57,336 nucleotides of DNA from Anthoceros angustus (Eukaryota; Plantae; Anthocerotophyta), in the NCBI GenBank assembly GCA_010909165.1, contig VJWM01000334.1, forward strand, positions 1-57,336, given 5' to 3'. Below, one piece after another: positions 1 to 57,336 of this stretch (position 1 is its first letter; every line of letters starts with the position of its first letter). Under the pieces are notes generated by a model. The model saw only the letters and a program-made list of their open reading frames with translations, was not told the origin of the DNA and searched no databases. A program made the translations under genes and the position numbers.

Positions 1-156
1 TGGCGGCCACGTCGGCAACTTGCTGACGGCAACCTTGCCACGTCAGCATTTTACAACCTAGTTAAGGCAGGTTTACAAGCGTGTAAATGCCGTTTTACAA
101 GCGTGAGGTTGTAAATTACGTTGTAAAATCGTTGTAAAACACCGATTCTTGTAGTG
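1..156. mobile_element. Right end of a CACTA (En/Spm) DNA transposon: terminal inverted repeat and subterminal repeats
   Basis: Ends in ...GATTCTTGTAGTG at 156, the reverse complement of CACTACAAGAATC. Short TTACAA/TTGTAA motifs are repeated in both orientations over 50-140, as is typical of CACTA subterminal regions. Confidence 0.8.
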
Positions 157-159
157 ATG

Positions 160-2570
160 GGTGCACCACGATTAGGTTCAAAGTCTTCATGCAGGAGCGA
201 TTACATTTACGCGATTCGTTGAGAAGAATGACCGAGTGCGTAATTTTCACATGCGCAAGATGACATGCAAACCCGACCCCAATGTCGTTTGCGTCTACTC
301 TCAAGCGACCGAGTTAAAATTTGGATCACGTTCTAACGAAGCACTGTAATCGGACGAAGCTATATGCAGACCTGAGAAGGCATTGCTGCGGGAAAAAGTG
401 CTTAGGTGGGAAGTGGCAAACTCAAGTTGATCCGTGTGTCCTTTTTTCCATGACGGAAGGGCGAGGAACATTTACAAGACCTTATTGATATGGTGGAGGC
501 GGATGGGTGAACAAGGTACCACATGGGAAGGTTCCGATATGTGTCGAGCGGGTGTTACGCATTGGAGCAACTGCGATCGGAATGCTCAAACAGTACAAAG
601 GGAACCAGTTTCTTCTTTGAGGCAAGGCTTGGAAGAATCCCAACTTCATATGGTCTACAAGTATGATGTGGATGGATACATTTTCAAAGGAAATGTGGAG
701 ACTACCCAGAGAAGTATTCAATGCTGATACATTCACAAAGGAGGAGATTTTCATAGAGTATGCGAGCAGGCTAGAACAATTACCACACATGTATGTTGAC
801 TATTTACAGCGTGGATCGCCACTTTTCGGTGAAGATTCCACGATGCAACCGTTTTTCAATATGTGCTGACTGTGAGAAACTGAAAGCGAAAATAAAAAAT
901 GCGGGGAACGACAGAGAGCAAGGTGAAGGCCGTGCATCTATCTTAGATATGTGGTTAAACAACGGGATGTCCGGTGATTGGCAGTTGTCCTTTATGGGCT
1001 CTCCTAAACTAAAGCCCGTTTTAGGGTTTTGTACAAATATTTGCTCTTCCTGCAGTCCCAAGGAACGTTTGCCTTCGACCCCGGACTTGTACTCATGGTG
1101 CGCCTCGTCTTGTATGTGCAGATAGACGAGCTCCTTAATTACCACCGCGATCAACAACGGAAGGAGGCGGGCGAAGATGGCGACATTGCGCAAGTGTATG
1201 GCTCAACCAAGTACATTGGAATGGCGATAGATGGTATGGATCAAAAAAAAAGCGAGTTGCCTCATTTAGTAGAGTGCCCAAGGATGTCGATAATCTGGCC
1301 CTTGTCTCATTCATGTGCTTGGGGTTTTGGTGTTTAGCAAATACATGCGGACTTGTACCTAAGCTTCCCCAATATTGAATGATCCCAGGACAATAGTTTG
1401 GTCCAGCATGTTATTAACAATTGGGAAGGCCACTTGCCTAAAATTCTATACCTCGGATGGACAATCTGCGGAATAAGAATCAAGAGGTGTTGGCGTATTG
1501 TGCGATGTTAGTGTCAAGGGTATTTTCAAGAAGGTTAAAGTGGGCTTTTAATTGTTGGCCATACCCATGATCAGATTGATCAAATGTTCTCCGTTTTTAC
1601 ATTGTCTTTGAATCTAAAGGAGGCCTACACCTTGCGGCGATTGCTTGCTGTATACTCCATCATAGAATGTCTTCCTCATGAAGGAAGTGCGGACTTCAAG
1701 AAATATCTGTGGCCACTGGTGGTCCCTCGGAACATCGGTGCACAATCGATTAAGATAACTCGAGAAGAGTTGCCTAGTCACAGTATATTCGGTGTTGAGG
1801 TGCAAGCAATTTTCCACCCGCACCGGACCCCGGTGGTGTGCATTTGTTGGATGGAGTACGAGAGGGAGATTGTGGCGTGAGCTGGTGCCATTGCATGTGA
1901 GGCGGCAAAGGGCAAAAGGAACATGCGGATGTGCCTCGAGGCAGTCAGCGGGAGTGGAGGACAATAGGCAGCGTTTAAAAGCGTCGGATGTTTTAATGAT
2001 CAACAACTGTTGGTGGGAAGCTTTTACAGGAGCAACTAGCAATAGCGGGTGTGGTAGCCTGGTGCTCTCCCTCCCTTTGAGCTGCATGGACATGGTATAA
2101 TAGAGAGGCAGCACCCGAGAACGGAAGATCCGGATGAAGTGGTAGTAGATCTTGCATTAGCAAGGCGCATATTCGGACAAGGCGAGATTTACAGTGCACA
2201 GGACTCGCTGAGCGACAAACAACCGCAGAGGGTCTATTGCAGATTGGGCGGGCATGATGCTTGCGATGCGAGGATGACCGGAGGCCGTCCTTCTGCTAGG
2301 TAAGGTTGTGGCGGTTGACCATGATGGTGTTGAACCGATAGCACAAGTGCATTGGTGGCGGATGAAAACCAAAACTCAGGCGGAAGGTACTCGGAAGAGT
2401 GGGTGCCATGCACTAGCGGCGAGCGGAGGAAAGGGAGGCGGAACCCTTTGAAGAGGCATGTGCAACCCATCAATCTAATGGAGACAACAATTATGGGTTA
2501 TGATTTTGAGCTAACGAGCAGGACTTTGAGCAAAGACACGGTGGAAATGTTGAAGAAAGATCTTTGAGCT
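160..2570 (+). pseudogene. DUF7869-type putative DDD/E transposase (Sola-like), frameshifted
   Basis: Motifs across frames, in order: CADCEKLK (about 860-885), MAIDGMDQKK (about 1220-1250), MDN..ENKNQEVLAYCAMLV (about 1457-1515), GHTHDQIDQMFS (1557-1592), and a C-terminal LLGKVVAVD...AQVHWWR (about 2290-2365). The DNCxxENKN/GHT pattern resembles Sola-type transposases; the superfamily assignment is uncertain. Confidence 0.7.
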
Positions 2571-2842
2571 TGGCGGAGCCAAGTGAGGAACTGCTGCTTC
2601 CTCCGATTGATCTGCGAGGAAGTGGTGACAACGGATTGATTCGATGATCTCGACAATGTTGAATCTTGATGCATCCGTTGATTATTTGGTGGACTTGCTT
2701 GAAGGTGTGGACTACGGTGAGAGCGGATCGCAACCCACCGAGATTCTAAATTTTGAGGTTGGCCAGGATAGAGTCATGAAGTCTCAGACAGTGACATAGC
2801 AAGGATGTAACCAAAGGTCGTTTTTTGATTTATGAGTCGTTT

Positions 2843-2950
2843 GTTGATGCTGCACCGAACGTCCGGGTTTTTGTCCAGGGTTGATGGTGCACTGGACGTG
2901 CGGGTTTTTTATCTATGGGTTGATGCTGCACCGGACGTCCGGTTGTTTGT
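2843..2950. repeat. Three imperfect tandem copies of a ~38-bp unit (GTTGATGCTGCACCGGACGTCCGGGTTTTT...)
   Basis: Units start at about 2843, 2880 and 2919. Confidence 0.85.
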
Positions 2951-3099
2951 TGGTTCTCAATTTATGGAAGGCATGATTCTTGTTCACCGAACATGATAAT
3001 ATTTGAAGGGGCTCAATATACAAAGCCGCTTCCAGAGAAAAAACCGCTTTGTTATTCTCTCTGATGGCAAAGCATGGATTATGTGTGTGGTTGGAAGGG

Positions 3100-4420
3100 G
3101 AAGGTGGTTGGTGGGTAGAGTGTATGTCGTGGAACGAGTGAAACATTTTTCCCAATTGAAAGAGATCTAACTTCACATCATGTTTACCTTTGTTGAATCC
3201 TCGGGGCACATCCATGATCATCAGAGTGTACTTGCAGATCCTGAGGAACCCCCTCATGTCTGCTGCATCTCTTGCAATGACCTGGTACTTCACGATATCC
3301 TCTGTTTTGGCATCATGAAGGATTGAAGCCCTCCTCCATGTCCATATAGCTCTGCGCTCATTTTCGAGTCCCTTCCATGTATGAACCTCGAGAATAAAGG
3401 CTTGAAAATCTTCAGGTAGCGTCTTCAGGTCCTCAACATCTCTAATTTGCTGAATGGGTGTCAAACGAAATGGGTTAGCGTGTGACAGTGCAAGGCCATG
3501 GCATGAGAGGGCGCCGGCATGCCGGCGCCCTCAGTGGAATCTTGCAAATAAAGGAAGGAAATATGTTTACCTTGCCTCAAATGCGGTTTGAAATCTGGCA
3601 ATAATTTCGTCTGAAGAGTGTTGAGGGTATTCTTGTCTCACCATTTCGAAGGAGTCACAAGCCAGATGTTTAGCCATTGCCACGTGTATGACATGAAATT
3701 TCTTCCGAAGGGTAACTTCCTTCGCCATTCCGTTCAGATCCAGGAGGCCAGTTAGTACTTTCTACATTACTTATCTCATTTGTCTGGATGTCCATGTGGG
3801 ACACCTTGAAAGCTTCACCATGGCTTCCCCTACATTTCTTTGGGCTTCACAAAAACTCCATCAACCTGTTTTTGTCGTAGGTTGCTTTCCTCTTGCCTTT
3901 GCTCTTTTTGCTTTCTCTGCGACACTTGCTCAGGTAGCTCGACTTCCACTTGGAAAAAATTTTATCCACATTTTCCCATACCTTGCCCTCTAGTTTTGAA
4001 ATGCAGAGTATATGGGTTCTGTTGTCCACCTTGTTCTGCTTGTACTGCTCATCTTCTTGGCCTTCGTCATCTTCAATCAAACCTAGCACCTTGTATAGAT
4101 TGAATTTCCAGCTCATGGTCATGCTGACGTGATCTCGCTTAGCTATCTGCAACTCATCCCTCAGATACCGAACCTTCTCAATAAAATTCATCTTTTCCTT
4201 GTCCGCCATCGGTTGTGATCGGTGGCGAGAATCCTCATCTCGATGTGATTAGGCCACAATACACATGGCGATCCCTTCCACGGTGAGATATCGCCGGATC
4301 TTGCATGGCGCATAGGTATGATTCCCTCGATCGCCCATGTGGAAGACCATGTACTAACCCCTCTCGAGTGTCGGGATGAGCGATTTTTTTTGTTTTGGGA
4401 GTGTTTGTATAGCAAAGTGC
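3100..4420 (-). pseudogene. ParB-like plus beta-class DNA amino-methyltransferase gene, copy 1 (3'-truncated after the catalytic motif region)
   Basis: Reads AIEGNHTYA (about 4335-4308, one frameshift), RILATDHNRMADKEKMNFIEKVRYLR, TLRKKFHVIHVAMAKHL, and KYTLMIMDVPRGF (DVPRG at 3212-3198). Collinear with copy 2 at 36.9-38.1 kb; homology is lost at about 3120. Confidence 0.7.
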
Positions 4421-4449
4421 TTTGAGAATCGCTTTAAGGTCTTTTATCT

Positions 4450-7400
4450 GAGAATGGTCCTTGGCCCTTGGGATAATAATTTTCTTTTTTGAACCTTAGG
4501 TTTTCGACCGGATAGGTAGGTCGGATAGAGTCCTTGGGTTTTGGTGATTTTAGAAATAAGAAAGTGTCTATATATGTTAGGTGCCTACATCTTGCCACAT
4601 TCTTGATCAAGCGGGAGGTAGCAGTTCCACCACGGTGGCGAAGAACGGGACGTCTGAGACCGAGGAGTTTACAACCCTAGTGGCGGGCGGGGCGCGAGGC
4701 AGTCGGGCCGCGCGAGCGGACACCCGGCCTGAGTCGAATTTCGGGCAGGCGTCGGGCGGGCTGTGACAAGCTGGCGCGCGCATCAGCTGCGCTGGGCGAG
4801 TCTTTTATTTGCGGTGGGGAGCGGCGTCGAGGTCGAGCAGGCGGTGGCGGAGGAAGAAACCAGTGGCAGTAGCGAAGGAGGAAAAGGAGGCAAGGCCGAG
4901 CGAGGGAGGGGAGGCGTGCGGTGGTGTTCCCTTTTCGACCAGCGTGCGAGGTGGGTTCTTTTTTGGAAACAAGGAGAAAGGAGATGGCGCCCAGTGCGAA
5001 ATTCCCACCATCGGTGGCCCAACATGGACCCTTTGGAAGGTGAGAGGCGACTGGTGCGGGGAGTCTGGAATTTATGGAGAAGAAATGGTGTTCTGACAGA
5101 CATTGGTGCAAGAGTCGCCCGGCAATTGAGAACCAAGTTGCAAGAGGGAGCGAGGAAGAGGCGCAAAACTGGGATTTGGGACTCTTTCGAGCGATGTATG
5201 GCGAGAAGCATCGGAGGATGGAAGCTTGGTGACCCCAGAGAAAGAAGACCACGAGGCTGCGTGCGCTCATGAAACTGGAGAAGTGAGTGAACAATGGATG
5301 GGTGACTCGCCAACTCGTGTCTGCTGTGGTGGGATTAGCCAAGTGGATTTTGTGTTTCTGCAGAATCGGAAGTTGGATCATATGGCGGACCACTTCACGG
5401 TCTTTCTTCATGAGGTGGTTAAAGGTACACAAATCGATTGGGGCGGATGATCTTTGAAAGAGCAGAGGAGGCGAATTTGCTCTCCCTTCCCTCGGCCCTC
5501 CTTGATTTCACCTTTTCTAATTCATGTATTCGCATTAGGGTGTCTAGCAGTTGGGCATGCGCCCTTCATAGGCAGTCGGGGAACTCAAGGTAGAGGAGGA
5601 GTGTAAGGGATTAGGAAGGATTCCGAGGTTGAGAATCGCCTCCCTAGAAGATTCGGATGAAGGTGGGGAGGTTTCCAAGGGCAAGCGGAGGCGGCGGCAG
5701 GTGAGCAGGGGTCGTGAAGAAGGGCGCGGAGAAGAGGAACCCACACACCTAGGGTCACCGTCGAAATCGGCGAGCGGGTGAGGAGGAGAAAATAAAGGAA
5801 GCGACAAGTTGTGCCCTCTCGGTGCGGGGAGGAGTCGCTGCCGCTAGGAGATTGGGCGGATGAGGAAGTAGTGGCAAACCAACCCCTAGAAGAAGAGGGG
5901 TTAGTTTGATAGCCAAGTCATGACGGACTCGGAACATTTTAGCGACATTTCAGACCCGTCGGTGAAGTGGAGCGGTGACACCGCTCGCGTCACGAGAATT
6001 GTTGTGGAGGAATGGGCAGGGCAGCCCAATTCGAGAATCTGCAGCCTTGACCCGGCCATGGCTCGAGGCAGGATCTCCTCGACCAGCCATGGCTCTCACA
6101 CAGTGTGCAGCCGGAAAAGTTGCTCAAGGAGAAGTTGGAGGCACAGGCGAGAACAAGGTGTGAGGAGGCAGAGGCGAGGCGGCCCTATGCAAAAGAGGCG
6201 GCTAAATGTCCACCCAGGAGGCCTTAGTGAATCAGGTCAAGGGGGCATGCCACAATTGAGGAGCTTCAAGATGAGGTCTCATGAGCCGAGGAACAATGGA
6301 AACAATGGCGCCTCTGGAGAAATTCAAGAAGCGGCGGAGAGATATGCGAGAGAGAGATGAAGCTAGGGCCGAGTCAGAGAGGTGGCCAAGCAAGAAGGCG
6401 AGCCACGGCAACCATGGCGCCACCGTGGAAACCCACGGTGGCTAAACCGGCCACCGTCGGAAGGAGGAAGGTGGGGAAGCCCGAGCTGGTGGGATCGATC
6501 CCGAAACAGCCGGCTCGAGATTGTCCAGGAGGAGAGGTAAGAACCTCATATCGAAGGCGTATTGTGCTGCGTCTGGATGAGGATGCTCATGTCACAGCCA
6601 CACTGCATGGTGGCGGTGCTCACTCTAAATGTATGTGGTTGTTGGGGCGGGAGGGGCGAAACTATTGGTGCACATCTTGACCGCCACAGGCGTTTACGAT
6701 GGTTCTTCCGAGCAGGGCGGGGCCTACCCCAAGTGGTGATCGAGGCGAGGCGGAGGCAGGCGTGGAGGGAGGAGCACACGGTGTGGCTGTCCGGCGATGA
6801 AGGCGGAATAAGGCATAGGGCCTATAGGCGGCGCCCATGGGAAGGCCGAAAGCTGCGGCGGTGTGAGGTGGAGGTTTTGGGGAGAATCGCTCGGATCGGG
6901 CGTGGCGGAGAGGCGAGGCGAGGAACCCCAGCAGCTGGCGACAACCGACCGTGATTTTTAGAGGAGCGACATCATAGGCCAGGCTTCTTTTGGGGTAGGG
7001 GATAGGATGTTTTGAGGCGGAGCTGTAGTTCTGGAATTGGTAGGGCGCTCGTGGTAGGCCATATTTTCTAGACCTTTGGTAGGAGTGGTGTGGAAATCCA
7101 CGGTGAATGTATAGAGACCCTTGAGTCTCTCTTAAGACAATTCGGTGTGAACTTCCGTGTGTTGAAGCTATCGCGAGGTTGGTTGGAGCGTCATCGCATC
7201 AAACTCGTTCGATGCACCTTCTCGTCACAAGAAGGCGGGAAGATCCTGGATGGTCGAGGCGGAGTGGCCAAGCTCCACGCTGGGGGTGGAAGGTGCGCCG
7301 GAAAGAGGTAGGAATTGCCCGGAGGGGTGAGGCGGAGCGGAGCCGCCGGGTTTTCTTTCGATCCTCTTTCCCAAGCTGCGCCACAGTGTTTTATTCCATG

Positions 7401-9505
7401 AGAGGGGTCTGTGGCCCAAGAGGGGTGCTGTGGCCCAAGGAGGGTCATGTGGCCCAAGGAGGGGTCTGGGTGGCCGTGAGGAGAGAGATTTATTTAGGAA
7501 GGAAGGTCCAGAGAGGTGATGAGTCTTGTGTGAGGGATTGTGAGTGCGTGTGGGAGAATCGGAAATGATTAAGGAGAGTGGAAGTGAGTGGTGGGTCGGG
7601 GAATAGCGGTGGAGTGAGCCGTCGAGTCGTGGTGCATAAATCCGGAAGGATCCGCGGAAATTCAGCGGTGAGGCGCATGTGGGTGTGTGTATGTCCATAA
7701 CCCCAAGGTGCCGGGCGGGTGACAAATAGTCACCCGACGGGCGCGCTATGGTGGGACCCGCCGCGGTGGTTGAACCAGCCGCTGCGGTGGAGTCTTCCAC
7801 GGTGGTGGGTTTGGGTATGGTAGGCGGATAAGGGAGGTAGTGATCGGCGGGGTAAGTCTAGAATCCATAGTTTTAGAACATCTTGACACAAAACCATTCC
7901 TTCTTGGGATCGAATCCTAGGACTATAGCGACATAGAGGTAAATGGCCTCTTTGCATCTTGGATGCAAAACCCATCCTGACCCATCACTTGCTTCGCTCT
8001 AAACCTTTTCAATCAAGTTGTTCAATATCTGCGCTCTGCGGTCAATCATACATAATAGAGGAACTCCTTCTTCAATCCTTCCCTTAGGTACGGGCAAGAT
8101 AGTTTGCAGGGCCTCATCAACTCGGATCTGGGCATGGGGGGTCGGGGAATGATCGAGGCCTCAAATTTTCAAGTTTCCAACAGTTTGAGGCACCACCTTT
8201 TTGAGTAAGCGGGGCGTACATTTGTGAGGTAGTCTTCGTCCATATCTGACGTCTCCAACCGCTGTATGCAGCCGTGAAGAGTTTGGATGTCATTCTTTGT
8301 CGGAGAGAGTCGATTCGTGCTTCCCTTTCCACCGAGCAGCGTGTATCACCCGTTTCCACCCTTGGTGCTTTGGTCTTCCTCTCGCCTTCCTTTGTGGTTG
8401 CCCTCCGTTTTTGGGGTTGGGCGAATCCCTGCTTGGTCCGGAGTGGCGAGTCATCTTGACTTCAAGCGTCTGCTGTTTGTGGAGGGCACGGCTGCAGGCG
8501 CCTCTCCCTCGCCTTTGGAACATGGGAGGCGGCAGGCATCTTGGCGCCCCACTCGCCCTCGCTCTCTGGTGCGGCGCAGGCCCGGCGCTCTCCGCCGCCC
8601 TCGGCCAGCGGGCGCCCGGCATGCGCCCTCCTCCTCGCCCTCGGCCCCTTCGCGGGAGGCGGCCGGCAGCGCCCTCCTCTGAGCCTCCACATCACAGGCG
8701 CCCGGCATGCAGCGCCCTCCTCCGCCGACTTCTCGGTGGCGCGTAGGCATCGCGCCTCCATTTCGCCCTCGGTGTCTCAGGTGGCGCGGCATCTCGGGCG
8801 CCTTTGTGGACCTGGACTTCCCCTTAGGTAGGAAGCGGGTCGGGTTTTGTTTTAGGCGTGGGGGCGGATAAGGCGGAATGGGAGAAATAAGTCCGGAGGA
8901 GCTCCGGACTACACTTCGGAGTAAGTTGAAGGACTCCGGAGCATACTCCGGAGGGCTCTGAGCGCCTCGGCGGAAGGGTCCGGACCAGCCCTTGGTGCAG
9001 GAGGGGAGTCGGATCACACTCCGGAGTAGGATGGGATAAGTATGCCAAGTAAAGTAACTTAGGAGTCGGAGCGTGTTTTAGACAGACGGGGCCACGTGGA
9101 CGGTACTGAGAGGTGAACGGGCATGCGGCCGGGGCCAAGTAGGGTTGCAGTGGCGTTATGGCGGTATTCACGCTCCGAGTACAGCGGCGTAAGGCGATGC
9201 GTGGCAGCGTGGGCGGTGCGTGGCGGTAAAGCGAGTAAGCGGCAGCGTAAGGCCAGAGTAAGCCATGCGAGCACAGCGATCTCGGTTACGGGCAGCGAGC
9301 CGTCCCTTGGGCGGCAGTTACTCTCGGCCGGAGGAGTGGCGAGATCATTCTTTCAAGCAACTTTGCGGCGATTCTCGCGCTCTCTCGCGCTCAGACACCC
9401 GGCTCTTTGGCGTTGTCTCTTCAAGCGCCAGAGCACCCTGCAGCTGTGCTCGACTTTCGCGGAGGAAGCGGCGGCCGGAGAGGCGGGGATTTTGGAGTCT
9501 CAAGT
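4450..9505. other. GC-rich degenerate sequence, probably retroelement-derived; no recognisable protein domain
   Basis: Many overlapping low-complexity ORFs on both strands, a CTCCGGA-rich repetitive patch at about 8890-9070, and continuation at 12591 across the element A TSD. Confidence 0.3.
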
Positions 9506-10693
9506 TGTTAAGAATGAACCTCCGTTAGGGTTCATGGTCATATAAACTGACCAGCTGTTATGACTTTTAGTTAGGTTAAATGAACAGTCGTGACTATACA
9601 CAAGTTTTGTATAAGACATGCTTTGTGAGTAATTTACATTAATTTATTCTACACATTTTGCATTTCCTGTTGTTCAGTTTATTTACATGGTATCAGAGCT
9701 TTGTACCTAGTATTATTAGTATTTGTGGCGATGGCGCATGGAGGTATATGGGAGAATTTGACGAGAAAAATCTTGCATCCATGATTACATAGGTGCGAGA
9801 ATTGCACAATGCAATCTCGCCTCCACTTTGCATATTCTTGCTGTAGCATTGGGAATTGTGGCATGACTTAACACGATGCTGCTAGTGAATGACAAATTCG
9901 ACGTACCGTGCAAATGCGGGCGCATCGGGCGGTGATTATGACACTCTAAGAAGGAAAAATGACTCGACGGGGGCGATCTCGCGTCGAGCATCCACCTTCA
10001 GCACCCTGCAATCATCACCACAGCGGTGATGAAGTGTCGATCTTGCCAAGACATTACGGTATGGACGGGAGGATATTTCCTCTGGAAGACCTCCTCGGAC
10101 ACCCAATCGTGTGCACATTGACAGGTATCCAGAAAAGGAATTATGGGACTCTTCTAGATCGGCAGCAAAACGCATCGATGATAATCGAGAAGTGCGCCAA
10201 AATCTCTGATTTTACAGTGATAACTCTTACCCAATCGTAATCGACATCATCAAATTACGGGCGCCATTCTGGTACCGGTGAATTGCTGGCGGAACAGCAA
10301 ATACTATGCCATAAAGCGATGATCCGGATCCCAAGGGCCATTTTCCTCGCTGTAGAAGGGCGCGACCCCTCCAGCCTGCAATTTGCGCCTCCTGCGGGTA
10401 AGCACCTTATCACCCAGCTACCTTACGCCTGTGGCTCGTCAACATGTGTTTTGTACTTCCGGCGTGGCGCTCTGCCGCCGGCGCATCTACATCCAACTTC
10501 TGATGCCTTATTTGGGGTGCAGGGGCGCTGACCCACATGGCCATGTGCGTCCTCACAGGATTGACGACTCCACTTGGTGCAGTCGTGGCGGCTCGGAGGT
10601 TTAAAGCACCACTCACCTCTTAAGCACTTTCTGCTGTGGCCCTTGGCTTGAGCCACCCTGCGGCATCTTAACCCATTTTTTGAAGAAGATCTT

Positions 10694-11626
10694 GTGCGGC
10701 TTGATCACCCGAACTTGCTTCCCTTCACAAAGCAGGTTAGAATGTCAGGAGGTGGTGGCGAAGGAGGAGGAGGAGGAGGTGGAGGAGGTGCTGGACGAGG
10801 AGTAGGAGGAGGCGGAGCTAATCCTCCACTCCCGCCTGTTCTTGTCATCCCACAACCTTCCTACTCTGTCGAATTCAAAGAGCGGGACAGGTTTAATGGC
10901 ATGAAGTTCGAAGGTTGGAAGGTGCGCATGACAGCTGCCCTGCAAGCGAGACACGTTTGGGGAGTTGTTACTGGCACGCTCACAGAACCTACTTCATCTG
11001 CCACACAAGAGGAAAAGGACAAGTGGGAGAACCTGAACGCTGTCGCTCGTGCCATCTTGATAAGTGGGCTGGACGAGATTCTGCTCGCCGATGTTGCTTT
11101 TCTCACGAAGGCTGAAGAGATCTGGAACCTCCTCCTGCACACGTATGAGGCTAAGAATATTCTTACCATGTGTGCCGTTCGAGGAGAACTCTTCTCTCTT
11201 CGGCTCAAGGAAGGTGACAAGGTTGCACCCTTCGTCATCCGCTTCCGACAATTGCGATCTCAGCTCATCAATCTGGGCTCCCAATTTCCCGAGCTGGACG
11301 CTGTAGCCCAATTGCTCACATGTCTTCCTGCCAGCTATCAGACCTTCGTCTCCGGCTATGGTGCTACCATCAGAGTTGCAGACGCAGCTAGAGCTGCAGG
11401 CCAACCTACCAACATCAGCCTCACAGACGTTGTGGGGGCTCTATTACAGGAGGAGCAAAGCAGGGCTAACACCAGCTCTCATGGTGGTCATACCAAGACC
11501 GACAAAGTCCTTTACACACAAGGCAAGCACTATAACAGAACCAAACCGACCTCTGGATCAGGTTCTTCTAGACCAAGTCCCACAAATGCGAGACTAGGGT
11601 GTGGCGTCCTAAGCCCAGGAGCGTGA
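10694..11626 (+). CDS. gag: Copia Gag (DUF4219/UBN2-type capsid region) with a Gly-rich N-terminus and a degenerate zinc knuckle
   Basis: Uninterrupted 310-aa ORF with FEGWKVRMTAALQARHVWGVV, ARAILISGLDE...AEEIWNLL and LFSLRLKEGDKVAPFVIRF. The likely start is the ATG at 10742. Confidence 0.9.
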   Translation: MRLDHPNLLPFTKQVRMSGGGGEGGGGGGGGGAGRGVGGGGANPPLPPVLVIPQPSYSVEFKERDRFNGMKFEGWKVRMTAALQARHVWGVVTGTLTEPTSSATQEEKDKWENLNAVARAILISGLDEILLADVAFLTKAEEIWNLLLHTYEAKNILTMCAVRGELFSLRLKEGDKVAPFVIRFRQLRSQLINLGSQFPELDAVAQLLTCLPASYQTFVSGYGATIRVADAARAAGQPTNISLTDVVGALLQEEQSRANTSSHGGHTKTDKVLYTQGKHYNRTKPTSGSGSSRPSPTNARLGCGVLSPGA

Positions 11627-11715
11627 ATGCGAGAAAGAAGAAGGGCCGGTGCGTGCGTAAGAAGTCACGGTAATTTTGGAGCTCGTATAGTTGCCACCAG
11701 AATTGACGGACCTCG

Positions 11716-11958
11716 ATGGACATAGCCAACAAATCCACCATTGCTATGACGGCCAACCCAAGATTCCATGCTCGCAATAAGCACATAGAAGTGCACCACC
11801 AAGTTATTCGTCATTCTGTGGAGCAGAAGGAAGTTAAGATTCAGCATATCTCCACAGACTATAATTCAGCGGATATACTCACGAAGTATCTGCCTGCTCG
11901 CAAACACTTCTTACATATGGAAGCTCTGGGAGTGAAGGACTACTCTACCATTCGGTAG
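11716..11958 (+). pseudogene. C-terminal remnant of copia RNase H
   Basis: NPRFHARNKHIEVHHQVIR...STDYNSADILTK is the hallmark copia RNase H C-terminus. Protease, integrase and RT are absent between gag and this fragment. Confidence 0.9.
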
Positions 11959-13649
11959 CTTCTCAATAATAGGATCTTAGAGTATGGTGGATGAAGCTTC
12001 ATCAGCACATAATGTCATATCTCTTGCTACGATTGCTGGTTTTCCCCATCACTTTCATGATGGCGGTGGCCAAGCCACAACTTCGTTGCTCTTCCAGGGT
12101 TTCTTCCCCAGAGTTGAATGTTGGCCCGTTTCTAGCTCTCTGACAGCGAGAGATATGCCGAACCGACATTCCCAGCTCGCGATTTGCCATCTTTGTTCAG
12201 TCGCAAGCTCCCTCCACTTGTTGTGACCACGCTGGTTGGCTCTCACTCGTGTGCGTCTTCTCTTCTTCCTCCGCTCTTCACACACATGGTGATACAAGAG
12301 GAATACAGCGATTGCGAAGGCACAGAGTGTTAGCAGCGTGTTTACAGTCTCAGCCATGTGCGCGTCACTCCGTTGCTAACAGCATGCTCCGTTTACGGGG
12401 GCGTGTTAAGAATGAACCTCCGTTAGGGTTCATGGTCATATAAACTGACTAGCTGTTATGACTTTTAGTTAGGTTAAATGAACAGTCGTGACTATACACA
12501 AGTTTTGTATAAGACATGCTTTGTGAGTAATTTACATTAATTTATTCTGCACATTTTGCATTTCCTGTTGTTCAGTTTATTTACACAAGTCCCAACAGCA
12601 AAGCAAGAGGAGCACGGCGACGATGGGACCCAAGAAAGTGGCGGAGGTGTGGGAGCCATGGCGCCTGGAGGAGCGCAACATTGTCCTGGCGCTTCGACTT
12701 GGTCCGTGGCTCGAGGAGGCGGAGGGCTGGTGGCGGAATGGCACTGGATATTTTCCGGTACATGCGGACCCTACGGCGTAACCTTAGTCAGAATCGCGGG
12801 AAAATGCTGGCTCTGACCAAGAGGAGGTCGCTCCAGAATTTGCGGGAGGACCCGGAGGTGGACTGTGGAGGTCTTGAGGCGGTCTGCCGTCCGGTGGAAA
12901 GTAGAGGCGTGGTGCGGGCCGAAGGTGAAGGAAGGTGAAGCGCGGGCGGCTCTCTTCGTCCGAGCGGCGATCCTCTAACGGATGGGCGATGTCGGACCTC
13001 TGAGCAGGAGAGTGCGATGGTGCGAAAATCGCCCCTTCGAACATGCCAAGGTGGACCACCTTGGAGATAATCGCTGGTGTTCCTCCACAACCTCGGAAAG
13101 GAAAGCAGCCGGCCGAGTAATATAATCGCCCGGATCAACCAGGCTCGTGTGAGGAGCAAGCCACCTCCGTTGGCGTTATGGCCGATCCATGTTGATCCAC
13201 GTAATGGGGGCGGGCGAGGAGGCGAGCACTCGGAAAGGGTTGGCCGCCCTCAGGAGGCGAAGGGAAGTGCAGGCGGAGGCCCGTCGTCGAGCAGAGGGTT
13301 CGGGAGGAGGACGGCGGGAGGATTCGACTCCATACGTAGAGCAGACCCCTCGCCACCTAGGAAGTGTGGGAGGACATCCCGCTTCTCTCCTCTTGGTGCC
13401 CCCCACCGGGCCAGCCAGGAAGAGGCGGCCACAGACGGGAGTTGGCGGTTGCGACTCAGTGGTCGGCAACAATTCTTGAGCCCGCCGGTTCGGCGGGCAG
13501 AAAGGCGTGATAGCGCCACCAACGCGGCACCTAGGGACCCTTTGTGCCCTTGCCCCTCGGAGTGGCGAGGACGGAGGCGGTGCGGAGGCGGAAAGAGGCC
13601 GCCGAGGGCGGGAGGACACTGGCGGGCCCCCAGGCCGTGCAATAGGTAG

Positions 13650-14340
13650 GTGCGCCTGATCTGCGCACTTGGGTTTAGTGTTTGATTAGCATTAATTAAT
13701 CTAATTACTTATCTTGAAGTAAGTAATTAGTGTTAATTAATCTAAAGTGCTATGTTAATTAAGCATTGATTGGTAATTAATCTAAGATGCTTATGTTAAT
13801 TAAGCATTGATTAGTGTTAATTAAACATGGTTAGCAATAGCTAAGTGGATAAGCTCAAGTAATATGCTTGGCATATTCCTTGCATATTATAATGTATTCT
13901 TATGATACAATAGCTAAGTGGATAAGCTCAAGTATGCTTTGGCATATTCCTTGCATACTATATGTATTCTTAGGATATTTCGTATCTTGATGCCAATAGG
14001 ATATCTTAGGAATATGCCGATGCGAGGTCTAGTATATATAGACCTTCCATTGAGACAAGCTCGGATCATAGCTTGTCCTCTAGATATCTTGATCTGAGGC
14101 GTTGTGAGGAGGCTAAGCTATGGCTCCGAGCGATGTAAGGAATGTGCGTGTTGTTCTCGTGGGAGAGTGTGTTTGTGCCACGGCGATGCGGGCTACTCCC
14201 TCTTGTTGTTACAAGCTATGATCTCATCTTGTGTGTGCTAGGCTTGGTGTGATGCTGGGCGTGCTAGGCAGTACTGGGTGGCTAGGCGTGCTGGAGTGAT
14301 GCTAAGCTACCTAGGCGTGCTAGGCGTGCTGGGGTGCTAG
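13650..14340. repeat. AT-rich LTR-like island with internal duplications
   Basis: Two ~70-bp direct copies starting CAATAGCTAAGTGGATAAGCTCAAGT (13835, 13908), repeated GTTAATTAA/AAGCATTGATT motifs, and TATATATA at about 14033. No partner LTR was found in the window. Confidence 0.5.
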
Positions 14341-14382
14341 GCCGTGCTAGGGAGGCTGGCGGCGGCGGCTAGCTCTTTAAGC

Positions 14383-14570
14383 AAGCCAAGTCAAGGCCAG
14401 GAGAGGAGGCGGAAGCCCAGTCAAGGCCAAAGAGGAGGCGAAGGAGCCAAGTCAAGGCCAAGGAGGGAGGCGAAGAAGCCCAGGTCAAGGCCAAGAGGAG
14501 GCGAAGGAGCCAAGTCAAGGCCAAGGAGAGGAGGCGAAGAAGCCAAGTCAAGGCCAAGGAGATGGGACAA
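14383..14570. repeat. Minisatellite of about 6 copies of a ~31-33 bp unit (AGCCAAGTCAAGGCCAAGGAGAGGAGGCGAAG)
   Basis: The repeat units are directly visible. Confidence 0.9.
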
Positions 14571-15569
14571 GATGAGGCCGTGACACTTTCTCTCGTCTTG
14601 TTGCAAGTGATTACTCGGCACAAGGCTAGGAGTGGTGGGCGACATGGCCAAGCGGGTCAGTGGAGAACTCGGCCGAGACAAGCCAGCCCTGCAGTAGTGA
14701 TGAGCCCCTGCGTGAGGTGTTGAGGGCCAGTTCTCCCCCTTGTTGGTTTGCACCTATACTGCGTGTATTAGATTTGTTTGCTTGGTTGTTGGTGGGAAGT
14801 GCTTGAATTCAAGTGCTTGCCTCGTGCGACCAAATCATCCCCAGCGAGGAGGCAAGAAGGCGACTCCGGGACCCTTCCCACCTCACAGGTCGGGAGGAGA
14901 AGGAGGCTGAGAAAGGAGTTAGCGGCCAAGAGGGCCAGGAGGCGAGAGCTCGGGACCACCCGGCAATGGGGACACAGGGTCTGATTAGGTCCGAGAGCCC
15001 GTCCGGACTCGCTCGAGCTGAGTATGGTGGTCCTTGACGGATGGAGATACCCAGTGGACTTCACAGGCATCTCCCAGCTTGATGGAAGAAAGCATGACGG
15101 TTTAGCTACCAACTCATGGACTATATGCTTTAGGGTCTCTGTGAGCGTGGAAGACCCAGAAGTGGAAAACCACCCGGCGAAGGATGGTGGAACTCAAGGC
15201 GGTAAGCGGCGGCTAAGAAGAAGCAGTCCCTCGCCAAGATCGAGGAGGGAGGCGGAGGCGGGAGTCACAGTGGGTTCGGCAAGAGGACCAAGGTCCTTGA
15301 GATGTCGAGCAAAATTTGAATCGTCGTGAGAGAGGCCCAAGCCACGGGCTAAAGACCTCTGCAAACAAGGGAGGCGGAAAGGAGGCGGAGGAGGCTGTGG
15401 CGGGGGCGGAGAACAGCTCATGACCTGGCCGGCGGCTCGGTGGACCAACACCTGGGGTGAGGTGAGAAGCGGGCGGAGGGCTAAGCTGGCTAAAATAAGC
15501 GGATCCTGCTCGGCGTGATCGGGCCGGTGGAGGGAGGAGGGGTATCACTTAACTCAAGAAGGTGACAGT

Positions 15570-18500
15570 TGTCAAAGCGCTAAGAGAGCGAGAAACTTGA
15601 CAATAATAATAATGATAATAAATTTACAAGAGAGGTTGTGTTTATATACTTAACCCTAAAGTTAACTACATAACCTCATAATATAAATAACCCTAATCTG
15701 GGTAGCTAGGTAGAGTGGCCGTGGTTACTAGTAACCCTGGGGGTTTAACACATAATAACCAGACTGGGTTAGCCTACAAGCCAAGACTAAAGTTGGCGGT
15801 GAAAGGCGTGGACCACTGGCGATAGTGACCTGATCATGAGCTGAGCACCGATAGCGTGATAGGCGGGTTATGCTATGCAGGCGGCGTGTGAGGTGGCGGT
15901 GGGAAGCATTGGCGGGCCCGTGGAGACCGATTAAGAAGAGGCGAGCCGGCATCCCGGAGGAGCTGAAAGATCAGCTGGAGAAAGCCGCCAAGGTCCCATT
16001 GCCGAAGTAGGACACAGCTAGGTGCTAGACAATTAGATAAGCAAAGGAGCTTCATCCGCCCAGCACCTGGAACAGCCACCTGCAGCAATCAAGGCAAATA
16101 GGAAGAGTATTCTACCAGGCCCAGTGCCTCCATATGAAAAACATGCTTGCTCGTCGGTAAGCTCTTTGTAAGCCACTGTTTAGCTCCGTCGATATATGTT
16201 CAATTTTGATCACCTTGCGCTCCGCAGTGTCGACAAAGTGATCTTTGAATCTCAATATGTTTGGTGCGCGCATGGAAACGGGGATTCCCAACCAGGGCAA
16301 TAGTCGACATATTGTCGCAGAAGATGGTCGTGGGAATCGACTGTTGAAAACACCAAACCAGCTAGGAAAGTGCGCTCCCATTCAGCCTCCTTGGCTGAGT
16401 CTGTTAGGGCCTTGTATTCTGCTTCTGTTGATGAAAGAGCTATCGAAGTTTGTTTCTTCGAGCTCCAGGTTGACGGTACGGGCGAGGAAACAATATGCAA
16501 ATACTTTTCCTTTGATCCGAGCTCAGCGATGCATACATATCCCTCAAGAGTGAGTGCTCGGTCACTACCCTGAAAACATAAACCAAAGGTGGAGGTGCCT
16601 TTAAGATATCGGAGAATCCTTTTAACTGCCATCCAATGCTCGGGACCAGGATTCTCAAGGTATTGAGAAACAGCACTTACGGAGTGCTGAATATCCGTCC
16701 TAGTCCAGCATGCTATGTAGTTAAGGCAGCCCACGGCATGCCGGTAAGGGACCTGACTCATGGCTTCACGCTCAAAATCATCTTGTGGGCACTGTTGAGC
16801 AGAAAGTTTAACCCCAACGCTTCCTGGTGTGCTCACAGGTTTAGCATCCTACAAGTTAAAGCGTCGAAGAGTCTGCCAATATACTTTGTCTGGTGCAAGA
16901 TAAGTGTGCGAGTGTCTCTATCTCTCAACAGCTGAACACCAAGGACAAAGGTAAGTGGTCCAATGTCCTTCATATCATATTCCTTGTGCAACATACCTTT
17001 CACCCAGGCCAAGAGCTCTCTGTCGTTGGAAGCAAGTATAACGTCATCCACGTAAAGAGCTAGTATGACCAGATGACCTCCTTTGGAGTAAATATACACG
17101 TTCGAATCAGCTGGATTCTGGATGAAGCCAATCCACTTGAGATATTTATCGATACACTTGTACCATTCACGGGCACTTTGCTTCAAGCCATATAGAGTTT
17201 TGTTCAATTTGCAGACCCAATCAGGATGTTCAGGGTCTACAAATCCTTCAGGCTGATCCATGTATATATCTTCTTCAAGCTGCTTCGTGAAGCGGGTTGA
17301 AGCGTCCATGCTCGAGATCCCGGTCTCGCGGCAAGCCCGACATCATCGATGGTCTGCGTCTTCTGACGGTGAAAGTCTCATTAAAGTCTACACCTGCGAC
17401 TTGAGAGAAGCCCCTAGCAACTAAACGCGACTTATAGCGGGCTATTCCTCCCTGAGCATTCAGCTTGTGCTTAAACACCCATTTGCAGCTAACCGCTCTT
17501 CTCCCGGCAGGTAAAGGACATAGCTCCCATGTGCCATTCTTAATCAAAGAATTATATTCATCTTGAATGGAAGGAACCCAGTGATGTTTGTCAGGGCCAG
17601 TAATAGCCTCTTGGTATGTGCGGGGTTCTGCGGGATGAAGAGTGCTGGTGGAGAAAGCCTCACAAAGACGAGCAGATCGAGGAATCCTGAAGTCTTCGGG
17701 TTCATACGGCCTTGTGCTCCAATTCTCCCTTGATGGACGGGACCTGCTGGGATACCTACGCTCTTCAACAATTGGTGCAGGTTCAGCAGCTAGTTCCTCA
17801 GGAGTCTCCAGCTCATGTGGCTCAACAGTTGAGTCCGCAGCATGTTCCAGCTCGTCAGTAAGTGGCTCAGCAACATCTTCAGCCTTGTCAACAAGTGAAG
17901 CAGCTTCAGGCTCTATGACAGGTGAATCGGCTGCAATCTCATCAACTAGTGTATCGTCCTCAAGCTCATGCATCACTTCAGCATTAGGTATTGGAAGCTC
18001 AGCGTCTGATCAGTCATCCTACGGTGTCTCCTGTGGTCGCTGCGAGGCATGGAGGTTGGTGATCGCAGGCCGCGAGGAAGCAGTCGATGGCCGGCTGCTG
18101 CATTTCCACCCCAGGCACCCTTGCCCGGTTGGAAAACGAGGCGGTGGCGGTTCATGTCACGCATCTTGAGGATACTCGGAGGGTGTCTCATCAAAGTCAG
18201 CAGTGTCCGGAGGAGAGGGTGCTGAAGAAGTAGTCGCAGGGGAAGCAGGAGCTGTCAATTCCTTAAAAGTGACACTGCGGGCAAATATGGAAGACCTGGA
18301 GTGAGGGTCATAAAGCTTATAAGCTTTGATCTCCTCACCATAACCAACAAATACGAGAGGTCGAGCCCTATCCTCAAGCTTCCTGCGCTGTTCTTCATGG
18401 ATGTAAGCATAGGCAGGTGAGCCAAATACTCGAAGATGAAGCAAACTAGGCTTGCGCTTCCAAATCATCTCGAAAGGAGTCCGGTCAGGAACTGCTGAAG

Positions 18501-21500
18501 TGAGAAGCCTATTAAGAATATAAGTGGCAGTGACAACTGCCTCTGCCCAGTAGGCTTTGCTGAGCCCGGACCACGCCAACATACTCCTTGTCATGCTGAG
18601 CAAAGTTTGATTACGGCGTTCGGCTACCCCATTTTGTTGCTGAGTATAAGGGATATCTTGGTGGCCAATTGACTGGCTGAGCTGCAAGATACTCGTCAAA
18701 AGCAGCATTCTAGGCTACATGCGTTATCGATCTTAAGCAGTGAGGTGAGTCCCATCATCTCTGTATGATTGAGCAAACTCTTTGAATAGCAAGAAAGAGT
18801 CTGATTTTCGCTTGAGGGGGTATGTCCAGGAATACCGACTAAAATCGTCGGTGAGTGTGAGGTAGTAAAGAGAACCTCCCAAGGACGGGACATGAAGCTT
18901 CCCAGAGATGTCTGCATGTACTAGGTCAAGGATGGCAGTAGACCTATGAGCCAAAGTAGCAGGAAAAGGTAACTCTTTTTGCTTGGCTATTATGCATGCA
19001 TCACAAAGAGGAAGTTCTTTGAAGCACTTGGGAAGAGGCTCGGTAACATTCGAGGTTGGACATCCTTATCAACTTATCCTTATTAGCATGACCGAGGCAG
19101 GCATGCCAAAGTTAATAACTAGAGGCAAATGAGACCTAGCAACAAGATGGACCATTAGCGAGACACTTCATGTCTAGCCTGTATAGATCCTGCACTAGTA
19201 AGCCCTGGGCAACTACATAAGAGGATCTAGACTTGCTAAGAGTGCAACCAGTAGCATGAAAGCGAAGCTCTAAATTGTTGAGCTGCATCAGCTGACTAAC
19301 AGAGAGAGGTGTTTTGCCATGTCAGGAACAAAGAGGACATTATCAATCTGAAAAATCTGGCCATTCGACTGCCTGAAAGAGCAAGAACCTCGGCCAAGAA
19401 TTTTCAGACCTGTCTTTGTGAGTTCATCTCCAAGCAGCACTTTTTCACACTGTGGAGAGAGGAGTAAAGTTACTCATCAATTTTCTGTCATGGCAGACAT
19501 GTGATGTTGCTCCTGAATCGAGATACCAGGCATCATCAAGCCTGGAAGCTGCAGACAGGCAGACAGTCAGTATCACGGCTTGCTTGCAGTGGAAAAGCCC
19601 TTCGATGGCTTGTCCTTGGAAACCACATGAGCCTCAAACGGTTTGTTAGTTTTCTCGGCCTTTTTGGGTTCTCCAGATTTCTTCTTCCACCACTCCGTTC
19701 CCAAGGACCACGAGAACCACACACGATTCTGAGAGCCTTGCCTTTTGATGCATGCGGCGAATCTTTGGAAGACCCAGCTACAAATAAGTGCTTGCCTCTG
19801 CTTTGTGGTTTAAATTTAGTTGTAGAAAGGACTTTATCAGTTTTGGTGCGACGAGTTTGAGTGTGATTGTCGAGGCCTCTTCTGGAAGAGGGCTCTGTCT
19901 GCAAAGGCGATCATGGCCAGGTTGTCCATTTGTGGCGGCTTTGCGGCCTCGAGTGTAGCACCATAGCTGGTGACAAAGGCTGTAATGCGGCGGAAGAGCT
20001 CATTAAAAAGCCCAGTTTCATAGCGGCATCAAGTTCGGGCATGGGAAAACCAAGGAGATCAAGTTGGCTCGAAGTTATCGAACTTCATCACCAAGCAACA
20101 ACTGTCTCCTTCACGCCTTGTGATGAATAGAGCTCACTCGGCGGCCAGGGAGGGTAACCGTTCGTTCTTCGCGTCCAATGCGTGCGTGCGATTGTGTCCA
20201 TATGTCTTCAGCCTTAGTGAGGAAGGCCACATCGGGCACTAACACCTCGTCCAGGCCACTTATGATGAGGGCACGAGCCACAATGTTAGCATTCTCCCAT
20301 ACATCACAATGGTGTTGTGGAAATGCTTGCAGTTGTTGAAGCGCCCGGCTCACGGCCTCCATACATGCCAAGCATCAAGGGCCCTTTGTCACAGGACGCT
20401 CGGTGCGGTATTTAGTTCCATTGAACCTGTCACGTTCCTTAAACTCTATTGTAGGTTGGTATGTATGGGGAAGGGGTGGCGAGAAGAGGCGGCCTGCATA
20501 CTGCATGTAGTGCTAAACTGGCCGAGAGGTGGCTATGGGAAGCCCTTGCCCAGTGGGAGTACATGTCCAAACCCTGTTCCTTGCCCACTCGCGGGATTTC
20601 CAGACCCGACTCCATATACGAGGCGAGATTGGCGAATCCGGCTCACAGTGCGGGCAAAGGATTCCTATCCGCTCGAGGGATGGCGGGGGTTGAAATCTTG
20701 GGACGTGGGCGGGGTGAGACGGGGGCACGGTTCCTTGGCGAATGATAGGCCGCTCAGATCCGGCGAGGTAAAGGTATAATACGATCCGATCTTTGAAAGC
20801 CATGAGCAGAGCCATTGTTGCCGTTTCAAAGCACGATATGCTCGAGATTGCCTGGATGTCCTCCAGGGTTTGCTGCAGGTGGGAAGGTGCCGGGCGCTCC
20901 GTGTGGCGGTGAGCTCGGGAGGGAAGGCATACCGCATGAGTGGGCCTTTTGCCGGTTGGAGGCGCACTGGGATCACACCTTCCTTGGACCGGGATCTCCG
21001 ACATAAAGCCCGAGATCGTCACCAGCATCAGAACCTGCGTCTCCAGAATTTTCAGCCATGTTTTCGGTGCAAAGTTGGATTCAGATTGTATCTGATGGTG
21101 TGTGGTGGCAGATCCCGGATGTGTATCTATGACTGTTCAGATTGCGAGGTCGGGCCGGACAGGGTTAGGAGGCGAGGCTGCAGGTTGGTGCGCTTGAGAA
21201 ACTGCCTCGCGGATCTTGCAGGGGTTTCACTTGCATTGCGTCCTCCGCGTAGTGATGCCCGTGTGTTAGCGAGTCCGTCCTTTCCGGTGACCCGGTGATG
21301 CATTGCACAAATCGGCGTCCTTTCACCAGATGTATGTGTGTCCCTGCTCTATCACAGATGCATGAAAAATCTGCTCACGGCGTTTCGTATCTCCCTTGCT
21401 TGTTTGCAGGATTGCTTGGCCAAGCAAAGGATCGGGCTGAGCCCGCAGCTATCACAGGATGGTGTGTCGATGGCCGTCAATCACAGGGCCATCGCTGATG

Positions 21501-22453
21501 TGAAAGTCTTCATTTAATTTTGTGACCAGGGCATTCAATTGGTGCTTGATCTCGTTGATCTCAAGAAAAATCTGCCCTGTGAGAGCTTGTGTTCTGGTGG
21601 TATGCCTGAAGAGCATAACCTGAAGGTCTCCTAGGTTTGCAACAGGCTCATCGGCAATTTCACTCAGCAAATGGAACCGTGAGGATTCCACTGCGTGATT
21701 ATGCCTAGATGGTTGCAGATGGAAACGATGTGTTTCCCCTGCATGATTATTTCTAGGTGATTGTTCACAATTTGTGTGAGTGTTGCACACATCTTGCGGT
21801 ACCAGAACGGCAGATTACGGAGTAGTCGGGGTTGGAGAGCTGTGGCACCTTTGGAAACACAGGCTCGAAAATTTCTTGTCCTTTGAAATTTGTGGGAAGA
21901 AGTGTTGACCGCCTCTGGCGATCTCTTTCCCTTACGTACCTGTCAGTGATAAAGTTAAAGAAACCGTGCAGGCTCCAAAGTCCTGTTCTTGAGGGCATTT
22001 TGCACTTGAGATATATTTTGCATATCTCCTTTTAGCGGTCTGTGGAAGCGTTTTCATGTGATAATGAACTTGGAAATTCCCCATCATGTACGGGAATAAA
22101 TTTGCAATTTTGATGAAGGAGAGAAACGTGGGAAGTATAGATATAATGCATAGAATCTATATATGATATACATATTAGATTATGCATTGTAAGCATCTGT
22201 GCTTCTGTCTTGATTCCTTTCATGAAAAATCAATGCAACTAAAAATGAGTTGCTCGATACCATGTCAAAGCACTATGAGAGAGAAACAACAAACTTGACA
22301 ATAATAATAATGATAATAAATTTACAAAGAGGTTGTGTTTATATACTTAACCTAAAAGTTAACTACCATAACCCCTCATAATATAAATAACCCTAATCTA
22401 GGTAGCTAGGTAACTAGTGGCCAGTGGTTACTAATAACCCTAGGGGTTTAACA
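15570..22453 (-). mobile_element. Copia element C: full-length-type Ty1/copia, degenerate
   Basis: Related LTRs at 15570-15750 and 22263-22453 (TG...CA). PBS TGGTATCGAGCA on the minus strand at 22262-22251. Internal order is gag-PR-INT-RT-RH. Flanks ACAGT and CGGTG do not match, so there is no TSD. Confidence 0.85.
16112..20371 (-). pseudogene. Element C gag-pol (frameshifted)
   Basis: gag ARALIISGLDEVLVPDVAFLTKAEDIW (20111-20371); integrase HADISG.../QQNGVAERRNQTLL/AYWAEAVVTATY (18157-18954); RT WELCPLPAGRRAVSCKWVF, LYGLKQSAREW, LALYVDDVILA (16833-17620); RNase H WSSKKQTSIALSSTEAEY (about 16400-16470). Confidence 0.9.
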
Positions 22454-24559
22454 CGGTGGCGGCCAGACAAGCGACGGTAAGTGAGAAATGAGGCCGGACC
22501 GGGAGATAGGGATCTTGAATGCATTTGAGCGAGGAGCGGCGACAAGAGGCGGAGGCACAAGGACACCACTGGGCTGCAACTCCAAGGCGTCGGAGCAACA
22601 GGATTCTCAGAGAGATCAAAGACTTGAAGATCGGCGTCTGCACTTTCTTTGCAAGGCGGAGGAAGCCTCTGGCCGAGGCCAAAAGGAGTTGGCCGTCGTC
22701 AGATTGGAGGCGGGAAGCGGTCGAGGCGGAGGTCTTGGACCACACAGAGAGAGATAAAAGGAGCTCAGGGCCGGATGAATGGGGGGGCAAGGGCTATGGA
22801 CGCGGAGGAAGCTGCTGCTCAGTGCGGAAGGCGGAAGGAGGCGTTGCGCTGGGCTGCTGGCGAGGAGGCGACGAGAAAGATGGGCAGTGGGCGGCGGCCG
22901 GAGGCTGCGAGGTAAGCGGAGGCTTCCTTGGCCTCACGGGATTCGGCCCGGCTTCACAGTTGGCGGGCTGGAAGCGGCCCGACAGCCGCAGCCAACATGT
23001 GGGAGCACCTTTGGCGAAGGATGCTGGGTGCTCGGGCCCATGTGGAAGAGGCAATTCAACAAGTCGATTGGGACTTTGCCTACTACCACCTTGAGCTCCT
23101 CAAGGCTCTAGAGGTCTGCGCCACCCCGAGATGGGCGGACCCCAGGTGGGTGGGAAAGAAGGAGGCCGAGGAGGAAGGCCCGGAGGCAGCAGATGGGACC
23201 TTAGGTGCAGCTGGCGCGTGAGTGGAGAGGGGAAGCGGCGGGAGGAGCAGGATACAAGGGGCGTCGGCGCAGGAGGTAAACACTCCGCACCCCACCACGG
23301 AGGGGAAGAGGAAGGTCACAGGGAGGCTCGGAGGGGAGCAGCTCGGGGAACTGGACCACAGGAGGTTCGGTGGGTGAACCATTGAGAAGTCGGCGGGGGA
23401 AGCCCGGTGCTCGCGAGTCAGGACTTTGTCCGGACTCCGAGGCGGACCCGAGGTTCGGACTCTGAAGAAATTTGGACTTGAGGTCGGACTCTAGTGATGG
23501 TCGGACCACAGGCTGGACTCAGGAAGAAGGCCCGATCCTTGAGGATCGGACCGGTCGAGCGGATCCCAGGACGGTTCGGGATAGAAGAGGGAGCCATAGG
23601 CGGCTTGCTCGGAGGGAGTCACTGGTGACCCTGGCGGGGGCCCACTCGGGGGCGGCAAGGAGGATGTGGTGGTTACGGTCGTCGGACCTTGTTGTACTGA
23701 CGACGGGATTAAGGACGGGGAAGGGACGCCTTCGGATCATCCGATTAGGTCTGCGCCCATATTTGTCGAGCGAGGAATTGGGGTCATCAGGCGCAGAGGC
23801 GAGCATTCTCAGGCCCACCGCCAAAGACGGAGATAGGCGGACGGGTAGTATGGTAGGCGGCTGGCTAGGGCATACTGAGCTGGCTACCAGCTCAAAATAG
23901 GAGTGTAATAAAGACACCATCCTTGGGCGTAGTATAAGAGGGCCGGAGCAACTCTAAGTAAAGTGTCTTCTTCTTGGGTGGAAACCACGTCTCTTGCAGC
24001 TTCTTGTGTGTTTGCGCTAACGTGAGGCTGAGTCCGGCGGCCCGCGGCCGGGAGATTGACCAGGTCTGGTGGCCGGACCCTAGTGTGGTGGTGTTGCGAG
24101 GCGAGCGTTCGAGGACCTTGCTCTTCCGAGCATCGGGCGTTGGAGCGGACGGGCGTGTGAGCCGAGGAACCCGGAGGCGTGTAGAGCTGGGCCGAGGCAG
24201 AGAACGGAAGAGGTCCGGCGCACGCGGCCACCCGCCTTTTCCAAGAACAATGAGTGTGGGAGAGTGATGAGTAGAACGGACTAGATGAGAGTGATGAGCG
24301 GAAGGACGAAGCAGACGCGAGCAGGTCATAAGCGTTTGTGCCCGGTGACATTATGAGTAGTTAGTTGAAAAAACAGTGAACGCGCGTGTTAAGTCGAAAA
24401 CGGTCTTGACGTTGAGGTGAGAACGGTGGAAACGGGAAAATGGAGCCTATCATTCTCTAGGAGCGGACTCCGCTTACTACAGGATTATGCGGCTGCCCGT
24501 CGGTGATCGCGCCACACTCTGAAGCCAAAGAGCGGGGAAGGGGAGTGAAGGTGGGCACT

Positions 24560-25260
24560 GCTGCGTTGGAGGCGTTGACCACTTACATGAGCTTACTAAA
24601 GCTACCTACATATGTGAATGCGAGAGGAAGGGGAGTGGTGGAGTGACTTCGAGAAGGACCAAAGTGAGATCGCAACTATTGTTGACAACAACATTGGACT
24701 TGTCTGCTTGAGGCAGTGGAAGTAGTACGATGGGACATATTTGCCGAATTACTAGTCCCCGGTGCACGTGCGGAAGAAGCGATTACGGGCGAAGCATTAC
24801 TCCGACAAGTACCTCAGAGAGACATGTATTTGGGAGGTCACAAGAGTACACAACGACGTCAAGAGGAGGTTGAAAGGATGAATGGGGATATCATGGAGAT
24901 CCAGAAGGGCATGTTTCTTGTAACTCCTTGCGAGGGGACACTCTGGCCACCGCCATTACGGATTGCAAAGGTTATTAGTGTCCACCTAAATGCTGACCCT
25001 TATTTACGTGTGCATTGGTGGAGAGCGAGCACCGGAGATCTCGAGGGAAGTATGTGGGAGAATATGTTTGCGGAGCAGATGACAACAATGCACAACCATC
25101 AAAAAGTCGGTAAAGTCTCAAGACCTCTTAATATCCAAAGCGGTCTTTTGGAAAACCGTTATCGTCTATTATGGCTTCAAGTTGAACTCGAGAAACATCT
25201 ATGCGGATAAGAAAGCAATCGAGGAGAAGTTGGGTGCCCTTAGTCCCCATACGCAACCAC
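24560..25260 (+). pseudogene. 3' fragment of a second, diverged DUF7869-type transposase
   Basis: EWWSDFEK, KGMFLV...PPLRIAKVISVHLNADPYLRVHWWR and FKLNSRNIYADKKAIEEKL align by eye with WMEYERE, GMMLAM...LLGKVVAVDHDGVEPIAQVHWWR and FELTSRTLSKDTVEMLKKDL of the 160-2570 gene. Confidence 0.6.
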
Positions 25261-27418
25261 ACTCGATGTACAAGATGATAGCGATGATGATGGTGGCGTG
25301 GCGTTCCATGTCAGCAAGGTTTAGAGTGCGAGGAGTAATGGTGAGGTGCCATTGGTGTGGTGGTGCAGGGATCATAGGTGTTCAAATCTCCATAGGATGG
25401 GGCCACGCCCCGTACGCCCATGTATGAGCAGACTCAAATTAGCAATGTTCTATTTTTGCAGAACCCGGTTTGGATGGAAGTACATCTCAAATACCACATT
25501 TTAGAGTTTCCATAGATGGTTTCTAGTAATTTAGGGTGTTAGATAGCAAGCATGCTTTGGTCGGGACATTCTTGTGGTGTTTTATTTGCTCATGCTCACT
25601 CCAGCGTAAGCTGATATCGTAGGCCCGCATGCCATACCAATTAAGGTTTATAATTACATGATCTAAAGAACCCTAGCGGGATTCCGCTCGGCGACGAGGC
25701 CGGACGAGGTTCGCGATGGAAGGATGGATCGTCTATCCGTTTATTTTGAAATTTAGAGTATTTGATCTTCATTCACCCGCAAGCATGGAGTGCGGTATGG
25801 GTATTGTTTATAGGGAAAACGATGGAGGTCGTAAGTCTATGACCATACCTGAAACCTATGTACACAAAGCTATGCTCTTACACCCGAGATTAAGACCCTA
25901 ATTTTGCACCCTTTTTCATGACCGATTGGTCCAACCGCCATTTGAGAGACCATAAATAAGCCGCTTCCCAGTGTATGTACCCTCAAAGCCGCTTCCTGTA
26001 TATTGAGCCCCTTCAAATATTACCGTGTTACCGGTAGAGCTTGTTTGGCAGTTGATGTGGAAAGCGAAACCTTGATGGGAGACTTACGAGTTTGGATGCG
26101 AGAGGGAGGTGTGAAGGAGGTTGATTAAACCCCAAATCAAAGCGAGGTTGTCCCTTACTCTCCTCCTACTCTCAATTACTTCCATGTTCATCCCACCTTC
26201 TGACAGTAGGTTTATGCTTGAGTGTGGCCTGCTGTTGCCTCCGGTGCGCGTTTCTGCTGGAGGTGAGGCGGTTGCAGGGCAATAAATCCAGGAAGGGGCT
26301 TGTTCGTGAGCAAGCGACGGCGTTGCGCAAGGGGCTGACAGCAAGACGACTGGTGGTGCAAGGCACGCTTTCTTTTCCTGCAATCCAGGTGAGTGCATGG
26401 GAGTTGCACACATGACATGTTGCAATTGCCTTTTCCTCCACCACTTTATGTCTACCGACTACTCGACCGGTGGTTGGCCATCCCTAGTTGCTATTGGTAG
26501 CATGGCATCGCTTGGCATGATATGGCGGAGGTCTTCTTGAGCCCTTATCCTTTGCCACCCGAGGCGAGGCTTCTGCGCCATGTGCTTTTCATGTGTTGGG
26601 TGTTCATGCTTTGGAGGTTGCCGTTTGGATAATGAGGACGAGGTGGTTACGGATAGTCCCCCCTCCCGTGAGGCGGATATCAAGCAAAGAGGGCCGGGAG
26701 GAGGTCCTCGGCCGGTGTGGCGTGTGTTAGCAAGAGGGAGAATCCTCCAGATGGAAACCACCGCGTTGGTGCTTTTTTCATCCCCAAGCGGTAACTTGGT
26801 TTTGAAGGAGGTGGGGATCCAGGGTTCTTGTGCGAGCACGGAGGGGTGGACACCTTCTCCAAGAACCCGTGGTGAGGAACATGAGATGTCTCGTGACCTG
26901 AGATGGTGGGAGGAGGGCCGGCGAGGAACCTTCTGACCTTGGGCCCTACCTCGCGGTGAAGGCTGAAAATCGGGAGCTTCGAGGGAGGAGAAGGAGGTCA
27001 AGATGCGGTGGTGCAGGCGTGACGGAGGGCTGGCCCTTGTGATGGCGGCGAGCTGCTGCAAAGCAGCGGCGGAAGGAGCTTAGTGAGGCGAGCCCACGGT
27101 GATCATTTTGCCACCAGGCATCTTTGCGGTTTTCCTCCTCTGGATGCCTTTGTATGCTTGCGCCATTGGTCTTGTGTATGATTGCTGACAAGTGCATTGG
27201 TGTATGCAGATCACTGTGTTCAGGAAGGGGAGGTGTACAGCGTAGATTAGGATTTTCGGATAAGTTTTGGGTAGGCACATGAGACAAGATAAAGCTTTCC
27301 TTTTGTTCACATAGGAACTTTCTAAGTTATGTGGGGCTGAGTTGAGGGTGAGCTCAAGGAGCTCCATGGACGGTTATGTTCACGTCTCTCGGATTGTGTG
27401 TGAGGTTAAGCTTGGGAT

Positions 27419-30400
27419 TGTTGGATAATATTAATTATTAGTTAAGCTACATTGAATATACCTAGGGCACTCTTTGGTAAGCCCTAGAAGCTAGTTAGTT
27501 ATTATAACCGTTTTCACAGGACATGGATATATGTTCCTTGTACCCCTTTCTTGTTATTAAGACGATTTGCTCTCAATGCTGTGCGTGTTTTCTGATTCTG
27601 CTGTGAACCTATAAACGGAACATGGTATCAGAGCCCTGTGTCTCGATTGTTTGATCTCTGCCATGAATCGGCAGCTTGTTCTCCAGTCCATCTAGTAACT
27701 ACAATGGCATTCTGCCATAACCCTAGTGACTAGATAAAAATGCCTCATGAGCAAGTCTGCGAGCAACAGACGAGTTTGAGAAAGGAAGTCACATCAAAAC
27801 ACGAGCCGATTTTGAGAAACTTTACTATAAAGCGACATCTGCTGGCGACAGAGGAGAGCTCGGTTTCTTGGCGCGTTTCTTTATTCTCAGACATCTGCAG
27901 CAAACAACCGATCATCTAATTGGATCTGACGTGTTATTTAAATCACGGGCTAGTACTTCACGCAAAGCCCACGTCGAGCTTTCACACAACATCAGGCAAT
28001 TCTTAATTCAATTCTGAACATTAAAAGCACAGTCTTGGAATATACATCAAGAATTGATACCATCGGATCGAGCAAGGCGATTAGAAAAGCTGCGTATTTC
28101 ACGATGACTATGTGTGGCGAAGTGACATTGCGACCTCAAGGATCGGTGGCTCGATTATGACACCTAATTGATCGCTTCTTAACTCGCAGGCATCATGTCA
28201 GGCTCTACTAATCGACACGAGTTCGAGATAGGTTGCAAGAGAAGGGAATCCAAATAATTTTGATGAGGTTTGAGTGCGGTGCATCCTAGAGGAAAAGCTC
28301 TATGGAGGTGGGTTGATGGAGTGCACCAAGAGGGTGTGAGGCCTAGCCATACGGAACACATACACCAAATGGGGTGAACTATGTACCTTGGACAATGAAA
28401 GATGAGCTAGAATGGAAGTATAAGGACAGGAAGGCACGTACCATTCTCGTTGCCTCATCTCGGAGATGATACCTCATATAAGATTGGCCTTGATCCTCAA
28501 AGCGAATGCAGTGGTGCTATCGAAACCTATGATTCAAAGGATATGGTGGCGAAGCTGCAACCTGCAATATCGGACACTCATGAAGGAGTGCTCTGTTGAG
28601 AGTCATGTAGCCAAGTTTCGAGCACATGAGCCAAGCTTGCATCCTGCGAGTGATCATTTGAATCTAGGGCAGCATCAGCTGTTGCTCTCTCTTCCATCCG
28701 ACTATGAACACTTTAGCTCTAGCTTGCGGACATCAATTTGTATCCATACACCCGACCACTACTCCTGCCTCATCAAACCTAACTGTCCAGAAAGTTGTAG
28801 GAGCCCTTCTTTAGTTTGAGCCAATCGAAAACAAATGAAGGAGGTTCTACCATACATATGTTTCACAACAGTGATCTGACCCTTTACACCAATAGAGGTG
28901 GGGGTTTTGGCAGAGGTAGGAGCCGAGGTAGAGGTAGAGGAAGTTTCGGCAGAGGTAGAGGTCATACGTCCTTTAATTCTCAGCCCAACTCAAACTCTTC
29001 ATCAACCTCAAAACCAGGAAATTGTAACTACTGCGGCAAGCCAGGACATTGGATTAAAGATTGTCGTAAGAGGATTAAGGATGACAACTCTAAAGGAAAG
29101 CATATTAATGCTGAAGTCCATAATGCAAGAACGTCTACCCCAGGGCTGTTGGTTGCATGCCTAACCTCTTGAAGGGCGCAGTGGTATCCGGTGCCTCGAA
29201 TCATATGTGTTCGGAAGAAAATCTTTCATCTCTTATGTGCCATCTTCTACTTGTCATCAAACAATTAGTGTTGGGTGACAATTCAACTATACCAATTAAG
29301 GGTTGGGCACCATTGAGGTTACCTGCGGGATGGTAGTTTCCTCTTTGGAGAATGCACTTCATGTTCCGGAATTGCTAAGAACCTGGTGAGCACAATGGCG
29401 CTTGGGAAGACAAACCAATATCGGATTACCTTCGAAGGAGTTGAATGCACAATTTCGGACTCCGCACCAACTTTTCCCATAGCTCGTGGAAAACCTCAGT
29501 TTGATCTCTATCTTGGAAGGATCGCCTCGGCTCAATCGGCGGCACAAAGATGTTACTCGCAATCTTCCAATGCCTTCAAATGGCATTGTAGACTTATCCT
29601 AATATTAAGGCCATGAGGAGATTCGAAAAGAAAATGGTAAGCTGGTTTTCGAAAGTGATTACGACCTTGACTTATGCGTGGCATGTGTGCATGGAAAGCA
29701 GTTCAAGTCCCACTTTGGGAGTGGAAATCCACAAGGCGGCAGCTCTCCACGGACCTCGTCCATCTGAGACATCTGTGGGCCTATATGCAGTGAGCTCATG
29801 GGGAGGTGCGATACTTTGTTGTATTTGAAGATGATAAGTCCCACTTCAACATCAGGCTGCTGCGTCGGAAAAGTCAAGTGTTTGTGATTTCAAGCGCTAT
29901 TTAGCCTATCTTTGAGAGGCAAAGGGACATAAGCTTAAATGCATCGGATCGGATAATGGAAGAGTACCATCTAATGCATTCGGGAATATTGTCGAGAGGG
30001 GATAACGGACAACTCACAATCCCATACCATTCGAGGTTACTTTGCGGGATGGTAGTTTCTACTGCTTTGGAGAATGCACTTCATGTGCAATCGCTAAGAA
30101 CTTGATCACAATGGCGCTTGGGAAGACAAATGTCGGATTACCTTGAAGGGTGGAATGCACGATCTCGGACTCGCACTGCAATTTTCCCATAGCTCGTGGA
30201 AAACCTCGGTTTGATCTCTATCTTATGGAACCGCCTCGCTCCAATCGGCCGGCACAAAGATGTTACTCGACAATCAATGCCTTCAAATGGCATTGTAGAC
30301 TTGGCCACCCTAATATTAAGGCCATGAGGAGATTGCTGAAAGAGAAAATGGTAACTGGTTTTTCAGAAAGTGACTTACCTGACCTTGAATTGTGCGTGGC

Positions 30401-33400
30401 ATGTGTGCATGGGAAACAGTTTAAGTCCCACTTTGGGAGTGGACATCCACGCAAGGCGACAGCTCTCCTGGACCTCGTCCATACAGACATCTGTGGGCCT
30501 ATGTCTGTGAGCTCCTGGGGAGGTGCACGATACTTTGTCGTATTTGAAGATGATAAGTCACACTTCACTGTCACAGAGCTGCTGCGTCAGAAAAGCCAAG
30601 TCTTTGACAGTTTCAAGCGCTATTTAGCCTATGCTGAGAGGCAAACTGGACACAAGCTTAAATGCATCAGATCAGATAATGGAAAAGAGTACCTGTCTAA
30701 TGCATTCCAGGAATACTGTCAGGAGAGGGGGATAACCAGACAACTCACAATTCCATATCATTCTGATATGAATGGTCGTGCCGAAAGGAGACATAGAACC
30801 ATACAGGATGCTGCAAGATCTCTGCTCTACCAGGGGAGGCTATCTATACGCTTCTGGGCAGAAGCTGTACAAGTTGCTACATACCTCCAGAATAGGTCAG
30901 TAGTTTCCTCACTGCAAGGCAGTACACCCTTTGAGTCATGGACAGGTAGTAAACCAGACCTGTCTCATCTTAGAGTCTTTGGTAGCCAGTGCTCATATCC
31001 ACGATCGATTGCGTAAGTTTTCATTCAAGTCAAGAGACACATTTTCATTGGGTATCTGCGGGCATTCATGGATAAATTGTTTGAACTGTTTCTAGGAGAG
31101 TCGTTCATTCTAGAACTGTAGCCTTTGATGAACGTCCTATCCTTCTTCCTCCCACTCATTCCTTTGATGATTTTCTTGACCAAGAGACAGTTGAACTTGA
31201 GCAGCTTGATTCTGCAGGGGAGGATTCCACTGACATCGTTAGTTTCCCGGACTCAGATCCTTCCGATCCAGTGGATATAGGTCCTGGTCCTGCCTTGCTG
31301 CCATTACATCCTTTGTTACCTCCTGATGATCACGGTCTCCCCCAGATGAAGGTTCGACCGTCTTCGATTTCAACATATCGATCCTCCTCCACCACCAAGT
31401 CAGGGTCACACTGATAATGAGGACGATCCACCAGCAGCTGTTCCAAGATACCCAGATCTTCACGATGGAGCTGGTTAACGATCCAGTGGAGTATGTTATA
31501 CCGATTCGACGATTACCTCGGCGTTCTACCCGGAAGACCTCGACCCGATGGCGAGAACCTCCTTATCGTAGTGAAGATTTGGAAGGTACCCGTCCATGGG
31601 TGCACTGATGAAGTTGTTGTGGACATGGTGAATATCATTATCAACCACGGACATGAGCCGTCCACATATCGAGGAAGCTATCTGGACGGATGCTAAGCAT
31701 TGGAAGCGACAATACAATCGAATATGACTCCCTCATACAGAACAAGACATGGGAGCTATGCCCACCGCCTGCGGGGAGGAAGATTGTTACCTCAAAGTGG
31801 GTCTTCAAATTGAAATACAAGGCGCGGTAGCATAGCGGTATAAGGCTAGACTTGTCGCGTGGGTTTTCTCAAGTCCCGGTTTAGATTATCATGACACTTT
31901 CTCTCATTGTCAAGTCACGGTCCTTAGAGTCTTGTTTGCCATATGGCGTTTTCTCTTCACATCCATCGGATGGACGTTAAAGCGCCTTTCTACGGCAAAC
32001 TAGAGGAGGAGATATTCATGCAACAACTTTGAGGGTTGAGCTTACGGCGGTGAGGAGTGGGTGTATGTAAAGCGAAAACCATTTCACTTAAGCGAGTCCT
32101 CGTGCTTGGTAGTGCATAGATGAGTTCGATAGGGTTAGGCTTCTTGAAAAGCTCCGATACCAATGTTTACCTCGCAGAGAAAGGTGGTTTTGTCATTTTG
32201 GCACTCTATGTAGATGATTGCATTCTACTTGGTACACACTTGGAAGGATTACCCGAGTGAAGGGTCATTGTCACGGCGAGTTCGATATGGTAGATGTGGG
32301 TGAACTTTCCTATTGTTTGGGAACCCGGCTTCAAAGAGATCACGCCGGTGGAACTTTGTCCGATTGCATCGGAAAAGTACATCTATGACATGCTTCACAA
32401 ATACAATCTAGAGGCTAAGGCGCCTTACTCCCCTTGAGGCTGCAAGTTGTCGATGCCAGTCTCCATAGGCAGTCAAGATAGGCTTGAGATGGAGGCGCCC
32501 CTATGTCATGGATTGGCTCTCTCATATTACCTTTCGAATCACTCGTCCGGATGTTTCTTTCGCGTAAGTATGGTTTCTCGATGCTCGAAAGAGCCGGAAG
32601 AGCTCCTGATCGACACAGCGAATACTTAGGTACCTCAAGGGGACTAGCGGACCACGGCATCCACTATACAGAGAGCACATAATGGAGAAGAACTTACCTT
32701 GGTAGGCTCTTGTGGCGGTTGGGCGGCGATCAAGATACCGGAAGGTCGATGTCGCCTTGCTTTCTGTTAGCGATAGTGCGGTGGCGTGTGGTCTTCAAGA
32801 GGACAGATCTCTCTTTCCTCCACCGAAGCAGAGTACTCAGCCCTTACACAAGCAGCTAAAGAGGCCATATGGTTGCGTCGACTCCTAGCAGATATGGGCC
32901 AGGAGCAGCGTACTCCCACTGTCATTTTCTGTGATAACCAGTCTGCCTTGGCTCTAGCACAAAACCCAGTCTTCCATGCCTGAACCAAACACATAGAAGT
33001 ACATCACCACTTCGTGAGGCATGCTGTAGAGACTAAGCAGGTTAAGTTAGAGTATATTCCGACAGAGCAAAATGCGGCAGACATACTTACCAAAGCTTTA
33101 CCTCGTCTGAAACACCATCAGTTTAAGAGGCTTTGGAGTGTTACACCACTTCACATGTCCAACAAGTCCAAAACTAGTAAGGAAGCGAGGAACATGTGAT
33201 GAAACCAAGTTCGAGGGTAACCACCTTCTAAGTCCTACCTATGGTAACCAGCCTATGATGATCCTTCGTCTTGAGGTAGAAGGAGGCAGACTTAGACGTT
33301 TTGTCCAATTTCAGCAGTTCTACAAAATTAGGATCAAAGTCCGCCGTCCTTGGTCTCGTGTCGGTCCCTTCCATCCGATCGGCCTTGACCTCTTGACCAT

Positions 33401-34441
33401 TCTTGCTCTGGACCTTTGTCGGTACTTGAAGTCGATGCGTGCGAGCGAGACCACATCACACCAAGAGTGGGAAAAACAAGTAAGGCAGACTGCTCACCAT
33501 AGTAAGAAATAAAATTTCCGTCATGTCCTCCCCATCTCCACCAGTTCTGTCTGAACATCATAATCTTAGTGGCAGGGCATATGTAGACCTCAGGAGTGCC
33601 AGGATCATCAACACCGTCACCATTTGTGACCACCCTCCTTCTTTGATAAAGGTGGCCTGTGGGCAGTTTGTACTCTCTCGCTTTGAAGTCCTCGGGCAGC
33701 ACAACCTTGTCAAGTCCTTCAGTTGGTGTCTCCGTCCTTGTTTTCCCGTAGTTGAAGGACCGAGTGCTGAACGGGATGTAGATGCGGACTTCCTTAGGTC
33801 AGCCAGGTCCTTGGTCAGCTTCTCTTCCCTTGCCTTAGCTTTAGCTAGCAACCCTTGCCGATATCTGGCGCCACCTCTGTCGGCACTCTCCAAAGTTTGC
33901 CTTGAGTGTCTCAGGACATGGCGGCGGATCACTCCCAGTGCAAAGCCTCATCTCTCCTTTGCACTCGGGTGATTCTATAGCTGGAGGCGTCCCGAGGGGC
34001 AAGTGCAGGTGGCGGCGGGCATTTGCGGCAACATCAGTCAGCGCATGGCTCTCGATTACATCAGAAGTCTATGGGTCTTACGAGCCAAGCCATTTAAAAT
34101 TTGAGAGCCTGGCGGGCGTGTGTGGAGTGGGTGTTGAGGCGAGGCATCACGAGCAGTACATCTTACAAGTTTCGGAACTTGTTTGGCTTATACCTTTGGG
34201 GACCTCGTGGTTATGGTCGTATATCCAATGAGAGGGTGTTGGATAATGTGTAATTATTAGTTAAGCTACATTGAATATACCTAGGGCACTCTTTGGTAAA
34301 CCCTAGAAGCTAGTTAGTTATTATAACCGTTTTCACGGGACATGGATATATGTTCCTTGTACCCCTTTCTTGTTATTAGGACGATTTGCTCTCAATGCTG
34401 TGCGTGTTTTCTGATTCTGCTGTGAACCTATAAACGGAACA
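27419..34441 (+). mobile_element. Copia element D: full-length Ty1/copia
   Basis: LTRs at 27419-27622 and 34237-34441 (TG...CA, about 5 differences). TSD GGGAT (27414-27418, 34442-34446). PBS TGGTATCAGAGC at 27623-27634. PPT GAGAGGG just before 34237. Confidence 0.95.
28240..33170 (+). pseudogene. Element D gag-pol (frameshifted, with an internal duplication)
   Basis: Zinc knuckle CNYCGKPGHWIKDC (about 29020-29065); clean 288-aa integrase ORF 30150-31016 (WHCRLGH, CVACVHGKQ, VHTDICGP, IRSDNGKEY, NGRAER); RT at about 31700-32600; RNase H SSTEAEYSAL...HIEVHHHF...ADILTK at 32786-33170. Confidence 0.9.
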
Positions 34442-35139
34442 GGGATGTTTGGGTCACCATGCATTCGATACTTATACATCATATGAAATTAGGCAGGTTG
34501 CTTATCGAGACGGGCAGATCGTGCGTGGTGAAGGCGATTTTACAAAGTGGATAATTAAGCCTTTACGAAGGCAAGAGGAGGAGCCGTGGCGCGGACGTCC
34601 GGTGCCCGCAGCGATTCTGGAAACGGATATTACTTCCCTTGCTCTTTGCGTTTTCTATTCCATACGATTCCGAGTGTGTACATGTGGATATGTTGGTTTG
34701 AAATAACTAGGATATTTATACTCAAATCCGAGTCGGTTCCTTGGAACACGATTTTTTTTAAATAGCATTGGCAGCGTGTACAGCTTGCCTGAACCAATGT
34801 ATAAAATAGCCTTCAGTCATTATTGTTGGTCAAGGGCGGGGTTTGCAACGAGGCATATATTGAGTACTAACGCTACAAATGTGCCGATTAAAATAAATTG
34901 CCCGATGTGGCTGGATTTCGATAAAAAAAACAGCGAAATAGGCTCTTTTTTTTCAAACCAGGTTCAATCCCAAGCAACTTCGAGCAGGATCCGTTGGCAT
35001 GAGGAACCAGTAGAAGGTGCTTTTCACAAAGGTGGGCCCACTGAAGAGTGTGTTTTTGGGTCTTGTTTGGGGGCAAACCCTTAAAAGAGGGTTTCGTTTT
35101 CATTTTAGAGCTCACAGTTGGCCTAAACGACCTCGGTCT

Positions 35140-35735
35140 CTAAAAAGTGGAGCCTGTCTCTACTTCTTAGGAGACCTTGTTTTGGAATATAGCAAAAAAG
35201 TGCACTATGATGTGTTGCACAGTGACATTCCAACCAACGTATTTGTTGGAAACTGCCCGGTGGACATGTATGCAAAATGTATGCACGCCAGATTGTTGAC
35301 CGCAAAGGATGTGGTGACATGGAACGCCATGATATATGGGTATGCAAATTGCGTTGAAATGTCGTCCCAAAGCACGGTGTCTCCCTACACCAATAACGGC
35401 GCAAACACCAGCAGCTAGCGTCCTAGCTAATAAGCACAAAGGTGGGCCCAGAAGAGTGTGTTTTTGGGTCTTGTTTGAGGCAAACCCTTAAAGAGGTTTC
35501 GTTTTCATTTTAGAGCTCACAGTTGGCCTAAAAGCGACCTCGGTCTCTAAAAGTGGAGCTGTCTCTACTTCTTAGGAGACCTTGTTTTGGAATATAGCAA
35601 AAAGTGCACTATGATGTGTTGCCAGTGACATTCAACCAAGCGTTTGTTGGAAGCGCGGACATGTGCAAAATGTATGCCCAGTTGTTGACATAAAGGATGT
35701 GGTGACATGGAACGCCATGATATATGGGTATGCAA
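35140..35735 (+). pseudogene. PLS-class pentatricopeptide repeat (PPR) gene fragment, in two copies within a tandem duplication
   Basis: LGDLVLEYSKKVHYDVLHSDIPTNVFVGNCPVDMYAKC...KDVVTWNAMIYGYA matches PPR L/S/P motif consensus. Confidence 0.75.
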
Positions 35736-35964
35736 ATTGCGTTGAAATGTCGTCCCAAAGCACAGCGGTGTCTCCCTACACCAATAACAGCGCAAACACC
35801 AGCAGCTACAAGCGTCCTAGCTAATAAGCACAAAGTCCCAGTGGTCCGATACCCGAGTACTCGGGACATTGACAAAAAACTTCAGGATTAGCTCTGCAGC
35901 GCATCCTAAGGCAAGATGACAATCCACAACCACATCCAGGACACAAGGCCAGCAGATTGTTATA
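35731..35964 (-). repeat. Putative 3' LTR of gypsy element G
   Basis: Follows the polypurine tract AGGGGTGTGTGGGGG (minus strand, 35979-35965) downstream of the integrase ORF. The PPR reading frame stops exactly where TGCAAATTG begins (35731). No partner LTR was seen. Confidence 0.5.
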
Positions 35965-36002
35965 CCCCCACACACCCCTTGATTTCGTAGCTATCCACGA
36001 GA

Positions 36003-36896
36003 TCAAGAGGTGGGAGACCTGGATCTATGGGTGCAAGCTGAGCAAAACCACAGATCTTTGGGCACCTCTAGTAATTCAGGGGTCAGGCAGAAAAGATGGA
36101 AACCAGCATTGCAGCCGTCACACAACAACATTTTGTCAGCATCATCAATTCGGCTACACACCTTGCATGGCAAATCAACACGTGGGATCCAGTTGGCGGT
36201 GACAATGTTGGGGTCGAGGTTGGGTAGATGACATGGAGCACAGTTTTTGGGTTCATTGTTGTTCTCCATCTTGTCCTTCAAGACGAGAACATTGGGGTGG
36301 ATGATACGTACTCGAAGGATCGACCTTCTGCCGGTGGCTCGAGGTGTCGACTTCTGGCTGACTGAATAGACATAGTCCCCTTCCTCAAACTTGCATGCCT
36401 TGGGCTTATAGCTGCCCCCGTGCACGTATGCATATCGCAGAGAATCCCGATGCTGTGCAATTCTAAGATTTTGCATAGCCATCGGCATGATCCTTTGAAA
36501 CAAAGCTGCCCTGTCTGAAATCACCTTGGCCCACACCCCTGGATCATCAAGCTCAACTGGCTCCTTTATCGTAGCAGCGATTGCAACTGGTGGGAGTGGA
36601 TGGCGTCCGAACAACAGGAAGTATGGTGAAAAACTATCGAGACTTGCCTGGTTGGACATCCGATACCCCATAGCTAGGTAGGGGAGGAACAGATCCCAAT
36701 CTTGCTTGTGCTGGCCTGTACACACCTTTCGCAATGCTATCTTCACAGTCTGGACCATTCGTTCAGCTAGCCCATCGGCTTGAGGGTGGTCCCGAGATTT
36801 TCGTCGGCGATCAATGAGTGCGCTAACCAGCAGATCCTGAAAAGCTCCTCTGAATTCAGTGACTTGGTTTGTCAGACACTCAGCACATGCACCAAA
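36003..36896 (-). CDS. Gypsy integrase core/C-terminus fused to a PHD finger
   Basis: FGACAECLT..., HPQADGLAERMVQTVK, SPYFLLFGRHP, FEEGDYVY, then the C4HC3 motif CKVC...MLLCDGC...FHLFCL...WFCSAC (about 36170-36020). Confidence 0.9.
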   Translation of the reverse strand, partial: FGACAECLTNQVTEFRGAFQDLLVSALIDRRRKSRDHPQADGLAERMVQTVKIALRKVCTGQHKQDWDLFLPYLAMGYRMSNQASLDSFSPYFLLFGRHPLPPVAIAATIKEPVELDDPGVWAKVISDRAALFQRIMPMAMQNLRIAQHRDSLRYAYVHGGSYKPKACKFEEGDYVYSVSQKSTPRATGRRSILRVRIIHPNVLVLKDKMENNNEPKNCAPCHLPNLDPNIVTANWIPRVDLPCKVCSRIDDADKMLLCDGCNAGFHLFCLTPELLEVPKDLWFCSACTHRSRSPTS

Positions 36897-36899
36897 CAC

Positions 36900-38600
36900 T
36901 ATTAAGCGGTTTGGTGCCATGTTAAAATTTAAGGAGTTCACACTTATGCAGCTATGAAACATCTATGTGATATGTCACCAGGGAAGAAGAGGTTCCAATA
37001 TGTGGAAGCATGTATGAAGCTTCTTGTCCAATCGAGTGCTTGCCACGGATCACAATACCATGTCGGACAAAGGAAGAGATGAACTTCATTGAGGCGGTCC
37101 GGTTACTTAAGGATGGGCTCTTTGGTTGCAAAAGCGAAGGTGTCTGAGATGACCATGGCATGGAGTACAATCATGCAAAGTCTTTGGGATTGATTGAGGA
37201 TGATGAAGGGCCTTGAGGCAGATGTCTACAAGCGGAACAAAGTGAACAATCGCACACACATTTTATGCATTGCCAAGCGGGGAGGGAAAGGTTTGGGACA
37301 ATGTGGACTCGATTTTTGTGGAGGCTGGAGAACTACAGGAGCGGAAGAAGCATTTACGGCGGGATAAGCAAGAAAGGAAAGGAAGCAAAGGTGGGCGCGG
37401 CGGAAGCAAGTGGACCTTGTATCGTAAAGCCGAAGGACATGTTGGCAAAGCCATGGAAATCCTTCAAGGGATACCGGTGGAGAGTGTGGGCAAATTCAGT
37501 GACGGCTACGGAAAAGTTTTAAGCTGGGTGATTGATTTGAAGGGCATGGATGAGGAGATCACGTTGCGGAAGAAGTTCCATGTCATACAAGTTGCGATGG
37601 TCAAACATCTGGGGTGCTCTTCATTCGAGGAGGTGAGGGAAGAATATCCGTTGCATTCGACAGACGGATCTTGTCCGCTTTCAAGCGCTTTTCTTTGGAA
37701 AGGTGAGTTTCCCATGTGTGAGGTCTCGAGGCGCGGCGGCCCGCGCCCTCTCTGTTTTTTCGGTTTGGCCTAACAATCCTGTGTTTGGCAGCAACTGAAG
37801 GATATTGAGGTCCTGTCCAAACTTCCAGATGTCTTCCAACATTTCATTTTTGAAGTTAATAATTGGAAAGGAGGGAGGACGAGCGGCGTGCTTTGTGGAC
37901 AAGGACCTTGAGGAAGGATTAGAGGTCTTCAATGTTCCATCCTCGGAAAAACAAGTACAATACCAAGTGGAAGCGAGATGTGTTAGACATGCGATTTACG
38001 AGGAGAGTACACACTTCTTGTGATTGGACGTTCAAGGGGTTTCAAATCGGGCCTATGGACAAGCGAATGGACAAGCGAGATGATGGATCTTTTGCGAGCT
38101 TTGCGAGAAAACAACTCGATGAGTTGAGAATGATTGTGATGCATGGTGTGGAGGCTCACCGTGAGTCGATCGGAAGTGGAGCAAGAAAGGGGTTGGTCTC
38201 ATTTGTATGGGACAAGGCGAACATGAACAATGGCGGTGGGTTTTGGAAGTGGAATATGTCACGGTGGGTTGGGGTGAAAGATGCGTGCAGGGGATAGGGT
38301 TCCAATCTTGCCAAATGCCATGCAGTACTTTCAACAATGGGAGTCTAATCGCTCATGATACGGTTGTGAGAAAGCAGTGTACATGTCACAAGACAAGGCC
38401 TGGTATGCCCATACCGAGGCCTCACAGGGCTTATGATGAAACTTATCAAAACCTTCTCCAAAGAGGAGTTTGGGTTTTGGACGCTTGCTCAGGAGTGGGA
38501 CAACGTTATTGGCGGCCCCTATTGTGTGGGCCAATTGTATTGCTATTGAGGCGACTTGAGGTGTGCGGGATATATTCCACATCGGATCAATGGGTATGAG
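36900..38600 (+). pseudogene. ParB-like plus beta-class DNA amino-methyltransferase gene, copy 2 (5'-truncated, frameshifted)
   Basis: GVHTYAA (36933), RVLATDHNTMSDK, EYTLLVI-DV(P)RGF (about 38005-38045), FVWDK...EYVTVGW (38202-38272), and GLMMKLIKTFSKE-GVWVLDACSGVG-TTLLAA...ANCIAIE (38427-38550). Confidence 0.8.
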
Positions 38601-39410
38601 GTGCTACGAGATCTTGTGAAATTGACATTGAGGCCCACCGCAGGACTTGCGCATGCAGGCCAAGGAGGTGTGTATCGTGAGAAGGACTCTCTGGCCAGTG
38701 GTTTCTTTGAATGCTCGACGGCTAAAGACCAAAAGCGGAGCCCTTTTGGCGGAGGTTATGAAACCCTTGATAATGTTTGGCCTTCAGACTCACGGCAGCG
38801 GCGGGGCCGCGAAGACTCAAGGGCCTTGGGGAGAACGATAGCTTCGATGAGCAGGAAGTGGGCGGATGCTAGCCATCGTGATGGATTCGAGTTGGCTCTA
38901 GCACACGAGTCCCAAGTTAGCCCTATAAGTAGGTTTTTTTTAATTTGGTATTTTGAAAATAAATCAAAACAACCCGGGAGAAATCTTCACCAAGGGTTGA
39001 TTCCCTATGTTACACATCGTATCATCCCAACGGAAAAGCCTTTACTCTTCCAGGGTCATCGATGCGTGCCTAGATACCATCGCGGAGTTATGTGGGACTT
39101 GGGAAGAACTCCCTCACCCACTAAAACTCCCCACCTTTACCACTATAGAGTAGGTGAATGGTTTGGTAAGCACATAGATGTGCTTCTTCTCTTTGTTCGT
39201 AAAGACTTTTGGAACGATTGCAGTTAGCCAAGTGATGTTATCATTTTCTCTTGTTGGCGTAAGGAAAAGCGCCCGGCGGCACTGCTTTCCTAATTCTTGT
39301 TCCGTTGTTGAAGCGGGTTTTCCGTCAACCCTTCTTGGACAAGGGTCGCCCTATTTTCAAACCATGCTAAAATGCTTGTTTTGGGACTGTGTGGAGTGTG
39401 CTAAGAGGGT

Positions 39411-40990
39411 TTACATGTCAGAGAAGGGGGTTCGGATATTCACCCCCTTCGAAAGATATCGTGTTCTAAGCACTTGGTGCAAGAAGGCCTGGCTAGTGCT
39501 CCTGCTGGTTTTGTCTGGCAAGGCCACCGGTTCCAACCATTTGCTAAAGTGCTCGACCATCACCATAATGTAAACGTTGCCTCTTTGTGTACGTGGGAGC
39601 TCCCCTGCCAAGTCACACGACCATCTATAGAAAAGTCCTGGATGAGCAGCAGGTGCAAGCTGGCTTTGATGTACCATGGGCGGAGGGGTGGCCTTACTTG
39701 ATCACACCTTGCAGACTCTGAAGTCCACGACTGCAGTACATCCCCTGCCAGTGAGAATGAGGGGTTAGCAGGCTGTAGGTCCGTTTCACTCCAAAGTGCC
39801 CTAGCTCCTCATGCATCCGTCGAATCAAGGGAATTCGTTCAGCTGGTGCAGGCACAATCCTCTCCGAGTCTGCGAGTATCCGCACAAGATGATCAGTCCT
39901 CCAGGCATATCGCTTAGCCCTCTTAGCCACCCTATCCTTGGTAGCCGCAGTGGCACCAGCTATGTGGGCTCCTGTCTGCAAGAAGTGCAATGTGGGTGAA
40001 TCAAGCCAAATGTCCACTGAAGCATCCATATCCACCCGGTCAGAGCTGTGAGCAAGCAAGGAGACATAAGCAGCTGTGGTGCCCCAACTAGTGTCCTCAT
40101 CAAAGTCCTGTCTAGCTCACATCTGCATAGATTCCAGGGGTGCGGGACAAATGTCGCGATACGGTGAGGAGGGCGGTCGCAGACTCAAACTCGTACTCTG
40201 CGTAGCTGCCAGTACCATCTTGCGGTGGAGTCGATCATTTGTCATTAGCCACTTAAGTGGCTGATGGTCATTCACCAGCGTGAATTTCCTTCCATAGAGG
40301 TATGGTTGAAAATGGGCCACGGCCCAAGTTACGGCTAGGCACTCCCCATCGTAACTGGAATAGTTTGCCTCAGCCCTATTGTTACTCCGTGATGCGTATG
40401 CTACCACGTACTCTTCACCATCGTCATCATGTTGGGCCAACACTGCGCCTATCCCAAGGCAACTCCAATCTGTGTGCAGTATGAATGGCTTGGAAAAATC
40501 AGGCCTCCTCAGAATTGGCTGCTCTTGGAGCTTGCGCTTAAGGGTCTCAAAGGCCTCTTGACATGCAGCATCCCAATTCCAAGGGACTTCCTTTTTCAGC
40601 AACCTATTCAATGGATGAGCGATCCTGCTGAATTCATACACGTAAACCCGATAGTAATTGGCTAGCCCTAGGAAAAGCATGAAAGTCTTTGAGATCGATG
40701 GGTTCCTTGAGCGCGAATCGACTCCACCTTGGCTCTATGAGCCATGATACCACACAATGTCGATGCCCCAAGTACTGATCCATTCCAAACTCACATTTGC
40801 TAGGGTGACACCGAAGGTTAGTGTGGCGCGACTTTGTGAAGGCGCCGGTAGCGCGCGCGATCCGTGTCGTTGTAATGGGGATTCGTTCCACGAGGAATGG
40901 ACTCGTGCTTGTGCACTTTGAGTTCTACAACCTATCGCACTTTGAGCGGACTTCATCATGTTGGGTGCAGGCTCCACAACCCTAAGTGCG
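39411..40990 (-). pseudogene. Gypsy element G pol: RT C-terminus, RNase H and integrase N-terminus
   Basis: NLRCHPSKCEFG; FLGLANYYR; FILHTDWSCLGIGAVLAQ...AYASR...DHQPLKWL; MHEELGHFGVKRT; WSCDLAGELP...MVEHFSKW. Confidence 0.9.
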
Positions 40991-41261
40991 TGCCCCTCAC
41001 AACTCGTCGGACCCGGGCCAGCGCTTGCCGGACCTTCCACAAACCACAGGTTCCTCCCACTGCCAAGCACGGTTTAGCGGCGCATTCCTCCGTCGATCGT
41101 GCTCTGGCGCCCAGGCGCTCCTCATTCTGTGCCACAACTCCACCTCAACACACTCGCCGCAACGCGACCCTTCCCCCTTATCCATTCCCAGCTAGTAGTC
41201 ACAACACCCACACGCCGATGTATTCACACCAGGCCGCTTTTGCCCGTTCCGGCTGCTTCAC

Positions 41262-44200
41262 TATTGAAGATAGAGTGTTTAGTTATTACTTATAGTTATT
41301 ATATCTAGCTATCTAGTGTATGTGTGTATATAGCTTTAATTTATTTAGCTTACCCTTTCATTAGGGTTACGTCCGTAGGCCAAAGGTCATGTCTCTTGGC
41401 TACTAGAATAAGTCTAGTTGCTACAATCAATTTACTAATGCTTTCTTGTATTTCTACAATAATGTAATTGATAAATACTCAATTGGTTTGCACCATTTCC
41501 ATATTTCGTAATGGTATCGAGCAATGCTAGGTGCAGATTGCATTCACAAGAATGCACATTAAATTGTGCACATGTTGATGTGCATAAAATGTTCTTTGTG
41601 TTTGTTTCTTGATTAGAAATTAGTTTCTAATAAGAAATCAAGAAAATGTTTGAGAAACCTTTTGTAGCTATTTTTGCTTGATTTGTTAATAGAAATTTTG
41701 CATTTCTAGAGCCCGTTCTAGCGCATCTCGCCATTGTTGCAAAGCAATCGTCATCACCTTAGAACGCCAATGGCAAATATCTTTATAAAATCATATAAAA
41801 ATTACAATATGTTTCTTGGAATTTTCCAAAACACAAGAATTCGCCAAATGAATGGCCGATCCTCGGGAGCGGATGCGGCTGGATGGCGCATCGCCAAATA
41901 CAACATGGTGCGCAAGAGAACGCGTGAGAAGAACTCTGCGATCTTCACCATCGGCCTCGAGGACTCCACAATCTCCCAAATGTGCAACCCCATTGTTGGT
42001 AGCGGCAATCCTCGGGGTTTCCTAACCAGCGTAGCACCACATACACATCACACATTTAAGTTCTAGACTAGAATCACATGACATGTAGGAGACGTTTTGA
42101 AAACATAAGTCGAAAGCTTTGCTGCTTTCGAGGACTTACAATCGTTCTTTGGATCAGTTAGTCACTTGGATTTCAAATTGCTTGCTTTGTTGAGGCTGCT
42201 CTTCTTGCTAACCACAATCGGAGGGACACATGTAAGCATGCTACAAAAACTAACAAGCATCACAAATTTGAGAATCCAAACTCGTGTCCATCTGCATGAC
42301 CTATTCCTTTAATCATGGGAGATTAGGAAACACAACATAAGGGAAAAGGTAGATAGGAGTTGGTCAATTTGCACGGGTGACCAGCGTCAACCCATCTTAC
42401 CTCAGAAAAGCATTTTGCACCTGATATGCGTGTAGCATCATAACTCTTCTGAATCCTCACACTGTTAGCCGCACAGTCACATAGTGCATTAGAAATTCAT
42501 CCATAAAATCCTCACATGAGGGGACTAACAGTCCTAAACATGGGTGACTCTAATTTAGCGGGAGGATTCAAAGAGAAGGATAGATTGAGGCGATTATGAC
42601 ATCTGGGTACTTAGAATGCGTGGTGCCCTTCAAAACAAGCGATTGTGGCCTGGGTTCATGGGACGTCAAAGTCTCCTAATCGTGGCACCCCTCATGATCG
42701 AAGGCACTTGATGCTTGGACACAAGGGCCGCACAGTTCCTCCTACGGAGTGGTCATCGTGACATGTTGAGACAGACCTCAGTTGCAAAACCTCACCGATA
42801 TTTGGGCCGGCTCCAAAGTCTATTCTTTGGGCCGATGACACAAGTCAAATGGCCGCAACTATACAAAACTTGAAGATGAAAGAAGGAGAATCCATTGAAA
42901 AACACGACTACCTTCGGATCCCTAAGTCTCCAAGTTTGAAAGTCTGCCGCAGGATAGTGTGAAGGACCGAGCTCTCATTCTTCATTTCATGATGTCACTC
43001 CACGAATCTTGGGCACATTTCGTGACCTCATTCAACACCTCGCAACTACAAGGCGGAAGATTGCCCAGTGCGGTGTTGATCTCCCAAAACAACATTTGCG
43101 GAATTAGTGGGAGCTCTTCTTCGTGAAGAAGTCACAAGAGGACAATTCAAAGCGTCTGGTAAACAAGCTTTGTACACTAACAACAAAGGAAAGGGCAAGA
43201 AGCCCAACTTGGTAGACAAAATACCTCGGTGCTAGTAGCTCTGAGAGTCTCTACACCAAAGAAGCCCAAGAAGGCTGGAAAGTGCCTGCCAAATTCCGTG
43301 CCATTGGGAGTCCGAGTGTCGAAGAAGCGTCGAGTACCTGCAAGGAGGGCAACTCCACTTCTCGGACACATGTTGTGGTGACTAAACAAGGCTCGTGCGG
43401 CCCTCACGTAGGGACCAGGAGTTTTCCTACCCTCTTGCTAACCCACATGCTTGTCAAATACTCAAGGCAAACCCATACAGAGTGGTTCCTTGATACAGTG
43501 CAACAAGCACATCTGCTTTTGAAGTTCATTAAATCTCTGGTTAGTTCACAAGCATTTGTTTACCTAGGTGACGATAGTAGGCTTGCGTGCCACAGTGTTG
43601 GCACCGTCAAGCTACATCCTTCGAGCATCACACTCTTGCTAACCCCATGCTTGTGCAAATACTCAAGGCAAACCCATACGAGTGGTTCCTTGATACAGTG
43701 CAAGCTTTGTCTGTGACAGTTCATTAAATCACATCTGAGTTAGTTCACATTTGTTTACCTAGGTCGATAGTAGGCTTGCGTGCCACGGTGTTGGCACCGT
43801 CAAGCTACATCCCTTCGTGCATCACACTCTTGCTTACAGATGTGTATCATGTGCACGAAATGACAAGAAACTTGATTTATTAGAAGGTTGAACATGGATA
43901 ATCAAAGTCACATCCTCTTCACTCGGCGAATGTAGGATTATAGATGCTTTTGATCATCGCAAAATCCTAGCCTATGGATCATCGACCATGATCTCTTTAG
44001 GCGCACACTCACACCGGTCATGCCAAGGCTAGCCTAGCTTCAAAAGGTCGAGGCAGGCAAAGCAAGAAGAACAAGCTAGGTTATGGCATGCACGCTTAGG
44101 TCACCCTCACGGCGCAAAGTTGCAAAAACTAGTACTAGTGACACATGATGGTAAAATTGGCGGTTGCCATCCTTACCTCTCTGTGAAGCCTGCTGTCCAA

Positions 44201-47200
44201 AGCGTCATCAAGCAGCCTTCAAGAACAAGACTCCTCACGAGCTTCGGTGCTTGAACTTGCAACTTGACATATGGGCCACTCTCGCACCCCTCAATCGGTG
44301 GTGGCGATACTTCCTTACATTCACGACAAGGCGAGATTTGTCATGGCTTACATCTTGAAAGCTAAAAGTGAATGCTTCTCTCTTCAAAGACTACATGAAA
44401 CTTGCGAGAGATGGACGGAAAATCGAAAGTCCTACGTTCGAGACAATGGTGGAGAATTCACATCTAATGAATTCCGACCTCACAGGACGAAGGATAGGCG
44501 GACAACTTACAGTTGTGTATACGCCCCGAATGGCGTTGCCGGCGCTTGAACTTGACCTGCAGGAGATGGTCTCCTCTATGCTTCACCAAGCCTCTTTGCC
44601 ACTATCCTCGGTGAAGCCCTTGACGTATGTATTCGTAACAAGCCTGGCCGTGATTGGACAGACCCCTTTGAAGCTTTCTATGGCGCAAGCTATCCAACAT
44701 CTTCGCACTTTCGGATGCATCGCTTTTGCTTTCATCCCTAAGGCCAAGCGAACCAAGTTAGTTGCTAAGGCCAAGAAGTACCTCATGATAGGATACAAGG
44801 TATAAAAGCTTATAAGTATGGCGTACCTCGAACAAGGTGGTCTATGCACGTGTGACCTTTGATGAAGGTCGAACTTGGCCAAGTGGGAGCTACTCCCACA
44901 CGGAGGACTTTGATCTTTCCTTGCACCTGTTTCGATGATTACGCTCTTGCGGAGATTGCTCTGCAGAGGGAAGAACAACAAGAAATGATGCTCGAGCAAG
45001 GAGATGAACCAGAAAATTTTCAACATTTGCGGCCTCCTCGATTCAACTGAACCGGTGACCTTTTACGATCCACGGACCCGATCCGACATTGACGAGGATG
45101 AGGTCAAGATGCTCATCTTCTTGGACGATGCGAGGTTGAACACGAGATTCAACCCTTGCGGCTCCACCACAACACGGCGCGTTATCCGCAAGAGATAGCC
45201 GGCATTATCGATCCGGGACTTTAGAAAACCAGCTAATATGCCACTGGATCCTATCGAACCTCAATCCTCGAAGAAGCTCTTAGCCGTCACGATCTTGCAG
45301 AGTGGAAAAGGCAATTCAATTAGAATATGATTCGATCAAAATGGAACATGGGAACTAGCTAAGTTACCTCACGGCGTAAGGTGGTGTCTTGCAAGTGGGT
45401 CTTCAAAGCGAAGGTAAAGGCGATGGAAGTTTTGATAGGTACAAAGCACGACTTGTAGCTCGTGGCTTTTGTGCTGGTCTCGATTACTTGAAACATATGC
45501 TCTGTGATGAAGCTGGCCACCTTTCGCACAATCATGCCTGGCAAGACATCAAGACTACGAGTTAGACATGTTTGATGTAAAGACCGCATTTTACATGGCA
45601 AGTTGGACACCGAAATCTACATCGCAGCCCTCGGGATACAGTAAAAGGCAAGGAAGATCATGTCTTGCGCCTAATAAAACCCTCTATGGCACAAGCAATC
45701 AGCATTAGAGTGGAATCTGTCTGGATGAAGAAGCTGCGTGCACTTGGATTCGTGAAATGTGTTTGAGGCCTGTATGTTTACAGATCGTGACGTTGTGTGC
45801 TATCTCGCAGTGTATGTTGATGATTTGATTCTATCCGCAATAGCCCCACATTCATCACCAAAGTTAACAAGCTGCTATCTACCAAGTTTTGAAATGACTA
45901 ACCTTGGAGCACTTGAGCTGCACAGGAATCCTTATTCGAGAGGGATAGAAAAAAGATCTATATCTCTCACTGACCTCGATACATTAGAATGTCTTTGAGC
46001 GACTTGGCTTGAAGGATGCAAATCCATGGCGACTCACCGCCATCCTGTGAAATTTAGCAAGTCCATGTGTCCGAAACCAAAAGGACATAGAAGACATGAG
46101 GTCGGTCCCTACAGAAGGGAGTTGGCAAACTTATCTATCGCCAACACTACGACTGATGTAGCCTACACCACAAGTGTGCTCTCGCAATACCTCGAGAACC
46201 ACGGTCAAACGCCTGTGTTAAGAGGGTGGTTAGGTATCTGAAGGAACATCCAACATTGGGATTCGATTCGAGACACATACAGCACACCACTTGAGGTTGG
46301 AGTATATCTTGACTCGATTATCTTTGGTGACATAGATACACGGAGGTCGGTGTCTGCGTTGTCATGGTGGCGGAGGGCCCATATGAGTTAGAAATAATAG
46401 CGGACCCGTTGGTTACGTACCAATATGGTTAGTCGACTAGACAGCGGTTAGTATAGGTAGTTAGCTAGGCTAGCGAAGGACACACCCTTACGAGACCACC
46501 TATAAAAGCCCACCTATGAACACACTTGATTCATTGTTAATATAGCATCTTTGCTTAAGGCGCTTCGCATGCAATTCTAACTTGGTATCGAGCCACGGGC
46601 TCTTACCATGGTCTCTAGATCCAATGGCTAGATTACGAATGTGTCACTATCTAGGTGAGCAATGGACGTGTGAAGCTCGTGCTCGCTCATGGATAGAAGC
46701 ATTAGATTCGTTCTTGATAGCAGTTGGAATGACAAGACCACCATTGGAAATTACGACAATGTCTTTGTAAAGCTTTCATCTAGCTATGTAGTGGCTCACC
46801 CATGTCTTACACTAAATCTAGACTCTCTATTCTTATAGGATTAGATTTAGTGTCCTACAATTTTTCCTTTAGAAGAAATGAAAAAATGAAAAGCATGTTT
46901 CTATTTTTATCATATTTATCTCTTTTTTAAAAGAGGAGATTTGATAAGTGCTCTACATAGGTTTATAAGCATGGCTTTGTGTTTTGAGGGAAGGCATTCA
47001 GCCTTGCTCCTTCATACACATTGCTCTTCTAAGCTTTACTCCTCCTCCAATTCAAGCCTTCTACACACCAACATGGCGAAATCGGTGCAGCGCTCATTCT
47101 CGGCGCTTTGGTGACGATGTGGAGGCGTGCTCAAGCGATCAATTCAACGAAGGAATTCCAGTTCGGATGGCGAATGCACCTCGCTACTATCAATCCTTGG

Positions 47201-50200
47201 CGACAACTTCACGGATGCTTTGATCCAAGCTTTGGATAGCATGGTGACTGCGGCTCACAATCGTGGAATTGGGATCAATCAATCGCCAGTCATCACAATC
47301 GCCAACAAAGGAGATTGCGGAAAGATCAGCGTTCGGTTTTCTGCGATTCCCAGCCCAATTCTCACCTTGCAGGACATCCTCAAGGTGCCATAAAGAAGCA
47401 AGCACGTCTCTCGGAAGGATTTGTCCGGCGGCCTCAATTGCTGGAGGGGGAGGCGGCGATTTGATCGTCACGAATTTCCCCATCGCACTGTCGAGGGAGA
47501 GGCGCCCGATTCAATCAGCCGACAGCGCCCCATCGGTCAGTCGAGATTCGAAGGTGGCCCAGTTCCTCAACCACGGATTTCCGGCCGGTCGTGGCGTCGC
47601 GACAGCGGCGACCACAGCGTGCGGTCGCGTCAGCGGCCGCCCGGCAGCGCCCAGCGGTGCCGCCAGCGGCGTTATAACAAGTTGGGCAAGCTCAGGTGGG
47701 CCCTCGCAGTGCCCTTAAATTGGCGCTGCCATGCGATGCCCGACGGGCTGCCACCCGTTGGGTTAACGGGGCGCCCGTTCAGCGAGCGTGTGCGCTCATG
47801 ACAGGCGTGACCCCGTCACCTCAGCGGGCTCATTGTTTTCTTTCGCTCCTGTTAATTGTTTTCGGGCTCTCTTCCATTAGTGGCGATTTTGGTGGCGATC
47901 CTTCTCAACTCCGACGGCTCTTGGCTATGCGAAGTGTGCCTCCTACACACGATTTCAACACTGGGACATCGTCAATACCTGCCGTCATAGCTGTTAAGGA
48001 GGAACCAAGACCGTCCTCTCCTGCTTTCGAGACTTTGGAAGCTGCCTACAAGGAGTTCAAGTACAACGAGGCCCAAGCCGAAGCTACTGCACCAGAGCAA
48101 CGCTCTCTCCATTATCAAAATCTTTGGCAGTCGATCACCCACATCAACACTAATCTTGTGAATGTTCTTTGGATTGACGCATTGAGTCCGCTTTGATAGC
48201 GAGTGCTCGGAAAACAATTTTGGAGCACGGGATCCGGTGATGCGTGTAGGTGGCTGGTGTGAGTGTGTTTGCTTTGAACTCTCTGGAAAATTTTTGCTCA
48301 CACTACACTTGTGTTTTGAGCCTTGTGTCAACAGCTGCTTTCGTTTACACAATTGTGGAGCCAAGGATTTGACCATGTCGAGGAGCACTCCACCACCGCC
48401 ACCTCCGCCATCTCGGCTCTGTAATTAATGTTATGAGCGTCTCTCGACTTCAAAGAGAGATAGGTTCAGCGGGACCAAATATGAGATTTGGTCTCGGCGG
48501 ATGAAAACGGCTCTCAACACGCGATCTTCTCCCCGGTGGAGGTGTTTCCCAAAGCCTACCGCACCTCGATTCGGCGATTGATGCGTGGCTCAAGTTGGAT
48601 CGTCAAGCCATGCAAATGCTGGTTTCGGCCTTGCGAAACCATCACCGGCAGTGCGTCTACTTCAGGCTTGAAGCGGATCAATGACATCTATCGATCAGCG
48701 AATGTGATGACCTTGGTCACCGTCAGGCAAGAGTTTTACACTCTTCGGATGCAACAAGGTGATAGTATTGCCCATCACGTGAGCGATTCGGTACCTTGGG
48801 CACAATTGCTGCACTCGGGACTACAATGTCGAATTTGATCTTTGCATCGACACGGCTAGCCTTCCGGCTAGTTATCGATCGTTCGTCTCTTCCCAAAACC
48901 GATCGGTCCGGACTTCAGCAGCGGGCGGTGGTGGACAATCCACCTAAGCGTATAAGCTTCTTTGGCGCACTCCTTGAGGAGGCATCCCGCTTCAACTCGG
49001 CACATCTAAACATGGTGGAGGCGGTGATGTTTGTGACTCGAGGGGCGGTCACAAAATCAACAACGAAGAGAATAACCCGGAGAAACAACAACTCCGGCCC
49101 ATCAAAGGCTGCTCCTTCGCCCTCCTCCAAGCACACCAAAGCGTCAAGGGGCGTGCAATTGGTGTCGATCACCCGGCTTTGGGAGCGCTTGAGTGCAAGA
49201 AGCGGCCGGTGAGAAGCGTGAGATCAAGGCGCTAATCTTATCGTCTCCAAGGCCAAGAACCGGTCAAGTCGAGATTGCTTTAAGTGTGCTTGGTAGCAGT
49301 TCGGGACCTCACAGTTCTTTGGACTCATGACCCGCCCATATCTGCAGCTCAAGCACATGTTTACTTCTACGACAATGACACTCCACGTTTTGTCTTTGTT
49401 GGCGATGACTCCGGCCTTGCTATTCTTTGGAGTTGGTTCCTGACATTCTGCTTTGGAGGATGGTTCCTCCTTGTGCTAAATATAGTGCTCCACGTCCATG
49501 GATGGCTAGAATTTGATTTCCGTTCGCCAACACGCTAGATGGAGCTTTTGGTGGAGTTTGGACGTGAGGATTGTTTTCTCTATCGTTCCTCTCGGTAAGG
49601 CAAGTTAGCGGAGGCAGCCCAGCGATGATCTCTACATCTTCAGCACACTGTGTACACTACACTTCTGCGGTGGTAGCATCTTCTAAGGTTGTCTCACCAC
49701 AGGCTCCCTCCATCAGGAATGCCCTACTTTGGCACTTGTCGACTTGGGCACCTCAATCACCAAGCTCCTTGCCATGACTCAGCGGGACTTGTATCGAGAT
49801 AAGTTGCCCTCCTTGGCCAAGACACCACCTCTTTGTAGGCGTGTGTGCTGCATGGAGCTCTCCCTACTCTGGTCTTCACCTCATAGGGCTTCTCAGCCTT
49901 TGGAGTTAGTTCACGTAGACTTGTGTGGACCTCTCCCTGTTACTTCTTTAGGCAGAGCACGCCATTTTATGACGATATTGGATGATTATTCCTGCTACTC
50001 TTTTGCGTACCCGCTTCGTCTCAAGAGTGACTCCTTTGCCGTGTTCTCACCTTTTGTTTCTATGGCGAGTTACTGCGGATGCAAGCTACGGTGCATCGAG
50101 ATCCGACAATGCGGAGAACTCAGCAACCATCGATTCAAAGACTCTGAGGCGTGGGATCTTGAGACAATTCTTTTCCCTACGCCGAATGGCGTTCTTTAGA

Positions 50201-53200
50201 AGGCCAATGGCGATCTCATGGCCATGGCGCGAGCTATGTTAGCCCAGTCTCGCTTGCCTAAGTCTTTTTGGGCTGAGGCAGTCTCTACGGCAGCATACAT
50301 CAAGAACAGGTTGCTGACCAAGTCCGTTGTTGGCCGTACTCCTTTCGAGTGCTGGCATGGGTACAAGCCGTTGATCACCCATTTGCGCGTCTTTGGCTCT
50401 CCTGCTTATGCCTATGTCCCCTCCCAGCTCCGTGATAAGCTTTCTTCCCGAGCACGGAAGCTGGTGTTTGTGGGTTATGGTGAGGATCGCAAGGCGTACA
50501 AGTTGATTGACGTGGCTACTCGGACTCCTGTTTATGCTCGGACTGTCACTTTCGACGAGGCTAGCATTCTCTCCTCTGGTCCGCTTTTGGATGAGGATGA
50601 TGATGCAGCTTCTATCCCCAATAGTCCCCGCTCTACTGACGGCGATTCTGTTCACTTTGATTTAAGCCCTTCGTCTTTTCCTGCTGGTCTTCTGTCCACC
50701 CATGGCTCCTTTACCTCAAGCGATTCGGTTCTTCCGGTTCACCTTTCGAGAGGAATATGATCGGCCCATGGATGATGCACAAGGCGATTGCCTCTGGATT
50801 TGGGGACATACATCTTTGGAGAGGCTCAGACATTCCTTTACCGCCTCCATCACCCCGAGACAAGTCGTTGTTCACAGCGTAGGTACCCTACGTCGAGACT
50901 AAGACACCTGGAATGAGAAGCCATTTGACTTGGAGTTCAATCAAGCTGGTTATCTTGATCTTGATCCTAGCCTATTCTCTTGCTATGAGTTACATTGTTT
51001 TGAGGAGGAGATCCTCTCACACTTCAAGAAGCATATGCTAGACCTGAGGCTAACAAGTGGAAACTGGCTGTTGACGATGAGTATAACTCTTTAGTCAAGA
51101 ATAACACTTGGGCGTTAGTGGATCTACCCCCAGGAAGGACTACTGTCAAGTGCAAGTGGGTACTCAAAACAAAGTTTCAAGAGGTTGAGCCCCGCATACG
51201 TTATAAAGCGAGGCTAGTGGCCAAGGGCTATAGTCAGAAAGAGGGAGTCGACTATCAAGGCGATCAAGTCTACTCACACCGTCAAAGCGACTTCGATAAG
51301 GATGCTCCTTGCTTTATGTCTTGAACTTAACTTGGACATCTATCGGAGCGTTATCGACTTTCCTCTATGGTCACTTGGAAGAAGAGATCTACATGGATCA
51401 ACGAGGATTATGAGGATAAGAGATTCGCACAAGTGTGTAAACTCCTTCGTTCTATTTATGGGCTCAAACAAAGTCCTCGTGTGGTACAAGAGAATTGACT
51501 CTTATCTTAAGAAGATTGGCTTCGTGCAAAGCAGATACTAACTATGTGCTACAAAGGACAGCTCACTTGTTTTGATAGCGTTATCGTGGATGACTTAGTT
51601 ATCCCCAGTAACAATGTGGAGTTGGTTAACGGATCAAGTGATCTCGACAAGGAGTTTGAAATGAAAGATCGGGTCAAGTTAAATACATTCTTGGAATGCA
51701 CGTACACAAAGACACGTCCACTGGAGCAATCTACCTTCATCAAGGTCGATATGTAGCCGGGATGCTCAAGAGGTTCAACTTGGAGAATGCACGGCGGCTA
51801 CCACTCCAGTCTTTGTTGGTGTTAAGCTCTCCTCATCTTCTTGTCCGATCGGAAGGAAAAATGGAGAGTGTACCTTATCGTATGGCGGTTGGCACTCTCA
51901 TGTTTCTTAACAACTGGACAAGACCGGACATATCTAATCATGTGTCTGTTGCCCAATTCTCACGAGAACCCGGAAGGGATCAGGGTAGCACTTAAAGAAT
52001 TATCACGGTACCTCAAGGGTACTTCTAACTATGGTCTCTGCTACAAGCCTAGTGGCAAAAGGAGTCTACAATTGACTTGCTATGTCGATGCAGATTGGGC
52101 TTCCGATGCAGACACCCGAAAGAGTCTATCGGCTTATTGCTTCCTCGGGCTCCTTTGTTGTAAATTGGTCTTGTAGGAAACAAGCCTCAATATCTTTATC
52201 TTCCACGAGTCGAGTACAAAGCTCTCACGAAGCCACTAAGGAGGCAGTGGGAAAGGAAGTTATCGAAGACTTGGGTATGCAACAAGCGGGACCTCGCTTG
52301 TGATAATATATCGCCATATACGGTTTCTAACCCTGTGTTTCACGCCCGCACTAAGCACATTGACATTCAACATCATTATGTTAGAGATGCTCGAGAGGGC
52401 TTAGTGAAGATACGGTATGTATCAACAGATGATGTCTGGCCGATGTTACGGCAAGTCTCAAGTTTAAACACTTTTTTCCACGGAGAAGGGCTCGGACTTG
52501 TAGATTGTAGTAGCTATGTGACGCTAGACAAATCACTCATTTGGTGAGGCTTTCCATGTTTGTTCCATCATCTACGAAGATAACTTAAGTTGAAGACTTG
52601 CTTCTGCTCTGGTCATGACTGGTGCTCTACTGCGTGAGTTGCTGTCGACGACAGACTCAGCGTCAGCAGGTGCGACTAGAAGATGTGACAGCCGAGCCGA
52701 AGATGGTAGCCTTCAGTGGCAGTTTCTTTTAGTAGTGATCTCCTTTTCTTAGTTCGGAGCTCTCAGAACGGCAACGTGTCTGAGAGGGAGAGTTAGAAAT
52801 AATAGCAGACCACGTTGGTTCTGTACCAATATGGTTAGTCAGCTAGACCTAGGCGTTAGTATAGGTAGTTAGCTAGGCTAGCGAAAGGACACACCCTTAC
52901 GAGACCACCTATAAAAGCCCACCTATGAACACACTTGATTCATTGTTAATATAGCATCTTTGCTTGGGCTTCCATGCAATTCTAGCATATGCTGGTCAAG
53001 CAGAAGCGACCAGCAGTTGCAACTTCCGTATGAAAGCTGAATATCGGTCCTCACATCTGCTGCTAAAGAAATAGCTTGGTGCAAGCTAATGTTTAAGGCT
53101 GGATTGCCCTCCTACTTCACCACTATTAGAACCCAAACAACCAAGGATCCATGAACTTTGGCCAAGAACCACATTTTTCACTCCCTTTCAAGCACGTGGA

Positions 53201-54820
53201 AGTGGAATACCACTTCATTAGGGATCTTATCAAATCGGGTCGATTACAGAGTATATACCAGCAGAGACAATCAGATTTGTTCACAAAAGCCACGAGTAGG
53301 GGCCTTTACTTGAGCACATGAAAAGTTTGGGCATGGCGCCGAGGCTACCAGGAGGCCAAGCAAAACCAATCCTAACCTAGCCTATGAGCTAAAGCCGCAA
53401 TTTAATCATTCTTGGCCATCATCATATCATCATAGCTTGGGGAGGCGTAAAGGGACCTCCTACTCACGTTAGTAGAGTCTTAAGTCTTCTCCCAAGATGC
53501 ATGTCCGATGAAGTAGAGAGAATGTCTCACCACTGAGCGAGGGGTTTCTTTTCTTTCTCCTCGTAGGAGATCCTCTCCTTGGTGCCTGGCTCTCCTCCTC
53601 GTCTAGCGTTCCTCGGATCACAGTGAGGGGCGAGTGGGGCTGATTAGGAAAAGGTGGTGAATTCATGGCAGCGGACTGCGGGGTTTAGGAAAAATTGGCA
53701 AACTAAATGTGGCGAGAAGGATTACGCCCAAGCAGGAAGAGTAATACTTACTATAGAAGCTTATGATGTGGTCATCTAAAGCACAGGCCGATTCTGGACA
53801 CGGACTCTCACCATCTTGAGCTGTGACCAGCACACCAAATAAAGCACTGAGGCAGCACAACCCCGAGGTAACAATTTTCGTCTCCGACGACTCGTTCTTA
53901 AAGGCTCGGGAACTTGGGTCTGCGAGGAGGATGTGGCTCGCCGGATGAATACTTGAACTCACCCTTCTACTTTTGCACTGCGTCAAGCAAGCTCGAAAAT
54001 AATTGGCTTCTGGCTGGCGGGGTGCGAGGCGGCGGTGGGCTCCATCTCGCGGTCTTCTGCGGGGCTCTTGCTCCACTTGCTGCGGCTACTGCCCGCGCCG
54101 CTCCTCAAGCACCGGCGTTGTTGTTCCTTCCTTTCGGCACCCTAAGGCGGCAGTTCGCAGAAGACCCATTTGTGGGCTGCCGCTGAGTGGTTACTCCCTT
54201 TGCCTCGGCTCGGGAGATGGGCGGTCATTCTAACTTCTGACGCCAAACCTACCTAGAGCATCCCTCACAGTGAACCACGGCGCTTGGCGGTGAGGACAAG
54301 TCACGGACTCGGAAGATGAGACATCTTGCCTAGGAGCTTGGGATCTCGCTCTAGAAGGCATGAAAGAATGAACCCAGGAGCATTAAAGGCAAGCTAATAT
54401 GCTTATGGCACACATGTAAGGCCGCCTTCACCTGGTTTGTTCCATTCATTTCGGTTGAAATTTGCTGAGGTACATCAAATCTTGTACACACACACGCCTC
54501 AGCTCACACTTCTGATCACACGGTGCTTTCGCGGAGAAAAGGCTGTACACTATGCAATAATCAACAAGTGGGAGTATTGAAGATAGAGTGTTGAGTTGTA
54601 CTTATAGTTATTATATCTAGCTATCTAGTGTATGTGTGTATATAGCTTTAATTTGTTAGCTTACCCTTTCATTAGGGTTACGTCCTAGGCCAAGGTCATG
54701 TCTCTTGGCTACTAGAATAAGTCTAGTTGCTACAATCAATTTACTAATGCTTTCTTGTATTTCTACAATAATGTAATTGATAAATACTCAATTGGTTTGC
54801 ACCATTTCCATATTTCGTAA
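41262..54820 (+). mobile_element. Copia element E (host of nested F), with non-canonical TA...AA LTR termini
   Basis: LTRs at 41262-41511 and 54575-54820. TSD TTCAC (41257-41261, 54821-54825). PBS TGGTATCGAGC at 41512. PPT AAGTGGGAG at 54566-54574. gag about 42560-43400, INT about 44080-44900, RT about 45250-46250; RNase H is split at 46385/52992. Confidence 0.9.
46386..52986 (+). mobile_element. Copia element F nested in the RNase H of element E
   Basis: LTRs at 46386-46582 and 52791-52986. TSD (C)ATATG on both sides. PBS TGGTATCGAGCC at 46583. PPT GAGAGGGAG. Removing F restores GPICWSSR in the RNase H of E. INT VHVDLCGP/FWAEAVSTAAY (49729-50760), RT TTVKCKWV/YKARLVAKGYSQ (from 51118), RNase H HARTKHIDIQHH (from 52335). 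Confidence 0.9.
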
Positions 54821-55510
54821 TTCACGTTACTGCGGAAGGTTACGACTGCCTTCTGACCTCGTTCCAGCAGCCTCCGAGGATGGCTTCCGCCCGGTAGTCA
54901 CCCCAAGCGCCTCCTAATCTCCTTGGTGCACACGTTACTGCGAGAGTAAACCCGTGACTGCAACCTGACCTCGTTCCAGTGACCTCGAGGATGGCTTCCT
55001 TGACGTCACCCCAGCGCCTCCCTAATCCCCTCGGGCGCTTCACGTTACTGAGTGGCCGCCTGCAACCCCCGGCCTCGTTCAATGACCTCGGGGATGGCTT
55101 CCGTGGAGTCACCCCAAGCGCCTCCTAATCCCCTCAGCTGCTTCACGTTACTGCGAATGGCTTTCGGCACTGCAACCCCGACCTCCGTTCCGGCCTCAGG
55201 GGATGGCTTCCGCCCCAAGCGCCTCCCTAATCTCCCGGTGCACTTCCGTTAGCGGAGAAGTGGCTTGACAACCTGACCTCCGTTCCAGTGACCTCGGGGA
55301 TGGCTTCCGCCCAGTCACCCCAAGCGCCTCCCTAATCCCCTCGGGCGCTTCACGTTACTGAGTGGCCACCGCACTGCAACCCCGGCCTCGTTCAATGACC
55401 TCGGGGATGGCTTCCGCCAGGTCACCCCAAGCGCCTCCTAATCCCCTCCAGGGCTTCACGTTACTGGAGAAGCTTGGCCCAGCACCGCAACCCCTGACCT
55501 CCGTTCGGTA
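54821..55510. repeat. Tandem array of about 6.5 copies of a ~106-bp unit
   Basis: The CACGTTACT anchor recurs at 54823, 54931, 55041, 55144, about 55241 (variant), 55351 and 55457. Confidence 0.9.
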
Positions 55511-55894
55511 GCCTCCAAGGTTAGTCTAGCACGAAATCACCCCGAACACCTCCACAGGCTGGTCCGAGGCCAGTGCACCCATCAAGCGTGTTGGCGGGCT
55601 CGTCGCGAGCTCTAAACACATCCCTCTACCACCAATTAGTCACCTTGCGGTGGCGCGAACTCACCCGCTCCTCGAGCCGCGGGCGAAACACGGAGGCGCA
55701 AAGATGGTGCACGGGATGAATGCACTTGGTCTAGGCGCCGAGGCCTCCTTATACTCCCCTCACCTAGTCTAACCCCATGTATGTGTACCCTAACCACAGG
55801 TCGTAGTAGCCAAGGCAGTAGCTCATCATTCGCCGGACTTCTTCCACCAGTTGTTTCCCCACCAAGCAGCAGATCTGTTCCAGACTATGCTATC

Positions 55895-56150
55895 CGGACT
55901 AAGACGCCCGACCGGACTTACTCCGTCGAACGCCACCCGGACGGACTTACTCCGTCGGACCCCGCCCGGACGGACTTACTCCGTCGGACCCGCCCGGACG
56001 GACTTACTCCGTCGGACCCTGCCCGGACGGACTTACTCCGTCGGACCCCGCCCGGACGGACTTACTCCGTCGGACCCCGCCGGGACGGACTTACTCCGTC
56101 GGACCCCGCCCGGACGAACTTACTCCGTCGGACCCCGCCGGGACGGACTT
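55895..56150. repeat. Tandem array of about 8-9 copies of a 29-bp unit (CCGGACGGACTTACTCCGTCGGACCCCGC)
   Basis: Near-identical head-to-tail units with no spacers. Confidence 0.95.
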
Positions 56151-56289
56151 AGGGTCTAGGAATTGCACACTAAGTGCAATCTGGCCAAAAATGGCCTTAT
56201 TAGCTAACTCCGCCCTATCCCTACTAAGAAGTAACCACCAAAAAAAAAACTAATCCATTAAAACAAGCCGCGGTCATGAACCATAGGAT

Positions 56290-56710
56290 TGGCACTCCGA
56301 TTGGCAGGCGCAAGCGCTCAAACAAAGTTGCGGATGCTTAAGATGCTCCTCAAATGTATGTTGTAAGCGAGCACATCATCTCTCTCATTGCCGGATCACC
56401 GCAAACACGATGTCCATGGCCTTGAAAACATATTGGGCGTTCTTGTTAAAGGGCATGACAAGCCCTCCTAGAGTTGCCGGCTGCCATGAAATGCAGTCTT
56501 GGGGCGATCCTCTTCAGCCATCAGAATCTGGTTGAAGCCACCTCCAAGTCGAGTATGGAAATCGTGCTCCTCCTAAAATTGTCGAAAATCTCCTCTGGAA
56601 CAAGCATTGGGTATCTGTCTTGTGGTGTCCACGGCATTAAAGGGTCTATAATCACACATTCTCTTCTCGGTCCATAATCCGTTCTTTGTCCTTCTTATTT
56701 GGTAGAAACG
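56290..56710 (-). pseudogene. Gypsy reverse transcriptase fragment
   Basis: Across frames: LPNKKD, WTEKRMCDYRPFN, GGFNQILMAEEDRPKTAFHG, LVMPF, DDVLAY. Confidence 0.8.
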
Positions 56711-57336
56711 TCGTGCCGCGAAAGTCGGATGCAGAGATGCCGTGCTTCTTGAGAAGCTTGTGCATTCCTGCCGCGACATCGAGGCGCTCACCGCCGCGCG
56801 AGACGTTCCCGGAATGTTTGCGCAACGATACGAGGTAATCCGTTCCGCATCCTCGAGAGTCTCGGCGAGCGAAGCGTTCGCCTTTCCTCGCTGCCGGTCC
56901 GATTCCTCGGCTTTCCTGGGTCGAAGCGCCGCCGGAAGATCGCTCACCTCGATGCGATCGGTCTTCGCCAAAGCGAGACCCCGTTCGACGGCGTTTGAAG
57001 TTCCCGCACGTTTCCGGCCAAAGTGCGTTCGGAACCGCTCGAGCGTCTCGTCCGAGAAGCCTCGCACGACGCTGCCCGGCGGTCGTAGGGTCTCCAGGAA
57101 TCGCTCGGCGAGCAGGATCACGTCGTCTCCTCGTTCGCGCAGCGGCGGTAGTTCGACGTTGATGACGCTGAGACGATAGAACAGGTCGCGTCGAAAATCT
57201 TCCCGCGTCGACCTCCATCTGCAGATCGCGATTCGTGGCGCAGAGAAGCGCGTGTCGACGTGAACTTCCGACCGGCTGCCGATCGGGGTGAAGGCTTTTC
57301 CTGAACGACGCGCAGAAGCTTCGCCTGAAGCGATGC
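56710..57336 (-). CDS. Bacterial sigma-54-dependent enhancer-binding protein (NtrC family), C-terminal AAA+ region and Fis-type HTH; partial
   Basis: Across frames: [45 protein letters not shown], (W)PGNVRELQNAVERG, GNVSR...MHKLLKKHGI. The sequence is abruptly more GC-rich than the RT fragment. Confidence 0.9.

Follow-up and report, generated by a model that had tools for sequence, protein, structure and literature searches.

A dead, 5′-truncated gene fragment with a methyltransferase-like SAM-binding motif, probably from a Sola1-like DNA transposon family, nested in a gypsy integrase

The window, that is, the whole 57,336-nt stretch of DNA analyzed here, was found by tblastx to hold two collinear copies of one gene family, copy 1 at 2460–4365 on the minus strand and copy 2 at 36905–38559 on the plus strand. 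Together with numerous related short contigs from an independent DNA run, they bear out the first-pass annotation of copy 2 as a member of a multi-copy gene. The features of both copies and of their surroundings are as follows.

430–1880, plus strand: decayed Sola1-like transposase (...IDGMDQKKSELPHL... and ...VGHTHDQIDQMFS...), tail-to-tail with copy 1
2460–4365, minus strand: copy 1, same gene family, likewise a pseudogene (tblastx against copy 2)
3570–3450, minus strand: phase-0 GT-AG intron of copy 1, homologous to that of copy 2 (DNA alignment; CTAAC branch site in both copies)
36003–36915, minus strand: C-terminal part of a gypsy integrase (...FGACAECLTNQVTEF...HPQADGLAERM...) and PHD finger (PF00628, E 8e-12; integrase continuation read by eye)
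36905–38559, plus strand: copy 2 of the accessory gene, ending in TGA after ...NCIAIEAT (three-frame translations; tblastx, collinear with copy 1)
36933–36965, plus strand: GVHTYAAMKHL, putative ParB box, GxxRxxA-like with Thr for Arg, at the extreme left edge of the fragment
37058–37317, plus strand: conserved helical block (KEEMNFIEAVRLL...NKVNNRTHILCIAK...EGKVWDNVDSIF), 44–83% amino acid identity to copy 1 by tblastx
37339–37410, plus strand: Lys/Arg-rich, NLS-like linker (ERKKHLRRDKQERKGSKGGRGGSK), equivalent to KKSKGKRK in copy 1
37513–37702, plus strand: conserved exon block (KVLSWVIDLKGMDEEITLRKKFHVIQVAMVKHLG...RFQALFFGK), 69% amino acid identity to copy 1 over 51 residues, its end read from the DNA alignment of both copies
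37703–37791, plus strand: phase-0 GT-AG intron of copy 2, 89 nt (DNA alignment of both copies)
37789–37901, plus strand: conserved block QQLKDIEVLSKLPDVFQHFIFEVNNWKG / EDERRALWT, 57–78% amino acid identity to copy 1
38014–38043, plus strand: putative motif IV position of copy 2, in-frame LLVIGRSRGF, aligned with LMIMDVPRGF of copy 1
38055–38078, plus strand: exact 12-nt tandem duplication (ATGGACAAGCGA twice) inside copy 2, giving WTSEWTSE (repeat search)
38202–38222, plus strand: FVWDKAN, like the 'W.K' block of PF01555 enzymes (by eye; not significant alone)
38430–38556, plus strand: N6_N4-type motifs X-I-II, LMMKLIKTFSKE / GVWVLDACSG(V)G / TTLLAAPIVWANCIAIE (Pfam, profile scan, tblastn and hhalign)
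38560–39445, plus strand: 3′ flank of copy 2, reaching the gypsy integrase junction
39411–40680, minus strand: upstream part of the same gypsy pol, with RNase H, integrase H2C2 and rve columns 6–66 (Pfam)

The transposase beside copy 1 matched DUF7869 (PF25273) at 1539–1877 on the plus strand with an E-value of 1.7e-9 and 38 bits, which is above the Pfam cut-off, and it has in common with the Ectocarpus Sola1-1 transposase, where the motif sequence is MVGHTHIQIDQIFS, the motif VGHTHxQIDQxFS. The transposase runs on the plus strand and the gene (4365–2460) on the minus strand, so that copy 1 has a Sola1-type transposase on the opposite strand. The first-pass annotation had called the gene mobile, and this agrees with a multi-copy gene borne by a mobile element. 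No transposase accompanies copy 2, and neither TIR nor 4-bp TSD was found at ~36905 and ~39445, the ends of its fragment. Taken together with the analyses below, copy 2 is probably a dead, 5′-truncated fragment of an accessory gene of a Sola1-like (DUF7869-transposase) DNA transposon family.

At the left edge of copy 2, GVHTYA is read at 36933–36950 (plus strand), and copy 1 carries GNHTYA at 4326–4309 (minus strand). The ParB-like G(N/V)HTYA motif reported earlier is therefore present in both copies, but a ParB domain gained no support from Pfam or PDB: in-frame pieces of both copies gave no match to ParB/Srx (PF02195) in Pfam at E-values up to 10, and none in PDB. The hallmark Arg of the ParB GxxRxxA box is Thr in both copies, the ParB reading rests on ~12 residues, and the ParB-like domain of copy 2 is cut at the fragment edge. 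The conserved helical block that follows may be an HTH or other DNA-binding region; its AF2 model was all-helical at low confidence (pLDDT 54.6, too low for fold searches), and its nearest named clusters in the ESM Atlas were Myb/SANT HTH with a weak score of 0.83, to be taken as a lead only. The basic linker behind it is a candidate NLS, judging from its sequence.

The earlier annotation had also placed a motif IV-like DVPRG within 36900–38600. This was not borne out, as the literal DVPRG is absent from that interval in any frame and occurs only in copy 1, where LMIMDVPRGF is found at ~3224–3195 on the minus strand (literal DVPRGF at 3212–3195, DVPRG at 3212–3198). The aligned position of copy 2 gives GRSRGF or LDVQGV, which agrees with copy 1 only after indel corrections of 2 nt and 1 nt. 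The canonical (D/N/S)PP(Y/F/W) tetrapeptide was found in neither copy. The W.K element was recovered as VWDK at 38205–38216 (plus strand); a Vibrio phage methylase has DLVWDKP at an equal spacing from motif IV, and the spacings from DVPRGF to VWDK (~58 residues) and from VWDK to motif X-I (~150 residues) match those of the phage enzyme. Scanned with the methyltransferase profile by capped-gap chaining, the region upstream of motif X was not significant (p 0.02–0.23), a scan of low power because the profile was built from one narrow phage family.

One may ask whether the region upstream of motif X is some other module, for example DDE/RNase-H-like or Myb/HTH, with the SAM-binding motif a mere remnant and the intact proteins inactive as methyltransferases. 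DVPRGF in place of DPPY, the absence of a canonical motif IV and the failure of the upstream half to match the methyltransferase profile speak for such a module, as do the Myb/SANT clusters named for the N-terminal piece and the ESM Atlas result for a 116-aa piece including DVPRGF, which was placed with DDE_Tnp_1 transposases at a score of 0.94. However, the latter placement shared only 142–150 features and is a lead only, since Atlas shared-feature counts of 101–150, the range of these results, are rated as chance or distant; Pfam gave no DDE match, the spacings agree with the Vibrio phage enzyme, and the profile, drawn from a narrow phage family, has low power. We consider this alternative unlikely. 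Protein searches gave no homologue either. When the 116-aa piece was compared exhaustively with 1.84 billion proteins by phmmer, the sole match was a tandem-repeat artefact rather than a genuine relative; the 183-aa ORF of copy 1, queried in a word-indexed homologue search, had no match. AF2 modelled the sole long in-frame piece with a pLDDT of 38.7, too low for fold searches.

The accessory-gene reading draws its clearest methyltransferase signal from motifs X-I-II, at the extreme C-terminal end of the long conserved coding region. The segments LMMKLIKTFSKE (38430–38465), GVWVLDACSGVG (38465–38500) and TTLLAAPIVWANCIAIEAT (38500–38556) lie in three different frames, so the continuous LIKTFSKEG...NCIAIE string of the first-pass annotation, whose segments are all present, is obtained only after two 1-nt corrections, at 1-nt deletions at ~38465 and ~38500. 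Read in this way, 38430–38550 (plus strand) matched N6_N4 methyltransferases without gaps over 41 residues at 48% identity. In a frameshift-aware profile scan of both strands it was the top match of the whole window with a score of 32.0, which was reached in none of 120 shuffles (shuffled maxima: mean 22.7, sd 2.1; window-wide p ~0.004), and hhalign gave P 1.5e-5 over 42 columns. The likeness to the X-I-II region of N6_N4_Mtase (PF01555) that had been proposed is hence above chance, with the significant signal limited to ~41 residues. The C-terminal position of the SAM-binding motif fits, as a sequence order, the beta permutation; the beta-class order claimed earlier agrees to this extent, but the catalytic motif is non-canonical in copy 1 and destroyed in copy 2, and it lacks statistical support.

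Database searches with this motif were less decisive. In Pfam, PF01555 was the sole match of the 53-aa reconstruction (HMM positions 170–210 of 221), but at an E-value of 0.069 and with 13.5 bits against a gathering threshold of 26.7 bits it stays below the cut-off; in-frame pieces of both copies had no ParB, methyltransferase or DDE match. Against 2.3 Gb of phage DNA, tblastn gave matches at E 3–8 only, two of the three phage record groups being annotated N4/N6 methylases matched exactly at X-I-II and the third lying antisense to a hypothetical gene. The 53-aa motif had no tblastn match in plasmids, five queries of PDB sequences returned nothing relevant, and hmmsearch of six-frame segments with the phage-methylase family HMM yielded no match, the individual in-frame pieces being too short for it. 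The best plain tblastn match of the Vibrio methylase, 'PTEKPLLF' at 38952–39059, was discarded, because it falls within a high-copy insert and is backed by neither PDB nor Pfam.

These values invite the suspicion that the X-I-II string, pieced together by eye out of three frames, resembles methyltransferases by chance, the family being unrelated to them. The subthreshold Pfam match, the high phage E-values with no match in plasmids or PDB, and the non-significant upstream half could all be so explained. Set against them are the shuffling result, the ungapped 41-column alignment and the exact coincidence of two independent phage methylase families with X-I-II. Another diverged copy in the independent run, moreover, reads EIGLDACSGA and so keeps LDACSG, and just such cargo has been published on Sola1 elements (PMC12477816). 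A chance resemblance is accordingly improbable, more so than the other-module explanation.

Copy 2, taken as a transposon accessory-gene fragment, is heavily decayed. Three-frame translations and tblastx revealed ~12–14 frame changes, several in-frame stops and a missing 5′ part; the promoter is missing as well, and the left edge falls inside the gene, abutting integrase codons. The fragment lies antisense between rve columns 6–66 and the remainder of one gypsy integrase (Pfam and by-eye reading), the pol of which matched PF17919 (3e-38), PF17921 (5e-7) and PF00665 (6e-7) at 39411–40680 on the minus strand. A processed-pseudogene origin was rejected because the intron is retained and poly(A) is absent. 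A high-copy insert of ~220 bp occupies 38923–39142 within the 3′ flank. As a side observation, the window also contains copia gag domains of plant type; its best copia integrase matches reach only 49% identity, and the few of them that bear an organism name include no land plant.

Could this instead be a host gene, functional or domesticated, whose frameshifts are long-read assembly errors? Deletions of 1 nt account for many of the frame changes, and a short-read contig 98% identical to copy 2 shows 4 indels relative to it within 125 nt, some falling in short homopolymers. However, the motif I frameshift remains after those four indels are applied, the flanking gypsy ORFs, of 319 and 187 aa, are unbroken, which shows that indels do not pervade the assembly, the 5′ part is missing where the gene abuts the integrase, and copy 1 was broken independently of copy 2. 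This possibility is therefore very unlikely. In run X1, a paralogous contig has an additional G behind 38464, which repairs the first motif frameshift of copy 2. Copy 2 is a pseudogene that is unable to make the protein and has no function at the locus; it is sequence debris documenting the family, and not a source of 4mC or 6mA. The suggestions of a plant gene or candidate domesticated enzyme at this locus, and of a possible origin of 4mC/6mA marks, are accordingly not supported, given a 5′-truncated, dead fragment with so many frame changes and stops inside a gypsy integrase.

The comparison of the two copies bears on the age of the family. Over 187 aligned codons, copies 1 and 2 share 59% amino acid identity, with pN 0.26 and a saturated pS of 0.82. 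Both have the phase-0 intron, which in copy 2 includes the CTAAC branch site within 37767–37779 and a GC-rich hairpin at 37730–37747 (folding). As read from these sequences, the values indicate that purifying selection acted on the family for long before its decay. The amino acid identity, the saturated synonymous sites and the common intron thus argue for an old eukaryotic coding family rather than contamination; with the strong amino acid constraint, they further imply that the cargo gene was long kept by selection, an argument for its being of use to the transposon. A bacterial or phage-to-eukaryote transfer, if real, is on this sequence evidence ancient, because the spliceosomal intron is conserved and synonymous sites are saturated between the two subfamilies. 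That copy 2 is contaminating bacterial or phage DNA or the relic of a giant-virus insertion, not transposon cargo, can practically be dismissed: phage methylases are the best motif matches, but the spliceosomal intron is conserved, the fragment is nested in a eukaryotic gypsy pol, its paralogue is linked to a Sola1-like transposase, and its GC content equals that of its surroundings.

With copy 2 read as Sola1-like transposon cargo, its functional ancestors would have encoded a long protein. The N-terminal part, putatively ParB-like or HTH-like, would have bound DNA; a basic linker would have come next, then the conserved middle blocks, whose coding sequence contained one or more spliceosomal introns, and at the C-terminus an amino-methyltransferase-like domain of N6_N4 (PF01555) type. 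Judged by the Sola1-1_Ec32 gene, an intact protein would be expected to attach to the transposon that carries it and to methylate either adenine at N6 or cytosine at N4. That intact members elsewhere in the genome are active enzymes with a DVPRGF loop, guided by their N-terminal part and writing 6mA or 4mC on their own Sola1-like transposon, appears doubtful, about as much so as the other-module explanation; a candidate guide site is the conserved GC-rich palindrome within the intron. Were this self-methylation reading true in a streptophyte or land-plant host, it would be the lineage's first transposon-encoded amino-DNA-methylation system. The non-canonical DVPRGF marks a site at which retained methyl transfer function can be probed. 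At the level of the family, these copies probably add a further, apparently plant-lineage, host for giant DNA transposons that carry their own gene for DNA binding and amino-methylation, a class recently described from brown, red and green algae.

The closest known system is Sola1-1_Ec32 of Ectocarpus, in which a 1104-aa ParB plus N4/N6 methyltransferase gene lies on the strand opposite to the transposase (Dinatale et al., 2025, Genome Biol 26:320, PMC12477816); red and green algae have related genes (PMC12477816; bioRxiv 10.1101/2025.02.11.637652). A Sola1 transposon with such a gene has therefore already been published, and the novelty implied by the first-pass annotation is overstated. As in Ectocarpus, copy 1 has a Sola1-type transposase on one strand and the accessory gene on the other, the protein is long (1104 aa there; here the conserved coding sequence spans at least 550 codons), and the transposases have the hallmark VGHTHxQIDQxFS in common; the accessory proteins are likened by published description. 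Unlike there, the host lineage is another one, and copy 2 is a truncated pseudogene with no transposase, TIRs or TSD. In Bostrychia moritziana, Plavaka elements carry the accessory genes PAG2 (PF01555 + SET) and PAG3 (ParB-like + 2OG oxygenase), the proteins of which are proposed by the authors to bind and modify their own element (bioRxiv 10.1101/2025.02.11.637652); in contrast to the present family, the domains are split over two proteins with other partner domains, in a different transposon superfamily.

Phage N4/N6 methylases resemble the family in X-I-II, as in Vibrio phage 66E30.1 (QZI92023.1; 48% identical over 41 columns), and both ParB-methyltransferase fusions of phages and prophages and stand-alone PF01555 methylases likewise have the SAM motif C-terminal (beta permutation). 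The phage enzymes, however, are intronless, ~240–450 aa long and have a canonical D(M/P)PYG motif IV, whereas the present family has DVPRGF and an intron, and its putative motif IV lies ~370 aa away from the ParB-like box. Marchantia MpDN4MT1a/b and bdelloid N4CMT are similar in that a bacterial-type amino-methyltransferase family occurs in a eukaryote, but they are intact, expressed, low-copy host genes with TSPPY, while the family described here is TE-borne, multi-copy and decayed, and has no (S/D/N)PP(Y/F/W).

The region holds a TE-linked gene, long under constraint and with an intron, whose C-terminus has SAM-binding motifs (X-I-II) of the PF01555 type; at this locus it has decayed. At 36900-38600, where the gene fragment under study (copy 2, 36905..38559, +) lies, the first-pass annotation had read a multi-copy ParB-like plus beta-class N4C/N6A DNA methyltransferase gene. 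Its METHYLTRANSFERASE is present as LIKTFSKEG.WVLDACSGVGTTLLAA…NCIAIE, not as one continuous frame but in three, with two 1-nt deletions:

38430-38465, 38465-38500 and 38500-38556 (+), three frame pieces of LIKTFSKEG.WVLDACSGVGTTLLAA…NCIAIE

A 53-residue reconstruction, with X placed at the frame breaks, was used as the Pfam query, and its sole match was PF01555 at positions 170-210 of 221, the right place for these motifs, with an E of 0.069 and 13.5 bits, under the 26.7-bit cut-off. In 2.3 Gb of phage DNA, tblastn returned twelve records in three groups, every match having an E of 3-8 and none being individually significant; in two of the three groups (Vibrio phages; a Nodularia phage) the matched genes bear an N4/N6 methylase annotation and the match falls exactly at motif X-I-II, and the third group runs antisense to a hypothetical gene. 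Further, the whole window was searched on both strands by frameshift-aware local profile alignment with an HMM built on 120 sequences related to the Vibrio phage enzyme. The best match was 38430-38550 (41 ungapped columns, two -1 frameshifts), scoring 32.0; the maxima of 120 block-shuffled windows were 22.7 ± 2.1 and all stayed below that score (Gumbel estimate ~0.002 per strand). With hhalign, 42 columns of the motif block aligned at 48% identity (P 1.5e-5). Among the contigs of an independent DNA run, one that is 98% identical has an extra G, which mends the first frameshift to KEGVWVLD, and a more diverged copy reads EIGLDACSGA. On these results together, the SAM-binding motifs were accepted as real.

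Other parts of the original observation were not supported. The literal DVPRG is absent from 36900-38600 in every frame and sits in the paralogue (copy 1, 2460..4365, -) at 3212-3198; copy 2 reads GRSRGF at this position, with a 2-nt and a 1-nt deletion in the DNA alignment relative to ATG GAT GTG CCC CGA GGA TTC of copy 1. The canonical motif IV tetrapeptide (D/N/S)PP(Y/F/W) was found in neither copy. With the anchor fixed, neither methylase profile columns 1-180 nor the Vibrio enzyme showed significant similarity to the stretch of 440 nt ahead of motif X (p 0.02-0.23, varying with the gap model), and window-wide chaining to extend the methyltransferase match was not significant. In the ESM Atlas, a 116-aa piece including DVPRGF fell with DDE_Tnp_1 transposases at 0.94 with 142-150 shared features, a range rated chance or distant by the tool itself, and AF2 models of two in-frame pieces were of low confidence (pLDDT 54.6 and 38.7). 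Exhaustive phmmer with the 116-aa piece against 1.84 billion proteins found no relative, the single match being a satellite-repeat translation. The ParB domain, read from GVHTYAAMKHL/GNHTYA, has Thr at the hallmark Arg and no Pfam or PDB match, and was not upheld; the helical block behind it could be an HTH, its nearest named ESM Atlas clusters being Myb/SANT (0.83).

Copy 1 (~4365-2460, -) shares 66% nt identity with copy 2 over 669 nt, and the copies stay collinear between the GVHTYA/GNHTYA box and a point past putative motif I. In 187 aligned codons, aa identity was 59%, pN 0.26 and pS 0.82 (saturated); choosing the codon blocks with tblastx pulls pN down, but pN and pS still differ widely. 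Both copies carry a GT-AG intron at an identical position (…FFGK/GTGAGT…CTAAC…CAG/QQLKD…):

37703-37791 (+), phase-0 GT-AG intron of copy 2
3570-3450 (-), phase-0 GT-AG intron of copy 1

Because of the pN/pS contrast and this common intron, the copies are an old, long-constrained eukaryotic protein-coding family, and contamination or a recent prokaryotic insert is ruled out. The original observation is confirmed in part, and its interpretation is supported in part. A GC-rich palindrome lies at matching positions in the introns (37730-37747, +; 3507-3532, -), being a perfect GAGGGCGCCGGCATGCCGGCGCCCTC with an 11-bp stem in copy 1, whose intron folds with z -5.4, and GGCGCGGCGGCCCGCGCC with a 7-bp stem in copy 2. 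It was kept despite saturated synonymous sites and, speculatively, could be a protein-binding (parS-like) site or a splicing element. Between the ALRENN/AIRENN and SRWV blocks (2740-3050, -), copy 1 has ~160 extra nt, an internal expansion of the pseudogene since they consist of short repeats (…DVRCSINP…QCTINP…VQHQ…).

Both copies are now dead. The frame of copy 2 (+) is in many pieces, with ~14 frame changes between 36933 and 38556 plus in-frame stops; intact gypsy ORFs of 319 aa and 187 aa adjoin it, which argues against widespread indels in the assembly. An exact 12-nt tandem duplication (ATGGACAAGCGA x2, 38055-38078) yields a WTSEWTSE repeat just behind putative motif IV. A processed pseudogene is excluded because the intron is retained and poly(A) is absent. 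Copy 2 lies within a ~2.5-kb segment (~36905-39445) that interrupts a gypsy integrase cleanly between two adjoining rve parts, as located by the integrase halves:

40680-39411 (-), Ty3/gypsy RNase H, H2C2 zinc domain and integrase-core (rve) columns 6-66
~36915 to 36003 (-), remainder of the gypsy integrase (…FGACAECLTNQVTEF…HPQADGLAERM…), then PHD finger

Copy 2 begins mid-gene at the junction with integrase codons, and neither TIRs nor a target-site duplication was found at the segment ends. A larger element may have inserted and later been deleted down, or the fragment may have been captured during repair or reverse transcription. A hairpin, GAAGGGGGT-TCGGATATT-CACCCCCTTC (9-bp stem, 39423-39450), sits exactly at the right junction of fragment and integrase codons. 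The PHD finger (PF00628, E 8e-12; 36006-36962, -) is C-terminal to the integrase, a position occupied by the chromodomain in chromoviruses.

In the 3' flank of copy 2, a ~220-bp segment (38923-39142) lies between near-identical direct repeats:

38923-38933, direct repeat CTATAAGTAGG
39143-39154, direct repeat CTATAGAGTAGG

Its depth in the independent run was 700-3100 vs. 10-150 around it. One of the contigs is without the segment, which resembles a SINE- or MITE-like insertion of very high copy number. PTEKPLLF, the top "methylase" match in plain tblastn, falls within it and is spurious. The window is rich in TEs (GC ~45-60%). Two pairs of direct repeats, one of 208 bp (97%; 27419-27625/34237-34444) and one of 251 bp (97%; 41262-41512/54575-54821), probably represent the LTRs of nested retrotransposons, and 35025-35835 holds a tandem duplication of ~410 bp (91%). 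The gag domains of the copia elements are of plant type (Retrotran_gag_2, DUF4219, gag_pre-integrs), and a plant host is plausible. The copia integrase has best matches of ≤49% identity, and the few of these with a name include no land plant:

10694-11623, 30150-31013, 16255-18708, copia gag, integrase and RT pieces

Next to copy 1 lies the transposase of a DNA transposon:

~430-1880 (+), decayed Sola1-like transposase, three frames, tail-to-tail with copy 1

Its piece 1539-1877 matches PF25273 (DUF7869) over the cut-off (E 1.7e-9), and it carries IDGMDQKKSELP and …VGHTHDQIDQMFS…. From the literature and domain logic, intact proteins of the family would use their N-terminal domain to bind the transposon that encodes them, and would methylate N6 of adenine or N4 of cytosine. 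The locus itself is of low to moderate interest, which would rise only with intact, active copies at other loci of the genome.

Compared by eye and post hoc with the Vibrio enzyme, the spacings DVPRGF to VWDK to H.T…L..LIKTF to LD..sG.GTT agree. DVPRGF is a candidate catalytic loop. The …VGHTHDQIDQMFS… motif is a hallmark that the Ectocarpus Sola1-1 transposase also has, as MVGHTHIQIDQIFS. In the 21.5-kb Sola1-1_Ec32 of Ectocarpus, a gene for a 1104-aa ParB + N4/N6 methyltransferase protein lies on the strand opposite the transposase (PMC12477816), and Bostrychia Plavaka cargo includes PF01555+SET and ParB-like+2OG-oxygenase proteins (bioRxiv 10.1101/2025.02.11.637652). Since these have been described, the claimed architecture is an already known kind of transposon accessory gene, of which copy 2 is a decayed further member.
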